Made by a program: the position numbers and the translations under genes
Notes under the pieces: generated by a model
Told to the model about the DNA's origin: nothing
Seen by the model: only the letters and a program-made list of their open reading frames with translations
Databases searched by the model: none
Part shown: piece after piece, positions 1-64,000 of the stretch
How the letters are laid out: each line of letters opens with the position of its first letter
Position numbering within the stretch: the stretch's first letter is position 1
Assembly (NCBI GenBank): GCA_039815185.1
Contig: JBCBZT010000007.1
Coordinates: 149,403-213,402, forward strand
Length of the DNA: 64,000 nucleotides
Source: Cyanobacteria bacterium P01_A01_bin.123
Lineage (GTDB): Bacteria; Cyanobacteriota; Cyanobacteriia; Phormidesmidales; Phormidesmidaceae
Direction: 5' to 3'

Positions 1-239
1 ATAATGGCCAACTGGGCAGCGTGATCGTCAGTACTATCATGGCGTTCACCCAAGTACATCACATCCGCTGCCACCAAAGCCTCAAAATCCTCAACCTGTT
101 GAGGAGACAGGCTGTGGGGTGAACTGTCTAAAGCCGTCGCGCCTTGGTCAGCATAGGAGCACCCCACAGCTGAAAATATTAGCAAGCTGCTGCTGAGTAC
201 CGTTAAGCCTAGATTTAACCACCGCGATCGCTGTTCCAT
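1..239 (-). CDS. ChaN-family (haem/iron uptake, Tiki superfamily) lipoprotein, 5' part; runs off window start
   Basis: Hand translation from ATG at 239: MEQRSRWLNLGLTVLSSSLLIFSAVGC (lipobox-like AVGC) ... ADVMYLGERHDSTDDHAAQLAI, matching the ChaN GExH motif. Not in the ORF track. Confidence 0.75.
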   Translation of the reverse strand, partial: MEQRSRWLNLGLTVLSSSLLIFSAVGCSYADQGATALDSSPHSLSPQQVEDFEALVAADVMYLGERHDSTDDHAAQLAI

Positions 240-382
240 TAATTCTTACTCTAACCCCAACGACTGCTGGTCTCAGATACCAATGTAACTCGGGAAAGTA
301 TGCTCGTAGGAGAAACAAGGATTTAGGAGCCGTAACCTGGAGTTGAAGCGACTTCTTCAAGCCTCTCTCTTACTTTCTCACG

Positions 383-1810
383 CTATCCAAATCGCAAAGT
401 AGTAAACGCAAAGCGAAGTACAAAAACCGCCGCCAGAATCCAGGTCACTACAGGCACCTCACTAGCGCGACCGCTGACGATCTTAGTAAAGGGATAGAGA
501 ATTAAGCCTGCAGCCAACCCCTCTGCGATTGAAAAACCAAAGGGAATAAAGAAAATAGTGACAAAGGATGGCACTGATTCAGTCAGGTCTTCCCAGCGAA
601 TGCTGGTGATGCTAGACATCATGAGTACTCCCACGATCATCAGCGCCGGAGCTGTGGCAAAGGCGGGAATGGCCTCAAAAATTGGCACAAATAGCAGCGC
701 GATTAGAAACGCGATCGCGGCCACCACTGCCGTCAAACCCGTACGCCCCCCCTCAGCTATCCCAGCGGCTGACTCAGCAAAAGTGGTGACCGTAGAGGTG
801 CCCATAATCGCCCCGGTTGTGGTGGCAATTGCATCGGCGGATAAAGCTTGATTGGCCCGGGGCAATTCGCCATCTTGATTGATGTAGCCAGCCTGGGTAC
901 CCACGCCCATCAAGGTACCAATGGTGTCGAACATATCGACGAATAAGAACACGAGCAACACCGCGAGAAAGTCAATAAGATTACTCCCGTTAATTCCGCC
1001 TAATCCAGTAAATGCTGCGCCAAATAAATTGCTAGGGAAAGCTGGGATTGCTATGAAGCCCGAGGGAGGGGTGGCTACCCCTAATATCCAACCTAGAATG
1101 GCAGTTCCAGCAATGCCCCATAGCAATGCCCCCTTGATGCGCCGAATCATGAACAGAACGGAGATCAAAATCCCGAAGGTGGCCAACAAAGTAGCGGGTT
1201 CTCGGAAACTGCCAAAGGAGGTTTTGGTGACCTCGTTGCTGATAATTAGCCCTGCTCCGCCGATCTCCGTCGCACCAGACAAGCCAATGTAGGCCAGGAA
1301 TAATCCAATTCCGACGGTGGTCGAGGCTTTGATACAGTTTGGCACTGCTGTAATCAGATGTCGCCGGATGTCGGTAACGGTCAGCCCAATAAAAATGATG
1401 CCCTCGATGAGTACACAGGCCATGGCGACTTTCCAGTCAATGCCAAGTCCCAACACAACGGAGTAGGCAAAAAAAGCATTGGTTCCCATGCCAGGGGCCT
1501 GGACAAAGGGATACTTGGCATAAAGCCCCATGACCAGACTGCCGATGGCAGCGGTGATACCAGTCACCACCACCAACTCTCGAAACAAATCCCCAGACTC
1601 GTTGAGGAACACGGCATCAGACATGATCAGCGGATGCACGACCAGGATGTAAGCCATGGTCATAAAGCTAGTGAGCCCAGCCAGGATTTCGACACGGAAG
1701 CCCGTTTTATAGGTTTCAAATTGAAAATATTCGGCGATCGCAGCCTGCCAACCCGAATAGGGCGGCGGCGGCGGTACAGTTTGTTTCAGGTTGATATCGC
1801 TTTGGCTCAT
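383..1810 (-). CDS. NCS2/AzgA-family purine (adenine/guanine/hypoxanthine) permease
   Basis: Motifs EILAGLTSFMTMAYI, QAPGMGTNAFF, FDTIGTL, ESAAGIAEGGRTGLTA; many TM helices. ATG at 1810 (MSQSD) is preferred over the ORF-track start at 1888. Confidence 0.92.
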   Translation of the reverse strand: MSQSDINLKQTVPPPPPYSGWQAAIAEYFQFETYKTGFRVEILAGLTSFMTMAYILVVHPLIMSDAVFLNESGDLFRELVVVTGITAAIGSLVMGLYAKYPFVQAPGMGTNAFFAYSVVLGLGIDWKVAMACVLIEGIIFIGLTVTDIRRHLITAVPNCIKASTTVGIGLFLAYIGLSGATEIGGAGLIISNEVTKTSFGSFREPATLLATFGILISVLFMIRRIKGALLWGIAGTAILGWILGVATPPSGFIAIPAFPSNLFGAAFTGLGGINGSNLIDFLAVLLVFLFVDMFDTIGTLMGVGTQAGYINQDGELPRANQALSADAIATTTGAIMGTSTVTTFAESAAGIAEGGRTGLTAVVAAIAFLIALLFVPIFEAIPAFATAPALMIVGVLMMSSITSIRWEDLTESVPSFVTIFFIPFGFSIAEGLAAGLILYPFTKIVSGRASEVPVVTWILAAVFVLRFAFTTLRFG

Positions 1811-2108
1811 GACAAAACCCCAGGTAGGAAATTGCGCTTTCAACCTGCGTTTTGCCCTGAGAAAATCTAGCGCAGGCTGCAGGCCCATGCCCCATAATTG
1901 GTGCTAGAAAAATCCCTAGATCCTTTAGCGTTGTAGGACATCGAAGCGTTTTCATGACACTATCGGTCAGTTCCGATCCATTGTGTTGCAATGAACACAC
2001 TTTTGGATGCTGTAGAGGATCCCGTCTGTTTCTGGGGGCTATCTACACTGGGACAGTTAGGTCATAACTGTCACTATAAGGATGACGCATACATCCAGCA
2101 GGTAACCC

Positions 2109-2399
2109 ATGAAAAATCTAGTCCAAGCTTTTTATACGTGGTATCGCAACACGCTACGAAACACAAAATATCGTTGGCTAATTGTGGCAGGGACGCTCGT
2201 TTACTTGTTGAGCCCCTTTGATATTGCCCCTGATTTTATCCCCATCATTGGTTGGATCGATGATGGTATTTTAGTTACGCTACTGGTGAGCGAAGTGTCT
2301 TTATTGATGACGGACTTTCTAAAAGGCCGCAGCCGCTCTGTCGCTAATCAAGAGGCTGAAGTAGTGGTAGATCAGGTAATTGACGTGCCAGCGCAGTAA
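2109..2399 (+). CDS. YkvA/DUF1232 family membrane protein
   Basis: YLLSPFDIAPDFIPIIGWIDD signature. Confidence 0.9.
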   Translation: MKNLVQAFYTWYRNTLRNTKYRWLIVAGTLVYLLSPFDIAPDFIPIIGWIDDGILVTLLVSEVSLLMTDFLKGRSRSVANQEAEVVVDQVIDVPAQ

Positions 2400-2481
2400 A
2401 GATTAGCTTTGAACCAGTGAAGACAGAATTTCACTAGGCAATAAAAGATTTGAGTCTCCTCTCTCAATAACCAAAGTGATC

Positions 2482-2518
2482 GCATTTAAAAAAGTGGTGC
2501 GATGGCTTTTTTAAATGC
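2482..2518. terminator. Probable bidirectional terminator hairpin between convergent genes
   Basis: Perfect 13-bp inverted repeat GCATTTAAAAAAG / CTTTTTTAAATGC with 11-nt loop. Confidence 0.65.
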
Positions 2519-2571
2519 CATTGACTGATAAGCGAAGTCTTGATGTTTACCTATCGTAGTGATTTATTCTC

Positions 2572-3177
2572 TCATAGCGCTTCTTCCCTTTTCGTCTGCA
2601 ATAGCTGCACGATCGGATCCGCTTCACCTCGCCTTAGTGCATAGTCTAGAGCGGTACGATGCCATTGATCTCTAACTGTTGTATCAGCTCCGTGGTCGAG
2701 CAAAAGTTGGACTAACTCGATATGACCTTTGAACGCGGCCAAAATCAGTGGTGTGACGCCTTCACCATCAATCCAGTTGACATCAGCACCAGCGTCAATC
2801 AACACGCGAGCAATGTTTGTAAAACCATCTCGGGCCGCATAAGTTAGGGCGGTGTTGGTGGCGTAGATCAAATTGGGGTCGGTGCCTGCTTCGAGCAGCG
2901 ATTTCACCGTTTCTACATCCCCTGCTAGGGTCGCCTCAATCAGGGGTGGTGGGTTAGATGCAGGTCTTGTCTCAGAGGCAGAAGATGCTGAGGATTGGTA
3001 AGTTTGATGGCACCCAGTTGGCCCTAATAGCATCAAGGGCACGATCGTTAAAACGCAACTCCACAGACCTATTGCAGCATACAAATGATGGGTTAACTGT
3101 GATCTTTTTTCGATATTTCTAGCCATTTCTCTTGAGTTAAAACCCATCGATTGACAGTTTGATGAAAGTTGATCCAT
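2572..3177 (-). CDS. Ankyrin-repeat protein, probably exported or lipoprotein; true start likely downstream of 3177
   Basis: TALTYAARDG, GVTPLILAAFKGHIELVQLLLDHGAD, TALDYA repeats; hydrophobic N-terminus ending GPTGC. Confidence 0.85.
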   Translation of the reverse strand: MDQLSSNCQSMGFNSREMARNIEKRSQLTHHLYAAIGLWSCVLTIVPLMLLGPTGCHQTYQSSASSASETRPASNPPPLIEATLAGDVETVKSLLEAGTDPNLIYATNTALTYAARDGFTNIARVLIDAGADVNWIDGEGVTPLILAAFKGHIELVQLLLDHGADTTVRDQWHRTALDYALRRGEADPIVQLLQTKREEAL

Positions 3178-3647
3178 CCAGGCGTGGTGTCGTACGTTTT
3201 AACCAATTCAAACCCGACCTTAGGCAAAATTCGATTGGGGCCAGGATTCATCGCATAAGGCTCACAAAATAAGTTTTTTAGCTTGAATTTCTCGAAATAC
3301 CCAGTAATGCAGGCTTTAATGAAGAATTTTCCATGGCCACTCCGACGTTGTATGGGTTGCCAAAGATGAAGATGCATGTAGGCTTCAATGCCAAAAATGA
3401 TCTGGTTAATATTGGAATGCCCGATTGGATCATCCTCTAATTTCCAGATTAAGTAGTAAAATTCTTTGTTTTGAATCGAGCGTTCAAAATCTTCAAGTAA
3501 GCGTTGCCGCCATTCAGCTAGGGATGGAAGTTTATTTGGGTCTGCACCCATGCCTTTTAAGAAATCAGGCTCTGCCTGTAAGAAATAATTGATCATGAGG
3601 TCAACATCATTTGACCCCATTTCTCGGATAGTTCGTTTCAAGAACAC
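3093..3647 (-). CDS. GNAT/RimJ-RimL-like N-acetyltransferase
   Basis: IGHSNIN...HLHLW...RRSGHG...EPYAMNPGPNRILPKVGF; GTG start 2 nt after the upstream stop codon. Confidence 0.8.
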   Translation of the reverse strand: MFLKRTIREMGSNDVDLMINYFLQAEPDFLKGMGADPNKLPSLAEWRQRLLEDFERSIQNKEFYYLIWKLEDDPIGHSNINQIIFGIEAYMHLHLWQPIQRRSGHGKFFIKACITGYFEKFKLKNLFCEPYAMNPGPNRILPKVGFELVKTYDTTPGWINFHQTVNRWVLTQEKWLEISKKDHS

Positions 3648-3649
3648 CT

Positions 3650-6600
3650 CTACTTGCTGATTGCCTCAACAGCATCACTCACTCGATAATCCTCGGGATC
3701 TTCGCCAATGTCGCCTACAAATGAAAAGGAGCGGAGCAGGTTGAAAATTTCGTGGGTCATGCCTTCTAGCGTAAGCGCTGGCGGCAAGATGGTAGTTTGT
3801 AGGGCATCGTGTTTAAGGTGGTCAAATTCTCGTCGCAGATAGCGATCGCCGGGTGGGCGGTAGTGCTTGAAGCAGTCCTGGAGTGGACTCTCTAGATGCA
3901 GCTTTTGACCTGACTTTTCAGCCTCTGCTTGGGTGCGTTGTTCTTCGTAGCAGTTCTCGATGTCGTCGAAAATACCCCGCATTAGGTCTGGATAATGTCC
4001 GGAGAGTGCCAAGAGCGCCAAAATAGCCTGCTGTACTTGAGGGCTGGGTTTGGTGCCTCGGGTGCGGCAGACAATTTTGAAAAGCTTGTAGATGTTGATC
4101 AGGCGTTTAAGGGTGCGGGGAGAGAGGTCGGTTTGTTTGCAGCATTCCAGCAGCATGTTGAATTCTTGACGGCTGAATTCGTTAAATTTGGCACTACCCG
4201 TAGCATTGTCTTGAATCACGACCTGGGAACGCAGATAGGTTTCCAGCGTGTTGGCCATGATCGGTCGTACCCGATAGGGGAGCTGAATGATTTTTTCGAG
4301 ATAGTCGGTGCCAGAGGGGCTGCCGTGGCGCAGCAGAATCCCCTTATAAAATTGTTCTAGAGCCCGGGTGATATAGCGCTCATCAATGGCAAGTACGGCA
4401 ATGAATAGCGGTGTTTTGACCAAGAGCTGCACGGCTTCGAGCACTGCAACCACGCGATCGGGCGGACACCGATCGAGGTCGTCAATATAGACGATGATGC
4501 GGGCTGGACCTCTGGGGAAGATTTTCTGGAGTTGTTCCACTTTTGAGCGAAAGGCTTGGCTGGCTGCCGGGGGCGGTAACAGCCGTTGACTTAGGTCGGC
4601 TAGATCGCCTTTTACCTGCTGCATCAACCCTAAATGTTTTTCATAGCTGCCTGCCTGGAGGCGATCGCTAACGAATGCCTCTAGCGATTCATAGACGTTT
4701 TCAGGAATGCGCTGGCGTTGAGTATCGATCTTGTCCTCTAAAACCTTAATTTCGGTTTCTAGCTCACTAATGGCTTCGACTTCGTCCAACTGATTTTGAA
4801 AGATTTCTTCTCGTCGTTTTTCCAGTTGTTGCGAAATCGCCCCGATCTGGATTTCATATTCTTTGACTGCCAGCTTGGTCTCTTCAAACCACTGGTGAAA
4901 ACTCTTGAACAAGGCTTGAACACTGACGATACCGGGTGTGAGTGGAGCTAGAAATGCAATCAGCCTGGAGGAAAAACTATCTATGCTTACATCTAGCCAT
5001 GCCAAAGTCTGCTCAACGGCTATCGGCAAGACAATCGCCAACACCATCAAGATCAGAACAAGCCCCAGCAGGCGTACATTTTTCCGGCACCATGTCCAGA
5101 AACTAAAGAAGTCGATTTGTCCATATCGCCTTTCCATGACGTCAGCCGTCACCAATCGAATCATTGCCTTAAGATGATTGGTATCAATTGGTTCTAGGGT
5201 TTCTGATGCGGCGTCGCTATCGAGTTGGGCTTTGATCTTGCGGGTGATTTCTTGGTTAATCTGCTCGAAGACGGTTTTGCTAACACGATTAGACAACAAA
5301 ATTGAAATCGGCCCCGTCAACTTATTGATCAGTTGATAGAACTGATCGTTATCGATTTTGCTTCTAATCGCCTGGGTTTCTTGCTGGAGTGCTGCTTGTT
5401 TGCGTTTGAGTTCTGCCTCAAGTTCTTTGAGCTTCTGATTTTCGGCTTGATAGGTTTCCCCAAGCTGTTGCCAGAGGGCGTTATCTACCTCTTCCTGGTT
5501 GTTGATGTCTTGAAATTGGGCCAGTTGTTCTGGGCTTAAGACCCGTTCTAAAAACCACTGTCGATCTTCATCACCTGATTTGTAGAGCACGGGCCAATAT
5601 TGCCCTGCTGCACACAACACCTTGGCCCGTGATTCAGCGTTATTGGGTTGCTCGGCCAGAACTCTAGCGAGCTTCTGTTCAAGGGAAATCTGGCGATTTA
5701 GCTCCAAAAAGATGGTCTGCATTAAGCTGGCCCAGAGATCAGACTTGGCAAAAGTCCAAGCATCAAATTTAATTTGATACACATGGCCGACGTAGGGGGA
5801 GAGCCTTTCGTGATTGGGATCTAGGTTCCAGGCTTCAGTGTCCGGGTGGATAGGGCGACTACGTATCTCAGTCATGCGCGATTGCATCAAGTGCATGATG
5901 TAAGATTTGCCGCCCCCCCAGCCGCCCAGAATGCCAACCGTCATTGGGGGTTCTAGGTCTCGCATGAGCAGCAGATCGGTCAAGGCGTTGACCTCGTCTT
6001 TGAGGTTGAGCAGGTCTTCATCTTGGGCCGATTCGTTGCGCAAGCTGCCGCCCTTGAGGGCATCGCGATACCCCCTAGCCATCAGATAGAGGGCACGTTG
6101 CCAAAGTTCAATGGTGATCGGCTGACCTAGGCGGTGCTCCCGAGTGACCTCTCGGTTAATGCGCATGGGGAGATGGGGGCTTAGGGCAACCAATGTTTTA
6201 CCCCGAGCTAAGGGCTGCTCAACTGTGGCGGCGATGTCTGTGACTTCGGGCAAAATTTCTGGCATTTCGATAGCCAGGGTGCTGAGTTGTTCAACGCTTT
6301 GCACGAGGTTGCTCAGTTGCTGGGCGCTAGTTTTGGCTTCGCTGCGAAACTCTGGAAATTTGCAGGCTAGGGCAACTAGGGCAGTTGTACGGAAATACAG
6401 CTCGCCAATTTCGCGAATGACGTTGGCTGCTTCTAAACGCTGATTGTGATGCAATCTGGGAATCAGGCGTTTGAGGCATCTTACTTCTAAGTCATGATTA
6501 CCCAAGCCTCGAATTTGGCGGAGTGCTGCGGGTTGATATGCATGACCGCTGGGGTGACTGGCTATTTCTACCAACGCTTCGGCTTTGCGATGGGGGCTTT

Positions 6601-9600
6601 GAATTTGACTGAGCAGTTGGGCGAGGGTTGGGCGATCGAAGCTACTCAGGGATGCTGTGCGTACCTTAATGTTGAGCCAAGTCCGGTAATCATCGCCGTT
6701 AAATGATGCGAGGCATTGATTCACTTGCACCAGCAAATCAGTGCTGCCAATCCTGGCAACGGCACTCAGCACCTGAGCTTGATAGGCGGGGTCTTGAAAT
6801 TGCTGTACCGCTTCAAAAAAGATTTGTCGCTGGGGTATTTCCAGATAGGTGAATGCGGGGGCTAAGCGGCTGAAGATCTCTGCTGCGGCTTTGTCATAAG
6901 CAAACTCAGGTTGCGGATATGCTTTGAGGTGTGGGGTCACAGTTGCGATTTGAGTCGCTAGCTTTGTAATGACATCGGTAGGTGCTTTTGGGGCAGAGTC
7001 TTGGGCTGTTTGGGATGCTAAAGCCGTTGCAATGCTGCTGAGGATGCGGGTTTGGAGCATGGGCAGCTTAATGGTTTCTAGTTTGGGGGAATCGGCGATC
7101 GCGGCTGACGCTGCCACCGTTTCGAATGGGGATGAAGTTTGGATTGATTCAGTAAGGGTTGAGTTTTCTCCTGAAACCTCTTGATAGACTTCGATCAGGC
7201 TCAGAGCGTCTGTGAGGGTATTAATCGACAAGAGAGGAATCAAGCTTTCGAGGGCTTCTGTCCGGGGGTATGGCGCAGGGATCGATTGAACAATCAGGTT
7301 GAGGGTGTCTGGCAATTGATCTGTGGGCAAGTAAGGCAGCAAGTTGCAAAGGGTTTCTACTTTGTCGCGATCGCGACTAAAGGCCGTCTCAATCAACCGC
7401 AGGGCGTTGGGCATCAACCCGATGGAGAGCTTTGGAGCTAATTCGCTGAGCAACCAGGTTTTGTCAGTGTCTTGGGGTAAGTGGGGCACCAGAGCTAACG
7501 CAGCCGCCTGTTGGTCGGTCACCGCCGCAATTGTCAGGTGAGGAGCAATATCTTTGAGGGCATAGGGAAGTTGCTGCTCATTGGGAATGGTCTGTAACTC
7601 AGCTAATGCCTGCTTGATGATGATCAGGCACTGAGGTTCTGGCAGGTGAGGGGCAATCCGCATGAGGGCATGAACGCGGTTGATTGGCTCTGGGATGGCT
7701 GCGGTGGCGTCGAGGGCTTCTGTCCAAGCTTGATCTGCTGGGTTGGGCAGTTGGGGTGCAATCTTAACCAATGCATCAAACCGAGCTGAATCATCGGTAA
7801 GGGATCGAGCAGCATTGAACGCTTCTGTCCACGCCTTATCGCTTGGGGTCTCGGGTAATTGGAGCGCGATCGCCATGAGGGACTCAACCCGCTGCTTTTC
7901 GTCTTGAACGATAGATGCAGCCGACAAGGGCTGTTCAGACGCTTCGGAAAGCTCGGTTGCTGGCAAAGTGGGGGCGATTGCCGCTAGCGCATCAGCACGG
8001 ATTTGTTCATCTTGAATCGTCTGCGCGGCAGTTAAGGCGGCTTCTAATAAATGGGGTGTGTTTGGCGGCAGATAGGGGGCGATCGCCTGCAAGACAGTGG
8101 CCCGGTACTGTTCGTTACGGATAGCACTAGCAATCTGCAGGATTGTTTCGAGCAATTGCAGTTCCGTATCAGGTGACTGAGGCGCAGGTTGCGCTAAAAG
8201 TCCTGCTAGCCCAAGTCGCTGTAAGAGTCCGCCGCGCTGGTTTTCATCCCGAATGTTGGGGGCCACAGATAAGATCTCGGCTAAGACTTGCAGCCGCTCA
8301 GGTTCGGGAAAATAAGGGGCGATCGCCAGCAGGGTGTAGCCCTGATCCGTTGGATTGTCCATGGCTCGCCCCATTGCTAATGCCTCTTGTAAGGCTTGAT
8401 TGCACTCAGTGGGGGGTAAGTGGGGGGTGATCGCAGCTAGGGTTCTAGCCCAGGCTTGTTGATCTGTCATCACCCGCACAACGGTCAGAATACGTTCGAG
8501 GACACTCAGGCGTTCTGCGGGATCTGGAAAATAAGGGGCGATCGCGGTCAAGGTTGCAGCCCGGTATTTTCCATTTTGAATGGTCTGGGCAATATCCAAT
8601 GCCCGTCTAAACAACTGAGGTACTGTTGCGGGCAAATAGGGGGCGATTGTCGCTAAAGTTTCAGCACAAGATTGTTGATCATAGTCGCCTTGTTCAGCCC
8701 CTACAAGCTGCTCCAAGGCTTGAATAACATACTCTAGGGTTCGCAGGTGAATGGCTGGCGGTAGCTGAGGAAGTAGCTTGGCTAAAACTTCAGCCCTGTG
8801 GGATTTGTCGGAGAGCGCCTGCACCACAGCAGCCAAGGCTTGCTCTAGCAGTTGTGATGCTGTTTCTGATAAATGGCATAAGAGGGTGATGAGTATGTTA
8901 TGGCAATACCAGTCGTTTTCGATGGTTTGTGAAAGGTCTTGGGCAACATGCAATGCCCGTTGGAAAAGTTGCGGTTCGGTATGGGGCAATTTGGGAATGA
9001 TCTCGTACAAAGCGCAATTGGCATCGTATACATCTCCCGCTCGGGTTTGGGTGATAGCGGTTAACGCCTGTTCAAACGCTTGAAACCGCTCTGTCGCTGG
9101 CAAATGGGGAGCAACCGCCGCCAAAGCTTGAGTACGTGGCAACTCAGACTGCACGGCATAAACCGTGGTTAAAATCTGATCGAGGGCTTGAAAGCGCTCT
9201 TCCTCAGGCAGATTGGGAAGCCCTAGTAAGGCATAGCCTCGACGTTCTGGATCTTGAATCGTACGCGCAGCCGTCAAGGCTTGATCTAACAGGGGTGTTG
9301 CCGTAGTTGGTAGGTGAGGGACGATCGCCATCAGCATTTGAGCGCAAATGGAGTCATCTTGGATGGCGGCAGCGATATTTAGGATTTGTTCAAGGATGCG
9401 CGGTGCGGTTTCGATGCTGTGCAGGGCAATGGCTATGAGCACATCAGCTCGAATCGTGTCCTCTTGAATTGAATTGGCAATGGAGAGGGCCTGTTCTAGG
9501 GCTGGGGGGTGCTTAGCTGCTGTAAATCGTGTTGCAATCTCAGCTAATAGAACAGATCTAGTCTGTTGATCGTGAACGTGATGGGCGGCAGCCAGCAGTT

Positions 9601-10507
9601 GTTCGAGCAGTGGAACTGCTGTGGCGGGTAACCGACACGCGATCGCGGTTAAAGCTCTGCCTCGGTTCCCGTCATCTTCTATGGTGGGTGCAATTGAGAG
9701 CGCAGCGCTTAATTGCGGCAGATGTGTCGTTTCTGTCAAGTGGTGTATGGTCCCCGTCAGGAGTTCATCCCGGTGCTTTTCATCTGGCAAGGCCCCCACA
9801 GCAGTGATGAGTGGATCTAATAATTGCGGGTCTATTTTCGCCAACTCACTGGCGAAAATAGGGATTTCAAAAGTCTCTAAAAAGTCTCCGCTTGCCAAAG
9901 TCTGCGCTAACGATTCAACCGCTTGCGCCATCTTCTGCGTGCTGGCTGGCTCCGGCAGGCGATGGGCAATGATGGCCAGAATCTGAGCTGGAAACAGACC
10001 ATACTCACCGAATTTCATCGCCTGGGCAGCGATTACCGCTTGTTCTAAGGTTTCTATGTGTTTGAGGTCAGGCAGTTCAGGCGCGATCGCGACTAGGGCT
10101 TGGGCACGAGAGCTTGCTGATTCAATCCCATCGGCCAGACTCAAAGCCTGCGCTAGGGTTTCAGTACGCTTTGGTTCGGGGAGTTGGGGTGCGATCGCGA
10201 TCAGCGCTTTAACCCGCTTAAAGGCATTTTCAATAGACTGGACAGCGGTTAACGCGTGTTCTAAGGCTTGGGTACGTTCTGGGTTAGGCAGACGGGGCGC
10301 GATCGCAAGTAGCTGTTTACCCCGTTCGTCGGCATCGATAATGGCCTGTGCTGCATCCCAGGCTGCTTTTAGCACATCCAAGCGGGACGGTAAGACTTCA
10401 GAAGCGAGTTGAACTAATGCTTCACCCTGCTCAACCGGATCTTGAATGCGCTCGATCTCGTTTAAACGCGCTGCGATCCAATCATCCCTGTTTGCCTGTT
10501 CGCCCAT
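3650..10507 (-). CDS. Giant (2285 aa) protein: N-terminal alpha-helical repeat solenoid plus C-terminal KAP-family P-loop NTPase with two TM helices
   Basis: Many ~38-40 aa repeats like ALTAAQTIQDEQIRADALAAIAPTLP; Walker A GILGGWGGGKS; FDAWTF; TM insert; Walker B IIVYIDDLDRC; YLEKIIQLPY. Confidence 0.88.
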   Translation of the reverse strand: MGEQANRDDWIAARLNEIERIQDPVEQGEALVQLASEVLPSRLDVLKAAWDAAQAIIDADERGKQLLAIAPRLPNPERTQALEHALTAVQSIENAFKRVKALIAIAPQLPEPKRTETLAQALSLADGIESASSRAQALVAIAPELPDLKHIETLEQAVIAAQAMKFGEYGLFPAQILAIIAHRLPEPASTQKMAQAVESLAQTLASGDFLETFEIPIFASELAKIDPQLLDPLITAVGALPDEKHRDELLTGTIHHLTETTHLPQLSAALSIAPTIEDDGNRGRALTAIACRLPATAVPLLEQLLAAAHHVHDQQTRSVLLAEIATRFTAAKHPPALEQALSIANSIQEDTIRADVLIAIALHSIETAPRILEQILNIAAAIQDDSICAQMLMAIVPHLPTTATPLLDQALTAARTIQDPERRGYALLGLPNLPEEERFQALDQILTTVYAVQSELPRTQALAAVAPHLPATERFQAFEQALTAITQTRAGDVYDANCALYEIIPKLPHTEPQLFQRALHVAQDLSQTIENDWYCHNILITLLCHLSETASQLLEQALAAVVQALSDKSHRAEVLAKLLPQLPPAIHLRTLEYVIQALEQLVGAEQGDYDQQSCAETLATIAPYLPATVPQLFRRALDIAQTIQNGKYRAATLTAIAPYFPDPAERLSVLERILTVVRVMTDQQAWARTLAAITPHLPPTECNQALQEALAMGRAMDNPTDQGYTLLAIAPYFPEPERLQVLAEILSVAPNIRDENQRGGLLQRLGLAGLLAQPAPQSPDTELQLLETILQIASAIRNEQYRATVLQAIAPYLPPNTPHLLEAALTAAQTIQDEQIRADALAAIAPTLPATELSEASEQPLSAASIVQDEKQRVESLMAIALQLPETPSDKAWTEAFNAARSLTDDSARFDALVKIAPQLPNPADQAWTEALDATAAIPEPINRVHALMRIAPHLPEPQCLIIIKQALAELQTIPNEQQLPYALKDIAPHLTIAAVTDQQAAALALVPHLPQDTDKTWLLSELAPKLSIGLMPNALRLIETAFSRDRDKVETLCNLLPYLPTDQLPDTLNLIVQSIPAPYPRTEALESLIPLLSINTLTDALSLIEVYQEVSGENSTLTESIQTSSPFETVAASAAIADSPKLETIKLPMLQTRILSSIATALASQTAQDSAPKAPTDVITKLATQIATVTPHLKAYPQPEFAYDKAAAEIFSRLAPAFTYLEIPQRQIFFEAVQQFQDPAYQAQVLSAVARIGSTDLLVQVNQCLASFNGDDYRTWLNIKVRTASLSSFDRPTLAQLLSQIQSPHRKAEALVEIASHPSGHAYQPAALRQIRGLGNHDLEVRCLKRLIPRLHHNQRLEAANVIREIGELYFRTTALVALACKFPEFRSEAKTSAQQLSNLVQSVEQLSTLAIEMPEILPEVTDIAATVEQPLARGKTLVALSPHLPMRINREVTREHRLGQPITIELWQRALYLMARGYRDALKGGSLRNESAQDEDLLNLKDEVNALTDLLLMRDLEPPMTVGILGGWGGGKSYIMHLMQSRMTEIRSRPIHPDTEAWNLDPNHERLSPYVGHVYQIKFDAWTFAKSDLWASLMQTIFLELNRQISLEQKLARVLAEQPNNAESRAKVLCAAGQYWPVLYKSGDEDRQWFLERVLSPEQLAQFQDINNQEEVDNALWQQLGETYQAENQKLKELEAELKRKQAALQQETQAIRSKIDNDQFYQLINKLTGPISILLSNRVSKTVFEQINQEITRKIKAQLDSDAASETLEPIDTNHLKAMIRLVTADVMERRYGQIDFFSFWTWCRKNVRLLGLVLILMVLAIVLPIAVEQTLAWLDVSIDSFSSRLIAFLAPLTPGIVSVQALFKSFHQWFEETKLAVKEYEIQIGAISQQLEKRREEIFQNQLDEVEAISELETEIKVLEDKIDTQRQRIPENVYESLEAFVSDRLQAGSYEKHLGLMQQVKGDLADLSQRLLPPPAASQAFRSKVEQLQKIFPRGPARIIVYIDDLDRCPPDRVVAVLEAVQLLVKTPLFIAVLAIDERYITRALEQFYKGILLRHGSPSGTDYLEKIIQLPYRVRPIMANTLETYLRSQVVIQDNATGSAKFNEFSRQEFNMLLECCKQTDLSPRTLKRLINIYKLFKIVCRTRGTKPSPQVQQAILALLALSGHYPDLMRGIFDDIENCYEEQRTQAEAEKSGQKLHLESPLQDCFKHYRPPGDRYLRREFDHLKHDALQTTILPPALTLEGMTHEIFNLLRSFSFVGDIGEDPEDYRVSDAVEAISK

Positions 10508-11120
10508 CCTTAATGACCCAGCTGATTGTTTTCACTATCCTAGGGGTCGAATCGCGTCTAGTCGTCCGTAGGCATCAGCTCTTTTGAGAGATGCCATCAC
10601 TTATTTGCAGTAGTTTTGGCAACAGTTGATAAGGACAGCCAATAGATGATTGAAATGGAATTGACTCATATTCAGTAGTTGCACCCTATTCAGGCAAAAA
10701 TACTGGGCGATTTCTACTGTCCAGCACTTGAGCTATTGCTCAAATCCTTTGCCCTAACGTGCGATGGCCTCGACTTGCATCCAAACTATCGACCAGTTTA
10801 TCAATATCTAATTAAGTAATTTTTTATACAAATAATTGGTATTGATACAGACTTTTTACTCAAGTTTCAACAGCGATGCTTTGCATGCAACGTCTTTTTA
10901 CTCATTAGCTAACTCCTGTAAAAATCCTTTGGAAGTCTTTTATATAAAGCTCTGAAGGGTTTGAATAGTGCTCTTTGGACATAATGACTTGACTGATTCA
11001 GTATGTATCAGTGTCATTCGAGCATACTTAAGTGTCAGTGTATCTATGGAATTAAGTGTTTCTTTGTTTGCTCCGTGTATGACTGGGAACGCTAAGGTCG
11101 TCGCATTCAAAACCTCGCTA

Positions 11121-11558
11121 ATGACCCGCCCTCAAATCTTGAAATCCATTTTGACAAAAGCAGGTGTCTCACTCTTCACGAGTCTATTAGCTTTTTCCCC
11201 CGCAGCGATCGCAGGCACAGGTACCAGCGTTGATTCTGTATTCGAGCGTATTACCGTTCGTGATGGTAGTTTTAGTGCCGAATATACTGACTATCTCGCA
11301 ACGCCTCTAAGAATTAGAGAAGCTGTTGTTTCTCTACCCGAAGGAGTAGAGGGCTCCATTGATGGAATTTTTATCATCGATGAATTGGGTCGGTTAGCTT
11401 ACGGTTGTATGGATATTCCGGTTGTTAATGGAACCGACATTTTTCAGGCTTGTGGCTGGGCAGCTTACCTTCATTCTGGTGAAGTCACCTACCAAATTGA
11501 GGGAAGCAACTTTTCTGCTGATGCTTCTGAGTTCGTTCTCAGTATTGAACTGAATTAA
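11121..11558 (+). CDS. Hypothetical secreted protein
   Basis: ORF with signal-peptide-like segment (LFTSLLAFSPAAIA); start uncertain (ORF track begins at 10968). Confidence 0.55.
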   Translation: MTRPQILKSILTKAGVSLFTSLLAFSPAAIAGTGTSVDSVFERITVRDGSFSAEYTDYLATPLRIREAVVSLPEGVEGSIDGIFIIDELGRLAYGCMDIPVVNGTDIFQACGWAAYLHSGEVTYQIEGSNFSADASEFVLSIELN

Positions 11559-13981
11559 TTCTTCAAATGCGTATCAAGCCAGTGAGTCATTTCCCATAAG
11601 ACATGGCTGACTGCTTCGCGAGATCGATAGACATGACCCTCTGCGGGCAGCTCTACCCAGCGTACAGTTCCCCCCAGTCCTTGCAAAGCGTCGTAGAGAC
11701 GTTCACTTTGGAGCGGATACGTCCCTGAATTTGCATCCTCTTCGCCATGAATCAGCAGCAGCGGTTCATTAATCTGGGCAGCTTGGGCAAATGGTGACAT
11801 TTGAATGTAGACCTGTGGAGTCTCCCAAAAGGTGCGTTGTTCCCCCTGGAAACCAAAGGGCGTAAGCGTGCGGTTGTAAGCTCCGCTGTTGGCAATCCCA
11901 GCGTTAAATAAATCGGTGTAGGCTAACAAATTAGCAGCGGTAAAGGCTCCATAGGAATGACCCCCAATTGCAATCTGTCCTGGATTGCTGATACCCCGCT
12001 CCACCAAGTAGTTTACGGCGGCTTGAGCGCTGGCTGTCAGCTGCTCGATATAGGTATCGTTGGGTTCTGTGTCTCCTTCGCCAATGATGGGCATTGTCGG
12101 GTTTCTCAGCAGGGCATAGCCTTGGGTCAGTAGAAATAGCGGTGAGTAGCCGTAGGGGCGGCTGAAAACGTTTTCGGCGGCAGTGACTTGGGCAGCAGCA
12201 TCCCGGCTTTTGAATTCTCGGGGATAGACCCACATGACGGTAGGGATAGGCCCGTTTTGGGCTGGATTATGATTGGGTGGCAAGTACAGTGTGGCGGAAA
12301 GTTCGACACCGTCATTGCGGCGGTAGCGCACCACCTCTCGCGTCACACCTTCGAACCAGGGCAGGGGATCGGTGAAGTGGGTCAAGGGTTCTGCCTGATT
12401 TGCAGTTAAATCTCGCTGCCAGTAGTTAGGTGGCTCGGTGGGAGATTGGCGGAAGGTCATCAGTTGTTCGCCCGAGTTATTCCAAAGTAAGATTACCCGC
12501 TCATAGTGGGGATCGGCTGACTGCCACAAGCGCTCGACCTCATTTGTGGGCAGCTGCCATCGATCCAGGAAAGGATAAACGCCCTCTGGAGAAGCGCCTC
12601 GTCCTTTTAGGTACAACCCTTCACCATCCGGAGTCAGCAGTAGCGTATAGCGATGGTAGGGGCCAGGTGCGGTAATGGGTTGGCCGGGGTTGTTGTAGCT
12701 ATCCTGTATATCCCTTTGATTGAGTAAAACAGGAGCTGTGTCTGGGGCAGCAGGGTTGAGTTGCCAGGTCCGTAGCTGTCGGGAGTTGCGCCAATACTCT
12801 TGCCCTAGGGCTAACGAATCATGTCCCCATAAAATTTGCCTAAATCGTAACTCGGTAGTCCAGAGTCGTTGGGGGTCATTTGTGGTGAACGGGGCATCGA
12901 GCTGGTAAACCGCATCCCGTTGGTCAGCAGGTTGCCCTGCATCCCCATCATCTAAGGCTTCTATCCAGTAGAGCGTTGCCGGGCGATCGGCTCGCCAGCG
13001 CACGATGCGCCGTCCCGTGCGAACTGATCCAAACGCAATCGGTACGTCATCGGCTAAAGGTAAATCCGCCACTTGAAACTGTTCATGGCCGGCTAAACTC
13101 ATGACTGTAATTCGCTGCGCAAATCGACTCACAGGCACCTGATAAGAGAAGGGACGCTGAAAGGTGGTGAGGACGAACCACTCGCCATCAGGGGAGGGAC
13201 GGGCGGATGAGATTAACTGGGGTGCGACGATAGGGATCCGTTCGCCATTCAGCGTCACCTGCTCCAGCACTGAAGTCAGGTAGTACTCGAAGAGGGCTTC
13301 GTCGTAGGGGTTTTGTAGCAAGTTTGTGTAAGTCCGTTGGGGCGTCTGACGGCCCAAATTTTCTTCGACTCGGGGGCCGCTAGGGATGTTCGGCGCTGCT
13401 GGTGGTGCGGGCTGATCCTCTGGAATCAATTTGCACAGTAGTCCGGCAGTCTCACTAATCCATTGACAGGGTTGACCATAGGTACCATTGAGCCGAGGCG
13501 GCGTCAGGTCAAGCGCAAGGCCAGTCTTAGCATCGGCGACCCATAATGCAATGCCATTAGGCTGGGTCAGGGTAAACGCTAAGGCGTTGCCTTGGGGTGA
13601 CCACTGCACATTACGGATTTGAGCATGCTCTGGTAGTGCGATGGGTCGGAGGTTGCCGGTTTCTAGATCTTGCAGCGTCATGCTCTGGAAGCCAGACGTT
13701 GCAGCAGGGCCGCGAGTCATTGGATTTAACTGGATACCAGCAATTTGTACGCGAGGCTGGGCTAAAAGCTCAATGGGAGGTAGCGTCGGTCGGTCTAATT
13801 GCACCATCCATTGACGGTTTGGCGATACAATCACCTCTGGAAACCAGGGGACATCCAGCATCTCACTAATTGGCTCAGGCGCATCTTGCCAGGTTGCCTG
13901 AGCAGTTGATGGAATGATCATGAGGCTGGTAAGGCTAAGGGTGAACCCCAAAACGAAATGCAAGAGAAAACGGATCTTCAT
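11555..13981 (-). CDS. S9 family (prolyl oligopeptidase-like, glutamyl endopeptidase-type) peptidase with signal peptide
   Basis: GGHSYGAF nucleophile motif, SGAYNRTLTPFGFQ, LLIHGEEDANSGT, EGH. Confidence 0.9.
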   Translation of the reverse strand: MKIRFLLHFVLGFTLSLTSLMIIPSTAQATWQDAPEPISEMLDVPWFPEVIVSPNRQWMVQLDRPTLPPIELLAQPRVQIAGIQLNPMTRGPAATSGFQSMTLQDLETGNLRPIALPEHAQIRNVQWSPQGNALAFTLTQPNGIALWVADAKTGLALDLTPPRLNGTYGQPCQWISETAGLLCKLIPEDQPAPPAAPNIPSGPRVEENLGRQTPQRTYTNLLQNPYDEALFEYYLTSVLEQVTLNGERIPIVAPQLISSARPSPDGEWFVLTTFQRPFSYQVPVSRFAQRITVMSLAGHEQFQVADLPLADDVPIAFGSVRTGRRIVRWRADRPATLYWIEALDDGDAGQPADQRDAVYQLDAPFTTNDPQRLWTTELRFRQILWGHDSLALGQEYWRNSRQLRTWQLNPAAPDTAPVLLNQRDIQDSYNNPGQPITAPGPYHRYTLLLTPDGEGLYLKGRGASPEGVYPFLDRWQLPTNEVERLWQSADPHYERVILLWNNSGEQLMTFRQSPTEPPNYWQRDLTANQAEPLTHFTDPLPWFEGVTREVVRYRRNDGVELSATLYLPPNHNPAQNGPIPTVMWVYPREFKSRDAAAQVTAAENVFSRPYGYSPLFLLTQGYALLRNPTMPIIGEGDTEPNDTYIEQLTASAQAAVNYLVERGISNPGQIAIGGHSYGAFTAANLLAYTDLFNAGIANSGAYNRTLTPFGFQGEQRTFWETPQVYIQMSPFAQAAQINEPLLLIHGEEDANSGTYPLQSERLYDALQGLGGTVRWVELPAEGHVYRSREAVSHVLWEMTHWLDTHLKN

Positions 13982-14134
13982 GCGTTTAGGTTAAATCTGC
14001 GGTCGATGAGTGGAAATAGCTGCGATCGCAGTACTTTAGTTCACGACATCTCTCTGCGGAGATGGGTCATAAAGCCTGTAGGCCCTACCTCTTTAAGCCT
14101 AGAAATCTGAAATCTCTCTCGAATTGATTCCAGG

Positions 14135-14536
14135 TTAAGAGACATCATTGCCCAAGGCGATCGCGATCTTGGGAAAGTGATTCAGCAGCTTTTTATCAGC
14201 TGTCACAAGTGAGGTTTTCAACTGGATTGCCAGCGCGATGAATTCACAATCATACGCAGAACAATGACTGTTCTCGACGAGACGCAGCACATCAAAGGAA
14301 GCCACTTCAAATTCGCGATCGGATAATAGCATTTCCGCTTCTGATTGGATGGCATAGGCTTGATCAAAAGTTAATAGACGCTTGCGAATATAAAGTGCTA
14401 ACACATTGCGGAGTTCACTTCGCCAGAGGAGCGGGGCCGCCCACTCAGGATGTTTGACTAAAAGACGCTCTGCATCGACAGTTTGATTGGTCGGCAGATA
14501 AAGATAAGCGACAACATTGGTATCGACGACAATCAT
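14135..14536 (-). CDS. vapC: VapC-family PIN-domain toxin
   Basis: IVVDTNV, SAYDCEFIALA, LVTADKKL; overlaps the antitoxin stop codon. Confidence 0.9.
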   Translation of the reverse strand: MIVVDTNVVAYLYLPTNQTVDAERLLVKHPEWAAPLLWRSELRNVLALYIRKRLLTFDQAYAIQSEAEMLLSDREFEVASFDVLRLVENSHCSAYDCEFIALAIQLKTSLVTADKKLLNHFPKIAIALGNDVS

Positions 14537-14778
14537 GGGCGACCCTGCTCAATCGCATCGATAATGTCCTCAGGTTTAAACTTTCCAGATGGTAAAGGGC
14601 TTCTGAGTTGGCGGGCACGGGTAAGTCGCTCTTCACCCGTAACTCGCGCAGACAGTAGTGTCCTTTCTAAGCAAGCAATCACCTCGCTATTAATACTGCG
14701 GTGATTGGCTTGGGCAGCTACTTTGAGACGGGCATAAATCTCGTCAGGTATATTCTTGAGCGTAATCGTAATTGTCAT
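14533..14778 (-). CDS. Arc/FitA-like ribbon-helix-helix antitoxin
   Basis: ITLKNIPDEIYARLKVAAQANHRSINSE; coupled to vapC. Confidence 0.85.
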   Translation of the reverse strand: MTITITLKNIPDEIYARLKVAAQANHRSINSEVIACLERTLLSARVTGEERLTRARQLRSPLPSGKFKPEDIIDAIEQGRP

Positions 14779-14875
14779 ATAGCCACCAAAATGGTTCCAT
14801 AACGAAACCATTTTGGTGGACTAAAACGCAGTTGTCAATCAAGGGATTTGGCAACTCTGTCACCCGTTTAAAGGG

Positions 14876-16081
14876 CTAGCAGTCAGGTAGCTTATACTGT
14901 TCGACGATGCGTTTGGCATAGTCGGGAACATGCTCCTCCAGCTTTTCCGGGTAGTTGCGTTTGACGTAGAGATAGTTGCGAGTAAAGTGGGAATCGATTG
15001 AAAAGCGGGCGTATTCTAGTCCTTTGGGGCCAATTTTTTCGATCACCACCCCCATCAACTTGGCGGCCCACATCGGCAGGGTTACCCCTTTATCGTAGGC
15101 GGGGATGCTTTGCTGTACAGCCTGTTGGCGATTGCCGCTGCTGTCTACGGGCTGAGTGTCGAGTTGATCCATCACCAGGTCAAGCATGTCTTGACCGCGA
15201 TCGTTGCGCACCACAAGCCACTGCCAGCCAAAGGGAGCACCCATGTAGCCCACGACTAGATCGGCCAGGGAATTGACATAGTCAAAACAGCTCATGCAAG
15301 ATGGGGCAAAGACATCTTTGAGCTGATTGGTTTTGAGACCAAAGAAGGGCACGGTTTCTGTCGACCCGTCAGCGTGCTTAAAGTGAACTCGAAAATCTTG
15401 CATGAATTCGTAATGCACCACGGTTTCGGGGGAGCGACTGGTGGTCTCGAGAAACTTTTGCAACCCAGCGCGGGTGACGTTATCAACGCAGGGAGTGCCG
15501 AGTACATAGAGCTTTTCCAAGCCCAACTGCTGCTCGACGGCTCTTAGCGCTTGGATTTGGCACCCCACCCCAATCACCAGTAAGCGTTTGAGGCCGCACT
15601 GCTCAATCTGCTCTAACACGGACAAATTAGGCGATAGGGTTGGCTTGTTCACCCGCGCAGCTAGGATATCTTCGGGCGTGCGGGCAATGATCGGTTGCGG
15701 TTGAAACCGATCGGCTTCGGTGTTTTGGACGCAAACGACCCCTTCTACGACCCCACGGGTGAGCATTTCAATCGCAATCGTGCTGACGATGCCCGTCCAC
15801 TGTGCCCCTTCAATGGGGTCTTGCTTGCGAGCTGCGACCATGGTTTGCCGGACACCGAAGTACCAGTCTTCAGAATCATCTAGATTGCGGCTGCGACCAT
15901 GGGTTTGAGTTTCGAGTTGAGCGACCTGCTGATTGAGAAATGCGCAGGCATCTTTGACGTAGTGAATGTAATAGGTATCGCAAAGCCCGCACTCACTACA
16001 CAGCGCTTTGGCAGGACGACGAGCACCAGGCCGCAGGGCTTTGGCTTTTTGATGGGGCTGGGAAGGCTGCGCCAGGGTCAT
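14876..16081 (-). CDS. bciB: Ferredoxin-dependent 3,8-divinyl (proto)chlorophyllide 8-vinyl reductase (FrhB-like)
   Basis: CSECGLC, GAQWTGIVS, GVGCQIQALR, GTPCVDN, CMSCFDYVNSLADLVVGYMG; typical cyanobacterial BciB/CvrA sequence. Confidence 0.88.
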   Translation of the reverse strand: MTLAQPSQPHQKAKALRPGARRPAKALCSECGLCDTYYIHYVKDACAFLNQQVAQLETQTHGRSRNLDDSEDWYFGVRQTMVAARKQDPIEGAQWTGIVSTIAIEMLTRGVVEGVVCVQNTEADRFQPQPIIARTPEDILAARVNKPTLSPNLSVLEQIEQCGLKRLLVIGVGCQIQALRAVEQQLGLEKLYVLGTPCVDNVTRAGLQKFLETTSRSPETVVHYEFMQDFRVHFKHADGSTETVPFFGLKTNQLKDVFAPSCMSCFDYVNSLADLVVGYMGAPFGWQWLVVRNDRGQDMLDLVMDQLDTQPVDSSGNRQQAVQQSIPAYDKGVTLPMWAAKLMGVVIEKIGPKGLEYARFSIDSHFTRNYLYVKRNYPEKLEEHVPDYAKRIVEQYKLPDC

Positions 16082-16389
16082 GGTTATAGATTCAGTTACA
16101 GGAGCTTTGATCACCATACCGCAAGGCTTTTCTTCCTTGGGGAAGCGCTGAGGAAATGTAACGAAATGCTGCGATTGCAGTTTAAAGACTATCATCAGCT
16201 CTGGAAATTTAGCGCTAATCCGGTTTAGAGCCCCAAAAGCTGTGATTTCCCGCTAGTGGTGGCTGTGACCCCTTATGGCTACCAATCTGATTAAAATCAA
16301 TCAGGCTGAGGCACTGAAATCAGCCCGGAGACGGCGGATTGCTCCTAAACTAAATTAAACCTTCTCCGTAGTTGGCGCTCGAGTTAAAA

Positions 16390-16534
16390 ACTTAAGTTCT
16401 CAAATTGGATGTGGTTTATCTAAAACCTTGAGTTTAGGCTGCTTTAAGCCTTGTCCACATCCAGCTCTATGGTTTGCTTGTCGGGTCACAATATTCTAAG
16501 CCCTGACTCAAGTTCTCAAATTGGATATGGTTTA
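16390..16534. repeat. Imperfect 29-bp direct repeat (2 copies) in a divergent promoter region
   Basis: ACTYAAGTTCTCAAATTGGATRTGGTTTA at 16390-16418 and 16506-16534. Confidence 0.8.
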
Positions 16535-16607
16535 AATTTCCATTTTGCTGGGTTTATCACCACCCAATGCCCCATTTCTGCGTCTATCCTATGTAACCGA
16601 ATTGAAG

Positions 16608-18635
16608 ATGATTTGCTGTCTTAACCCAGACTGTGCCCAACCGATCAATTCAGACACTGCGGAAGTTTGCCAGCAATGTAACAGTGTCTTAATTCCGCTG
16701 TTGCGGGGGCGTTATCGGCCGATCAAGGTCTTGGGACGGGGCGGCTTTGGCAAAACTTATTTAGGTCAAGACAGCGATCGCCTCAATGCCTACTGTGTGA
16801 TCAAGCAATTTGCCCCCCAAACTCAGGGCACTAAGTCCTTTAGAAAAGCGATTGATCTGTTTCAACAGGAGGCTGAACGACTGCATCAGTTGGGGGAACA
16901 TCCCCAGATTCCGACCCTGCAAGCCTACTTTGAGCACGATGGCTTTCTTTATCTGGTGCAGCAGATGATTGAGGGCAAAACCCTCCTGCAAGAGGTGCGA
17001 CGCAGTGGCACATTTGATGAAGATGCCCTGCGATCGCTGCTGATGGAGCTACTGCCTGTATTGCGGTTCATTCACGAACACAACATTGTTCACCGTGATG
17101 TCACCCCGTCTAATATTATTCTGCGCAAATTAGACGGCAAACCTGTGCTGATCGACTTTGGCGTGGCAAAACAGTTTAGTGAAACCCTCTCGCACGAACC
17201 GGGCACCCGGATTGGTACTGAAGGCTATGCTCCGATTGAGCAATTACGTGGTGGTCAGGCTTATCCTTGCAGTGACCTCTACAGTTTGGGGACAACTTGT
17301 CTACATTTGATCACTGGGGTCAAACCTGAAAAGCTCTATAGCCCGTTGGATGGGCGCTGGGTATGGCGCGAAGAGCTAGAAAAAGCAGGCAATCAACTCA
17401 ATCCCCAACTGGGTGATATCTTAGACAACTTGGTTAAAGATTTGCCGAGTGAACGCTACCAATCGGCCGAGCAAGTCTTAACCGCACTCCAGGCCATACC
17501 GTCGCGCCATGGTGTGGTTCCGGGCTGGGTACGTCAGCATCCCACTCGCCGGATTGCGGGTTCTTCACCGCCCTTGAGTGACCTTGAAGCACTGATCTCT
17601 CGGTCATCTCAATCATCTAGTCGACCGTCCAGTGGATCGGCCAGTGGATCGGCCAGTAGACCCTCCAGCCGTCCGTCTAGGAATTCCGGTGCTAACCCTT
17701 CAAAACCGCCGACTACTAACACTCGTGCAGCTAAGGTGCCGCGTCAGGGATGGCACTGTATTCAGACCCTCAGCAGTCATCAGTCTTGGGTGACTTCCGT
17801 AAGCTTTAACCCGAAGGTCCCGACCTTGGCCAGCGGTAGTCTGGACGACACTATTCGCTTGTGGAACTTGCAAACGGGGAAGTTGCTCGATACCCTCTCG
17901 GGGCATCGCCGGGGGGTCAATGAAGTGGTGATCAGTCCAGGGGGACAAGTTCTGGCGAGCTGCGGCGACGATGATTTGGTCAAGGTCTGGAACCTTTCGA
18001 CTGCGGCCAAACTACACACCTTGAAAGGCCACATGCGTGATGTCAACACCGTTGCGATCAGCGCCGGCGGCCTTTTGTTAGCCAGTGGCGGTGAAGACCG
18101 CACCATCATGCTGTGGAAGTTAGATAAAGGGAGTCTACTCAAAACCCTCAGGGGCTCAGCCGGAATCATTAAAACGTTGGTATTCCATCCCAATGAGCAA
18201 ATTTTGGTGAGCGGCGGTATGGACAATAAAGTTCGGATCTGGGATGTCCGCAAGGGAGAGATGGTACGGGCGTTATCGGGCCATTTGAATTCGATCAATC
18301 AGGTCGCCCTGAGTCGAGATGGCAAGTTAATCGTGAGCGCCAGTAAAGATCGCACGGTGCGACTTTGGAGCCTGGGGACAGGGTCATTGATTCAAACCCT
18401 GAGTGGTCATACCCAAGATGTGAACGGCGTTGCGATCGCGCCTGACAGCAAAATAATCGTTAGTGGTGGCCGTGACAGCAATGTCTGCGTGTGGGAAACT
18501 GTCAGCGGCAAGCTGCTGCATACCCTTTCAGACCATACCGCTGCCGTCAATTCGGTCGCGATTCACCGCAGCGGCAAACTAATTGCTAGCGCCAGTGCCG
18601 ATAAGACCATTAAAATTTGGCAGTGGTTTAAGTAG
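16608..18635 (+). CDS. Ser/Thr protein kinase with N-terminal 4-Cys prefix and C-terminal WD40 repeats
   Basis: CLNPDC...CQQC; LGRGGFGKTY, HRDVTPSN, DFG, GTEGYAPIE; seven GH...WD-like repeats. Confidence 0.93.
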   Translation: MICCLNPDCAQPINSDTAEVCQQCNSVLIPLLRGRYRPIKVLGRGGFGKTYLGQDSDRLNAYCVIKQFAPQTQGTKSFRKAIDLFQQEAERLHQLGEHPQIPTLQAYFEHDGFLYLVQQMIEGKTLLQEVRRSGTFDEDALRSLLMELLPVLRFIHEHNIVHRDVTPSNIILRKLDGKPVLIDFGVAKQFSETLSHEPGTRIGTEGYAPIEQLRGGQAYPCSDLYSLGTTCLHLITGVKPEKLYSPLDGRWVWREELEKAGNQLNPQLGDILDNLVKDLPSERYQSAEQVLTALQAIPSRHGVVPGWVRQHPTRRIAGSSPPLSDLEALISRSSQSSSRPSSGSASGSASRPSSRPSRNSGANPSKPPTTNTRAAKVPRQGWHCIQTLSSHQSWVTSVSFNPKVPTLASGSLDDTIRLWNLQTGKLLDTLSGHRRGVNEVVISPGGQVLASCGDDDLVKVWNLSTAAKLHTLKGHMRDVNTVAISAGGLLLASGGEDRTIMLWKLDKGSLLKTLRGSAGIIKTLVFHPNEQILVSGGMDNKVRIWDVRKGEMVRALSGHLNSINQVALSRDGKLIVSASKDRTVRLWSLGTGSLIQTLSGHTQDVNGVAIAPDSKIIVSGGRDSNVCVWETVSGKLLHTLSDHTAAVNSVAIHRSGKLIASASADKTIKIWQWFK

Positions 18636-18638
18636 GTT

Positions 18639-19460
18639 ATGCCAGAAGGGCCAGAAATTCGGCAGGCGGCGGATGCATTAGAACGGGCGATCGCGGGCCA
18701 ACCTGTAGACGCAATTTTCTTTGCTTTTGAGCATCTCAAACCCTATGAGGCCAAACTAACGGGCACTGCAGTAAGCCAGATCCAAACCTTTGGCAAGGCT
18801 TTGGTCACCTGTTTCGATAATGATCTGTGCATTTATAGCCACAACCAGCTTTACGGCAAGTGGATGATCCGCCAGGCTCATCACTATCCCAATACCAACC
18901 GCCAGCTGCGTCTCGCCATCCACACGGCCAAAAAATCAGCTCTACTCTACAGTGCTTCAGATATTGAGATTTGGCCCCAAGCTGAGATTGGTCATCACCC
19001 ATTTATTCGGAAGTTGGGCTTAGACGTGTTGGATATGAGCGTGATCGCGGCTGAGATCCGAGATCGCGCCCTGAGCCCGACCTTTCGCCGTCGTCGCTTA
19101 ACCGGACTGTTGCTCGACCAGGGCTTTTTGTGTGGGATCGGTAACTATCTGCGCAGCGAAATTTTGTTTGTAGGTGGCATCCATCCGACTTGCCGCCCTG
19201 TGGACTGTCAGCCTGAGCAGCTTGATCACCTGGCTGAAGCTGCGATCGCACTGCCACGCCAATCCTACGCCCACAGCGGCATCACTAACGATTTAGAGTT
19301 GGCAACCCTGTTGAAAAGCCAAGGTTACGCTCGGCGGCAATATCGTCACTGGGTCTTTGGTCGTCAAGGGCAGCCCTGTTTTCGCTGCGGGACGGCGATC
19401 GTCAAAGATAATACTGGGGGGCGGCGGGTTTATTTTTGTCCCACTTGCCAACAGGCATAA
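18639..19460 (+). CDS. nei: Endonuclease VIII (Fpg/Nei DNA glycosylase)
   Basis: N-terminal PEGPE, YSHNQLYG, H2TH LLDQ..GIGNYLRSEIL, C-terminal zinc finger CFRC...CPTCQ. Confidence 0.92.
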   Translation: MPEGPEIRQAADALERAIAGQPVDAIFFAFEHLKPYEAKLTGTAVSQIQTFGKALVTCFDNDLCIYSHNQLYGKWMIRQAHHYPNTNRQLRLAIHTAKKSALLYSASDIEIWPQAEIGHHPFIRKLGLDVLDMSVIAAEIRDRALSPTFRRRRLTGLLLDQGFLCGIGNYLRSEILFVGGIHPTCRPVDCQPEQLDHLAEAAIALPRQSYAHSGITNDLELATLLKSQGYARRQYRHWVFGRQGQPCFRCGTAIVKDNTGGRRVYFCPTCQQA

Positions 19461-19576
19461 TTTGGTTTCCAAGATGACATTGTGTTCAAATCCGTGTCTC
19501 ATATTGATGGCGAAATGTGTGAGTAAGCAGCCTATGCCAAGCTAGAATGATCCCGTTCGAGGTTGGATGCTCGCCC

Positions 19577-21067
19577 ATGACGACTGCCGCGCCAGCAAAA
19601 ACTCAGTATGAAGCCATTATTGGTTTAGAAACCCACTGTCAACTCAGCACTGAAACCAAAATCTTCTCGCCGAGTTCGACCCAGTTTGGGGCTGATCCGA
19701 ATACCTACATTGATCCCATTTGTATGGGGTTACCTGGGGTGTTGCCTGTCCTCAACCAAAAAGTGCTGGAGTATGCCGTTAAAGCGGGTCTTGCCCTCAA
19801 CTGTGAGATTGCACCCTACAGCAAATTCGATCGCAAGCAGTATTTTTACCCCGACCTGCCTAAAAACTATCAAATCTCCCAGTACGACTTGCCCATTGCA
19901 GAACACGGCTGGTTAGAAATTGAATTGGTGGAGGGTAAGGGTGAACCCATCCGTAAGCGCATCGGCATTACCCGCCTGCACATGGAAGAAGATGCTGGGA
20001 AGTTAGTGCATGCGGGTAGCGATCGCCTGGCTGGCTCCGCTTACTCCCTTGTAGACTACAACCGAGCTGGGGTTGCTCTGATTGAAATTGTCTCTGAACC
20101 TGATATGCGCTCAGGCCAAGAAGCTGCCGAATATGCTCAAGAACTGCGGCGGATCATGCGTTATCTCGGGGTAAGCGATGGCAATATGCAAGAAGGATCC
20201 CTCCGTTGCGATGTGAATATTTCTGTGCGGCCTGTCGGGCAGGCAAAATTTGGCACTAAGGTCGAAATCAAAAACATGAACTCCTTTAGTGCCATTCAAA
20301 AAGCGATCGATTATGAAATCGAACGGCAAATTGAAGCGGTGGAAAGTGGAGAGCCCATTTTTCAAGAGACGCGCTTATGGGAAGAAGGCAGTCAGCGCAC
20401 CATCAGTATGCGATTGAAAGAAGGTTCCAGCGACTATCGCTACTTCCCAGAGCCTGACCTACCGCCCATTGAAGTCTCCCTAGAGCAGCGAGAAGCTTGG
20501 AAAACTGAGCTGCCGGAATTACCTGCCCAGCGGCGATCGCGTTATGAAACAGCGCTTGATCTCTCTGCCTATGATGCCCGCGTCCTCACCGATGAACGGG
20601 TGATCGCCGATTTCTTTGAAGCTGCGGTTGCGGCCGGTGCTAATCCCAAAGCTGTGACTAACTTGATTACTCAAGATATCGCTGCCTACCTCAATAACGA
20701 GAAACTCAGCATCAATGACACTGCCCTGAAGCCTGAGATGCTGGCAGAGATGGTTCAAATGACTGACCAAGGCACCATCAGCACCAAGATTGCCAAAGAC
20801 CTGCTGCCTGAATTGTTGACCCAAGGCGGTTCTCCCAAAGCCATCGTGGCACAAAAAGGATTGAGTCAAATTTCTGATCCGGCAGCTTTAGCGGTTATCA
20901 TCGACGACATCATGGCGGCTCACCCTGATGAAGTGACCAAGTATCGAGGCGGCAAGAAAAAACTCCAGGGCTTTTTTGTCGGCCAAATTATGAAGCAAAC
21001 CAGCGGACGGGCTGACCCAAAATTAGCGAATCAATTGCTGGCTAAGAAGCTCAACCAATCTGGTTGA
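19577..21067 (+). CDS. gatB: Asp/Glu-tRNA(Asn/Gln) amidotransferase subunit B
   Basis: IGLETHCQL, FDRKQYFYPDLPKNYQISQ, HMEEDAGK, GSLRCDVNISVR, YRYFPEPDL. Confidence 0.98.
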   Translation: MTTAAPAKTQYEAIIGLETHCQLSTETKIFSPSSTQFGADPNTYIDPICMGLPGVLPVLNQKVLEYAVKAGLALNCEIAPYSKFDRKQYFYPDLPKNYQISQYDLPIAEHGWLEIELVEGKGEPIRKRIGITRLHMEEDAGKLVHAGSDRLAGSAYSLVDYNRAGVALIEIVSEPDMRSGQEAAEYAQELRRIMRYLGVSDGNMQEGSLRCDVNISVRPVGQAKFGTKVEIKNMNSFSAIQKAIDYEIERQIEAVESGEPIFQETRLWEEGSQRTISMRLKEGSSDYRYFPEPDLPPIEVSLEQREAWKTELPELPAQRRSRYETALDLSAYDARVLTDERVIADFFEAAVAAGANPKAVTNLITQDIAAYLNNEKLSINDTALKPEMLAEMVQMTDQGTISTKIAKDLLPELLTQGGSPKAIVAQKGLSQISDPAALAVIIDDIMAAHPDEVTKYRGGKKKLQGFFVGQIMKQTSGRADPKLANQLLAKKLNQSG

Positions 21068-21415
21068 GGTAATGTGATTGTAAAAAAGTCATGAAGCCTT
21101 AAAAAATATCGAATAGGGGGTTTCACCCCTCATCACATTTGTGGCATACTCTGTTATGTAGATGCACCCTGATGGTAGGGAGAGCTGCTTGCGGCTCTCC
21201 TTTTTTTTGTTTAAACGCTGTTGCCATCGAGATTTCCCATCCCAATACTCTGCAAACCAGCCTTTTGGCTCTCTATGCCCGCTCCCCTGCTTCCTCTGCT
21301 TGTCCCACCCCATGGCTTCATTGCCCGAATAGCATTGATCCCCCATTTCAATCCATAGTTTTCCCTAATGTTGCCGTGACGTAGAATACCTGTACTGGGT
21401 TCAGCGAGCGCATCC

Positions 21416-21682
21416 ATGACAGACGACGAACTTAGGCAACTGGTCGCAGCAAATGCAACAACCATGGCGGCTAGCAACGAACGGTTAAACGGGATCGAAG
21501 TTATGGCTGAACGCACCCAACAACAAATTGGTGATAATGCTAGGGCAATGGTTGAGGTTCGGCAAGCCCTCCGAACCAGTATTACAGACGTCGCGCACAT
21601 GATCGCCACGAATAGTCAAGAGACGGATAGGTCTTATCCATTCGTGACATTGATGCCCAGCGGTGAGTTGCCCTTGATATAA
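21416..21682 (+). CDS. Small coiled-coil hypothetical protein
   Basis: ATG ORF with heptad-like composition (MTDDELRQLVAANA...). Confidence 0.55.
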   Translation: MTDDELRQLVAANATTMAASNERLNGIEVMAERTQQQIGDNARAMVEVRQALRTSITDVAHMIATNSQETDRSYPFVTLMPSGELPLI

Positions 21683-21719
21683 TCGCGCTCTGTTGAGCAC
21701 TAAGCGAGCTGTAGAAAAG

Positions 21720-22961
21720 ATGACGGATTGGCGCGAGGTTGAGGGGGGCGTGACTGCGCCTAAAGGCTTCAGGGCTGCGGGAATTACGGCGGGATTGAAG
21801 CCCTCGGGGGCGCCGGATTTGGCATTAATTTTGTCTGATGCAGATGCGATCGCGGCGGGGGTATTCACCACAAGTCAAGTGCGTGCAGCCTGTGTTGACT
21901 ACTGCCGCGATCGCCTAGAGGCCAAAACTACCGCCCGCGCTATTTTGTGCAACGCTGGGCAAGCCAACGCCTGTACCGGTACTCAAGGTTGGGAAGACGC
22001 TGTAGATAGTGCTAATACGCTGGCTGCAGCTTTGAATATATCTGCCGATAAGGTGCTGCTGGCTTCCACAGGGGTCATTGGCCAGCGGATCAAAATTGAT
22101 GCACTCAAAGCTGGGATTCCTAATTTGATTACTGCCCTATCGGACTCGGGCAATGACGCGGCGGCTCAAGCGATTGTCACCACCGACCTAGTGCCTAAAT
22201 CCTACGCGTTAGAAATGACCCTTGGCGATCGCCCAGTAAGGGTGGGCGGCATTTCTAAAGGATCGGGGATGATTCACCCCAACATGGCGACTATGCTGGC
22301 GTTTGTTACCTGCGATGCCAGCGTCTCTCCCCATTTGTGGCAAGACATGTTGCAGCGAGCTGCCGATAGAAGCTTTAACCAAATCACGGTCGATGGGGAC
22401 ACCAGCACCAATGATTCTCTAATTGCGCTGGCTAACGGTGAATCCCGAACCCCGGCTATCACTGAGATGGGGCCAGCAGTGGAAAAATTAGAAGCAATGT
22501 TGACGGAGGTGTGTATTTATCTGGCCAAAGCGATCGCCCGAGACGGGGAAGGGGCCACCTGCTTATTAGAGATTTCCGTGAGCGGCACCGTCAACGACGC
22601 AGCTGCCTGTCAAATTGCTCGTACCGTTGCTGGATCGTCTTTGGTCAAATCGGCTGTGTTTGGCCGTGATCCCAATTGGGGACGGATTGCCGGAGCAGCC
22701 GGTCGTGCCGGTGTACCCTTTGAGCAAGATGAACTACGCGTGCAGCTCGGCGAAATCGTACTGATGGATAAAGGGCAACCGCTCCCCTTTGATCGTTCCG
22801 CTGCCAGCACCTACCTCACAACTGCTGCTGAAGGAGACTACCTAAAGACAGACACGGTGGCGATCGCAATTAGTGTTGGCTCAGGCCCAGGGCAGGGGAT
22901 TGCTTGGGGGTGTGACTTGAGCTATGACTATGTGCGGATTAATGCTGAATACACCACATAG
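21720..22961 (+). CDS. argJ: Bifunctional ornithine acetyltransferase / N-acetylglutamate synthase
   Basis: NAGQANACTG, STGVIG, KGSGMIHPNMATML, VDGDTSTND, DGEGAT, DPNWGRI, WGCDLSYDYVRINAEYTT. Confidence 0.97.
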   Translation: MTDWREVEGGVTAPKGFRAAGITAGLKPSGAPDLALILSDADAIAAGVFTTSQVRAACVDYCRDRLEAKTTARAILCNAGQANACTGTQGWEDAVDSANTLAAALNISADKVLLASTGVIGQRIKIDALKAGIPNLITALSDSGNDAAAQAIVTTDLVPKSYALEMTLGDRPVRVGGISKGSGMIHPNMATMLAFVTCDASVSPHLWQDMLQRAADRSFNQITVDGDTSTNDSLIALANGESRTPAITEMGPAVEKLEAMLTEVCIYLAKAIARDGEGATCLLEISVSGTVNDAAACQIARTVAGSSLVKSAVFGRDPNWGRIAGAAGRAGVPFEQDELRVQLGEIVLMDKGQPLPFDRSAASTYLTTAAEGDYLKTDTVAIAISVGSGPGQGIAWGCDLSYDYVRINAEYTT

Positions 22962-23085
22962 GGGGATAGGGAAGATAGGGTTGTGCTCTAAGGGTACCGT
23001 TGGCGTAACCTTCCTACAGGTAATAGGAAGGACGTGATTGCGCTCAGGGGCATGGCATCGGAATTTAGACTAATAACTCAAAATT

Positions 23086-23132
23086 TACTACAGGTAGCGC
23101 TTTTTGAGATACTATTTTCACTAGATGTAGTG
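23086..23132. promoter_or_regulatory. Candidate tandem NrdR boxes upstream of dnaG
   Basis: CACTAGATGTAGTG (23119-23132) and weaker TACTACAGGTAGCG (23086-23099), 33 bp apart. Confidence 0.5.
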
Positions 23133-23313
23133 GTTAGTCTGACCTTTCAATGAAATGTGAAGTGTTGATATGCGCTCCCACAGGATCGCGAACAATGCTT
23201 TTTACACGGTGGAACCCAATGTTTGAAAATTAATACAAAAGTATTAGTTTTTGGTGATCATCGTATATTTGAACTAGTGCCATCGCAGCCTCCGCGATTC
23301 TGCTGATTTGCCC

Positions 23314-25296
23314 ATGAGTACGCCCCGCCTCCATCCTGAAACGATTGATGCCGTTCGTGATCGCGTCGATATTGTCGATATCGTCTCGGATCAGGTGGTG
23401 CTGAAAAAGCAGGGCAAAGATTTTGTCGGCTTGTGCCCTTTCCATGACGATAAGTCGCCTAGCTTTAGCGTCAGCCCTAGCAAGCAGTTTTACTACTGCT
23501 TTAGCTGTGGGGCCGGGGGCAATGCCTTTAAGTTTATGATGGAGCTCAATAAGCGCTCCTTCGCCGATGTGGTCCTAGATTTGGCTCGCCGCTATCAGGT
23601 GCCCGTCAAAACCCTAGAACCGGAGAAACGTCAGGAACTCCAACGCAGCCTGTCTTTGCGAGAGCAACTGTTTGAAATCGTGGCGGTGGCGGCTAAATTT
23701 TATGAACATGCCCTGCGTCAGGTGGACGGTCAGCAAGCTTTAGCTTACCTGTTCGAGCAGCGGGGGTTAAGCGAAGAAACCATTCAACAGTTTCAACTCG
23801 GCTATGCCCCTGGCGGATGGCAAACTCTCTATGGCTATCTGGTTGAGCATAAACGCTATCCAGTAGACCTGGTCGAAAAAGCCGGATTGATTGTGCCGCG
23901 ACAAAAGGGCAGCGGCTATTATGACCGCTTTCGCGATCGCTTGATGATTCCCATCCACGATAATCAAAGCCGCATCATTGGCTTTGGTGGGCGGGCCTTT
24001 GGCGATGACAAACCCAAGTATCTCAACTCCCCTGATACCGAACTGTTTGACAAAGGCAAAACGCTATTTGGCCTCGATAAAGCTCGGGCGGCGATCGCCA
24101 AGCAAGACCGGGCCATTGTGGTGGAAGGCTATTTCGACGTGATTGCCCTCCACGCTGTTGGCATTCAGAATGTGGTGGCCTCCTTAGGCACGGCTTTAAA
24201 TGCAGCTCAGGTGCGCCAACTGCTGCGCTACACCGAATCTAAGCAAGTCGTCCTCAACTTCGATGCCGATGCCGCTGGGATCAAAGCCGCTGAACGCGCC
24301 ATTGGCGAAGCCGCCGAAATGGCTTATCAAGGCAACGTCCAACTGCGGGTATTGACCATCCCTGACGGCAAAGACCCGGATGATTATCTCAAATACCATG
24401 CCGCTGAAGAATACGAAGCCCTCGCCGATGCTGCCCCCCTGTGGATCGACTGGCAGATCCAGCAACTGCTCAAAGACTGCGATCTCAAGCAGTCTGATCA
24501 GTTTCAACAGGCGACTCAAACCGTTGTCGACTTGCTCAGCGACATTGCTAACGCCAATACCCGCACCCACTACATTCGTCACTGTGCCGAAATCTTTAGC
24601 CAGGGAGATGGTCGGTTAGTCCCCCTAATTGCCGAAAATCTGTTAGTCCAAGTTCGCCGCCAGCGTCGTTCCCCTGGCCAATCGCCCAAGACGAGCCTCC
24701 CGACTCAGGTCTGGAAAAATAACGCCCTTGAACAAGCCGAAGCCGCGCTGCTGCGAATCTACATCCACTCCGAACGCGATCGCGATGCCGTCTTGCAAGC
24801 CCTCGAAGCCAGTGACCTGCAATTCAGCTTCTCCCATCACCGTGCCCTTTGGCGACAAACCCAAGCCATAAGACAACAGCCCCCCGCTCTCCCTCCCTCC
24901 CCCGCTCCCTCTGCTTCCTCCACCCCAACTCCCCTCATCGATCACCTCCGCGATCGCTGTGCCGAAGACAGCGCCCAACTCACCCAAGCCGCCCACCTGC
25001 TTTATCTGGATGAAAAAGTGCAGCGGGACATTCTGCGAGCCCCGTTGGTGATTCGGGCTGCGATCGCCTGCATGGAAAAACACCTGTGTGAAAAGCGCTA
25101 CCGCCATTTTCTCAATCTGTGGCGTGAAACTGACTGTACCGCCTCGCCCGACCAGCATACCTATTATCAGAAGCAGGTCTATGCTGAGAAACGCCGTATC
25201 GAAGACTTGGAAAAACAGCGCCACACTAATTTTGAAGATTTGCTGAAACTGCCCTGGATCGGTGAGTTTTATAACGCGTTAGAAAGCCCCCAATGA
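23314..25296 (+). CDS. dnaG: DNA primase
   Basis: CHC2 zinc finger CPFHDDKSPS...CFSC, DRFRDRLMIPI, FGGR, KYLNSP, VEGYFDV, FDADAAG, KDPDD. Confidence 0.97.
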   Translation: MSTPRLHPETIDAVRDRVDIVDIVSDQVVLKKQGKDFVGLCPFHDDKSPSFSVSPSKQFYYCFSCGAGGNAFKFMMELNKRSFADVVLDLARRYQVPVKTLEPEKRQELQRSLSLREQLFEIVAVAAKFYEHALRQVDGQQALAYLFEQRGLSEETIQQFQLGYAPGGWQTLYGYLVEHKRYPVDLVEKAGLIVPRQKGSGYYDRFRDRLMIPIHDNQSRIIGFGGRAFGDDKPKYLNSPDTELFDKGKTLFGLDKARAAIAKQDRAIVVEGYFDVIALHAVGIQNVVASLGTALNAAQVRQLLRYTESKQVVLNFDADAAGIKAAERAIGEAAEMAYQGNVQLRVLTIPDGKDPDDYLKYHAAEEYEALADAAPLWIDWQIQQLLKDCDLKQSDQFQQATQTVVDLLSDIANANTRTHYIRHCAEIFSQGDGRLVPLIAENLLVQVRRQRRSPGQSPKTSLPTQVWKNNALEQAEAALLRIYIHSERDRDAVLQALEASDLQFSFSHHRALWRQTQAIRQQPPALPPSPAPSASSTPTPLIDHLRDRCAEDSAQLTQAAHLLYLDEKVQRDILRAPLVIRAAIACMEKHLCEKRYRHFLNLWRETDCTASPDQHTYYQKQVYAEKRRIEDLEKQRHTNFEDLLKLPWIGEFYNALESPQ

Positions 25297-26021
25297 GACT
25301 CCCTGCTGATTGGCGCTTACCCGAGACGATTCAAAACCGCTTTGGCCAAAAGGGAGCGGGAAAACAGCGGGCGATGTTGGCGGATGGTCACTTGCTATTA
25401 GTGCTGCATCGGGTTCCTCAGACCCATGATCTAAATCGCGACGCCGTCTTTTTTTGGCGTAAACCCGATGGCAGTTGGTTACACAGTGGGGATAAGTACG
25501 GGATTCAACCGTTAGTCAGACACCTCAAACAATATGGTGAAGCCGAGGAAAATTTAGTCCAGGCTTACGATCAGTCCAGCAGCGCGGAAGACTACTTTAG
25601 GCTGCTAGAAGCGATCGCCCCCCTACGGCTTGCCACCCAAAATCTGCAAAGTACACTACAAACAGCACGGGAAGCCGTTCCCAGCGATCGCGACATTATC
25701 GACCTCCGCGATTGGGCCTACGACATAGAACGCACCCTCAGTCTGCTGCAAGACAACGCCAAAAATGCCCTGGATTATAAAGTTGCTCAGCGGGCGGAAG
25801 AACAAGCCCAATTGAGTCTGGCTTCGGTGGAAGCAGGGCATCGGTTAAATATTTTGGCGGCGATCTTTTTCCCGCTGACAGCCATCTCTTGTCTGTTTGG
25901 CATGAATGTCGCCAGCGGGTTTGAAAACACGTCGTTGGGCACCTTTTGGGCGATCGCGTTGGGGTCTGTCGGCTTAGGCTTAGTGGTGCGGCGCTGGGTC
26001 ACTCGCGGCAAATGGCTGTAA
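25293..26021 (+). CDS. CorA-like short divalent cation transporter-family protein
   Basis: C-terminal LAAIFFPLTAISCLFGMN plus second TM helix; overlaps the dnaG stop codon. Confidence 0.7.
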   Translation: MRLPADWRLPETIQNRFGQKGAGKQRAMLADGHLLLVLHRVPQTHDLNRDAVFFWRKPDGSWLHSGDKYGIQPLVRHLKQYGEAEENLVQAYDQSSSAEDYFRLLEAIAPLRLATQNLQSTLQTAREAVPSDRDIIDLRDWAYDIERTLSLLQDNAKNALDYKVAQRAEEQAQLSLASVEAGHRLNILAAIFFPLTAISCLFGMNVASGFENTSLGTFWAIALGSVGLGLVVRRWVTRGKWL

Positions 26022-26087
26022 GGATCGACTTGAGTTCTCCTTGCTAGGATGAAGGTGGTGCTCATTCGTGATACTCACGCCTAACTC

Positions 26088-27125
26088 ATGGTTAAGTATT
26101 ACCAGACTCGCCGCAATTTCTTACTGACAGCCCTCAGTGCCACAGGCGGAGCCTTCGGAGTTTCCGCTTGTCAACAGGCCGTTACCCAATTTCAACAGGC
26201 TCAGTCAAGCGGGTCTGTTGCCGCTACCCAAGAGACTGCTGTTGCCATGGCAGATGACGGCTTGGATCAGATCACGGTCATGCCCGAACGGCCTTTTGGC
26301 GGTACGGGGCTCACCTTGCCTGTCTTGGGACTGGGAGGATCGGCCTCCCCTCTTTCGCGCGCGAATGAGGAAGCCGAAGCGATCGCGATTATTCAAAAGG
26401 CTCTAGACCTCGGGATTCGCTACTTTGATACCGCTGCTAGCTACGGCCCCAGTGAAACTTTTTTGGGCAAGGTCTTACCGGCTTACCGATCTGAAGTAGT
26501 CATTGCCACTAAGACGAGACGGTTTAACTATGACGGGGCTTGGCGAGATCTCGAACAATCGTTACAACGGCTCAATACCGACAGGCTTGATCTATGGCAG
26601 TTCCACGGTCTGGCTGTTGATCGAGACGTTGAGACGCTATTGCACCCGCAAACGGGCGCAATTAAAGCTGCTGAAGAAGCACAAACTCAGGGCTTGGTAC
26701 GCCATGTCGGGGTCACGGGCCATCACAGTCCAGACGTGATTGCAACGGCTCTGAAACGGTACCCGTTTGTTGCTGCCTTGGTGCCTGTCAATGCCGCAGA
26801 CAAGCATACCCCACGCCCCTTCATTACCCATTTACTTCCCATGGCCCATCAGCAAAACGTGGCTGTGATTGCTATGAAGGTCCCGGCCTATGGGCGATTG
26901 TTTCAGCCCGGAGTGCTTTCAGGGATGTCAGAAGCGATGGGATATGCGCTTTCTCAGCCGGGCGTTAGTACTTGCATCATTGCCGCAGAAAACATCGCCC
27001 AGCTCGAAGAGAACGTGGCGGTGGCGCAAGCGTGGCAACCGATGCCTGCTGATCTGATGGCGTCGGTTGAACAGCGAACCGCTGCCGTTTGGCAAGAAAA
27101 CAGCTTCTTTCGGCGTTGGACGTAA
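26088..27125 (+). CDS. Aldo/keto reductase with Tat signal, possibly a lipoprotein
   Basis: TRRNFLL...GVSAC; YFDTAASYG, IATK, SLQRLNTDRLDLWQFH, GVTGH. Confidence 0.88.
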   Translation: MVKYYQTRRNFLLTALSATGGAFGVSACQQAVTQFQQAQSSGSVAATQETAVAMADDGLDQITVMPERPFGGTGLTLPVLGLGGSASPLSRANEEAEAIAIIQKALDLGIRYFDTAASYGPSETFLGKVLPAYRSEVVIATKTRRFNYDGAWRDLEQSLQRLNTDRLDLWQFHGLAVDRDVETLLHPQTGAIKAAEEAQTQGLVRHVGVTGHHSPDVIATALKRYPFVAALVPVNAADKHTPRPFITHLLPMAHQQNVAVIAMKVPAYGRLFQPGVLSGMSEAMGYALSQPGVSTCIIAAENIAQLEENVAVAQAWQPMPADLMASVEQRTAAVWQENSFFRRWT

Positions 27126-27204
27126 TGATTGTAGGCGCGATCGCTGAAGGGATTTCAATCAATTAAAAATTGACCCGCTGTTCTTTGGCAACCAGTTTGA
27201 CACT

Positions 27205-28146
27205 ATGGTCACTATTAAGTCTCTAACCCCTGAACAGGAAGCACTCATTCCAATCTATTGCAGCAAGTGGCGATCGCTGATCACGTCTACTGAGCGTCTA
27301 AATCGATCCCGCGTAGAAGGAAGCTTGAGAGCCGCCTATCTGCTGGCGGAAAAACCTGAACCCGAGTTTCGCTTCCTCAATGGGCCTAACGAGCTTAAGC
27401 AGTTGCGAGAACAGCAATCGGCTTTAGCGTTTATCCGTCAGTTTGGTGCACCCGTATCTCTACTTGACACTCAAGTGGTCAAGCGCATCCGCAGTAGGCT
27501 TGATGATGCCTTAAAACAACACATCGAAACTCAACTGTTAGACAATCTTCAACTGCAATCTTCAATTTATTCGTTGGCTACCCATCCTTTTGCTGACCTA
27601 GCTGCCCAAGCGGTTCGAGAAGGGTTTGAAACTGCTGGTGCTAGGGGCCGAGATGATCTCAGGAATCAGTTGGGTGGGGAATTCTTGCTGACAATGAGTG
27701 ACACTGTTCAACAAATGACAGAGGCAGTTTTCCAGACAGTAAACGCAACGATACAACAAGTCTCAGCAAGTCAACCTTTCATGCAGCCTATAACCCAATG
27801 GCAGGAAAGACTACAGGTTACGGGTCAGGCTTTATCAACTGCAGCGACCCTTGCTGGGGTCTTCAATATGGTTGCAGCTATGCAATACAGCTATCTCGAT
27901 TTCTACTCATCCATTCTGGACTTTTCTGATTCTGACCAGAAACATCTGGCCACCATCCGTTCTATCTTTCGGGCCTGTAGCGCATTAGTCATTCCGTTTG
28001 AGACGCTTTGTCTTGTCATCGAACGACCGACAAAAATTTCCTTGGATGCAGAGGGAAAACTCCATGCTGATCATGAACCAGCACTCGTTTTTGCTGATGG
28101 CGCAGAATTTTATATCCACCATGGTGAGTGCATCACACCTGATTAA
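27205..28146 (+). CDS. DUF6745-like hypothetical protein
   Basis: N-terminal LTPEQEALIPIY..KW and C-terminal ERPTKISLDAEGKLHADHEPALVFADG...HG. Confidence 0.7.
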   Translation: MVTIKSLTPEQEALIPIYCSKWRSLITSTERLNRSRVEGSLRAAYLLAEKPEPEFRFLNGPNELKQLREQQSALAFIRQFGAPVSLLDTQVVKRIRSRLDDALKQHIETQLLDNLQLQSSIYSLATHPFADLAAQAVREGFETAGARGRDDLRNQLGGEFLLTMSDTVQQMTEAVFQTVNATIQQVSASQPFMQPITQWQERLQVTGQALSTAATLAGVFNMVAAMQYSYLDFYSSILDFSDSDQKHLATIRSIFRACSALVIPFETLCLVIERPTKISLDAEGKLHADHEPALVFADGAEFYIHHGECITPD

Positions 28147-28231
28147 TGGATAGATATCAGGTGCATTTTTATTGTTTTGATCAATTTAATTCTCCAAGTG
28201 CGATCGCTCTCTATCTACATGTATTATTCAC

Positions 28232-28630
28232 CTATCTAACGCTAGCCACTGCCTCAACCTCAACAAGTATTGAGGGTGATGCGAGGGAAGCTACGCCGAT
28301 ACCTGTTACAGATGGACGAGATTCGCCTAAAAAGTTAGAGAGAATAGGGGCAACAGCTTCCATGTATTCTCCGAGTTCACCTCGGATATAGACACGAACT
28401 TGCAATAGCTGTTCAACTGATGAACCAGCTGCTGTTAGGGCAATTTTAAGATTTTCAAGTGCCTTTCTCATTTGTCCTTCGACCGAGTTTTCTGTGGTCT
28501 CATATTGATGATTCCAATCGACCTGACCAGATACAAAAACTAGCCCCAAGTCCGTCTCAACAGTAGCCTGAGACATGCCAAATGCAGCACCATCGTACAG
28601 TTCCTCTGGGTTGATTCGTTTTTTGCTCAT
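28232..28630 (-). CDS. RidA/YjgF family protein
   Basis: VFVSGQV, ALENLKIALTAAGS, RPSVTGIGVASL...LVEVEAVA. Confidence 0.9.
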   Translation of the reverse strand: MSKKRINPEELYDGAAFGMSQATVETDLGLVFVSGQVDWNHQYETTENSVEGQMRKALENLKIALTAAGSSVEQLLQVRVYIRGELGEYMEAVAPILSNFLGESRPSVTGIGVASLASPSILVEVEAVASVR

Positions 28631-28669
28631 GTTGTCCTCCCACGTGAATTTTAGAAACAGCGATCTTCC

Positions 28670-28994
28670 TTATGATTTTTTGTCTGAGTTAAGCGCCCGC
28701 AAGACAAAAGCATTAACTGAGTATGAATCAGTATTTGTGGGTGCGCATAGCTTTAACTCATTGAGTATACTCACAAAGCTAGTCTCTGCGATGATTTCAT
28801 TGGTTTCTAATGATCTGACATAAATCCTATGGCTGGTTATACCCAATGATTTAGGGAGATCCTCCGCCAAATTTTCAGACCTGACTTCAAGATTTGCCTC
28901 AAGTTCATCGATTGGGATACGCTCGCCACGTTTGTCTGGATTTATTCGGACGTAGGGAAGTTCGGTTTTATTTTAGAGATTTGTAGAAAAGCAT
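28670..28994 (-). pseudogene. Possible frameshifted small hypothetical gene
   Basis: Open frame extends about 100 codons to a TAA near 28975; the nearest ATG (28994) is one base out of frame across an A-rich tract. Confidence 0.3.
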
Positions 28995-29019
28995 GAATTT
29001 TTAGACGCCTAGTATCTCA

Positions 29020-29529
29020 CTACCAGAAGAATTTTCGAGATTCTAAAGTCCCTGCTAATATTTTGGCTGCATCTCGAATTGCACGTTGACAACGCCAGTG
29101 TCCATCAGTTGCACATGATGAATTCAACTCTTTATGAACCAGAAGGGCTTCTGCTTCTCCTATCCTGACAGCAGCCTGGAATAGTAAGAACAGTGCCTCA
29201 CTGCGAGAAGAAAGTGGCGTGACATTTTGAGCCTGTCTTGTAGCAGTATTCAATATCTTTTTTGCCTTTGAGAGGATATTACGTTCAGATAACGCCGCAA
29301 TTTCCCAGGCCCTAACGGCACAGCATTTGTATGCATCATTACATGCGTTTGCAGATTTCTCAATAAGTGAAGCAATCAAATCCAGATCGGCATCTGTGAA
29401 CCTGAGGATCCAGGCTAAGGCTTGCGCTCTGAACCATGGATCACTAATTTTGCGAGCCCCTTCAAGAGCTTTCTTGGGATTACTTTTTGCAAGACTAGCT
29501 ATTTTGTCTCTAGCAAGCGTATCATTCAT
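29020..29529 (-). CDS. Hypothetical alpha-helical repeat protein
   Basis: ATG overlaps the upstream stop (ATGAATGA); ALEGARKISDPWFRAQALA-type repeats. Confidence 0.7.
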   Translation of the reverse strand: MNDTLARDKIASLAKSNPKKALEGARKISDPWFRAQALAWILRFTDADLDLIASLIEKSANACNDAYKCCAVRAWEIAALSERNILSKAKKILNTATRQAQNVTPLSSRSEALFLLFQAAVRIGEAEALLVHKELNSSCATDGHWRCQRAIRDAAKILAGTLESRKFFW

Positions 29530-29950
29530 CACTACTAAGTTTACGCCAGGCTTTGTGATATCTTTCAAGGCGTTCTAAATCTTTTTCTTTCAACTCCGGA
29601 ATTCTACGGATATTCATGTTGTCCTTTAAATCCGCTAACTTAACTTCACTTGCGATTCTATTGTTTTGGATTCGTTCAATATAGGCTTCGTAAGTCTCTC
29701 TATCACGATGTGTTAGACAATCTAGTGCTTCAATCACTGCAGGTGGAAACCCTTCTGCTTCTAAATCTTCTAGTGTCCATTGTGTATCCTCTACAACATC
29801 ATGAAGCACTGCCGACATTCTTGCTTCATCTGATGTCACTGATAGCATCAGCGTTAACGGATGAAGTACATAGGGCAAACCGTTTTTTTGGCGTTGCCCT
29901 TTATGTGCCTCAACGGCTATTTCTAAGGCTCGCTGTAGATCTGCCATCAT
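29522..29950 (-). CDS. Stand-alone HD-domain (p)ppGpp hydrolase-like protein (small alarmone hydrolase / Mesh1-like)
   Basis: AHKGQRQKNGLPYVLHP, AVLHDVVEDT, VKLADLKDN. Confidence 0.85.
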   Translation of the reverse strand: MMADLQRALEIAVEAHKGQRQKNGLPYVLHPLTLMLSVTSDEARMSAVLHDVVEDTQWTLEDLEAEGFPPAVIEALDCLTHRDRETYEAYIERIQNNRIASEVKLADLKDNMNIRRIPELKEKDLERLERYHKAWRKLSSDE

Positions 29951-30294
29951 TTCTTCTCGACTCTCTGAGTGTAATGATGCGTTGTGACGCATTCTATAAT
30001 ATCGGGCGATCGCACCTTTTTCCTTATCTCATTTACTAGCAACCGTAGTAGGAAATCCCACCTTTAATCCTTAACAAGTGGTTGCAATTTGACGTTAATT
30101 TATAAGTGCGATTGCGCTACAAAGATAAGAATATAATTAGCGTGCTAATGTTTTCGTTGGATTATACTATCGCCTTTCTTGCATACCTTTGGGCTATATC
30201 CAATCTACGAAGTGAGCGAAGCACTGAGGCAGTTAGAAGGTGCTTCGGTCACGCCTGTATGCCACATGAATCCAATTGCTGAAGTTTCGAGTCC

Positions 30295-30870
30295 TCATCG
30301 TGCGGCGAGGAATTCTAGTACCCGCTGCATCAATAGAGCGGATGCATTTGCATCGTACGACGGCAGTGAGCTGTCTGCAAAGATGTGCTGTTCGCCGGGG
30401 TAGAGGAACATTTCTGCGTCTTCCGCTTCTTCAACCAGCGACCGAGCGGCATCAATGTCCCCTTCACCAACAAAGAATGGATCGGCATCCTTAGCATGCA
30501 CCTGTACAGGCACCCCTTTCGGCCAGGCCGAGCTAAACTCCGAGACTGGCACGCAGGCATAGAAGAGAAGCGCGCCCCGCGCGCCGACGCGGGTCTGGGC
30601 CAGTTTCTGTGACGGAACTACGCCTAGAGAAAAACCAGCGTAGACCAACTCAGCGGGCAACCCGGCCACGGCTTGCTCTCCGCGCTCAATCACCTCGCCA
30701 AAGCCAAGTTCCTCAACGAATCTCATACCCGTCTCCAGGTCATCGAAGGTGCGACCATCGAAGAGATCGGGCATGTGGACGAGGTGCCCGCTGCAACGAA
30801 GCCTTTCAGCAAACGTAGCGATGCCAGGGGTCAGGCCTTGCGCGTGGTGGAATAATATGACCTCTGCCAA
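30295..30870 (-). CDS. Dienelactone hydrolase-family alpha/beta hydrolase
   Basis: LFHHAQGLT, PDLFDG, YAGFSLG, DPFF, YPGEQHIFAD; TTG start after GGAGGG RBS. Confidence 0.85.
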   Translation of the reverse strand: MAEVILFHHAQGLTPGIATFAERLRCSGHLVHMPDLFDGRTFDDLETGMRFVEELGFGEVIERGEQAVAGLPAELVYAGFSLGVVPSQKLAQTRVGARGALLFYACVPVSEFSSAWPKGVPVQVHAKDADPFFVGEGDIDAARSLVEEAEDAEMFLYPGEQHIFADSSLPSYDANASALLMQRVLEFLAAR

Positions 30871-30952
30871 TATCAACCCTCCTGCTCGCGAACCGCCAAT
30901 ATAGCTAATACCTCTTCTAAGCTAATACCTTCTAGCGGCAATGGAATTGCGC

Positions 30953-31231
30953 TTAAGGGGCCGAAGACAGGTCAATGCTAGCGGACGAAAGCAGCGGTTC
31001 GCCTTCAAAGTAGCTGTCTGAGTCTGCAAAGGATGTGATCACCACCAGTGCTTCATCGCTTGGCAGCGCATCTGCATCAAAGTAGTCAAACTCAAAACGG
31101 CACCGGCCGGTGCCGGAGCAGCCCAATACTTCTGTGTAGCCCCTGTCGTACATCTTTTGCTCCAGGGGTGTGTGGTGATCCATTGAGACGTCCTTTGCGA
31201 CCCAGCCCGTATCCATCAGCCGCGATCGCAC
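30953..31231 (-). pseudogene. 5'-truncated fragment of a hypothetical gene
   Basis: Coding-like (EVLGCSGTGRCRFEF), but the frame begins exactly at the HIP1 hairpin with no RBS or leader. Confidence 0.5.
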
Positions 31232-31293
31232 TTTGACGTTAATTTATAAGTGCGATCGCCAGAATCATACAGGTTAGCTGAGCAAGCGCAGAA

Positions 31294-32784
31294 TTAACGA
31301 GGTTGGAGCCAGCCTGGAAGCAAACCGTAGGGATCGAGACGAACTTGACTGTTGAAGGCAACGTGATGCTCCTCTAATAGCGTCTGTAATTCTCCACTCT
31401 TAAAGGCATCAAAAGTTTCCGTACAACCCCCAATGAACTTCCCACCTACAAAAATTTGGGGAATAGTTTTGCAACCCGTTTTGGCGTTCAATGCAGCCCT
31501 GATTTTGCCACCCCAACCATCGGCTTGATACTCCACAGAATCCAAATTAACTGAGCGATACTCAATGCCACATTTGGCAAACAGCTTGCGAATCGACCAA
31601 CAAAACTCACACCATTGCAAGGCAAACATGATAACAGGCTGTTCTGGCTCATTGATTACAGCCTGCACAAACGCTTCAGCCTCAGGAATTACAACAGGTG
31701 GCTCAACTGCCGTTGGAGCCGATTTTGCAGGGGGTGGCGCATCAAAGCGACAACTGGGTGTTGACTTCGAGATAGCAAGTTCTGCTGCGGTCATCTCTTC
31801 TGGGATTTCTGCAAAAAGTGGTGTGGTGAGATAACGTTCACCCGTGTCAGGGAGCATGCAAAGCACCGTCGAACCTTGGGGTGCTTGTGCACAAACTTGC
31901 AAGGCACCGGCTAATGTTGCACCACCGGAGATGCCTGTAAAAATTCCCTCCTTTTGGGCCAATTCTTGGGAAAGACGCAGCGCATCTGCCCCATTGATGG
32001 GCATGAACTGGTCAATATGGTGGGCCCTCATGACATCTTCCGCCAATTGAGGAATAAAGTCGGGTGTCCAACCTTGCATCAGGTGGGGGCGGAAATTGGG
32101 ATGACTTTCGTGGATGCTGCCATTTTCACTGCGCTTCTGAGGCAGACCACTTGCCATTAATTGTGAATTGTCTGGTTCGCAAACAACAACCTGGGTTTCC
32201 GGTCGCTCTGCTTTAAGAACCCTGGCAGTCCCTTTGAGTGTGCCCCCTGTGCCAAAACCTGTTACCCAGTAATCGAGCGGTTGATCCCGAAAATCATCCA
32301 AAATTTCAGGGGCGGTTGTGCGGGAATGGATATCGGCATTGGCCTCATTCTCAAACTGGCGACAAAGAAACCAACCGTGGGTTTCAGCCAGCTCAATGGC
32401 TTTGTTAAGCATGCCCATCGCTTTTTGAGAAGCGGGTGTTAGAACAACTTTAGCCCCCAAGAAACGCATGATTTTACGGCGTTCGATGCTGCAGTTTTCT
32501 GCCATAACCACAACCAGGGGGTAGCCTTTCTGTGCACAGACCATTGCTAAACCAATGCCTGTATTACCGCTAGTCGCTTCAATAACGGTTTGTCCGGGGG
32601 ATAAACTTCCGTCTCGTTCCGCGGCTTCTATAACGCCCAGTGCTAAGCGATCTTTAACGGATCCCATAGGATTAAATGCTTCAGCTTTGATATACAAGTT
32701 AATACCTTCTGGAGCCAACTTATTGAGTTTGATAACTGGAGTACGGCCAATTGTTTCAAGGATATTGTTGTAAAGCTTGCCCAT
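31294..32784 (-). CDS. cysK: Cysteine synthase (PLP) fused to a C-terminal glutaredoxin domain
   Basis: NPMGSVKDR, EATSGNTGIGLA, GFGTGGT, GISGGA, PDTGERYL; then WCEFC and TIPQIFVGGKFIGGC. Confidence 0.9.
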   Translation of the reverse strand: MGKLYNNILETIGRTPVIKLNKLAPEGINLYIKAEAFNPMGSVKDRLALGVIEAAERDGSLSPGQTVIEATSGNTGIGLAMVCAQKGYPLVVVMAENCSIERRKIMRFLGAKVVLTPASQKAMGMLNKAIELAETHGWFLCRQFENEANADIHSRTTAPEILDDFRDQPLDYWVTGFGTGGTLKGTARVLKAERPETQVVVCEPDNSQLMASGLPQKRSENGSIHESHPNFRPHLMQGWTPDFIPQLAEDVMRAHHIDQFMPINGADALRLSQELAQKEGIFTGISGGATLAGALQVCAQAPQGSTVLCMLPDTGERYLTTPLFAEIPEEMTAAELAISKSTPSCRFDAPPPAKSAPTAVEPPVVIPEAEAFVQAVINEPEQPVIMFALQWCEFCWSIRKLFAKCGIEYRSVNLDSVEYQADGWGGKIRAALNAKTGCKTIPQIFVGGKFIGGCTETFDAFKSGELQTLLEEHHVAFNSQVRLDPYGLLPGWLQPR

Positions 32785-32949
32785 GGAGGCCACCTCAGTA
32801 AAGACAATTAAGAAAGGAAAGTTGCTGGTTGATGAAGCTTCACACTGGGTGTGCGATTTGAAATTTCATCTTTGTACCCCAACCTTAAGCAGCAAGTGAG
32901 AAGAAACCGAGAACTAAATCGGGAAAAACTCGAGAGCTAAGCTGCTGGA

Positions 32950-33318
32950 CTAATGTTTTATCGGGTTCAAACGCCCGGGAAAATAGAAATGTAGAGTCCG
33001 GGCGGTATCATCAAGGCCCACCAGCTCGTGAATCTCGTTGGGCGATGTCCAAGTCCACTGTCCCTGACGAATGACTTTCTCAGAGACGACCGTTAGCTGC
33101 CCTGAAGAAAGGCAGTATTTTCGCTCTAGCAGTTGCCCTGATAAAACACGGGTCAAGTTGATCGAAAGATGATGATTGTGTGGCCTGGAACCGATTCCCG
33201 CTTTCCAAGCTAGAATCAGAATCTCAAGCCAGCGATTGCAAATTAGCTGAATGTATTGGTATCCAAAGGGATGGTTCACCTTTTGGTTAGGAGTATCGGA
33301 CCAAACTAGACGTTTCAT
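32950..33318 (-). CDS. Cysteine dioxygenase type I-like cupin
   Basis: LAWKAGIGSRPHNH, VLSGQLLE, IHEL, TLHFY: metal-binding His pattern of thiol dioxygenases. Confidence 0.7.
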   Translation of the reverse strand: MKRLVWSDTPNQKVNHPFGYQYIQLICNRWLEILILAWKAGIGSRPHNHHLSINLTRVLSGQLLERKYCLSSGQLTVVSEKVIRQGQWTWTSPNEIHELVGLDDTARTLHFYFPGRLNPIKH

Positions 33319-33454
33319 GGTGGCTTTTCTCAAAAGTGACGGGATTGTCAGGCAGCGAGGGACTATCTTTCCAGAACGATAGTCCTCGCTGAAGTTTTTT
33401 GAATCAGCCCCACCGAGGCTGTTCATCTAAATCAACGCGTTTCTCTAGCCATCT

Positions 33455-34144
33455 TCAAGTCAGCCGCCTGAGGCGACGCTTCAGGACTGAACCAGTGCCC
33501 ACCGTAGCCAGCGTCAGTAAACTGAATATCAAAGAAGGTTCGGGAACAGCTTCAACCTCAGAGGCTGCTGGAAAAACCGCAAATTGCAGATCCGCGCACG
33601 GGAACCCATCGGGATTTTCGGACGTAGCACATCCCCCGTTAAAGGTCGTGAGTTGCTTTTCCAACAAATTGGGATCCTCGCTGGCAGGCCCATGCCAGCG
33701 GGCAATGGTATGAACCTCAGTCGCGAAGGGGTCTTTCAGGCCATCGCCGAAGAGTATTTGATCGTCTTCCTGAGGAAGCTGACCAACTTCTAGGCGAGCT
33801 TCAAAATTGCCAATGCCGTCCTCTCCAACGAGTGCCCCGCTTGCCCAGAACCCTGAAACGCCGACTGCTTCGTTATCCAGATCGTCGATACCACAGCCAT
33901 CGATGCAGAGATCGGGTTGATCAAACAAGATCCACCAGAGCGTATAAGCGCCTGACGGTAATTCACGGGTCTGGAAAGTAGTTTCAATAGCATCGGAGAA
34001 TCGGGTCAAGCTCGCGGTTGAGTCTGGAATGAATTCACCCGACTCGAAGTCAGCGGGTTGCGTGTTTTGCAATATGGCTGCTTCGGCTGGGGCGGCCAGT
34101 GGGAGAAAACTTAAGACAACAATAGGGATTAATTTTTTAACCAT
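33455..34144 (-). CDS. PEP-CTERM sorting-domain surface protein
   Basis: Signal peptide MVKKLIPIVVLSFLPLAAPAEA; C-terminal VPEPSLIFSLLTLATVGTGSVLKRR. Confidence 0.88.
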   Translation of the reverse strand: MVKKLIPIVVLSFLPLAAPAEAAILQNTQPADFESGEFIPDSTASLTRFSDAIETTFQTRELPSGAYTLWWILFDQPDLCIDGCGIDDLDNEAVGVSGFWASGALVGEDGIGNFEARLEVGQLPQEDDQILFGDGLKDPFATEVHTIARWHGPASEDPNLLEKQLTTFNGGCATSENPDGFPCADLQFAVFPAASEVEAVPEPSLIFSLLTLATVGTGSVLKRRLRRLT

Positions 34145-34399
34145 GATCGTTCCTCTATTTTGAATTTCGAATCTTTTAGGGATTAACTCAATGCTTTGAC
34201 TGTGTCCGCTGCTGTTGGAGCAGCGGACGGACTCAACTTCTTTAGGCGTTGACAAAATTGGGAGGGAACACACTTAGTCCCCAGACAGATCCTGTAAAAG
34301 GCTCTCTTCGGAAACGGTTAATGGAGGATCGAGACGTCGTGGAAATCCAAGCTGATAAATTCAGAGTTCGGAAAAGCTTGGGCCATGACTAGCACTGTT

Positions 34400-35590
34400 T
34401 CATCCCCACCGAGGTTGTTCATCCAAATTGAGGCCCAATGCAACCTTGGCAATGATTTCATGGGTTAAGGCAGAATTGGCAGGATGGAAGCGGCCGGCGC
34501 GGGCATCTCGGAAGAGCCGCTCTAACTCACTTTTCTTGAACATGCCAAACCCACCTGAAAGATCGAGGGCGCGATCAACAATTTTCCAGGCACTTTCGAC
34601 CGCATGATATTTGGCTGAAACCAGCTTTGCAGGCCATTCACCACCATAGTCAACACCGTTTGACCAGTCTGCGGCAATCTTTTCAATGTGGGGTCCGATG
34701 GTGTCAAACTCCAAAATCATATCGGCAATGCCATGTTGAATCTCAGCATGATGAGACATGGATTTCGCCATGATCAGAGAGGTTTTTTGGGGAACCGCCT
34801 CGAGGGTGAGATCAATGGCGCGTTGGGCAACTGCCCAATAAACATGGGCAAACCCCATCAGTGCCCAGGCGAAAATGCACAAAATAAAGAAATCAGCGCC
34901 TCCAAAGCCTGTTGGAACAACTCTGGATACGAATTCATCGGGTACGAAAACACCATCGAGAAGGGTGTCGTCACTGCGCGTTGCCCGCATCCCCAAGACA
35001 TCCCAGGTTTCTTTGATGGTGTAGCCCATCGTCGATCGGGGCATAAAGGCATGAACCACTTTCGGTTGATTGGGAACGCTGTTATCCATGCCGTGAATTC
35101 CTAACCAATCCCAAACTGGCGTAAGACTCCCGAAGGACTTGCGTCCATGAAATCGATAGCCGCCATCGACTCGTTCGGCTTTGGTTGTTGAATACAGTAG
35201 CGGTAAGTCATTGCCTGTTTCACCATGACCTGCGGCAAAGACTTTTCCTTGCCCTGCCTGTTCCAAAATCCAGTCAGTGGAGTGGTCTCCAGAACGATAC
35301 AGGTCAGCAGCTACCCCTACCCAGTAATGATGCATGTTCAGACAGAGCGCCGTTGCCGGTGCATGGTATGCCAACCGCCGAGTTTCCTTTGACATGTCTG
35401 CCAGGGTCAACCCTTTTCCGCCAAACTCTGGAGGAACGGTGAGCAGGAGATAGCCTGCTGCTTTTAGCTCGTCAAAGTCTTCTTGGCAAAACCGATTTTC
35501 GCGATCATAGACAGAAACGCGATCTGCGCAACGTTGCAACACGTCATCAGGTATGGATAAGGTATCAGGCTTTAGTGGAGTCGCAACCAT
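34400..35590 (-). CDS. Acyl-CoA dehydrogenase-fold protein, resembling group D flavin monooxygenases
   Basis: GYRFHGRKSFGS, WDVLGMRATRS, ALDLSGG, LERLFRDARAGRFHP. Confidence 0.85.
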   Translation of the reverse strand: MVATPLKPDTLSIPDDVLQRCADRVSVYDRENRFCQEDFDELKAAGYLLLTVPPEFGGKGLTLADMSKETRRLAYHAPATALCLNMHHYWVGVAADLYRSGDHSTDWILEQAGQGKVFAAGHGETGNDLPLLYSTTKAERVDGGYRFHGRKSFGSLTPVWDWLGIHGMDNSVPNQPKVVHAFMPRSTMGYTIKETWDVLGMRATRSDDTLLDGVFVPDEFVSRVVPTGFGGADFFILCIFAWALMGFAHVYWAVAQRAIDLTLEAVPQKTSLIMAKSMSHHAEIQHGIADMILEFDTIGPHIEKIAADWSNGVDYGGEWPAKLVSAKYHAVESAWKIVDRALDLSGGFGMFKKSELERLFRDARAGRFHPANSALTHEIIAKVALGLNLDEQPRWG

Positions 35591-35814
35591 GAATGGCCTC
35601 CTAAAGATAAGTAAAGGTGTGCAGGTAAGTTGATGGAACTATTGCAAGCAGCTGAGCCTACGATTGACCGGCTTGCATGGGGCCCAACATTTGGGTGAAT
35701 TCGTTTAACGGAAAAGCGTTTTCAGCAGTGTTCGCAAGGTTTCAGAGGTCACTCAGCCGGAAGTGCCTCAATTTCTCCTCTAGAAACCAGAAATGAAAAC
35801 TGCTTTTGCTGAGC

Positions 35815-36486
35815 CTAAATGGAGTAATTTGGCTGACGCAGCATGGGGAAAATCTGAGGTGATTTCCCGGCTTGAATTGTGCCGATAACTTCGAAGCCGT
35901 GATGTTGGTAAAACGGGATATTCTCGGGATTAGACGATTCCAGATAGGCGGGGAGGCGATCGCGATCGCACTTATCCAGCACTGCATGCAACAGCACCGA
36001 ACCCAGTCCCTGGCTTTGATGTCTGGGATCTACCCCCAGCAATGGTAAGTACCAGTGGGGATAGTGAGGATGGTAGTGATCCATCTGTTCAAAAACCGCA
36101 AACGCATCGGGTTGATCGGCTTCGAACAAACACCCTTGCAGCAGTTCTTCGACGACCTCGGAGTCGGGTTCAATACCGGGGGAAAACCAGAGTGCCCCTC
36201 CGGTATTGTCTCCACTCACATAGGCAGTACCTTGCTCAAAGGCTTTACCAGCGAATGCGATCACAAACTGTGGGAAATAGGTCAGGTACTGGTGAGGATC
36301 CGGAAATAGCCATCGCACGGCTGGGTCGTTGCTAAAGGCTAGTACCAGAGATGGAATCACATATTTATGTTCTGTGACGCTGGCAACTCTGGATGCAGCC
36401 AAGGATCGGTTAAGTTCAGGTGGGCTTAACGGTGACGTCAAGATTCCTCCACCGGTGTCGCTTGTGATCAGTTGGGAATGCAGCAT
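35815..36486 (-). CDS. GNAT acetyltransferase (puromycin N-acetyltransferase-like)
   Basis: AFSNDP, HWYLPLLGVDPRHQSQGLGS, AYLESSNPENIPFYQHHGF. Confidence 0.88.
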   Translation of the reverse strand: MLHSQLITSDTGGGILTSPLSPPELNRSLAASRVASVTEHKYVIPSLVLAFSNDPAVRWLFPDPHQYLTYFPQFVIAFAGKAFEQGTAYVSGDNTGGALWFSPGIEPDSEVVEELLQGCLFEADQPDAFAVFEQMDHYHPHYPHWYLPLLGVDPRHQSQGLGSVLLHAVLDKCDRDRLPAYLESSNPENIPFYQHHGFEVIGTIQAGKSPQIFPMLRQPNYSI

Positions 36487-36542
36487 GGTTACCTCCGATG
36501 CAGTGAGCTTTGTTCAACTGCACTCAAGGTAATTAGCCGGAT

Positions 36543-36569
36543 GTTCCGCGATCGTTCCCCCAGCGTTCC
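36543..36569 (-). promoter_or_regulatory. Three GGAAC direct repeats at 11-bp period; candidate SARP/BTAD operator
   Basis: Plus-strand GTTCC at 36543, 36554 and 36565, 57 bp upstream of the GNAT start. Confidence 0.55.
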
Positions 36570-36588
36570 GCCAATCATGTTGCCACCC

Positions 36589-36674
36589 AGCTAACGTTCC
36601 AAATCAGCAGTAGCAGAGAAATTGAAACGAAACAGGAGGCGTTGCAATTGCCCGCTGTATTTGGGTTGTTATGC
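36589..36674 (-). mobile_element. Integron attC recombination site (86 bp)
   Basis: Minus strand: R'' GCATAAC, L'' CCAAATACAGCGG ... L' CTGCTGATTTGG, R' GTTAGCT; 4 nt after the toxin stop codon. Confidence 0.8.
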
Positions 36675-36678
36675 CGCA

Positions 36679-36939
36679 CTATAGCTTGCCAATCAACTTG
36701 TCATACTCTGCATGTGTTCCAATCCAAAACCAAGAGATTCCATTTTTGACCTCTACACCTAGGGCCCGGTACCTCAAACCTGCGCGAACTGACCAGTACC
36801 GTTTGCCCAACTTCTTGAAATGTAACGATGGGTGGGACGGGTCAACCTTGAGTAATTCGTAGCACTCATCAGCTGTTCGTTGAATATCTTTGGGCAGAGT
36901 GTTGTAGCATTGCCAAAATCTCTGGGTTGTATAGTGCAT
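36679..36939 (-). CDS. RelE/ParE-superfamily toxin
   Basis: HPSLHFKK, YWSVRAGLRYRALG, WFWIGTHAEYDKL; TGATG overlap with the antitoxin. Confidence 0.85.
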   Translation of the reverse strand: MHYTTQRFWQCYNTLPKDIQRTADECYELLKVDPSHPSLHFKKLGKRYWSVRAGLRYRALGVEVKNGISWFWIGTHAEYDKLIGKL

Positions 36940-37139
36940 CAGATTTCTTGGCACTGACCCGCTTCAAACTCGGCGATCGCCTCTTGAGCAAACGCCTCTA
37001 ATTTACCCTCGTCAATATCTTGCTCTATCTGCTTATCCCAGCGTTCGTAGTCTAAATCAAGGAACCACGACCTTAGTTTCTCAAATTCATTGATTGGTAA
37101 GGAAAGAATTGCTGATTCGATTTGCTCAAGGTTGGACAT
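36939..37139 (-). CDS. Cognate acidic antitoxin
   Basis: LEQIESAILSLP...WDKQIEQDIDEGKLEAFAQEAIAEFEAG; TATAAT at 37175-37170 upstream. Confidence 0.8.
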   Translation of the reverse strand: MSNLEQIESAILSLPINEFEKLRSWFLDLDYERWDKQIEQDIDEGKLEAFAQEAIAEFEAGQCQEI

Positions 37140-37280
37140 GGCCGCTCATACCTCTCTAACCTCAAGAGAATTATAGCTTCACCAGGAAGGAGCCTACAGC
37201 CAGGACCTGTTGACCCTTGTACAGCACACCTCTTGACCACTGACAGATGAACTCATGGCTGCGCCTCAACCAAGAACTAA

Positions 37281-37440
37281 GCGGCATAACAATCCTATTA
37301 GACAGACAGTTTCTGTATATCTACCATGCTGGTAAGGATATACAGAGAGGATCGGCACATCTATCCCGACGGTGAAGAGTGCAAGAAACTTTCTGCATAT
37401 TATTCCTCTCAGGATTGATCGAAAGAAACTTTCTGCATAT
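37281..37440 (-). repeat. attI-like simple site plus three copies of a palindromic AGAAA-N-TTTCTGYATAT motif
   Basis: Minus strand GTCTAAT-aggatt-GTTATGC; AAGAAACTTTCTGCATAT identical at 37383-37400 and 37423-37440; degenerate CAGACAGTTTCTGTATAT at 37303-37320. Confidence 0.6.
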
Positions 37441-37454
37441 GTAGCCGAACCCAC

Positions 37455-37982
37455 TCATGGCTTAATCACCATCGCCGACCAACCCCGGTCAAAAGGAACG
37501 TTTAACCGCCGATAGGTTTCGCGAATGACTTCGGCATCAGGGGCATTGATTTCACAGATGACACGGGTGCGATCACTAGACACATAAGACTGTACCCACT
37601 CCACCCCCCGCTCAGCATGACAGGGCAGCACTCGGCGGTTCGTTTCATCCCACTGTTTCCAGGTAAATCCTTGAGGATAGGTGTGCTCAAACACTTTCAA
37701 ACCCTTTTCATTGGGAGTTGATGGGGGGGCTTCAGGCATGACAATCTCACCCGACCACATGCGGCTAAAGGCGGTGCCGCCCCGACGAAAGGATTCACGA
37801 ACAGACTCGGTGTCGGGCGCTTCGAAGGTACAAATCATCCGGTGACGCTCGCTTGAGAGCAGGGTATAGAGCCATTGGCAGTTGCGTTCGGCGAGGCACT
37901 CCTCGGTTCGGAGAACGACCTCATTTGGGATTTCCGGATAAAGGGGCGTATCCGATTGGGTTTCAACTACAACAAAGGGCAT
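37455..37982 (-). CDS. DUF4242 (SCO4226-like) protein with two tandem domains
   Basis: Repeated W..(T/S)..SS.R.R.IC...APD.E..RE..RR....F.R.WS. Confidence 0.8.
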   Translation of the reverse strand: MPFVVVETQSDTPLYPEIPNEVVLRTEECLAERNCQWLYTLLSSERHRMICTFEAPDTESVRESFRRGGTAFSRMWSGEIVMPEAPPSTPNEKGLKVFEHTYPQGFTWKQWDETNRRVLPCHAERGVEWVQSYVSSDRTRVICEINAPDAEVIRETYRRLNVPFDRGWSAMVIKP

Positions 37983-38016
37983 AGGAATCTCGAGTTTTGG
38001 ACGATTGGGAGCTGGT

Positions 38017-41000
38017 TTAGGGAACTGGATGAGCTGGAATTGATAGTATTTGCTGAGCTTCGGCGATCGCAGTTTGGGCAGTGGCACTAACATTGTGGAA
38101 ATCTGCCGTTTCTTGTAGCTGCTGAAATTCGGCCAGCGCTTGCTCAGGGTCGCCTAGCTTGAGCAAGCTTTGAACGAGAACAGCCCAACTCAAGGCAATT
38201 TGGCTGGGATGGTTGATCGCACGCGCATTGTTTAGCGCGGCCGTGGCGCGTTCATAGGCTAGCGGTAGGTTCGCGTCTGCCAAATCGATTGCAGCGGCAC
38301 GCATCAGGATGGAGGCTAGCACCCGTTTGGCGTCGGCTCGCTGTAAGGCGGCGATCGCAGCAGGTAAGGTTTCGGCAGCGGCAGGTTCTCGAAGCTGATA
38401 TTGCGCTAGGGCAGTCAGCGCTTGGGCAATGGCTGCCTCGCTCCCTTCCCCCTGAATTTTTGCTGCGGCCTCTAGCATGGCTGCCATGTGGGGAAAGACG
38501 GCGGCTGGGTTTTCGGTCTCTAGCTCAATCATGGCGAGATAGCTCAAGTAGTGACACTCCCGCCAGTGTTCTTGGTGGACATGGGTCAGGTGCAGGGCTT
38601 GGCTAATCAGCGATCGCGCTTCGTCATAACGACCATAGTGCCGATGGATAGCCCCCAATCCGGCGAAGATATCAAAATTTTCCAGATCGACCCGCTCTGC
38701 TAAAGACTGGGCTTCGAGTAACAGTGCCTCTGCTCGGGGGATATCGCGCCCAATTTCAGCCAGACAGCCTCCGCTGTAGGCCAGGGTTCGAGCTACCACC
38801 GCTGGGTTTGCTACGCGACTCGCTGCCGCTGCCTGGAGTGAATAGCGATGCACACCGTCAAAGTCACTTTGGTTAAACTGCACGATAATTAGGGCTTCCA
38901 GGGCGTTGGTCTCCGCCTCGGGAAGCTGCTGGGCCTGGGCATCTTCCACCAACTGCTGGGCTTGGGTCGTCAATTGCGCGGCGGTTTCCCCCTGAACCCC
39001 GGCAAGCGCACAGAGGTTCAGCAACTTAGCCTGCCGGGTGATGCGTATCCGGTGGCCGAGTTGCTCAGCCGCTCGAAAGCCTTGACGAGCGTGCTCCACA
39101 GCGGCGGTATAGGCAAACAGTTTGAGGGATTGCTCTACCGCCAAGATTGCCATTTCAGCAGCCAGATCAAAGTCTTCCCCTAAAAAAGCATGGTGGGCAA
39201 CGTCACTGGCAATCGCTTCATCCTGGTTGACTTGTTGGTATAAGTGGTAGGCAATCTGCTGGTGAATCAGTCGCCGCCGGGGCGCTGAAAGCTGTTTGTA
39301 CACAACCTGACGCACGATGCCGTGGGTAAAGTCGTAACAGCCGCCTAGCTGTCTGGCGGCGTTGGGGCAGATAATGCTTTGCTGCTCCAGTTGTTCAATT
39401 GCGCTCAACAGCTGAGCGATAGGCATGTCAGCAATCTGGGCTATCATCGCCGGGGAAAAATTCCGCCCCATCGCCGCGGCCCAGGGCAAAATCCCGCGAG
39501 TGCTGTCGTCCAACTGCTGTAGGCGATCGCCAATCAGCGATTCCAGGGTGCTAGCATCTCCAGATTGATATCCCCGCGATCGCGCCAATTCCAATGCGAA
39601 TAGGGGATTGCCGCCACTATCCACAAACACTTGATTAATTAGCGAAAGAGACAGTTCGGAGGGCACTAAACTTCCCGTACTCCGTAATAAATGACGTGTT
39701 TGCTCCCGATCTAGTGGGGATAGTTCAAGGCAATGTAATCGCTGTTCTCGCCGCAGGGCTTTCAAGACATCGGTGATGGCGGCATTAGCCTCCAATTCGC
39801 CCGACCGAGCTGTACAGGCAATCTGCATTGGGTGGTGGTGCAACACCCGAATCACGTAGTGGAGCAGTGCTGCCGACGCATCATCCATCCACTGAATGTC
39901 GTCGAAGAGCAGCAACAGCGGAGATTGGTCGGCCCATTGTAATAGTGATCGCACCACCGCATCAAATAGATGACTGGGGTCGGGTAAGGTTTGGGATGGA
40001 TGCCCCAATTCCGGCATTAGAAACCCTAATTCAGTCGGTAAATTTGGGATAGATACAATGTCGCTAGACCGCAGTGCATCGATCCACATACCGTAGGGAC
40101 GCATCATCTCCGCAGCAAATCCGCAGCCCCAAAGCAACCGCACGTCAGCTGTTTGCAACTTAGTGTATAACTCTTCCAGTAGCCGGGTTTTCCCAATTCC
40201 GGGTTCCCCTTGCAGTAACAGCATGGGTGTAGCTCTGGTCTTGCCCTGAGAAGGTTTTGCAGACTGCTGGGTACCTGTCAGGAGTGGCTCTCCCCACTGT
40301 TGGATGGTGTCCCACTCTGCTTCCCGGCCCACCAGAGGTGTACTCGCCATCGAAGGATTAAGCGTAACAACCGGTAGCGCTACGGGTTGAGGCGTAGATG
40401 GGGGTTGAGTCGGTGTGAGCAGGGCTTCGTCTTCGTGCAGCAATTGCTCATAGAGCTGTCGTGTCGCTGCCCCTGGATCCACGCCTAACTCATCTTGCAG
40501 GATGGTCATGCACTGGTGATAGGTCTGGAGGGCACCTGCGCGATCGCCCACCCCATGCTGCAGTCGCATGAGGGTGCAATAGACCGCCTCATTGAGATTA
40601 TCCAGGCGGACTAACTGTTGAGCATAGGTGTTAGCAGTGGAGTAATCCTGTTGGTTTTCTAGGAGCTGTATTAGCTGCTCCAGCGATCGCTGATAAAGCT
40701 GCCGTAATCGTTCCCGCTCTGGGGTCAGCCATTCGTCCTCACAATCCGGTAAGAGATCGCCCTGATAAAGCTGAATTGCTTGTTCCCAGTGGGTTTGACG
40801 AACCACATTATCCGTTGATTGCTCGGCGGTATTGATGGCTGCTTCGAACGCTGCGACATCTGACTGACAGTCCTCACTTGACAACCAATGCAGCGATTTC
40901 GTGCCGGTTTTCAACAGCGTTTCCACATTCGGCAGCGATCGCCGCAAATGGCTTAAGGCTTTCCTCAGGTTGGTTCGCGCCTGGGCGTCAGTAGACTCAG

Positions 41001-41178
41001 GCCAGAGGTGAAAGGCAACGCGCTGGCGGGGTTGGGGCGTAGCATGATGGAGGGCAAGATAGGCAAGCAAAAGCTGAGCTCGCCCCTGAGTCAAATCCGT
41101 CAGGGGGCGATCACCATAGGTGAGGGAAAATCCTCCCAAGAGCCGGATGTGTAGAACTTGAGCCACTGTCTGTACCAT
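38017..41178 (-). CDS. SARP/BTAD transcriptional activator with AAA/STAND ATPase and TPR domain
   Basis: IRLLGGF, LLAYLAL, LWPES...ARTNLRKAL, LYQGDLL, ELGVDPG; Walker A GEPGIGKT; Walker B LLLFDDIQWMD. Confidence 0.92.
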   Translation of the reverse strand: MVQTVAQVLHIRLLGGFSLTYGDRPLTDLTQGRAQLLLAYLALHHATPQPRQRVAFHLWPESTDAQARTNLRKALSHLRRSLPNVETLLKTGTKSLHWLSSEDCQSDVAAFEAAINTAEQSTDNVVRQTHWEQAIQLYQGDLLPDCEDEWLTPERERLRQLYQRSLEQLIQLLENQQDYSTANTYAQQLVRLDNLNEAVYCTLMRLQHGVGDRAGALQTYHQCMTILQDELGVDPGAATRQLYEQLLHEDEALLTPTQPPSTPQPVALPVVTLNPSMASTPLVGREAEWDTIQQWGEPLLTGTQQSAKPSQGKTRATPMLLLQGEPGIGKTRLLEELYTKLQTADVRLLWGCGFAAEMMRPYGMWIDALRSSDIVSIPNLPTELGFLMPELGHPSQTLPDPSHLFDAVVRSLLQWADQSPLLLLFDDIQWMDDASAALLHYVIRVLHHHPMQIACTARSGELEANAAITDVLKALRREQRLHCLELSPLDREQTRHLLRSTGSLVPSELSLSLINQVFVDSGGNPLFALELARSRGYQSGDASTLESLIGDRLQQLDDSTRGILPWAAAMGRNFSPAMIAQIADMPIAQLLSAIEQLEQQSIICPNAARQLGGCYDFTHGIVRQVVYKQLSAPRRRLIHQQIAYHLYQQVNQDEAIASDVAHHAFLGEDFDLAAEMAILAVEQSLKLFAYTAAVEHARQGFRAAEQLGHRIRITRQAKLLNLCALAGVQGETAAQLTTQAQQLVEDAQAQQLPEAETNALEALIIVQFNQSDFDGVHRYSLQAAAASRVANPAVVARTLAYSGGCLAEIGRDIPRAEALLLEAQSLAERVDLENFDIFAGLGAIHRHYGRYDEARSLISQALHLTHVHQEHWRECHYLSYLAMIELETENPAAVFPHMAAMLEAAAKIQGEGSEAAIAQALTALAQYQLREPAAAETLPAAIAALQRADAKRVLASILMRAAAIDLADANLPLAYERATAALNNARAINHPSQIALSWAVLVQSLLKLGDPEQALAEFQQLQETADFHNVSATAQTAIAEAQQILSIPAHPVP

Positions 41179-41460
41179 TCCTACTGCCCTTTGTAGAGCG
41201 ATCCTACCGTTCTGATAAAGCTAGGCGCCGCGCCGCACCGTGCCACGTCGTTTGTACCCATTTCCTTTTCACCTGCGATCGCGATTTGACAGTTTTTCAT
41301 AGATCTAGAACATCTCTTTTTCCTTAACGACATCCATCGATTAGCTGCACACTCTGAGCAAGTAGGGTATCGCAAAATCGAGAAGTTCTAGGGATGTTTA
41401 ATCCACACGCATATCCTTGATTGATGGAGATATTTGTTTACATGCGTCGCTTACTAAGCC

Positions 41461-41484
41461 GTCCGATGCAGCACAGGGTTAGAT
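41461..41484 (-). mobile_element. Partial attC (R''/L'' half only)
   Basis: Minus strand ATCTAAC-cctgt-GCTGCATCGGAC resembles R''-L''; no convincing partner half found. Confidence 0.35.
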
Positions 41485-41636
41485 CTACAAAGGCATGGCA
41501 GCAGTCAATTAAAAATATTGATGGGTATTGTCTTACATAAGGTCAGTGTGTTGCCCAGCCTAAGGCCCTATATTGGTGGTGGATGGTGTCTGCTCTGCGA
41601 GATCCAATGATCAAGCTTTATTAGGATTAGGTTTCT

Positions 41637-42179
41637 ATGATGAGTACCCAGCTATCTGATACTTTGGGAAGATTACAAGCCAGAATCTATTGGCTACATG
41701 ATGCAGAAAAGTTTGATGAGTTAGCCAGTACTGCAAGCAAAATCTACCAGCTTTTAGGGCATCCTGAATCATTAAGCGATCAAGTGGGTAGCTTTATCTC
41801 TGAGGCTTATCGAATATCTGATGATGCTCAGATCGCAAGATTTGCCGATGATCCACAAAAGGAATTAAAGCACTATGCTGAGGTTCAGATTCAATTAGAG
41901 GAAGTAGTGAAACTACTAAATTTGCCTATTGAGATAGCAGCGTATCAAGTTCAATGGTGGATGCTTTCTAGACACAAGAAAATCTTTGCAGCCATAGGCT
42001 ATATCCTTAAGCAACATGATCAATTATCAGTTTTGGCTAAGGCTAAGCTAGCTTATTACTCGTTTCAAATAGGTTTAGGCCATAATCAGAGAAAATTAGC
42101 TAAGTGTGAGAAGTATGCAATCTATTATTGGGATCTACTTCTACAATCAAAAGAGGCTCTTTATCCCTATATTGGTTGA
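41637..42179 (+). CDS. Hypothetical protein (AT-rich, opposite orientation to neighbours)
   Basis: 180-aa ATG ORF, no recognisable motif. Confidence 0.65.
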   Translation: MMSTQLSDTLGRLQARIYWLHDAEKFDELASTASKIYQLLGHPESLSDQVGSFISEAYRISDDAQIARFADDPQKELKHYAEVQIQLEEVVKLLNLPIEIAAYQVQWWMLSRHKKIFAAIGYILKQHDQLSVLAKAKLAYYSFQIGLGHNQRKLAKCEKYAIYYWDLLLQSKEALYPYIG

Positions 42180-42203
42180 TGGCTTAATGAGAATCAAAAA
42201 GAG

Positions 42204-42287
42204 GCATAACGGCAGAGTTAAGCGACAACAAGTAATGCTGAAACGAATCGCAAAGACTCTGTTTGTCGCGCTAATACTGTTTTATGC
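42204..42287 (-). mobile_element. Second attC site, degenerate R'' (84 bp)
   Basis: Minus strand GCATAAA...TTAGCGCGACAA ... TTGTCGCTTAA...GTTATGC; overlaps the GNAT stop codon; shares TGAAACGAA at the same offset as the first attC. Confidence 0.65.
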
Positions 42288-42791
42288 TGTGGCATCTAAT
42301 CGATAGATATCCATCTCAACGCCATAGAATATTGTTGCTATTTCGTATCTCATGCCTACCCTTTAAAGTACCCTGACGAATGCTATGTTTGCTCGCTCCA
42401 CAATTCCAAGGATATATAGAAACCTAAGTTTATTAAATCCATATTGAATTGTTGCTGACGCCGCTTCAGTAGCTAGTTCCAGATTCCAAAACTTGGGATC
42501 TAATCGATAGCCAAGCTGTCGCTCATCTACGTCATAAACTTGCTCTACTGCGATTCCACAATAGCCAATCAATTCGTTGGTTTCCTTGAAAATAACAGCC
42601 CACTTTCCAAATCCAGATTTTTTGTGTAAAGCAATAAAATCGTCTATCTTCACTTGTGTTTGTGAAGTCGATAGAATTCCAGCAGGAGAGAATTCCATGA
42701 CTTTTAGATTTACAAGAATTGGTGCAAGTTGATGGACATTTTGCTGCTGAAAGTCTCTCAGAATTAAATGTTTTGTTTCTAACCAAACCAT
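42282..42791 (-). pseudogene. RimJ/RimL GNAT with premature TAA at 42363-42365
   Basis: Frame continues after VRVL* as RVGMRYE...LDATA* (family pattern VLEKxGM). Confidence 0.8.
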
Positions 42792-42800
42792 AATTAAAAA

Positions 42801-43448
42801 TTAGCTGTGGTTCAGTTCCATCAAGGAAAGTTTCTCCCCAGAGTAAAGCCACTTCTCAAAATTTACTTTACAGCGCTTCCATTCTTTATCTGTCATTGCG
42901 AACCAATCTGTATCTCGACTTTTGCCACGCACAAGCATATGCTGGCGAAATCGACCCTCATAAATAAACCCCATTCTGGTAGCTGTGGTTCGACTCGCGT
43001 GGTTTAGAGCATCACATTTCCACTCAACTCAACGATAAGCCTGTTGTTCGAACAGATACTGGAGCAGCAAAAACTGAGATTCGGTATTGACTTTGCTTTT
43101 ATGAACATTGGGAGTAAACCAGACATGACCAATTTCCGCACGTCCGTGATTCGGCGCGATCGCCAGTAATGCCACAACTCCAACCTGAGTATTTGTTGAG
43201 TTCTCGAAAACTGTCCAAGTCAACGGATCAGATTTACCAATCATCTCCTTTTCCATCCAATCTTTCATTGCGGAAAGATTATTAAATGGACCATAAAATA
43301 AGTAACTCCAAACAGCTTCCTTTTCATGACTTCCGTGTGATGCGGCGTACAGAGCTGCCACATCCCTGTTTGGAATAAGGGGTTTGAGGGTTACATATTG
43401 GCCACTAATTTGAAGCAGTTCAGGTGATTGCCAAGTTCGCTGCTGCAT
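42801..43448 (-). pseudogene. RimJ/RimL GNAT with premature TGA at 43029-43031
   Basis: AYR*VEWKCDALNHAS...RMGFIYEGRFRQHMLVRGKSRDTDWF continues in frame (family YRRxEWKCD; CGA to TGA). Confidence 0.88.
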
Positions 43449-43698
43449 AATTTATCAATGCCTCGCCAATCGATAATTTTACTCTTGCCAGAAACTTCAT
43501 GAACAAACATTAACCGAGCCTGAACAAGCAGCTTGAAAACTGCTGCCTTAAGGGAAGTCAAGTAGTATACCAGTAAAGGTAAGCGGCGTTAACTATCTTG
43601 ACAAAGAAGCCTTATCAATAACGTTTACCAGATTATGTGATCATTACTAATATTACTAAGCGCGATAGCATTCGTAATTTAGTAGCAAGAAAAAAAGT

Positions 43699-44607
43699 TC
43701 AATCTGATAGATTGAAAGCATGATTAGGCGACCCCACAATATCCGTCTGTAAGCAAAACAAATCGCCCGCATAAAAGCCTTTTTGAATCTCGGATTGGCT
43801 TAATCCAACAGCAGCCGTTGTGATCCACAAATCCGTCAAATCTGGCCCACCAAACGTGCAAGAGGTAGGACGCTGAGCTGGAATCGGTATCCGCATCAGT
43901 TCTTGACCTTGGGGATTAAAGCGAATTACACACCAGCCATCCCACATCGCAGACCAGATGCAGCCTTCAGCATCAATGGTTAAACCGTCAGGAAAAAAAG
44001 ACTCTGAGGTGAGATCAATTAACACGCGGCGATCGCGAATTTGGCCGCTATCGAGATCAAAATCGTAGGCGTAGATTTTTTGGGCAGGGCTATCGGTCAA
44101 ATAAAATGTCGTGTCGTCTGGACTCCAACCCAACCCATTTGAAATCGAGAGCCCCGTTTCCATCACCCGCAAAGATCCATCTGGGTCGTAGCGATAAAGT
44201 TTCGCTTTCGGCTCCTCATTGTTGTTCATTGACCCGATCCAAAGTCGCCCACGGCGATCGCATTTGAGGTCATTCAAACGGTTATCTGGCTGATCAGATT
44301 CCAGATCGATGAGGAAAGTTAAGCGTTGAGTCGGCAAATGTAAACGAGACAGGCCATCCCGTTGCGCTAGCACTAGGTTTTCGGCATCAATTAGGGCTAA
44401 CCCCGTGACTAAATCCTCAAATTCCCAAAAGGTATCTTGTTGAGTAGCCAGATCAAACTTGTGCAGTCGGTGATTATAAATATCAACCCAAAAAAGCCGC
44501 TGCTGTTGGTGATCCCAAATTGGCCCCTCACCCAGCCTTGCCCGAGCGTACAACATATTTTTGATAGGGGTTGGAGACTTACACATGGGATCAAAATCAC
44601 ACCTCAT
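43699..44607 (-). CDS. SMP-30/gluconolactonase/LRE family protein
   Basis: LGEGPIW, RLNDLKCDRRGRLWIGSM, SNGLGWSPD, PDGLTID, PTSCTFGG. Confidence 0.92.
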   Translation of the reverse strand: MRCDFDPMCKSPTPIKNMLYARARLGEGPIWDHQQQRLFWVDIYNHRLHKFDLATQQDTFWEFEDLVTGLALIDAENLVLAQRDGLSRLHLPTQRLTFLIDLESDQPDNRLNDLKCDRRGRLWIGSMNNNEEPKAKLYRYDPDGSLRVMETGLSISNGLGWSPDDTTFYLTDSPAQKIYAYDFDLDSGQIRDRRVLIDLTSESFFPDGLTIDAEGCIWSAMWDGWCVIRFNPQGQELMRIPIPAQRPTSCTFGGPDLTDLWITTAAVGLSQSEIQKGFYAGDLFCLQTDIVGSPNHAFNLSD

Positions 44608-44723
44608 TAGGTCTGCAAGGCTGCATTCTCTGAACGACTATGCACTTTGGCGCTAAAGCGTTTCGCGCAGCTGCTGGCAATCCAAAACCTAAAATCGTAG
44701 CCCCTCTGGGGCGGCTAAGCCAA

Positions 44724-44772
44724 CGACTGAGCGGTTCGGCTGAGCTCACCGTCGAAGCCTCACGCCGAAGTC
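44724..44772. repeat. Nested REP-like short palindromic elements
   Basis: CGACTGAGCG [GTTCGGCTGAGCTCACCGTCGAAGC] CTCACGCCGAAGTC; the inner unit resembles the outer. Confidence 0.5.
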
Positions 44773-44801
44773 TAAAATCCAAAACTCAGCTCCTCTAACC
44801 A

Positions 44802-45963
44802 CTATCGCCTTGTGGTAGAAAAATTCTCAAACCAGCCTTTGCGCCAAAAGTAAACAATTAGTCCGCCCGTGATCGCAATCATCAATGCCCAACAGAGGGG
44901 ATAGCCCCAATACCAGTTCAGTTCTGGCATATTCCAGGGAGAACTTTGGGGATTAAAATTCATGCCGTAAAGGCCAGCAATAAACGTTAGCGGAATGAAA
45001 ATGGTCGAAATCACAGTCAACAGCTTCATGACCTCATTCATCCGGTTGCTGACGGAGGACAAATACACATCCATCAAACTAGAGGCCAGTTCTCGGTAAG
45101 TTTCTAAAATGTCGAGAATCTGAATCACGTGGTCATAGCAGTCTTGAAAATAGATCCGAACTTCTGGACTGACGCAGTTGCTGGTGTCGCGGATCAAGCT
45201 ATTAATGGCACTCCGCTGGGGCCAAATGGCGCGACGCATGGCCATTAATTCTCGCCGTAGATCGTGAATCTTTTCGATGGTTTTACGGGTGGGATTTGCC
45301 ACCACTTCATCTTCTAGGGCTTCGATATATTCACCATATTCTTCTAACACTGGGAAAAAGCCGTCAATCACTGAATCAATCAGGGCATAGGCTAAATAAT
45401 CTGCTCCTTGAGTCCGAATAGTGTGGCCCCAAGATAAAGCTGACCTGTTCATTAAAAAATCCCCGCCCCTTGGATTTGAGCATCACCATCCGCATGATGA
45501 TCAGCAAATGATCCTGAAATTGTTCGACCTTGGGACGCTGGGGCACATTGACCACATCTTCTAACACCAGCGGATGGAGCTTAAAAATATCCCCCAAGCT
45601 GCGCATTACAGGTTCACTGCCCAACCCCTGCACATCCAACCAAGATACAGACTCGGTATCGAGGTAGGAGACACAATCCTGGGGCAAGGCCAATTCGACT
45701 CGAACCGCCGTGTCGGCACCGTAGTCGATCAGCACCAGTTCGGGTACCGGGGCATCGTCTTCAATGGTCAGCGTGCCGGGGGTGCTGCCCTGCTGATCAT
45801 AGTGATAGTCGAAATAATCATCGTCATCTTCAACTGCTCCATCTGGGGCGGGAAGGGTTGCAAAGGTCGGAAACGGGAAGGGAGGAATCTCGCTGTTATA
45901 GCTCCCTGGGGACGAGCTTTGTCGATCGCGCCCCTGCTTAAAACGAGACTCTGGGTTACCCAT
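44802..45963 (-). pseudogene. corA: Magnesium/cobalt transporter CorA, split by an internal deletion/frameshift
   Basis: N-half (HPLVLEDVVNVPQRPKVE...EQVSFILGPHY) and C-half (TIRTQGADYL...IFIPLTFIAGLYGMNF) are in different frames. Confidence 0.88.
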
Positions 45964-46032
45964 AATTGATGTTGCTAACGGTCTACGCTGTGATCTTAGT
46001 GCGTTGATGGGCTGTCGTCAGGCGATCGCAGC

Positions 46033-47427
46033 CTATGCTGGGGGGTTTGCTACTGGAGCTTGGGTAACACCCTGAGCTTCGAGGTGAGCGGCAACCCGCA
46101 GTGCTTTGGCTTCTTGGTAGGGCGCGGCGATGATTTGAATGCCCACAGGGAGCTGGCGTGGGCGGTGAACCGGCACCGAAATAATCGGTAGGCCAATAAA
46201 GGATAGGGGTTGGGTGTAGAGGCCCAGGTTGGGCCGTAGGGGTAAGGCTTCGCCGTCGATTGTCAATACGGTTTGCTCAAGGGTGGGGGCAACACAGGGA
46301 ACCGTCGGGGCCAAAATAATATCTACCGTTTGAAACAGTTCCCGGACGCGATCGCGATACCAACGCCGGAACCGTTGGGCTTGAATATACCAAGCCGCAG
46401 GAATCATCGTACCCGCCAAGAAGCGATCGCGGGTGGCTGGGTCAAAATCCATGGGGCGCTGTTGTAGTCGTTTGAGGTGGAGGTTGCTGCCTTCGCTGGC
46501 CGTAATCACATAAGCTGCTGCCCGAGCTCGAGCAGCTTCTGGAATCGTGATTGTTTCATTAGCCCCCAGGGCTTTAGCAACGCCGTGCAGCACTTCAGCT
46601 ACCTCTGGTGCCATCCCCCGAGCAAAATGATCCGCCGCGATCGCGATTTTTAACCCCTCAACTCCCTTTGATAGTTCAAGTTGCGTTTCCTCCGCAGGTC
46701 GCGTGGTGCAGACTGGATCGTGTGGATCTGGCCCTTGTAACACATCAAAAGTAGCGGCAAGATCGCGGACTGAGCGGGCAAAGGGGCCAATATGATCAAA
46801 ACTGGCCGCAAACAGATAAGCGCCCGCCCGTGACAGTCTGCCATAGGTAGGCTTGAGCCCATAGATTCCGCAGAGGGATGCGGGTACACGAATAGAACCA
46901 TTCGTATCTGATCCTAGGGTCAACGGCACTAACCCTGCTGCCACCGCTGCTGCTGATCCCCCCGACGATCCCCCCGACATGCGGCTGGAGTCATGGGGAT
47001 TCGGTGTCGCTCCATAGTGACTGTTGAGGGTGACAAACCCGTAGGCGTATTCATCCATATTCAGCGCCCCTACTAGCACCGCGCCTGCTTGGGTTAGCCG
47101 GGCGATCGCGGTAGCATCTCGGGTCGCTGGCGGGTTGGCTTGATTGATTTTTGCCCCTGCTAGCGTTGTCAATGCGGCAATGTCAAACAGATTTTTCACC
47201 GCAAACGGAACACCTGCTAACGGCCCAGGATCTTCCCCATGATGAACAGCAGTGTCGATGGCTTTGGCGGCTGCGATCGCCCGGTCGGCAGTGATCGCCG
47301 TAAAACAGTTGAGTCGTGCGTTATGGTCTTGGATTTGAGCCAAGGTGGACTCAATGATCACCTCAGCTTTCATGTCACCCTGCTGGACTGCGGTAGCCAG
47401 ACTCATTGCATCAGGAGGCTGGGTCAT
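46033..47427 (-). CDS. AtzE-family amidohydrolase (amidase signature)
   Basis: [54 protein letters not shown]. Confidence 0.9.
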
Positions 47428-47612
47428 GGCTCAAACGTGGGGCCAGCTTCCAGGCTATCTGGCAATGGAAAGTCTAAAACTTTTTGAGCGATCGCCTGAA
47501 TACTCACTAGATTTTCAATCACACCCGGTTCGGTTTCCTCGCTTAGAGACAGGCTCATCAACTGAGCCATCTGCCTCACATAAATCTGCGCATCAAACTG
47601 AGGATCAGCCAT
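47424..47612 (-). CDS. DUF4089 / AtzG-HpxX-like small partner of the amidase
   Basis: Small ORF ending FPLP...PTFEP, overlapping the amidase start. Confidence 0.75.
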   Translation of the reverse strand: MADPQFDAQIYVRQMAQLMSLSLSEETEPGVIENLVSIQAIAQKVLDFPLPDSLEAGPTFEP

Positions 47613-48047
47613 GGCCAAACTTTGTTACGTAATGTTTCAATTCAAATTAAACCTGAGATTGACCAAATGCAATGTCAGATTTATCACTAAATATTTTTCT
47701 TTGGGAAAAATTTTTTAATCGTGGGCGTTACAACCCACTTTAAGGGTCAAAGAACTTGCAACATTCGACAAAATCCCGAACTAAAACGACACAGGGATAA
47801 CCCATCGTTCGTCTATGACAGATTACTTAAAACTCATTGTCAATAGAACGAACATAAGGCTACTTGGGTGCTTCTGTTATTGCTCTGGCCAGATTGCCGA
47901 ATACACCGAGCATTGCTGACGCGCTTAGTCTACAAGACTCCTAAAATAGGAGTGTTTCGACCGCCTGGATGGCTGCTGTATGCTGAGCTGATTTTTGTAT
48001 CATGCCAATTACAATGATCAATATCCAGGTCTAACAATGACTAAACT

Positions 48048-48066
48048 ATTGACATCATATATCAAC
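48048..48066. promoter_or_regulatory. Candidate Fur box
   Basis: ATTGACATCATATATCAAC, an imperfect TTGA-N-TCAA palindrome upstream of an iron-related hydroxylase. Confidence 0.4.
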
Positions 48067-48199
48067 AGGGATAGGCTGCTTCAGATGTAGTTTTCATAGG
48101 ATCTATCCTCAACTGCCATGAAAATCGGGTTTTTGGCGCATTAGATTGCTTGCATAGTCGTGCAAGCAGTCTATTAAATCCATCTCCAGACATCACGCC

Positions 48200-48868
48200 A
48201 TGATTGTGTGCATCCCCAAGCTTTTAGCCGCTGAAGAACTCAGTCATCTCAATCAATGCTTGACTAATGCCGAATTTGTAGATGGTAAGTTAACAGCTGG
48301 ATGGCATGCCAAGCGCGTCAAACAAAATCAACAGTTACCCAAGAACGGCAGTACCGATGCCTTCAAAGCGGTCATCCATAAAGCGCTCAATCGAAATCAG
48401 CTGTTTCAGATTCTGGTTAGACCCAAAGTCATTCACTCAATTTTATTCAGCCGCTATCAGGCAGGTATGTCCTACGGACGCCACGTTGACAATGCCTTGA
48501 TGGGGAGCCCCAATTTTCTCCGATCAGATGTTTCTTTTACAGTGTTTTTGAGTGATCCTGAAGCTTATCAGGGTGGCGATCTGATTATTGAAGCTGCCGA
48601 TAGCGAAACGCCCTACAAACTAGCTGCAGGTAGCGCCATCGTTTATCCATCAACCACCCTCCACCGAGTCGATCCAGTGGTTAGTGGTGAACGATTGGTA
48701 GCCGTAGGCTGGGCACAAAGTTTAGTGCGCGATGCTGACAAGCGCGAGATTTTATTTGACCTGGAAACCGTCAAACGCACCTTATTCGCCCAGCAGGGTA
48801 AAACCGATGCGTTTGATTTATTGTCTAAAAGCGTTGCCAATCTACTACGACAGTGGGCAGAGCCATAG
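48200..48868 (+). CDS. PKHD-type Fe(II)/2-oxoglutarate hydroxylase (PiuC/YbiX family)
   Basis: FVDGKLTAG, YGRHVDNA, RSDVSFTVFLSDP..YQGGDL, YPSTTLHRV, GWAQSLVRD. Confidence 0.92.
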   Translation: MIVCIPKLLAAEELSHLNQCLTNAEFVDGKLTAGWHAKRVKQNQQLPKNGSTDAFKAVIHKALNRNQLFQILVRPKVIHSILFSRYQAGMSYGRHVDNALMGSPNFLRSDVSFTVFLSDPEAYQGGDLIIEAADSETPYKLAAGSAIVYPSTTLHRVDPVVSGERLVAVGWAQSLVRDADKREILFDLETVKRTLFAQQGKTDAFDLLSKSVANLLRQWAEP

Positions 48869-48907
48869 GTTGACGATGACGGTGATCTCAATTCTGTGAC
48901 CCCAATG

Positions 48908-49975
48908 CTAGGGGATTTGCCAAATCCGATCGTGATACTGGGCCGGGGTTGCGTAAGGATCAACAGCGGCATGATCGTGCCCATGACCATGGTCGTGGTG
49001 GTGCCCGTGGCCATGATGATCATGCTCATGGCTATGGGGCTCGCCGTCATCAAGGGCTGCAAGGCGGAATTTACACATTTCACAGTTCATCGCAACTTGG
49101 CCCTGCTGGGTTTCAATCTCGCGACGACGTAAAACACCTAGTAGGTGAGGATGAATTCCCATTTCAGGTAGACAACCGATCGAAATATCAGGGAAAGCTG
49201 TTTGTTGTTGGGCGGTGATGTCGAAGATTTTTTTGACCAAAACCCCCGTGAATAAAAAGTAGGGCAAAACAACGATGCGTTTGGGGTGATAGAGGCGAGC
49301 GCGGCGAAATCCTTCTTCGAGTCGAGGGTGGGTGATGCCGATGAAGCAGGTTTCGACTGTTTGATAGCCGCTACCCTCCCACACCATACGGGCCAATTTG
49401 TAGACATCACCGTTAGCATCGGGATCACTAGCGCCTCGCCCGACAAAGAGTAAAATGGTTTCCTCACGGGCGATCGCGTCGGGGTTATAGGCAGGCTGAT
49501 CGAGTATGGCCAAGCGATCGCGCCACAGCTCTAGAATCTCTGGGGTAATGCCAAAATGGCGACCATAGTGAAATGTCACTTGAGGGTAGCGTTGCCGAGC
49601 GCGATCGAGTTCATTGGTTACATCAAATTTGTTGTGCCGCGCTGCAAACAGCAAAATCGGCAACACCGAAATATCGGTAAATCCCTGGGCCACACAGTCA
49701 GCCACGCCATCTTGAATCGTCGGTTCAGTCAGTTCCAAAAAACAGGGAATGACTGGGCGAGAGGTATCTAAGGCTTGATAACTTGCTGCAAAATCGAGTA
49801 AACGCTGTCGTCCATCTGCATCTCGGCTGCCGTGGCCCACCAGCAGTAGCGGTCGCTGCATCGGCAGTGGCAGTAGCGTTGGGGTGAGCTGGCTTTCAAT
49901 CTGAGTGAGATGGGTCAGTAAAGGCTCAAAGGCAGCCTCAAAGTTGTCCTGTGGTGTGGGCAATGTTGTGGTCAT
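48908..49975 (-). CDS. cbiX: Sirohydrochlorin cobaltochelatase, long form
   Basis: [37 protein letters not shown] and His-rich tail. Confidence 0.93.
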
Positions 49976-50025
49976 CGTCTGTCAAACTCCTATCCTGTGC
50001 AACGCAGGCTTGAGAGTGAAAAAGA

Positions 50026-50150
50026 CTCCGCCAGGTGTTCTGACTTCGGTAAGACTCGGGGTAACCTCGTGCCTCCGTTACAGTTGCGGCACAGCGCCGG
50101 CATTTCACCGGACTTTCCCTGGTCGAAGCCGTTCACAAGTGCTTCGCTAT
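50026..50150 (-). ncRNA. Cobalamin riboswitch
   Basis: Minus strand AGGGAAAGTCCGGTGAAATGCCGGCGCTGTGCCGCAACTGTAA ... AAGTCAGAACACCTG, upstream of cbiX; ends approximate. Confidence 0.9.
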
Positions 50151-50318
50151 CTTAGCCCACCCTTTTGAGTAGGGATATGCGGGGGATGGGCATGGGGGTA
50201 ATCATGCCCCATTGAACACATACCAAAACCATGGGATGAAGACAGCAATAGAGTGGGGTAGGATTGATGCGGCTTAGAGATTTGCCAAGTGCTATGCATC
50301 AGACATGAAAGGCCAGGC

Positions 50319-51182
50319 ATGGGGTTTCGCCAGCGAGTTGCATTTTATTTAGACGATACGTCCACTGCGATTGGGAAGGGGGTTAACGGTGCGATCGCCT
50401 TCTTGATCCTGACTTCAGCAGCATTGTTTGTGGTCGAAACCTATTCCTTGTCCCCTGATGTGCAGCAAATCTTACGCATTGCCGATTGGGGCATTCTGAG
50501 TCTATTTACTGTGGAATATGGGCTGCGGCTGTGGTGTGCCAAACATCCGCTACGCTATGGATTGAGCTTTTACGCGATCGCCGACTTAATTGCCATCCTG
50601 CCCTTTTTACTCGGATTTCTAGATATTCGCTTTATCCGGCTACTCCGCTGGCTGCGGATTTTGCGCTTGCTCAGGTTTGTAGAAAATCGGGCGCTACTGG
50701 GGGCATTAACGGCTGCTGATAGTCTGATCTTTGCCCGCATCATATTTACCCTGATTGCCATCATTTTTATCTATTCTGGTCTGATCTTCCAGATTGAACA
50801 CGCAGCGAATCCCGAAGGATTTCGGACATTTCTGGATGCAATTTATTTTGCGGTCGTTACCATGACGACAGTGGGGTTTGGGGATGTTACCCCTGTGTCA
50901 GAAACGGGGCGCTGGTTGACTGTCCTGATGATTCTCACTGGAATTGCCTTGATTCCGACTCAGATTGGTAACTTGATTCAACAGGCCAGCCTAGTCAATC
51001 AGTCAATTCGTAACGACTGTCCCAATTGTGGCTTAGCTGTTCATCAGGGTGATGCCCAGTTTTGTCGCCGCTGTGGCGCTTCCCTGAACCAGCTGCAAAG
51101 CCTCAATACACAAACCTCGGATTCATCTCCGTCAGAAGCCAGTGCTCCACCCCCATCAGATTCGGACTCATCTCCCCAGTAA
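50319..51182 (+). CDS. Voltage-gated-type potassium channel with C-terminal zinc ribbon
   Basis: S4-like IRFIRLLRWLRILRLLR, filter TTVGFGD, CPNC...CRRC. Confidence 0.9.
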   Translation: MGFRQRVAFYLDDTSTAIGKGVNGAIAFLILTSAALFVVETYSLSPDVQQILRIADWGILSLFTVEYGLRLWCAKHPLRYGLSFYAIADLIAILPFLLGFLDIRFIRLLRWLRILRLLRFVENRALLGALTAADSLIFARIIFTLIAIIFIYSGLIFQIEHAANPEGFRTFLDAIYFAVVTMTTVGFGDVTPVSETGRWLTVLMILTGIALIPTQIGNLIQQASLVNQSIRNDCPNCGLAVHQGDAQFCRRCGASLNQLQSLNTQTSDSSPSEASAPPPSDSDSSPQ

Positions 51183-51292
51183 GGTGCTCAGTAAATTCCT
51201 CATTGCAAAATCTCTCCTGCAGCTGACTAAGGCTTCCCCCTTGTCCCTGGCTCCTCCCTCCCCTGCTATAAACTGTTCAAGGGATGTAAAAT

Positions 51293-51922
51293 ATGCCATC
51301 TGTCCCTGAAAAATCGTCGAGGGCGTCTGTGCCGACTGAGTTAATGTGGGCCGTGATTGGTCTGGTTTTGACCATTACAGGAACCTGGTTAGAAGTATTT
51401 TTGCCCAATCCACCTTGGGTTTGGGGAGAAGTTGGGCTGCATGCGGTTTCCTTAGGCGTGAGTTTCCAGGTCGGGGCTGTATTGCTCACGGGCTGTTTGG
51501 CCGGTAAAAATTCGGCGGCACTGTCGCAAATTGCCTACTTAGCCTTGGGCTTAATCTGGTTTAAAACCTTCGGGTTTCAAGTCTTTACCCAAGGTGGAGG
51601 GCTGGGGTATTTGCGAGAACCCACCTTTGGCTATTTGATTGGGTTTGTCCCAGGGGCTTGGTATTGCGGGGTATTAGCTTTTCGTTCAAAACCCACTTTG
51701 GAAACCTTGGCATCAGGTTGTCTAGCTGGACTAGGATGGATTCACGCTTGTGGCTTAGCTTACTTAATTTTGGCGTATATCCTGGGTTGGGCTAGCGGGT
51801 TTGGAATTAGCTTTTGGCAAGCAGTGCTGGTGTACTCTGTGTTTGTCATTCCGGGGCAACTGGTCGTTGCCTGCGCAGTGTCTGTGATTGCCTGTGTAAT
51901 GCGGCAGGTGATGTTTTATTAG
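51293..51922 (+). CDS. bioY: Biotin transporter BioY
   Basis: SQIAYLALGL, FTQGGGLGYL..PTFGYLIGF; adjacent to lspA. Confidence 0.88.
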   Translation: MPSVPEKSSRASVPTELMWAVIGLVLTITGTWLEVFLPNPPWVWGEVGLHAVSLGVSFQVGAVLLTGCLAGKNSAALSQIAYLALGLIWFKTFGFQVFTQGGGLGYLREPTFGYLIGFVPGAWYCGVLAFRSKPTLETLASGCLAGLGWIHACGLAYLILAYILGWASGFGISFWQAVLVYSVFVIPGQLVVACAVSVIACVMRQVMFY

Positions 51923-51928
51923 CAACCT

Positions 51929-52450
51929 ATGAACTTCAAAAATCGCCTATTTTGGCTGGCTGCGTTGATCGGCCTAGTGCTCGATCAGCTGACGAAATTT
52001 TGGGTGGTTAACAGTTTTGAACTTACCAGTCCGCCAGAATCCATCGCCCTTTGGCCTGGGGTATTTCACTTCACCTATGTGATCAATACTGGGGCAGCCT
52101 TCAGCCTGTTTAGCGAAAATGGGGATTGGCTGAAGTGGCTGTCACTGTTGGTCAGTATCGGACTGGTGGTGATGGGCCTGGTGCTGCGCCTGCCGAATCG
52201 TTGGGAACAGGTGGGCTATGGCTGTGTTCTAGGCGGTGCACTGGGTAATGGGATTGACCGTATGTTGGCTGGACAAGTCGTCGATTTTTTAGACTTTCGC
52301 TTGATTAATTTCCCAATCTTTAATCTGGCCGATGTTTTCATCAACATCGGCATTGTCTGCTTATTGATCTCGGCTTTTTTTTACTCGGACAACGGCTCGC
52401 CCAGTGGTGGACCGCCGCCCAAGCCCAAGCGGATTAACCATGAACGATAG
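51929..52450 (+). CDS. lspA: Lipoprotein signal peptidase II
   Basis: DQLTK, NTGAAFS, GGALGNGIDR, VVDF, FNLAD. Confidence 0.96.
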   Translation: MNFKNRLFWLAALIGLVLDQLTKFWVVNSFELTSPPESIALWPGVFHFTYVINTGAAFSLFSENGDWLKWLSLLVSIGLVVMGLVLRLPNRWEQVGYGCVLGGALGNGIDRMLAGQVVDFLDFRLINFPIFNLADVFINIGIVCLLISAFFYSDNGSPSGGPPPKPKRINHER

Positions 52451-52581
52451 CTGGAGACAAAGTCGATCGCTCATCAATTGGGTACGGGGCAAATATTCCT
52501 CAAGGGATGGAGGTCGATATATCTCCAGGCTTATTTGTGCATCTCCTGATTTCTCAGAGAGATGCTGATTTCAACAGCTCC

Positions 52582-53832
52582 TTAGTAGGGAACTTGATTG
52601 CTATAGTTTCCGGGCGGGTTGTACTGGCAGACCAGGAACGTAGCATCAAAGCCTTGGTAAGAACCAATAGCAACACCACAGCCAACTTCAGTCGTATCAC
52701 GCCAAACTATTTGGGTATAGTGGCCAATCACGCCACCAGTTGAGGCTTGGGAGAAGGGAACACCAGGAATATAGTCAGCTTTCTCAGCTCCCCATTGATC
52801 AACGAGAACAGTCAGCGAGGGATTTGAATTCAAGGCTAGATTTTCACCGTAGCCATTGCCTGTGCTGTGCTCAAAGCTACCGGTAGAGGCAAGTTGATCT
52901 GCCCACTGCTGAGCGCTGAGTGACAAATCAGCTGACCAAGTTAATGACGACACGCCGACTTCTGAACGGTAGCGGTTGTGAGCGGCTAGCAGTTCATTCA
53001 CTTGGCTCTGGTTCAAGGCACCCAAACCTTGGGTTGTGGCAACGTTCTCTGGAGGAATAGTTCCAGAGGTACCCGATGGGTTTGCAGCGCCAGCACCTGT
53101 ATCAGCAGATGCCGTACCACTCTCGTATGCCTGACAGTCAGCCAACCGAACAATCGCAGCTGCGGTGTAAGCTCGGGTTGCGCCCGTATTAGGGGCAAAG
53201 GAGTTACCGCGTTCATTCAGCGGACGGGCAACCCCCCCGCACATGCTTGACATCCCTAGCACTGTTCCTTCCGCCCAGTGCCCAGATATATCAGAAAAGT
53301 CAAAGTTAGGGGCACCACTACTACCTTCGCCTCCGCGCCAAACGTGAGCGTTAGAGAGCATGGCCATCAGTTCAGCTCGGGTTACCGTGGCGGCGGGGTC
53401 AAAGCGACCACTGCCCCGACCCGCCACAATGCCATTTTCAGCCGCAAAGGCAATTTTGGCTTCGCTCCAGCGATCTCTGGGCACATCGCGGAAGGGATTA
53501 GAAACACCGGCTAAGTCAGCATCGGTGACGTCCAGGTAGGACAGAATAATCGAAACGGCTTGTTCACGGGTGACTGTGTTGTTGGGCCGGAAGGTGCCAT
53601 CACCAGGGCCAGCAATAAAGCCCAATTGGGCAGCTTTGATGATTTCTGCCTCATAGAGGTTGCCGCCAATGTCTGAAAAGGCAACAGCTTGGGCAACTTC
53701 CACTGGCGAGCCTTGGGATTCGGATATCGAGGACTGACTCAGGCTAGGGGTAGCGGTGCCTGCCCACATTCCAATTGTGAGAGATAGGGCAGTGCTAGTC
53801 GTTATGTGACGTACCAATCGAGAATCAAACAT
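52582..53832 (-). CDS. Secreted SLH-domain plus CAP (SCP/PR-1) domain protein
   Basis: Three SLH-like repeats (FRPNNTVTRE, FDPAATVTRAE); HNRYR, GENL, GHYTQIVW, VCQYNPPGN. Confidence 0.88.
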   Translation of the reverse strand: MFDSRLVRHITTSTALSLTIGMWAGTATPSLSQSSISESQGSPVEVAQAVAFSDIGGNLYEAEIIKAAQLGFIAGPGDGTFRPNNTVTREQAVSIILSYLDVTDADLAGVSNPFRDVPRDRWSEAKIAFAAENGIVAGRGSGRFDPAATVTRAELMAMLSNAHVWRGGEGSSGAPNFDFSDISGHWAEGTVLGMSSMCGGVARPLNERGNSFAPNTGATRAYTAAAIVRLADCQAYESGTASADTGAGAANPSGTSGTIPPENVATTQGLGALNQSQVNELLAAHNRYRSEVGVSSLTWSADLSLSAQQWADQLASTGSFEHSTGNGYGENLALNSNPSLTVLVDQWGAEKADYIPGVPFSQASTGGVIGHYTQIVWRDTTEVGCGVAIGSYQGFDATFLVCQYNPPGNYSNQVPY

Positions 53833-54256
53833 CGTTGACTTTAGTTTCCTTGGATATTTCAAAGACAAGAATTTGACAGAAAAATGAAGAATTTGCTAGG
53901 AAGTTAAACACATACAGGGAAAAACAAGATTTACAACCCAAAATAGAGATTTTGAGCCTAAAAATAAGTTTTATAGCGTAAATCAAGGTTTCGAAGAACA
54001 TCAGACTTGCGCTTTACGGATATTATCCAGCGTCTTCGCGAAAATCATGATCCCTTTCATATCAAATGATCAAAGATGGGGGTAATTATGTGAATTTGCA
54101 GATGAGGATATGACGTCAGCCCTGCGTGACGGCAATCTGGCCATCTGAAGAGATAAGACGATCAAGACGGGATAATGAGCCAGTGGCCTTTGCGGAAATT
54201 ATCAAAAGCCGGTGTAGCTGTGGTAAATGGCGTGCCAAGCATTCATGGGCCAGTCT

Positions 54257-55660
54257 ATGGATAAGCAAAGAATTTTGGGGTGGAGTGTACGGCTGTTGCA
54301 AGTCATGACGATCGCAGCCTGCCTCTATCTCGCCATACAGTTTAGAACGCCGCCACTGGCCAGTGTCCGTTCAGTCCTGGTCTGGGTGATTCCCGTTATG
54401 TTCTTAACGATCGCAGCGGCAGATATGTTCTCTCAGCGATCGCGTCCAATGGCCGCCGCCGCTCACTTTGGCCTGTCTTGGCTGATGTTGGTGCTGTGTG
54501 CGGCAGGGCTAACGATTTTCACGGTGCAGCAGGGACAGTTTCTGGCGACAAAATACTTTGTGCTAAGTCAATCGCCTGAAACGCTAGAGCGTTTGGGGGC
54601 TCATTTGGTTGTGGGCTATCGACGGCAGCATGAAATCGATCGATTAATTGAGAAACGGGCGATCGCTGGAGTTTTTCTAACCGCTCGTAATCTGCGGGGT
54701 AAATCCTACAGTGGAATTCAGCAGTCCATTGCCCATCTACAAACCCTGCGTCAAGCCAGTGGTCTTACCCCCTTGTGGGTTGCTGCTGACCAAGAAGGCG
54801 GGATTGTGTCTCGGTTATCGCCACCTTTAACCCTGCTACCGCCGCTATCTGAAACCATTGCTGATAAGGATGAGACAGAACGTCAAACAGCTGTGCAGGC
54901 GTATGCGACAGTGCACGGGCAGGAGCTGGCTGATTTGGGGGTCAACCTCAACTTTGCCCCCGTGGTCGATCTCAATAAAGGACAACTCAACCCAGACGAT
55001 CGGCTATCGCAAATTTTCCGACGGGCGATCGCCTCAGACGGTAACACCGTGGCGGCTGTTGCCCAAACCTACTGCCAAACCCTGGCCGACTATGGTGTTC
55101 GCTGCACCCTCAAACATTTTCCAGGGTTGGGTCGAGTCGTGAATGACACCCACTTGAGCGCAGCTGAACTCACCACCCCCATCGATGTGCTCAATCAAGC
55201 AGATTGGTTGCCTTTTCGCCCAGACCGGATGGCTATGGGGGCATTTACAATGTTGGGCCATGCCACCCTCACCCAGATTGATCCCGACCATCCGGCATCA
55301 TTTTCGCCCGCTGTGGTTCAACAGTTATTGCGTCAGGGTTGGCAGCATACTGGCGTCTTCATCACCGATGACTTTAGTATGGGAGCGGTTTATGACAGTG
55401 CGGACGGCGTGACTGGGGCCGCCCTTAAAGCCCTCAATGGCGGCGTCGATTTGCTCCTACTGTCTTACGATCCTGACTTGTATTACATCGTCATGGCTGG
55501 GTTACTCCGAGCTGATCAAAACCGTCAATTAGACGGGGTGCAATTAGATATCAGCCGCGATCGCCTCCGCCAAAATCAGGCTCAGCTGGCCGCCGCCGCT
55601 CACTCCAGTACAGAGGCGATTAATCGCGTCTCCCCCAACCCCACATTGTCACTAAAATAG
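54257..55660 (+). CDS. Membrane-anchored GH3 N-terminal domain protein (NagZ-like beta-N-acetylhexosaminidase)
   Basis: Three TM helices then ADQEGGIVSRL, NFAPVVD, KHFPGLG...DTH, ITDDFSMGA. Confidence 0.85.
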   Translation: MDKQRILGWSVRLLQVMTIAACLYLAIQFRTPPLASVRSVLVWVIPVMFLTIAAADMFSQRSRPMAAAAHFGLSWLMLVLCAAGLTIFTVQQGQFLATKYFVLSQSPETLERLGAHLVVGYRRQHEIDRLIEKRAIAGVFLTARNLRGKSYSGIQQSIAHLQTLRQASGLTPLWVAADQEGGIVSRLSPPLTLLPPLSETIADKDETERQTAVQAYATVHGQELADLGVNLNFAPVVDLNKGQLNPDDRLSQIFRRAIASDGNTVAAVAQTYCQTLADYGVRCTLKHFPGLGRVVNDTHLSAAELTTPIDVLNQADWLPFRPDRMAMGAFTMLGHATLTQIDPDHPASFSPAVVQQLLRQGWQHTGVFITDDFSMGAVYDSADGVTGAALKALNGGVDLLLLSYDPDLYYIVMAGLLRADQNRQLDGVQLDISRDRLRQNQAQLAAAAHSSTEAINRVSPNPTLSLK

Positions 55661-55666
55661 GTCACT

Positions 55667-57928
55667 ATGACCTCACCTAAACCCCCCAAACCCCAACGGA
55701 CTTTTCTGGGCACCATTACCCAGGCATTCCAAAATGTGCAAGCCAGAGTGGATTTCTCCAAACTGGCGCTAAAGAAGGGTGCCCGCGTGGCCGAATTCCA
55801 AGTTGAAACGGGTGGACAGCGGGAGGTTTTTCCCCTGGTAGGCGAACACTACCTAATTGGCCGCAGTTCTCAATCCAGCGATATTGTGATTCGCAATCCC
55901 CTGGTCAGCCAGGTGCATGCTGCGATGACTCGCGATCCAAATCGCCCCGGCAAGCCTTTTGTGCTCAAAGACAAAAATTCCACTAACGGTGTTTATGTGG
56001 GTAAGCGCAAGGTCTCCCATTGGGTTTGCCAGCATGGCGATGTCATCACTCTGGGGCCTGCCGAACTTAGCGACGTGGTCACGGTTCGCTATGTCGATCC
56101 ACCGCCGTGGTATGTGAAATCAGCACGCTATGGTCTCTACGGGTTCACGGGGGCCACGGCCCTAATTGCCCTTTGGATTGTCGGCATAGAGTGGCCCAAA
56201 GTCCGGGTGCGCCCCCTCCCTGAGTCGGTGCAAGGCCCAGTCATCATTTATGCAGAAGAAAACGGCAACCCCGTTTCCCTCAGGCCTGAAGAAACCCAGG
56301 CCCACCTAGAGAAGGCGAGCTTGTCTGAATTTTCACCCTATCTTCCCAATGCAGTGATTGCCTCAGAAGATACCCGCTTTCACTGGCATTTAGGCGTTGA
56401 CCCGTTAGGCATTTTAAGGGCCTTGATCACCAACATTCGCGGGGGGGAAATTCGCCAAGGGGGTAGTACGGTCACTCAGCAGTTGGCCCGCAGCATCCAC
56501 CGCGAATATGTTGGCACCGAAGATTCAGCCAGCCGCAAGATTCGAGAAGCAATCGTTGCCCTCAAGCTAGAAACCTTTTACAGCAAAGATTTTCTACTGC
56601 TGACCTATCTCAACCGGGTCTACATGGGGAGCAACTTGTACGGTTTTGAAGATGCAGCCCTGTTTTATTTCGACAAATCAGCCCAGGATTTGACGCTGTC
56701 AGAAGCCGCTACGCTAGTGGGGATTTTACCAGCCCCGAATGCGTTCAATCCGGTGCAAAACTACGACGCCGCGGTTAGATATCGCAACCGTATTCTTGAG
56801 CGCATGGCCGCGTTGGGAATGGTTAGCAAAGAAGAGGCCCGGCGAGCCCGGCGATCGCGGATTGAAATTAGCCCCACGGCCCGTGAACAACTGCGCAGTA
56901 CCCGCGCCCCCTACTTTTATAGCTATGTGTTTCAAGAACTTGATCAGGTCTTGGGCACAGAGCTCGCCCGCGAAGGCAACTTTATCGTCCAAACCAGCCT
57001 TGATTTAGATCTCCAAACCACCGCTGAAACTTCACTACAAGGCTACATCGGTAGCGCTGGGGGCTCGGCAGGCTTTTCCCAAGGGGCTTTAGTGACCCTA
57101 GATGTCACCGATGGGTCTATTCAAGCCCTAGTGGGCGGTGCCGACTATCAAGAAAGTCAATTTAATCGCGTCAGCCAAGCCATACGCCAGCCTGGATCGA
57201 CGTTTAAGCTCTTTGCCTATGCCAGTGCTTTAGAGCAGGGCATTTCACCCGGACAAACCTACAGTTGCGATACCTTGACCTGGCAAGGACAACGGTTTCG
57301 AGGCTGCCGCTCCGGTGGCGGTAGCCTGGATATGTATGCCGGGATGGCCCGGTCTGAAAATGTTGTGGCGCTCCGCATTGCCCAAGATGCAGGATTAAAC
57401 AATATCGTGCAAACAGCCCAGCGTTTGGGCATTGAGTCGGAGCTTGATCCTGTACCCGGGCTGGTGCTGGGGCAAAGCGAAGTCACCCCGTTAGAAATTA
57501 CCGGCGCCTATGCTGCCGTAGTTAACGACGGTGTGTGGAATCGTCCCCACGGCATTTTGCGGGTACTCGACAGTAGCGCCTGTGAAGATGTCAATCAGAC
57601 AGAAACCTGCCATGTCATTTATGAATTTGGTCAAGCTGGGGATGCCCAACAGACCGCCATTTCACCCGGAGTAGCCAACACGCTGGTGGGATTACTGCAG
57701 GGCGTCATTCAGGGCGGTACTGGGCGCAACGCCTACCTCGGCCTGGGAGAAGGCGGCAAAACAGGCACCACCAACGACAATAAAGACCTTTGGTTCATTG
57801 GCTTTGTGCCGCGTAATCAGTTGTTAACTGGCATCTGGTTGGGCAATGATGATAATACCCCCACCAACGGCAGCAGTGCTCAGGCGGCTCAACTGTGGGG
57901 GAATTATATGGGGCAGGTGAGTCGGTAA
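55667..57928 (+). CDS. Class A penicillin-binding protein with N-terminal FHA domain
   Basis: FHA GR...SQVHA...STNG; EDTRF..H.G.D, GGSTVTQQL; RQPGSTFK, SEN, KTGT. Confidence 0.93.
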   Translation: MTSPKPPKPQRTFLGTITQAFQNVQARVDFSKLALKKGARVAEFQVETGGQREVFPLVGEHYLIGRSSQSSDIVIRNPLVSQVHAAMTRDPNRPGKPFVLKDKNSTNGVYVGKRKVSHWVCQHGDVITLGPAELSDVVTVRYVDPPPWYVKSARYGLYGFTGATALIALWIVGIEWPKVRVRPLPESVQGPVIIYAEENGNPVSLRPEETQAHLEKASLSEFSPYLPNAVIASEDTRFHWHLGVDPLGILRALITNIRGGEIRQGGSTVTQQLARSIHREYVGTEDSASRKIREAIVALKLETFYSKDFLLLTYLNRVYMGSNLYGFEDAALFYFDKSAQDLTLSEAATLVGILPAPNAFNPVQNYDAAVRYRNRILERMAALGMVSKEEARRARRSRIEISPTAREQLRSTRAPYFYSYVFQELDQVLGTELAREGNFIVQTSLDLDLQTTAETSLQGYIGSAGGSAGFSQGALVTLDVTDGSIQALVGGADYQESQFNRVSQAIRQPGSTFKLFAYASALEQGISPGQTYSCDTLTWQGQRFRGCRSGGGSLDMYAGMARSENVVALRIAQDAGLNNIVQTAQRLGIESELDPVPGLVLGQSEVTPLEITGAYAAVVNDGVWNRPHGILRVLDSSACEDVNQTETCHVIYEFGQAGDAQQTAISPGVANTLVGLLQGVIQGGTGRNAYLGLGEGGKTGTTNDNKDLWFIGFVPRNQLLTGIWLGNDDNTPTNGSSAQAAQLWGNYMGQVSR

Positions 57929-57936
57929 GCGCAGCG

Positions 57937-59115
57937 CTACCGCCGCCGAATCTTGCTAATCAACTTGCGAGAAAATCTCAGATTTAAGTCGCTGTTATCG
58001 GCCCAATCTTGCAAGATACGGAGGAAAAGCTGTCGATCTTGGGTTTGGAGCACAGCGGTTTGATCGGCGGTTTCAATCACATAGGGATAGCCACTGCCGA
58101 TGATCACTTCTGCCCGTACCCAGTTGAGAATTTGCTCTAATCGACCCGTTTCATAAATCCATAGGGGAAGTTCCAGCCTGGCAGGGGGATGATCTTGGTT
58201 GGTTTTGAGGTAAGTAAAGGTAATTTGATCTTTGTAATCGCCATAGTGCTGCAAGATGCCAGATCGGCAGCAGCGATAGAGCGGGGTACGGTCGCCCCAG
58301 CCCTGTTTCATCAAGCTGTTCATAACCTGAGCGTCGTGTAGACCGGGTGCTTCTGGCAAACCTGCGATCGCTTGTAAAAAACTCACCAAATCTCGCGCCC
58401 GAGATGTATCCACATATCCGACCAGTGGCACCCGGTGGCGATCGCTGGCGGTGATCAATCGCTGTAGGCAGTCCACATAAAACCGCTGACTCTCAGCATC
58501 AAAAGCTTCGGCAAAGGTCGCGATCAGGGAACCATCAAAAAACACCAGGGTGCGATCGCACCCGGCATGGTCTTCGATATACCGCACCAGTCGAGCCGTT
58601 TCCATTTCAAACCGCTTCATGTTGACCCGTCGATCGAGCAAATCGCGACCATCGCGGTCATCGGCCCAATCGGCAGGGGTCATCAGTTCCATCTCGATAT
58701 CTTTGGCATAGGTGCCCGCTTCAGTATGATGATTTTCATACCAGCCCACCTGCACCAGGGCCACCAGCAACGAGAGATCTTTACTGGGAAAAATCTGCGA
58801 CCCATCGACAGCAAAGGTCGTCACCCCGCCGAGCTGATCTCGCACCCAGCGATGGCTTGCGTCTCGACTGTGCCAAGCCAAACCAAAAGGCACAATTCCG
58901 TTTTGACTTTGCTCAAGCGCCTCCAACGGCATTGCACCGCAATCGTGAGGGAGACGCTGCAAACGCGTTTTTAGTTCTTTAGGCGATCGCTGAACCAGAT
59001 CTTTTAACGCATTGCGATATTGCTGCAACAGATATCGCGCTTCCTGGTTAAAGGTTTTGAACTGGTCAACCTTGGCCTCCAGTTGTTGACGAATTTCAAA
59101 GGGCTTTAGCGGCAT
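57937..59115 (-). CDS. nurA: NurA-family nuclease
   Basis: FAVDGSQ, FEME, FFDGSL, VGYVDTS, ARLELP, GYPYVIETAD. Confidence 0.82.
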   Translation of the reverse strand: MPLKPFEIRQQLEAKVDQFKTFNQEARYLLQQYRNALKDLVQRSPKELKTRLQRLPHDCGAMPLEALEQSQNGIVPFGLAWHSRDASHRWVRDQLGGVTTFAVDGSQIFPSKDLSLLVALVQVGWYENHHTEAGTYAKDIEMELMTPADWADDRDGRDLLDRRVNMKRFEMETARLVRYIEDHAGCDRTLVFFDGSLIATFAEAFDAESQRFYVDCLQRLITASDRHRVPLVGYVDTSRARDLVSFLQAIAGLPEAPGLHDAQVMNSLMKQGWGDRTPLYRCCRSGILQHYGDYKDQITFTYLKTNQDHPPARLELPLWIYETGRLEQILNWVRAEVIIGSGYPYVIETADQTAVLQTQDRQLFLRILQDWADNSDLNLRFSRKLISKIRRR

Positions 59116-59175
59116 GGCAACGCAAACCAATCAAAGGAACAGTACTTGAGTCAAGCCAAGTATGGTTGAAAAGAT

Positions 59176-59213
59176 AATTCAAGTGTACTAAGAAAAGGCA
59201 ATTCAAGTGTACT
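59176..59213. promoter_or_regulatory. Perfect 14-bp direct repeat, degenerate LexA-box-like
   Basis: AATTCAAGTGTACT at 59176-59189 and 59200-59213. Confidence 0.5.
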
Positions 59214-59405
59214 GATTTATTGTCAAAGATCCTCCACAGAAATCATTTAGAAAAGTCTTTCCGCGCAATTGAACTTAACGTCGCGAGGTATGGTTATGTG
59301 AATGAGTGTTGCATTTCGGTTACATATTCAAGCCACACTAAAATCCACTGAAACCACCGTGATACGATGCACTTCGTAGCTTAGTATCAAGACGGAGAGA
59401 AGCCC

Positions 59406-60629
59406 TTGTCACTTCGGGTTGCGGTGGTTGGATCCGGTCCAGCAGGCTCCTCAGCTGCTGAGACGTTAGCAAAAGCAGGTATCGAAACCTATTTATTTGA
59501 GCGTAAGTTAGATAACGCTAAACCTTGCGGTGGTGCGATTCCACTGTGCATGGTAGATGAATTTGATCTGCCGCCAGAGATCATTGATCGCCAAGTGCGC
59601 AAGATGAAGATGATCTCGCCCTCCAATATCGAGGTTAATATCGGCAGCACGCTCAAAGAGGGTGAGTACATTGGTATGTGCCGCCGTGAGGTCTTGGATG
59701 GCTTTCTGCGCGATCGCGCCGCTAAATTGGGTGCTCAGCTGATCAACGGCACGGTTCATAAGCTTGAAATTCCAAGCAACAACAAAGATCCCTACACCCT
59801 GCACTACGCTGACCACAGCAACGGTAGCTTACAGGGTGAGGCGAAGACGCTACAAGTCGATCTGGTCATTGGTGCAGATGGGGCTAACTCCCGTGTGGCT
59901 CGGGCGATTGATGCGGGTGACTACAATTACGCGATCGCATTCCAAGAGCGTATTCGTTTGCCCGAAGACAAGATGGCCTATTACGAAGATCTGGCTGAAA
60001 TGTATGTGGGCGATGATGTTTCCCCCGACTTTTATGCCTGGGTTTTCCCCAAATATGACCACGTTGCGGTTGGCACTGGGACTATGCGGGTGAATCAAGC
60101 CAAGATTAAACAGCTTCAAGCTGGCATTCGAGCCAGAGCCGCTAAGCGCCTAGAAGGCGGCGAAATCATCAAGGTAGAAGCTCACCCTATCCCGGAACAT
60201 CCCCGACCCAGACGGGTTGTAGGTCGTGTCGCACTCGTCGGCGATGCTGCGGGCACGGTGACGAAATCCTCTGGAGAAGGGATTTACTTTGCGGCTAAAT
60301 CTGCCCGCATGTGCGCTGAAGCCATTGTTGAGTTTTCCGAACAGGGGCAGCGTGTCCCCACCGAGGCAGACCTCAAAGTTTATCTCAAGCGTTGGGATAA
60401 GCAATACGGAATCACCTACAAAGTGCTAGACCTGTTGCAAACCGTCTTCTATCGGTCTGATGCGACCCGAGAAGCGTTTGTTGAAATGTGCGCCGATATG
60501 GACGTGCAAAAACTGACCTTCGATAGCTATCTCTACAAAACCGTAGTTCCCGCTAACCCGCTGGTACAGCTTAAAATTACCGCTAAAACCCTAGGAAGCT
60601 TGATTAGGGGGAATGCCCTAGCCCCCTAA
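59406..60629 (+). CDS. chlP: Geranylgeranyl reductase
   Basis: VAVVGSGPAG, AKPCGGAIP, GADGANS, AIAFQERI, GDAAG..TKSSGEGIYFA; TTG start. Confidence 0.97.
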   Translation: MSLRVAVVGSGPAGSSAAETLAKAGIETYLFERKLDNAKPCGGAIPLCMVDEFDLPPEIIDRQVRKMKMISPSNIEVNIGSTLKEGEYIGMCRREVLDGFLRDRAAKLGAQLINGTVHKLEIPSNNKDPYTLHYADHSNGSLQGEAKTLQVDLVIGADGANSRVARAIDAGDYNYAIAFQERIRLPEDKMAYYEDLAEMYVGDDVSPDFYAWVFPKYDHVAVGTGTMRVNQAKIKQLQAGIRARAAKRLEGGEIIKVEAHPIPEHPRPRRVVGRVALVGDAAGTVTKSSGEGIYFAAKSARMCAEAIVEFSEQGQRVPTEADLKVYLKRWDKQYGITYKVLDLLQTVFYRSDATREAFVEMCADMDVQKLTFDSYLYKTVVPANPLVQLKITAKTLGSLIRGNALAP

Positions 60630-60655
60630 GTCTGCCTGCCTGTTCATAGCGCAAT

Positions 60656-60689
60656 AAACCGCCCAGGATTGAACTCCATGGGCGGTTTT
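60656..60689. terminator. Terminator hairpin between convergent chlP and rpaA
   Basis: AAACCGCCCA ... TGGGCGGTTTT. Confidence 0.75.
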
Positions 60690-60719
60690 GATTTTTAGTA
60701 AGGGTTTTTCCTTGGCTAC

Positions 60720-61460
60720 CTAGGAAGCAACTTCTGCCGGGGTTGACTGGAGCTGTTCCCGAGTGGGTAACTCTAAACAGTAGCCTGCGCCGTAGACCGT
60801 CTTAATATACTTCGGATGACGAGGGTCGGGTTCTAACTTAGTTCGTAAGTGTCTGACGTGGACGCGAATAGTTTCAATATCGTCTGTCGGTTCGTAACCC
60901 CAAACTTCCTTCAGAATTTCAGGGGGAGAGACGGTTTGCCCATGGCGTTGCAATAAGCAGTGCAGTAGTTCGAATTCTAAATGGGTCAGCTTAACCGTCT
61001 CATCAAACCAGATTGCTTCAAACCGTTCTGGAATCAGTGTCAGTGGCCCATAGTTAAGAATTTCACTATGCTTTGCAGCTTGGGGAATGCGGTCGGTGCG
61101 TCTCAAGAGTGCTCTAACCCGAGCAAGCATTTCTTCTAGCTCGAAAGGTTTGGTGAGATAGTCATCGGCACCGGCATTGAAGCCATCTACCTTATCTTGG
61201 GTTTGCCCCAGAGCCGTGAGCATCAGCACAGGAATTTCAGCCGTACGACTGTCGCGCCGGACTCTCTGGCAAACGGTAAGCCCATCAACCCGAGGTAGCA
61301 TCAAATCCAACATGATTAAATCAGGCAGTAGCTGGACTGCTAAAGCCTGCCCCTTAATGCCGTCTGGGGCTTGACTGACATCATAGCCAGCCATTTCAAG
61401 GTTGACCGCTACCAGGTCGGAAATGGAAGGATCGTCGTCAATAACAAGTATTCGAGGCAT
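60720..61460 (-). CDS. rpaA: OmpR-family response regulator RpaA (circadian output)
   Basis: [49 protein letters not shown]. Confidence 0.95.
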
Positions 61461-61733
61461 TGCTTTAAACGGGATTAACTATGGGAATCTATAAAAATTT
61501 GGATCTCATCGGGAGACCACTGCTGCACCTAACATGAAATCCTGTTTAGGAATTAAAATTTTCCTAAACACATTATAAGGGACACTCCTGCTTTGTCTTT
61601 AGTCAGGGTTGTTACACGACTCGACTTTAATTTTTTCTTTAGATTATCCTGAAACGTCCCTGGACTCTGCTGGACATTGTTTATGTCTGCTGCCTTCACC
61701 AAAAATTAAGGCGATTTCTAGCTAGGACTGTAC

Positions 61734-61767
61734 CTGCCCAATTCTTATGACAATGAGAATTGGGCAG
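61734..61767. terminator. Hairpin downstream of tRNA-Asn
   Basis: CTGCCCAATTCT ... AGAATTGGGCAG, 12-bp stem. Confidence 0.5.
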
Positions 61768-61819
61768 AACAACTAGAACCTTTCGCAGGCTTGTTGCCCT
61801 AAATATCGGGTGTATTAAA

Positions 61820-61891
61820 CTCCCCAGGTAGGATTCGAACCTACGACCAATCGGTTAACAGCCGACCGCTCTACCACTGAGCTACTGAGGA
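61820..61891 (-). tRNA. trnN: tRNA-Asn (GTT)
   Basis: TCCTCAGTAGCTCAGTGGTAGAGCGGTCGGCTGTTAACCGATTGGTCGTAGGTTCGAATCCTACCTGGGGAG; no encoded CCA. Confidence 0.97.
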
Positions 61892-62023
61892 ATGCGGATC
61901 CCATATTAGCTATAAGCTTAACGCTTTGGCAAGTCCTTCGAGCAGCTTTTGTGTTTGAAAAGCATAGCTACTTATTTTCAACGTTTTTTGATTGTCAGCT
62001 TTCTCAGTCTATGCGTTGAGAAT

Positions 62024-62578
62024 TTAAGGATCGAGCCCCATCCGCAATCTGTCGAGCTGTTCCTGGACTTTGGGGTCTAGCGTATTTGCTAAGAGTCGTT
62101 TCGTTGATTGCTTCTGGGTTCGTTGTCGTTGCTTCACGCCTTGAACAGAAACCTGAACATCCATAGCGAGTTGCTTGGCTGACATCCACTCTGCGCCATA
62201 GCCCACTACTGTTAACTGTTGGGCACGATCAGAGGTGGCAACAATGAGTCGATGGGTAAATTTGCGCGCATTGTTGCGAAACTGCGCACAGACTTTTTCA
62301 ATGTAGGTATCGGCAGTTTGACCAAAAGCAGTGTAGTGTACTCGCAGATTTTGGGTAATCACAGTTTGATTGCTGGGGGTCTGTTGAGAATAGGCATCAA
62401 AGACAAGATGAGTCTCAAAGCCCTTAAAAGCGCTGTAGTTGACTAAAGTTTCTACCAAATCTGAACGGGCTTGATCGAGTCCACCCTTAGCCTGGGACTG
62501 TGCCAAGTTTGGCCAGGCCCCAATCATGTTGTATCCATCGACGAGCAGCAGGGCTTCAGATGAAGGTGATGAAGGCAT
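62024..62578 (-). CDS. NYN-domain (YacP/Rae1-like) nuclease
   Basis: LLVDGYNMIG, LVFDA, TADTYIE, VATSD. Confidence 0.9.
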   Translation of the reverse strand: MPSSPSSEALLLVDGYNMIGAWPNLAQSQAKGGLDQARSDLVETLVNYSAFKGFETHLVFDAYSQQTPSNQTVITQNLRVHYTAFGQTADTYIEKVCAQFRNNARKFTHRLIVATSDRAQQLTVVGYGAEWMSAKQLAMDVQVSVQGVKQRQRTQKQSTKRLLANTLDPKVQEQLDRLRMGLDP

Positions 62579-62603
62579 GGCGACTGGCTTGCTGCTGGAG
62601 TGG

Positions 62604-63281
62604 TTACTGCTTGGAATTAAAAAGCTGATGTTTGAGGCGTTGTGGATCGCCCTGATCAATCACGCGACCTTGATCAAGTAAAAAAGCGCGATCGCAGTAG
62701 TCAAGTTCGATCAGCCGATGGGTTACCCATAGGGCTGTCAGCCCCCAGTCCTTAACCAATCGCTGCACTTGTGCTACCAAGTCTAACTGGCTGTCTGGAT
62801 CTAACAGGGCAGTGGGTTCATCCAATAGCAGAATGTTGCAATGCCGCGCGATTGCCCCGGCAATCGCTACTCGTTGCTTTTGGCCTCCACTTAGGGCGTA
62901 AATAGGACGCCGCTGCAACTTCTCTAAATTGACCGCTGATAGAGCCTCCCCAACGCGCTGTCGTACCTGAGTATAGGTGAGCCGTTCTGATACTAAGCCA
63001 AAGGCCACATCTGCCCCAACGGTAGGCATCACCAACTGATGATCGGGATTTTGAAACACAAAGCCCACTGAACCCTGCATCTGAATTGTGCCCGTTTGGG
63101 GTTTGAGCAATCGAGCCAGGAGGCGCAGTAAGGTAGATTTGCCGCTGCCATTGGTGCCTAGCAGCATGCAGAACTCTCCGGGCTGCACTGTCAACGAACA
63201 TCGAGATAGGACGGTCTCCTCAGAAGGCCACTTAAAGCTAAGATCCTCAATCGCGATCGCGGGCGCTGCGCCTCCAGCCAT
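62604..63281 (-). CDS. ECF/CbiO-type ABC transporter ATPase
   Basis: GTNGSGKS, VFQNPDHQ, LSGGQKQR, LLDEPT. Confidence 0.92.
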   Translation of the reverse strand: MAGGAAPAIAIEDLSFKWPSEETVLSRCSLTVQPGEFCMLLGTNGSGKSTLLRLLARLLKPQTGTIQMQGSVGFVFQNPDHQLVMPTVGADVAFGLVSERLTYTQVRQRVGEALSAVNLEKLQRRPIYALSGGQKQRVAIAGAIARHCNILLLDEPTALLDPDSQLDLVAQVQRLVKDWGLTALWVTHRLIELDYCDRAFLLDQGRVIDQGDPQRLKHQLFNSKQ

Positions 63282-63299
63282 AACCTTTGAACCTAATGA

Positions 63300-63572
63300 T
63301 TATTCGTTAACCATGCTGAAGAAGCCCGGGGGTTTACCCGAGGCTGCCGATGTGCCCGATTTCTCATAAATCTGGACTGCGGCAATCTGGTTTGAAAGCA
63401 GCGCAATCTTCTTCTCATTTTGCTGATCGCACGCCAACTCCAACATCTCTGGGCTTTTCGTTCTCATCGCTTCTAGCAGAGACTTATAGAGGGCTTGCGC
63501 TGCTGAGGCTTCTTTCTTTTGCACCGAGAGGGTCAATGGCGTGTTCTGTAGCGTAACGTCAATAGTAAACAT
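63300..63572 (-). CDS. Conserved cyanobacterial hypothetical protein (UPF0367-like)
   Basis: MFTIDVTL..TPLTLSVQKKE...KPPGFF. Confidence 0.75.
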   Translation of the reverse strand: MFTIDVTLQNTPLTLSVQKKEASAAQALYKSLLEAMRTKSPEMLELACDQQNEKKIALLSNQIAAVQIYEKSGTSAASGKPPGFFSMVNE

Positions 63573-63859
63573 GGTTTTCAGCAATCTCACAGATCCCTTG
63601 GACTATAACATTCTAAAAATCTTCTTAACTTTTTAACAGCTTCAGAAACCTCTGCCAATGCTGACTTACATTGATTTGTCTGGGCTGAGCTGCCTTGAGT
63701 CAAAGATGACTTCTCAGAAAGTATCCCTATAATAAGAAATACGGTAAAGAAAAGTAAACACAGTGTCTTACTTATTGATCCTTTCGGACCGATGGGTTGG
63801 GTAGCTGTTTAGCTTCCGTCATTATCTAAATATAGTTAACTCATTTGGAGAACCGCGCT

Positions 63860-64000
63860 ATGACCATAGCAATGGGACGTGCGCAAGCCAATCGTGGATG
63901 GTTCGACGCCGTCGACGACTGGCTCAAGCGTGACCGATTCGTCTTCATCGGCTGGTCTGGTCTACTGTTGTTTCCCTGCGCCTTCATGGCACTCGGGGGC
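63860..64000 (+). CDS. psbD: Photosystem II D2 protein, 5' part; runs off window end
   Basis: Hand translation [54 protein letters not shown]. Confidence 0.98.

Follow-up and report, generated by a model that had tools for sequence, protein, structure and literature searches.

A toxin-antitoxin gene cassette behind an orphan attI in a cyanobacterial genome, a likely remnant of an integron platform

Gene cassettes without an integron integrase nearby have been described as SALINs and CALINs. As far as the available text of the reports goes, SALINs have been explained by attG insertion (10.1101/2022.09.11.507474; PMC9229058), and CALINs have been described together with a possible origin by intI loss and with mobilisation from elsewhere (PMC4889954; 10.1101/2025.06.18.660453; PMC8618304). 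Cury et al. (2016), in the portions of their text at hand, named intI loss as one origin of CALINs, added that an integrase elsewhere may mobilise cassettes of this kind, and noted that for most integrons the attI is not known and is not searchable (PMC4889954). The origin of integrase-less cassettes is open because attI sites could not be searched for. Toxin-antitoxin (TA) cassettes with their own promoters are already known from partially available accounts (PMC8876359; 10.1101/2022.08.03.502626), IntI has been reported to be strictly specific for its attI (PMC2095811), and cyanobacterial integrons are mentioned in passing in the text available from three papers (PMC4889954; 10.1101/2022.02.06.479319; PMC8618304).

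A TA cassette with both of its attachment sites

We analyzed a 64-kb stretch of cyanobacterial DNA (hereafter, the window), which holds a single cassette between two host genes. The features discussed below are as follows.

35815..36486, minus strand: downstream host gene, a GNAT acetyltransferase; not a cassette, as no attC follows it
36589..36674, minus strand: attC, 86 bp, with R'' from the cassette and R' completed by downstream sequence
36595..37289, minus strand: integron gene cassette, 695 bp, the sole and first cassette after attI; seen with attC junctions in other genomes
36679..36939, minus strand: gene for an 86-aa RelE/ParE-superfamily toxin
36939..37139, minus strand: 66-aa ORF, predicted antitoxin, its stop codon overlapping the toxin start
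37170..37175, minus strand: conserved TATAAT hexamer, predicted to be the -10 box of a promoter that belongs to the cassette
37251..37260 (inner copy) and 37453-37462 (outer copy), no strand: 10-bp direct repeat
37288..37445, minus strand: orphan attI module, four related boxes plus core; left edge approximate
37429-37440, 37389-37400, 37349-37360 and 37309-37320, minus strand: attI boxes 1-4, at an exact 40-bp spacing
37288-37303, minus strand: attI core CTAA-N7-GTT, crossover G/TT at 37290/37289
37455..38093, minus strand: upstream host gene with two SCO4226-like domains, outside the element

A covariance-model search for attC, a check proposed in the first-pass annotation, matched the 86-bp site with 49.1 bits (E 9e-10), the only match at E ≤ 1 in the window. 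The model was trained on 16 other attC sites of the same genome with the window site held out, although the PWM scan by which those training sites were put forward had counted the window site among its 10 seeds. Covariation in the training alignment exceeded that of 500 of 500 shuffles, although the sites had been chosen for pairing. The site has paired L''/L' and R''/R' arms and one extrahelical base, and its free folding energy by itself is unremarkable (z -1.5). An initial attC heuristic, which gave 31 candidates versus 43 in the reversed-genome control, was dropped in favor of the PWM scan and then the covariance model. BLASTN with the attC found no paralogue, as divergent attC sites would lead one to expect, and an Rfam scan of 28-44 kb returned two weak leader matches, neither on the element.

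On the minus strand, the crossover G/TT falls between the G at 37290 and position 37289, and the cassette extends from 37289 to the G at 36595. Base for base (10 of 10), GTTATGCCGC at the junction (37281-37290) matches the reverse complement of the R'' flank that the cassette itself carries (36668-36677). Counting both strands, the 8.09-Mb genome has 16 occurrences of this 10-mer (∼0.001 per kb per strand, or about once per Mb per strand). The R' now present, GTTAGCT (36589-36595), differs from the R'' complement carried at the cassette start. The first-pass annotation had pointed to exactly this pairing, and to a 695-bp unit with TATAAT, TA genes and an 86-bp attC; the coordinates, the covariance model and the toxin fold bear out that description. 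Its view that IntI integrated the unit as a TA cassette is probably correct as well, given the attC match, the junction signature and the attC-flanked copies in other genomes. Of 30 homologous loci, a count that excludes our own locus and one contig-cut locus, 21 have the TATAAT at the equivalent position. A sigma-70 scan called no promoter at this hexamer (37170-37175), nor did it call any minus-strand sigma-70 consensus for a Pc promoter.

The toxin scored above the cut-off for Pfam ParE_like (PF24732, E 8e-8), and its predicted structure (pLDDT 92) matched YoeB/RelE structures in Foldseek (TM 0.67-0.72); the query sequence included one extra upstream codon. A single-sequence fold reached a pLDDT of just 51, and sequence searches of the PDB with the toxin gave no match. 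The 66-aa ORF has 279 homologues, those with names being hypothetical cyanobacterial proteins, and matched no Pfam family. It is labeled a putative antitoxin partner of the RelE/ParE toxin because of its gene order, its overlap with the toxin start and its co-conservation. A RelE-type TA cassette is in itself ordinary. A second TA pair, with a FitA-like RHH antitoxin and a PIN toxin and without attC, is located at 14135-14811.

Homologues of the cassette DNA were found in 52 of 401 genomes of the class (E ≤ 1e-20, own genome counted). Six of 31 homologous loci adjoin attC matches (L024, L160, L161, L168, L177 and L183; those of L024 are weak, ∼18 bits), and at three of them (L024, L160 and L183) the homology begins at the GTT after a foreign attC. 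We thus take the cassette to be mobile, a unit that appears in different arrays with GTT junctions. The other 25 of the 31 loci have no abutting attC match, so the TA pair is not always a cassette; one of these (L163, in G349) has the TA pair behind an attI-like module, and the rest appear to be free-standing TA pairs. At L163, attI-like modules lie on either side of the same TA pair, in place of attC. Elsewhere, a TA homologue sits within a train of small TA-like gene pairs without attC (L025:1-3448, in G023), and the repeated spacer between the pairs holds two GCGATCGC (HIP1) motifs; such a train might be a non-integron way to array TA modules.

The DNA before the crossover proved most informative. 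The ∼160 bp of the window module are 73% identical to a second locus, on contig C19, which has two cassettes downstream and where homology likewise ends at GTT, as it does with the other copies. The module also aligns with DNA upstream of the single intact integron integrase gene of the genome, on contig C36 (TIGR02249, 476 bits), and its closest relatives lie 224-228 bp upstream of, and head-to-head with, intact intI in two other genomes (G040:C66 and G010:C842). By homology and position, therefore, we assign these 160 bp to attI and not to host DNA. The first-pass annotation had taken the sequence for a chromosomal empty site; with the sequence reassigned, the cassette entered a canonical docking site. 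The term integron-like understated the case, as the parts are ordinary integron parts.

attI modules and integrases in this genome and its relatives

A first attI profile built from three seed copies matched two more copies clearly and others weakly. The later profile of 14 copies, whose seeds match by construction, found five further partial copies, with a reversed-genome control peaking at E 0.28. The genome (an assembly of 133 contigs with 6% contamination) thus has at least 14 full attI modules, one intact intI on another contig (C36) and several intI remnants. Downstream of nine of the 14 full modules the contig continues for more than 2.2 kb, and each of the nine is followed by a same-strand attC match (one weak, 25.5 bits); the other five end at contig ends. 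Within 1.5 kb, tblastn placed the intact intI at one of the 14 modules, intI pieces with differing deletions at five, and none at eight, including that of the window; intI decay beside attI is therefore common in this genome. The earlier claim that no tyrosine recombinase is encoded in the 64 kb held up in a domain scan of 51 ORFs, which found none, and in a six-frame PF00589 search, none of whose 11 genome-wide matches lies inside the window. Its proposal of dispersed integron loci with intI elsewhere agrees with the genome search, which gave the C36 gene and scattered loci.

The ORFs of the window include one of 2285 aa (3650-10507) with a KAP P-loop NTPase as its sole recognized domain and a CorA-like transporter split over two overlapping ORFs, possibly frameshifted (44802-45963). 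Short unrelated ORFs at 28000-31300 and 41600-43500 (HD domain, dienelactone hydrolase and GNATs) look acquired and have no attC match.

Among 41 related genomes, 33 had attI profile matches and 22 had a full-length intI above the cut-off, with our own genome in both counts. Two near-complete assemblies (G014 and G003) hold attI-like modules and 47 and 7 attC matches, respectively, with no full-length intI in the assemblies, which indicates that orphan attI sites survive as relics as well. Three 98%-identical attI copies in G004 (L041, L046 and L048) each have a different first cassette, and the 5' ends of their intI are cut at about codon 30, at codon 52 and beyond 206. In G039 (L124:4930-5324, L212, L213, L214, L218 and L105), solo attI share a ∼400-bp segment with DNA just past the intI of the intact integron. 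This segment, which has no match in the genome of the window, suggests a larger mobile unit, copies of which lost intI.

Arrival, loading and erosion of the element

In two distant relatives, Tumidithrix helvetica (L114) and G034, the genes for a BTAD regulator, the SCO4226-like protein and the GNAT protein are contiguous without module or TA pair; of the 109 bp that follow attC, most align with this native intergenic region. The insert therefore consists of attI plus the cassette, about 860 bp. The G034 alignment was too divergent to map breakpoints. A search for a clean empty site or an empty attI among the relatives' contigs, the metagenome scans and the runs examined found none; the genome contigs gave six distant loci (44-63% protein identity), and the metagenome scans gave no such site and 24 distant GNAT loci. 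A 26-bp match between the downstream flank and contig C48 was rejected as chance because C48 has no attC or cassette context there.

Contigs from four metagenome runs (X2, X5, X6 and X10) were compared, of which those of X10 lie outside the element. X2 has the full structure. In X6 (∼96% identical), one contig joins 37250 to 37453 and so lacks the 202 bp between the direct repeats (attI together with the initial 40 bp of cassette sequence); the TA genes and attC are kept. As the 5' end of the cassette is conserved in other genomes, X6 most likely represents the derived state. The suggestion in the first-pass annotation that the TA pair stabilizes the island is half right: the TA genes were kept while this related strain lost attI, and there is no island beyond the ∼860 bp. 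In X5 (∼97% identical), a contig from the GNAT side reaches the same GTTAGCT and then continues into a different attC-like arm, and a second contig has different DNA after the SCO4226-like stop, with 30 letters visible in each case. No excised circle or clean excision joint was present in the contigs of the four runs.

We consider the element to be a first-position TA cassette behind attI, likely the remnant of an integron platform that lay between host genes and lost its intI (probability of about three in four). The module census is best explained by integrons that arrived repeatedly and whose intI then decayed. Because the upstream 160 bp correspond to attI and the genome has 14 modules, one intact intI and several remnants, we class the element as an attI-retaining SALIN and not as an off-target insertion. 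No intI remnant was detected at the window locus, where the host gene stop lies ∼15-20 bp from the first box, so the loss of intI in place is read from the sister loci. In the proposed course of events, an integron platform would have landed between the SCO4226-like and GNAT genes and then lost intI; some IntI would have taken the TA cassette out of another array and recombined its attC, as a folded bottom strand, with the double-stranded attI at G/TT. The cassette would be expressed from its own promoter, and the toxin would penalize loss of the TA pair, so that the TA genes would persist while the platform erodes. In a more tentative step, attI might have stayed exchangeable for some time after the loss of intI, by means of an integrase acting in trans.

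This last step is best approached through the relatives. G031 consists of one contig with one intI match, and its four intI-less attI copies, 99% identical to the intI-linked copy (one with a short insertion), have a common left flank and four different first cassettes, a pattern that points to loading in trans; the simplest reading is that the cassettes were loaded after the attI copies were made. In G039, which has one intI, the first cassette at the intI-linked attI, which is of another type, recurs (77-90% identical) behind two solo sites that have a window-like core. In our own genome, a 98%-identical cassette start lies behind two attI of different types (C68 and C121). The comparison with relatives suggests that an integrase encoded at another place can likely still reload orphan docks of this kind. 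The window attI shares 68% identity with that of G040:C66 and 59% with that of C36; the integrases at those two loci are 66% identical to each other, and the IntI clade that goes with the window type of attI (G040:C66 and G010:C842) is 66-69% identical to the C36 enzyme, which leaves trans service for the window site unproven. The description of the system as trans-acting has support from the relatives and is more tentative for the window site, where the type of attI goes with another IntI clade.

A reading compatible with the remnant of a platform is that the C36 IntI loads and unloads cassettes here and at other orphan attI in trans. The first cassettes of G031 and G039, the start shared by C68 and C121, and the different attC-like arm of X5 all favor it; they are weighed against the reported strict specificity of integrases for their own attI (PMC2095811) and the 59% identity between the window and C36 attI. 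The cassette differences could also date from a time when the cognate intI was present, and in an assembly this fragmented and contaminated that gene may be unassembled, or some of the modules may come from another strain. We therefore hold this reading only tentatively, at less than even odds. A correlation between IntI and attI divergence (Spearman 0.46, 14 of 2000 permutations, for 11 of 23 intact integrases) was given no weight, as three of the 11 attI ends were mis-picked and the kin are non-independent.

Alternatively, attI may have come without intI, if IntI, recombining at a secondary site that lay upstream of some attI, freed a small attI piece that was re-inserted at a GTT. Consistent with such an event, the locus shows no intI trace and its left margin is very short, all four G031 solo copies have as their left edge an opposite-strand G/TT followed by a cassette-like start, and the three nearly identical G004 copies carry intI truncated to different extents. 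The two sharp breakpoints in G004 fall at sequences other than GTT, the internal intI deletions at several loci fit decay in place, and the left edge at the window locus is unmappable because no close intact donor was found; we regard arrival as a bare attI as doubtful. The generalization that every solo attI module has its break at GTT was discarded, since both of the sharp G004 breakpoints depart from it and G024 is ambiguous, with G031 fitting. The G031 solo attI (L219, L220, L221 and L223) are double-headed, with a leftward cassette-like stretch and other cassettes rightward; at two of these loci, the leftward stretch ends in an attC match ∼1.35 kb away.

If a lone cassette had inserted off target at a chromosomal GWT (attG), a single attC with no intI nearby would be accounted for, and the available text of one report describes experimental demonstration of this route (10.1101/2022.09.11.507474); as the 160 bp before the crossover are an attI homologue that relatives lack in their syntenic intergenic region, such an insertion is very improbable here. 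An ordinary TA pair that stands alone and happens to have a hairpin after it, which the modest folding z-score and the many TA homologues that are not cassettes might suggest, is refuted by the covariance-model E value, the 10-bp junction match, the upstream attI and the attC-flanked copies elsewhere.

Comparison with known integron systems

What appears to be new is the dispersed multi-attI organization, which has good comparative support. Our literature search, outside which most subscription papers and the supplements lay (supplements may annotate such sites), found no account of multi-copy orphan attI or of this four-box attI. A searchable cyanobacterial attI profile shows an integrase-less cassette at a real attI, and these genomes contain several times more attI sites than intI genes. 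Many cyanobacteria might possess a distributed integron, in which one integrase serves copied intI-less docks that are loaded separately and in which the window dock is reachable by an integrase of another type; we offer this as a conjecture, with the odds somewhat against it. If it is true, a share of SALINs and small CALINs would be working satellite platforms, not off-target insertions or dead remnants. Loading of orphan attI in trans and the strictness of IntI-attI specificity among co-resident integron types are now directly testable.

The locus resembles SALINs and CALINs in having a single attC cassette and no intI nearby, and a detector based on attC and intI would call it a SALIN. In a CALIN there are two attC sites or more without intI, and the window has one. 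It differs from SALINs in keeping a full attI directly upstream; the isolated cassettes of Loot et al., in the text available, have by definition no other att site nearby and are explained by attG insertion (10.1101/2022.09.11.507474). With a complete chromosomal integron, the locus shares an attI core with G/TT, assigned to the head of the array by homology, a correctly oriented first-position cassette, and attC R and L boxes with an extrahelical base; it differs in having no intI adjacent to attI, just one cassette, and 14 platforms per genome. Four boxes at even spacing span the 160 bp of this attI, whereas attI1, as presented in the accessible part of one account, has two direct repeats beside the core (10.1101/2022.02.06.479319). 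Delta-attI-type cassettes of class 1 integrons, according to the available text, likewise have attI sequence away from its canonical place, and used there, but they are attI fragments that serve as cassette ends in mobile arrays, whereas the window has a whole platform of a kind dispersed over the chromosome (PMC12901181). The TA cassettes of sedentary chromosomal integrons, insofar as the accessible text describes them, likewise contain two ORFs, a promoter of their own (a predicted one in the window cassette), an attC and a RelE/ParE-type toxin (PMC8876359; 10.1101/2022.08.03.502626); the window cassette differs from those described there in that its partner ORF belongs to no Pfam antitoxin family and in that it is solitary, with no array to stabilize.
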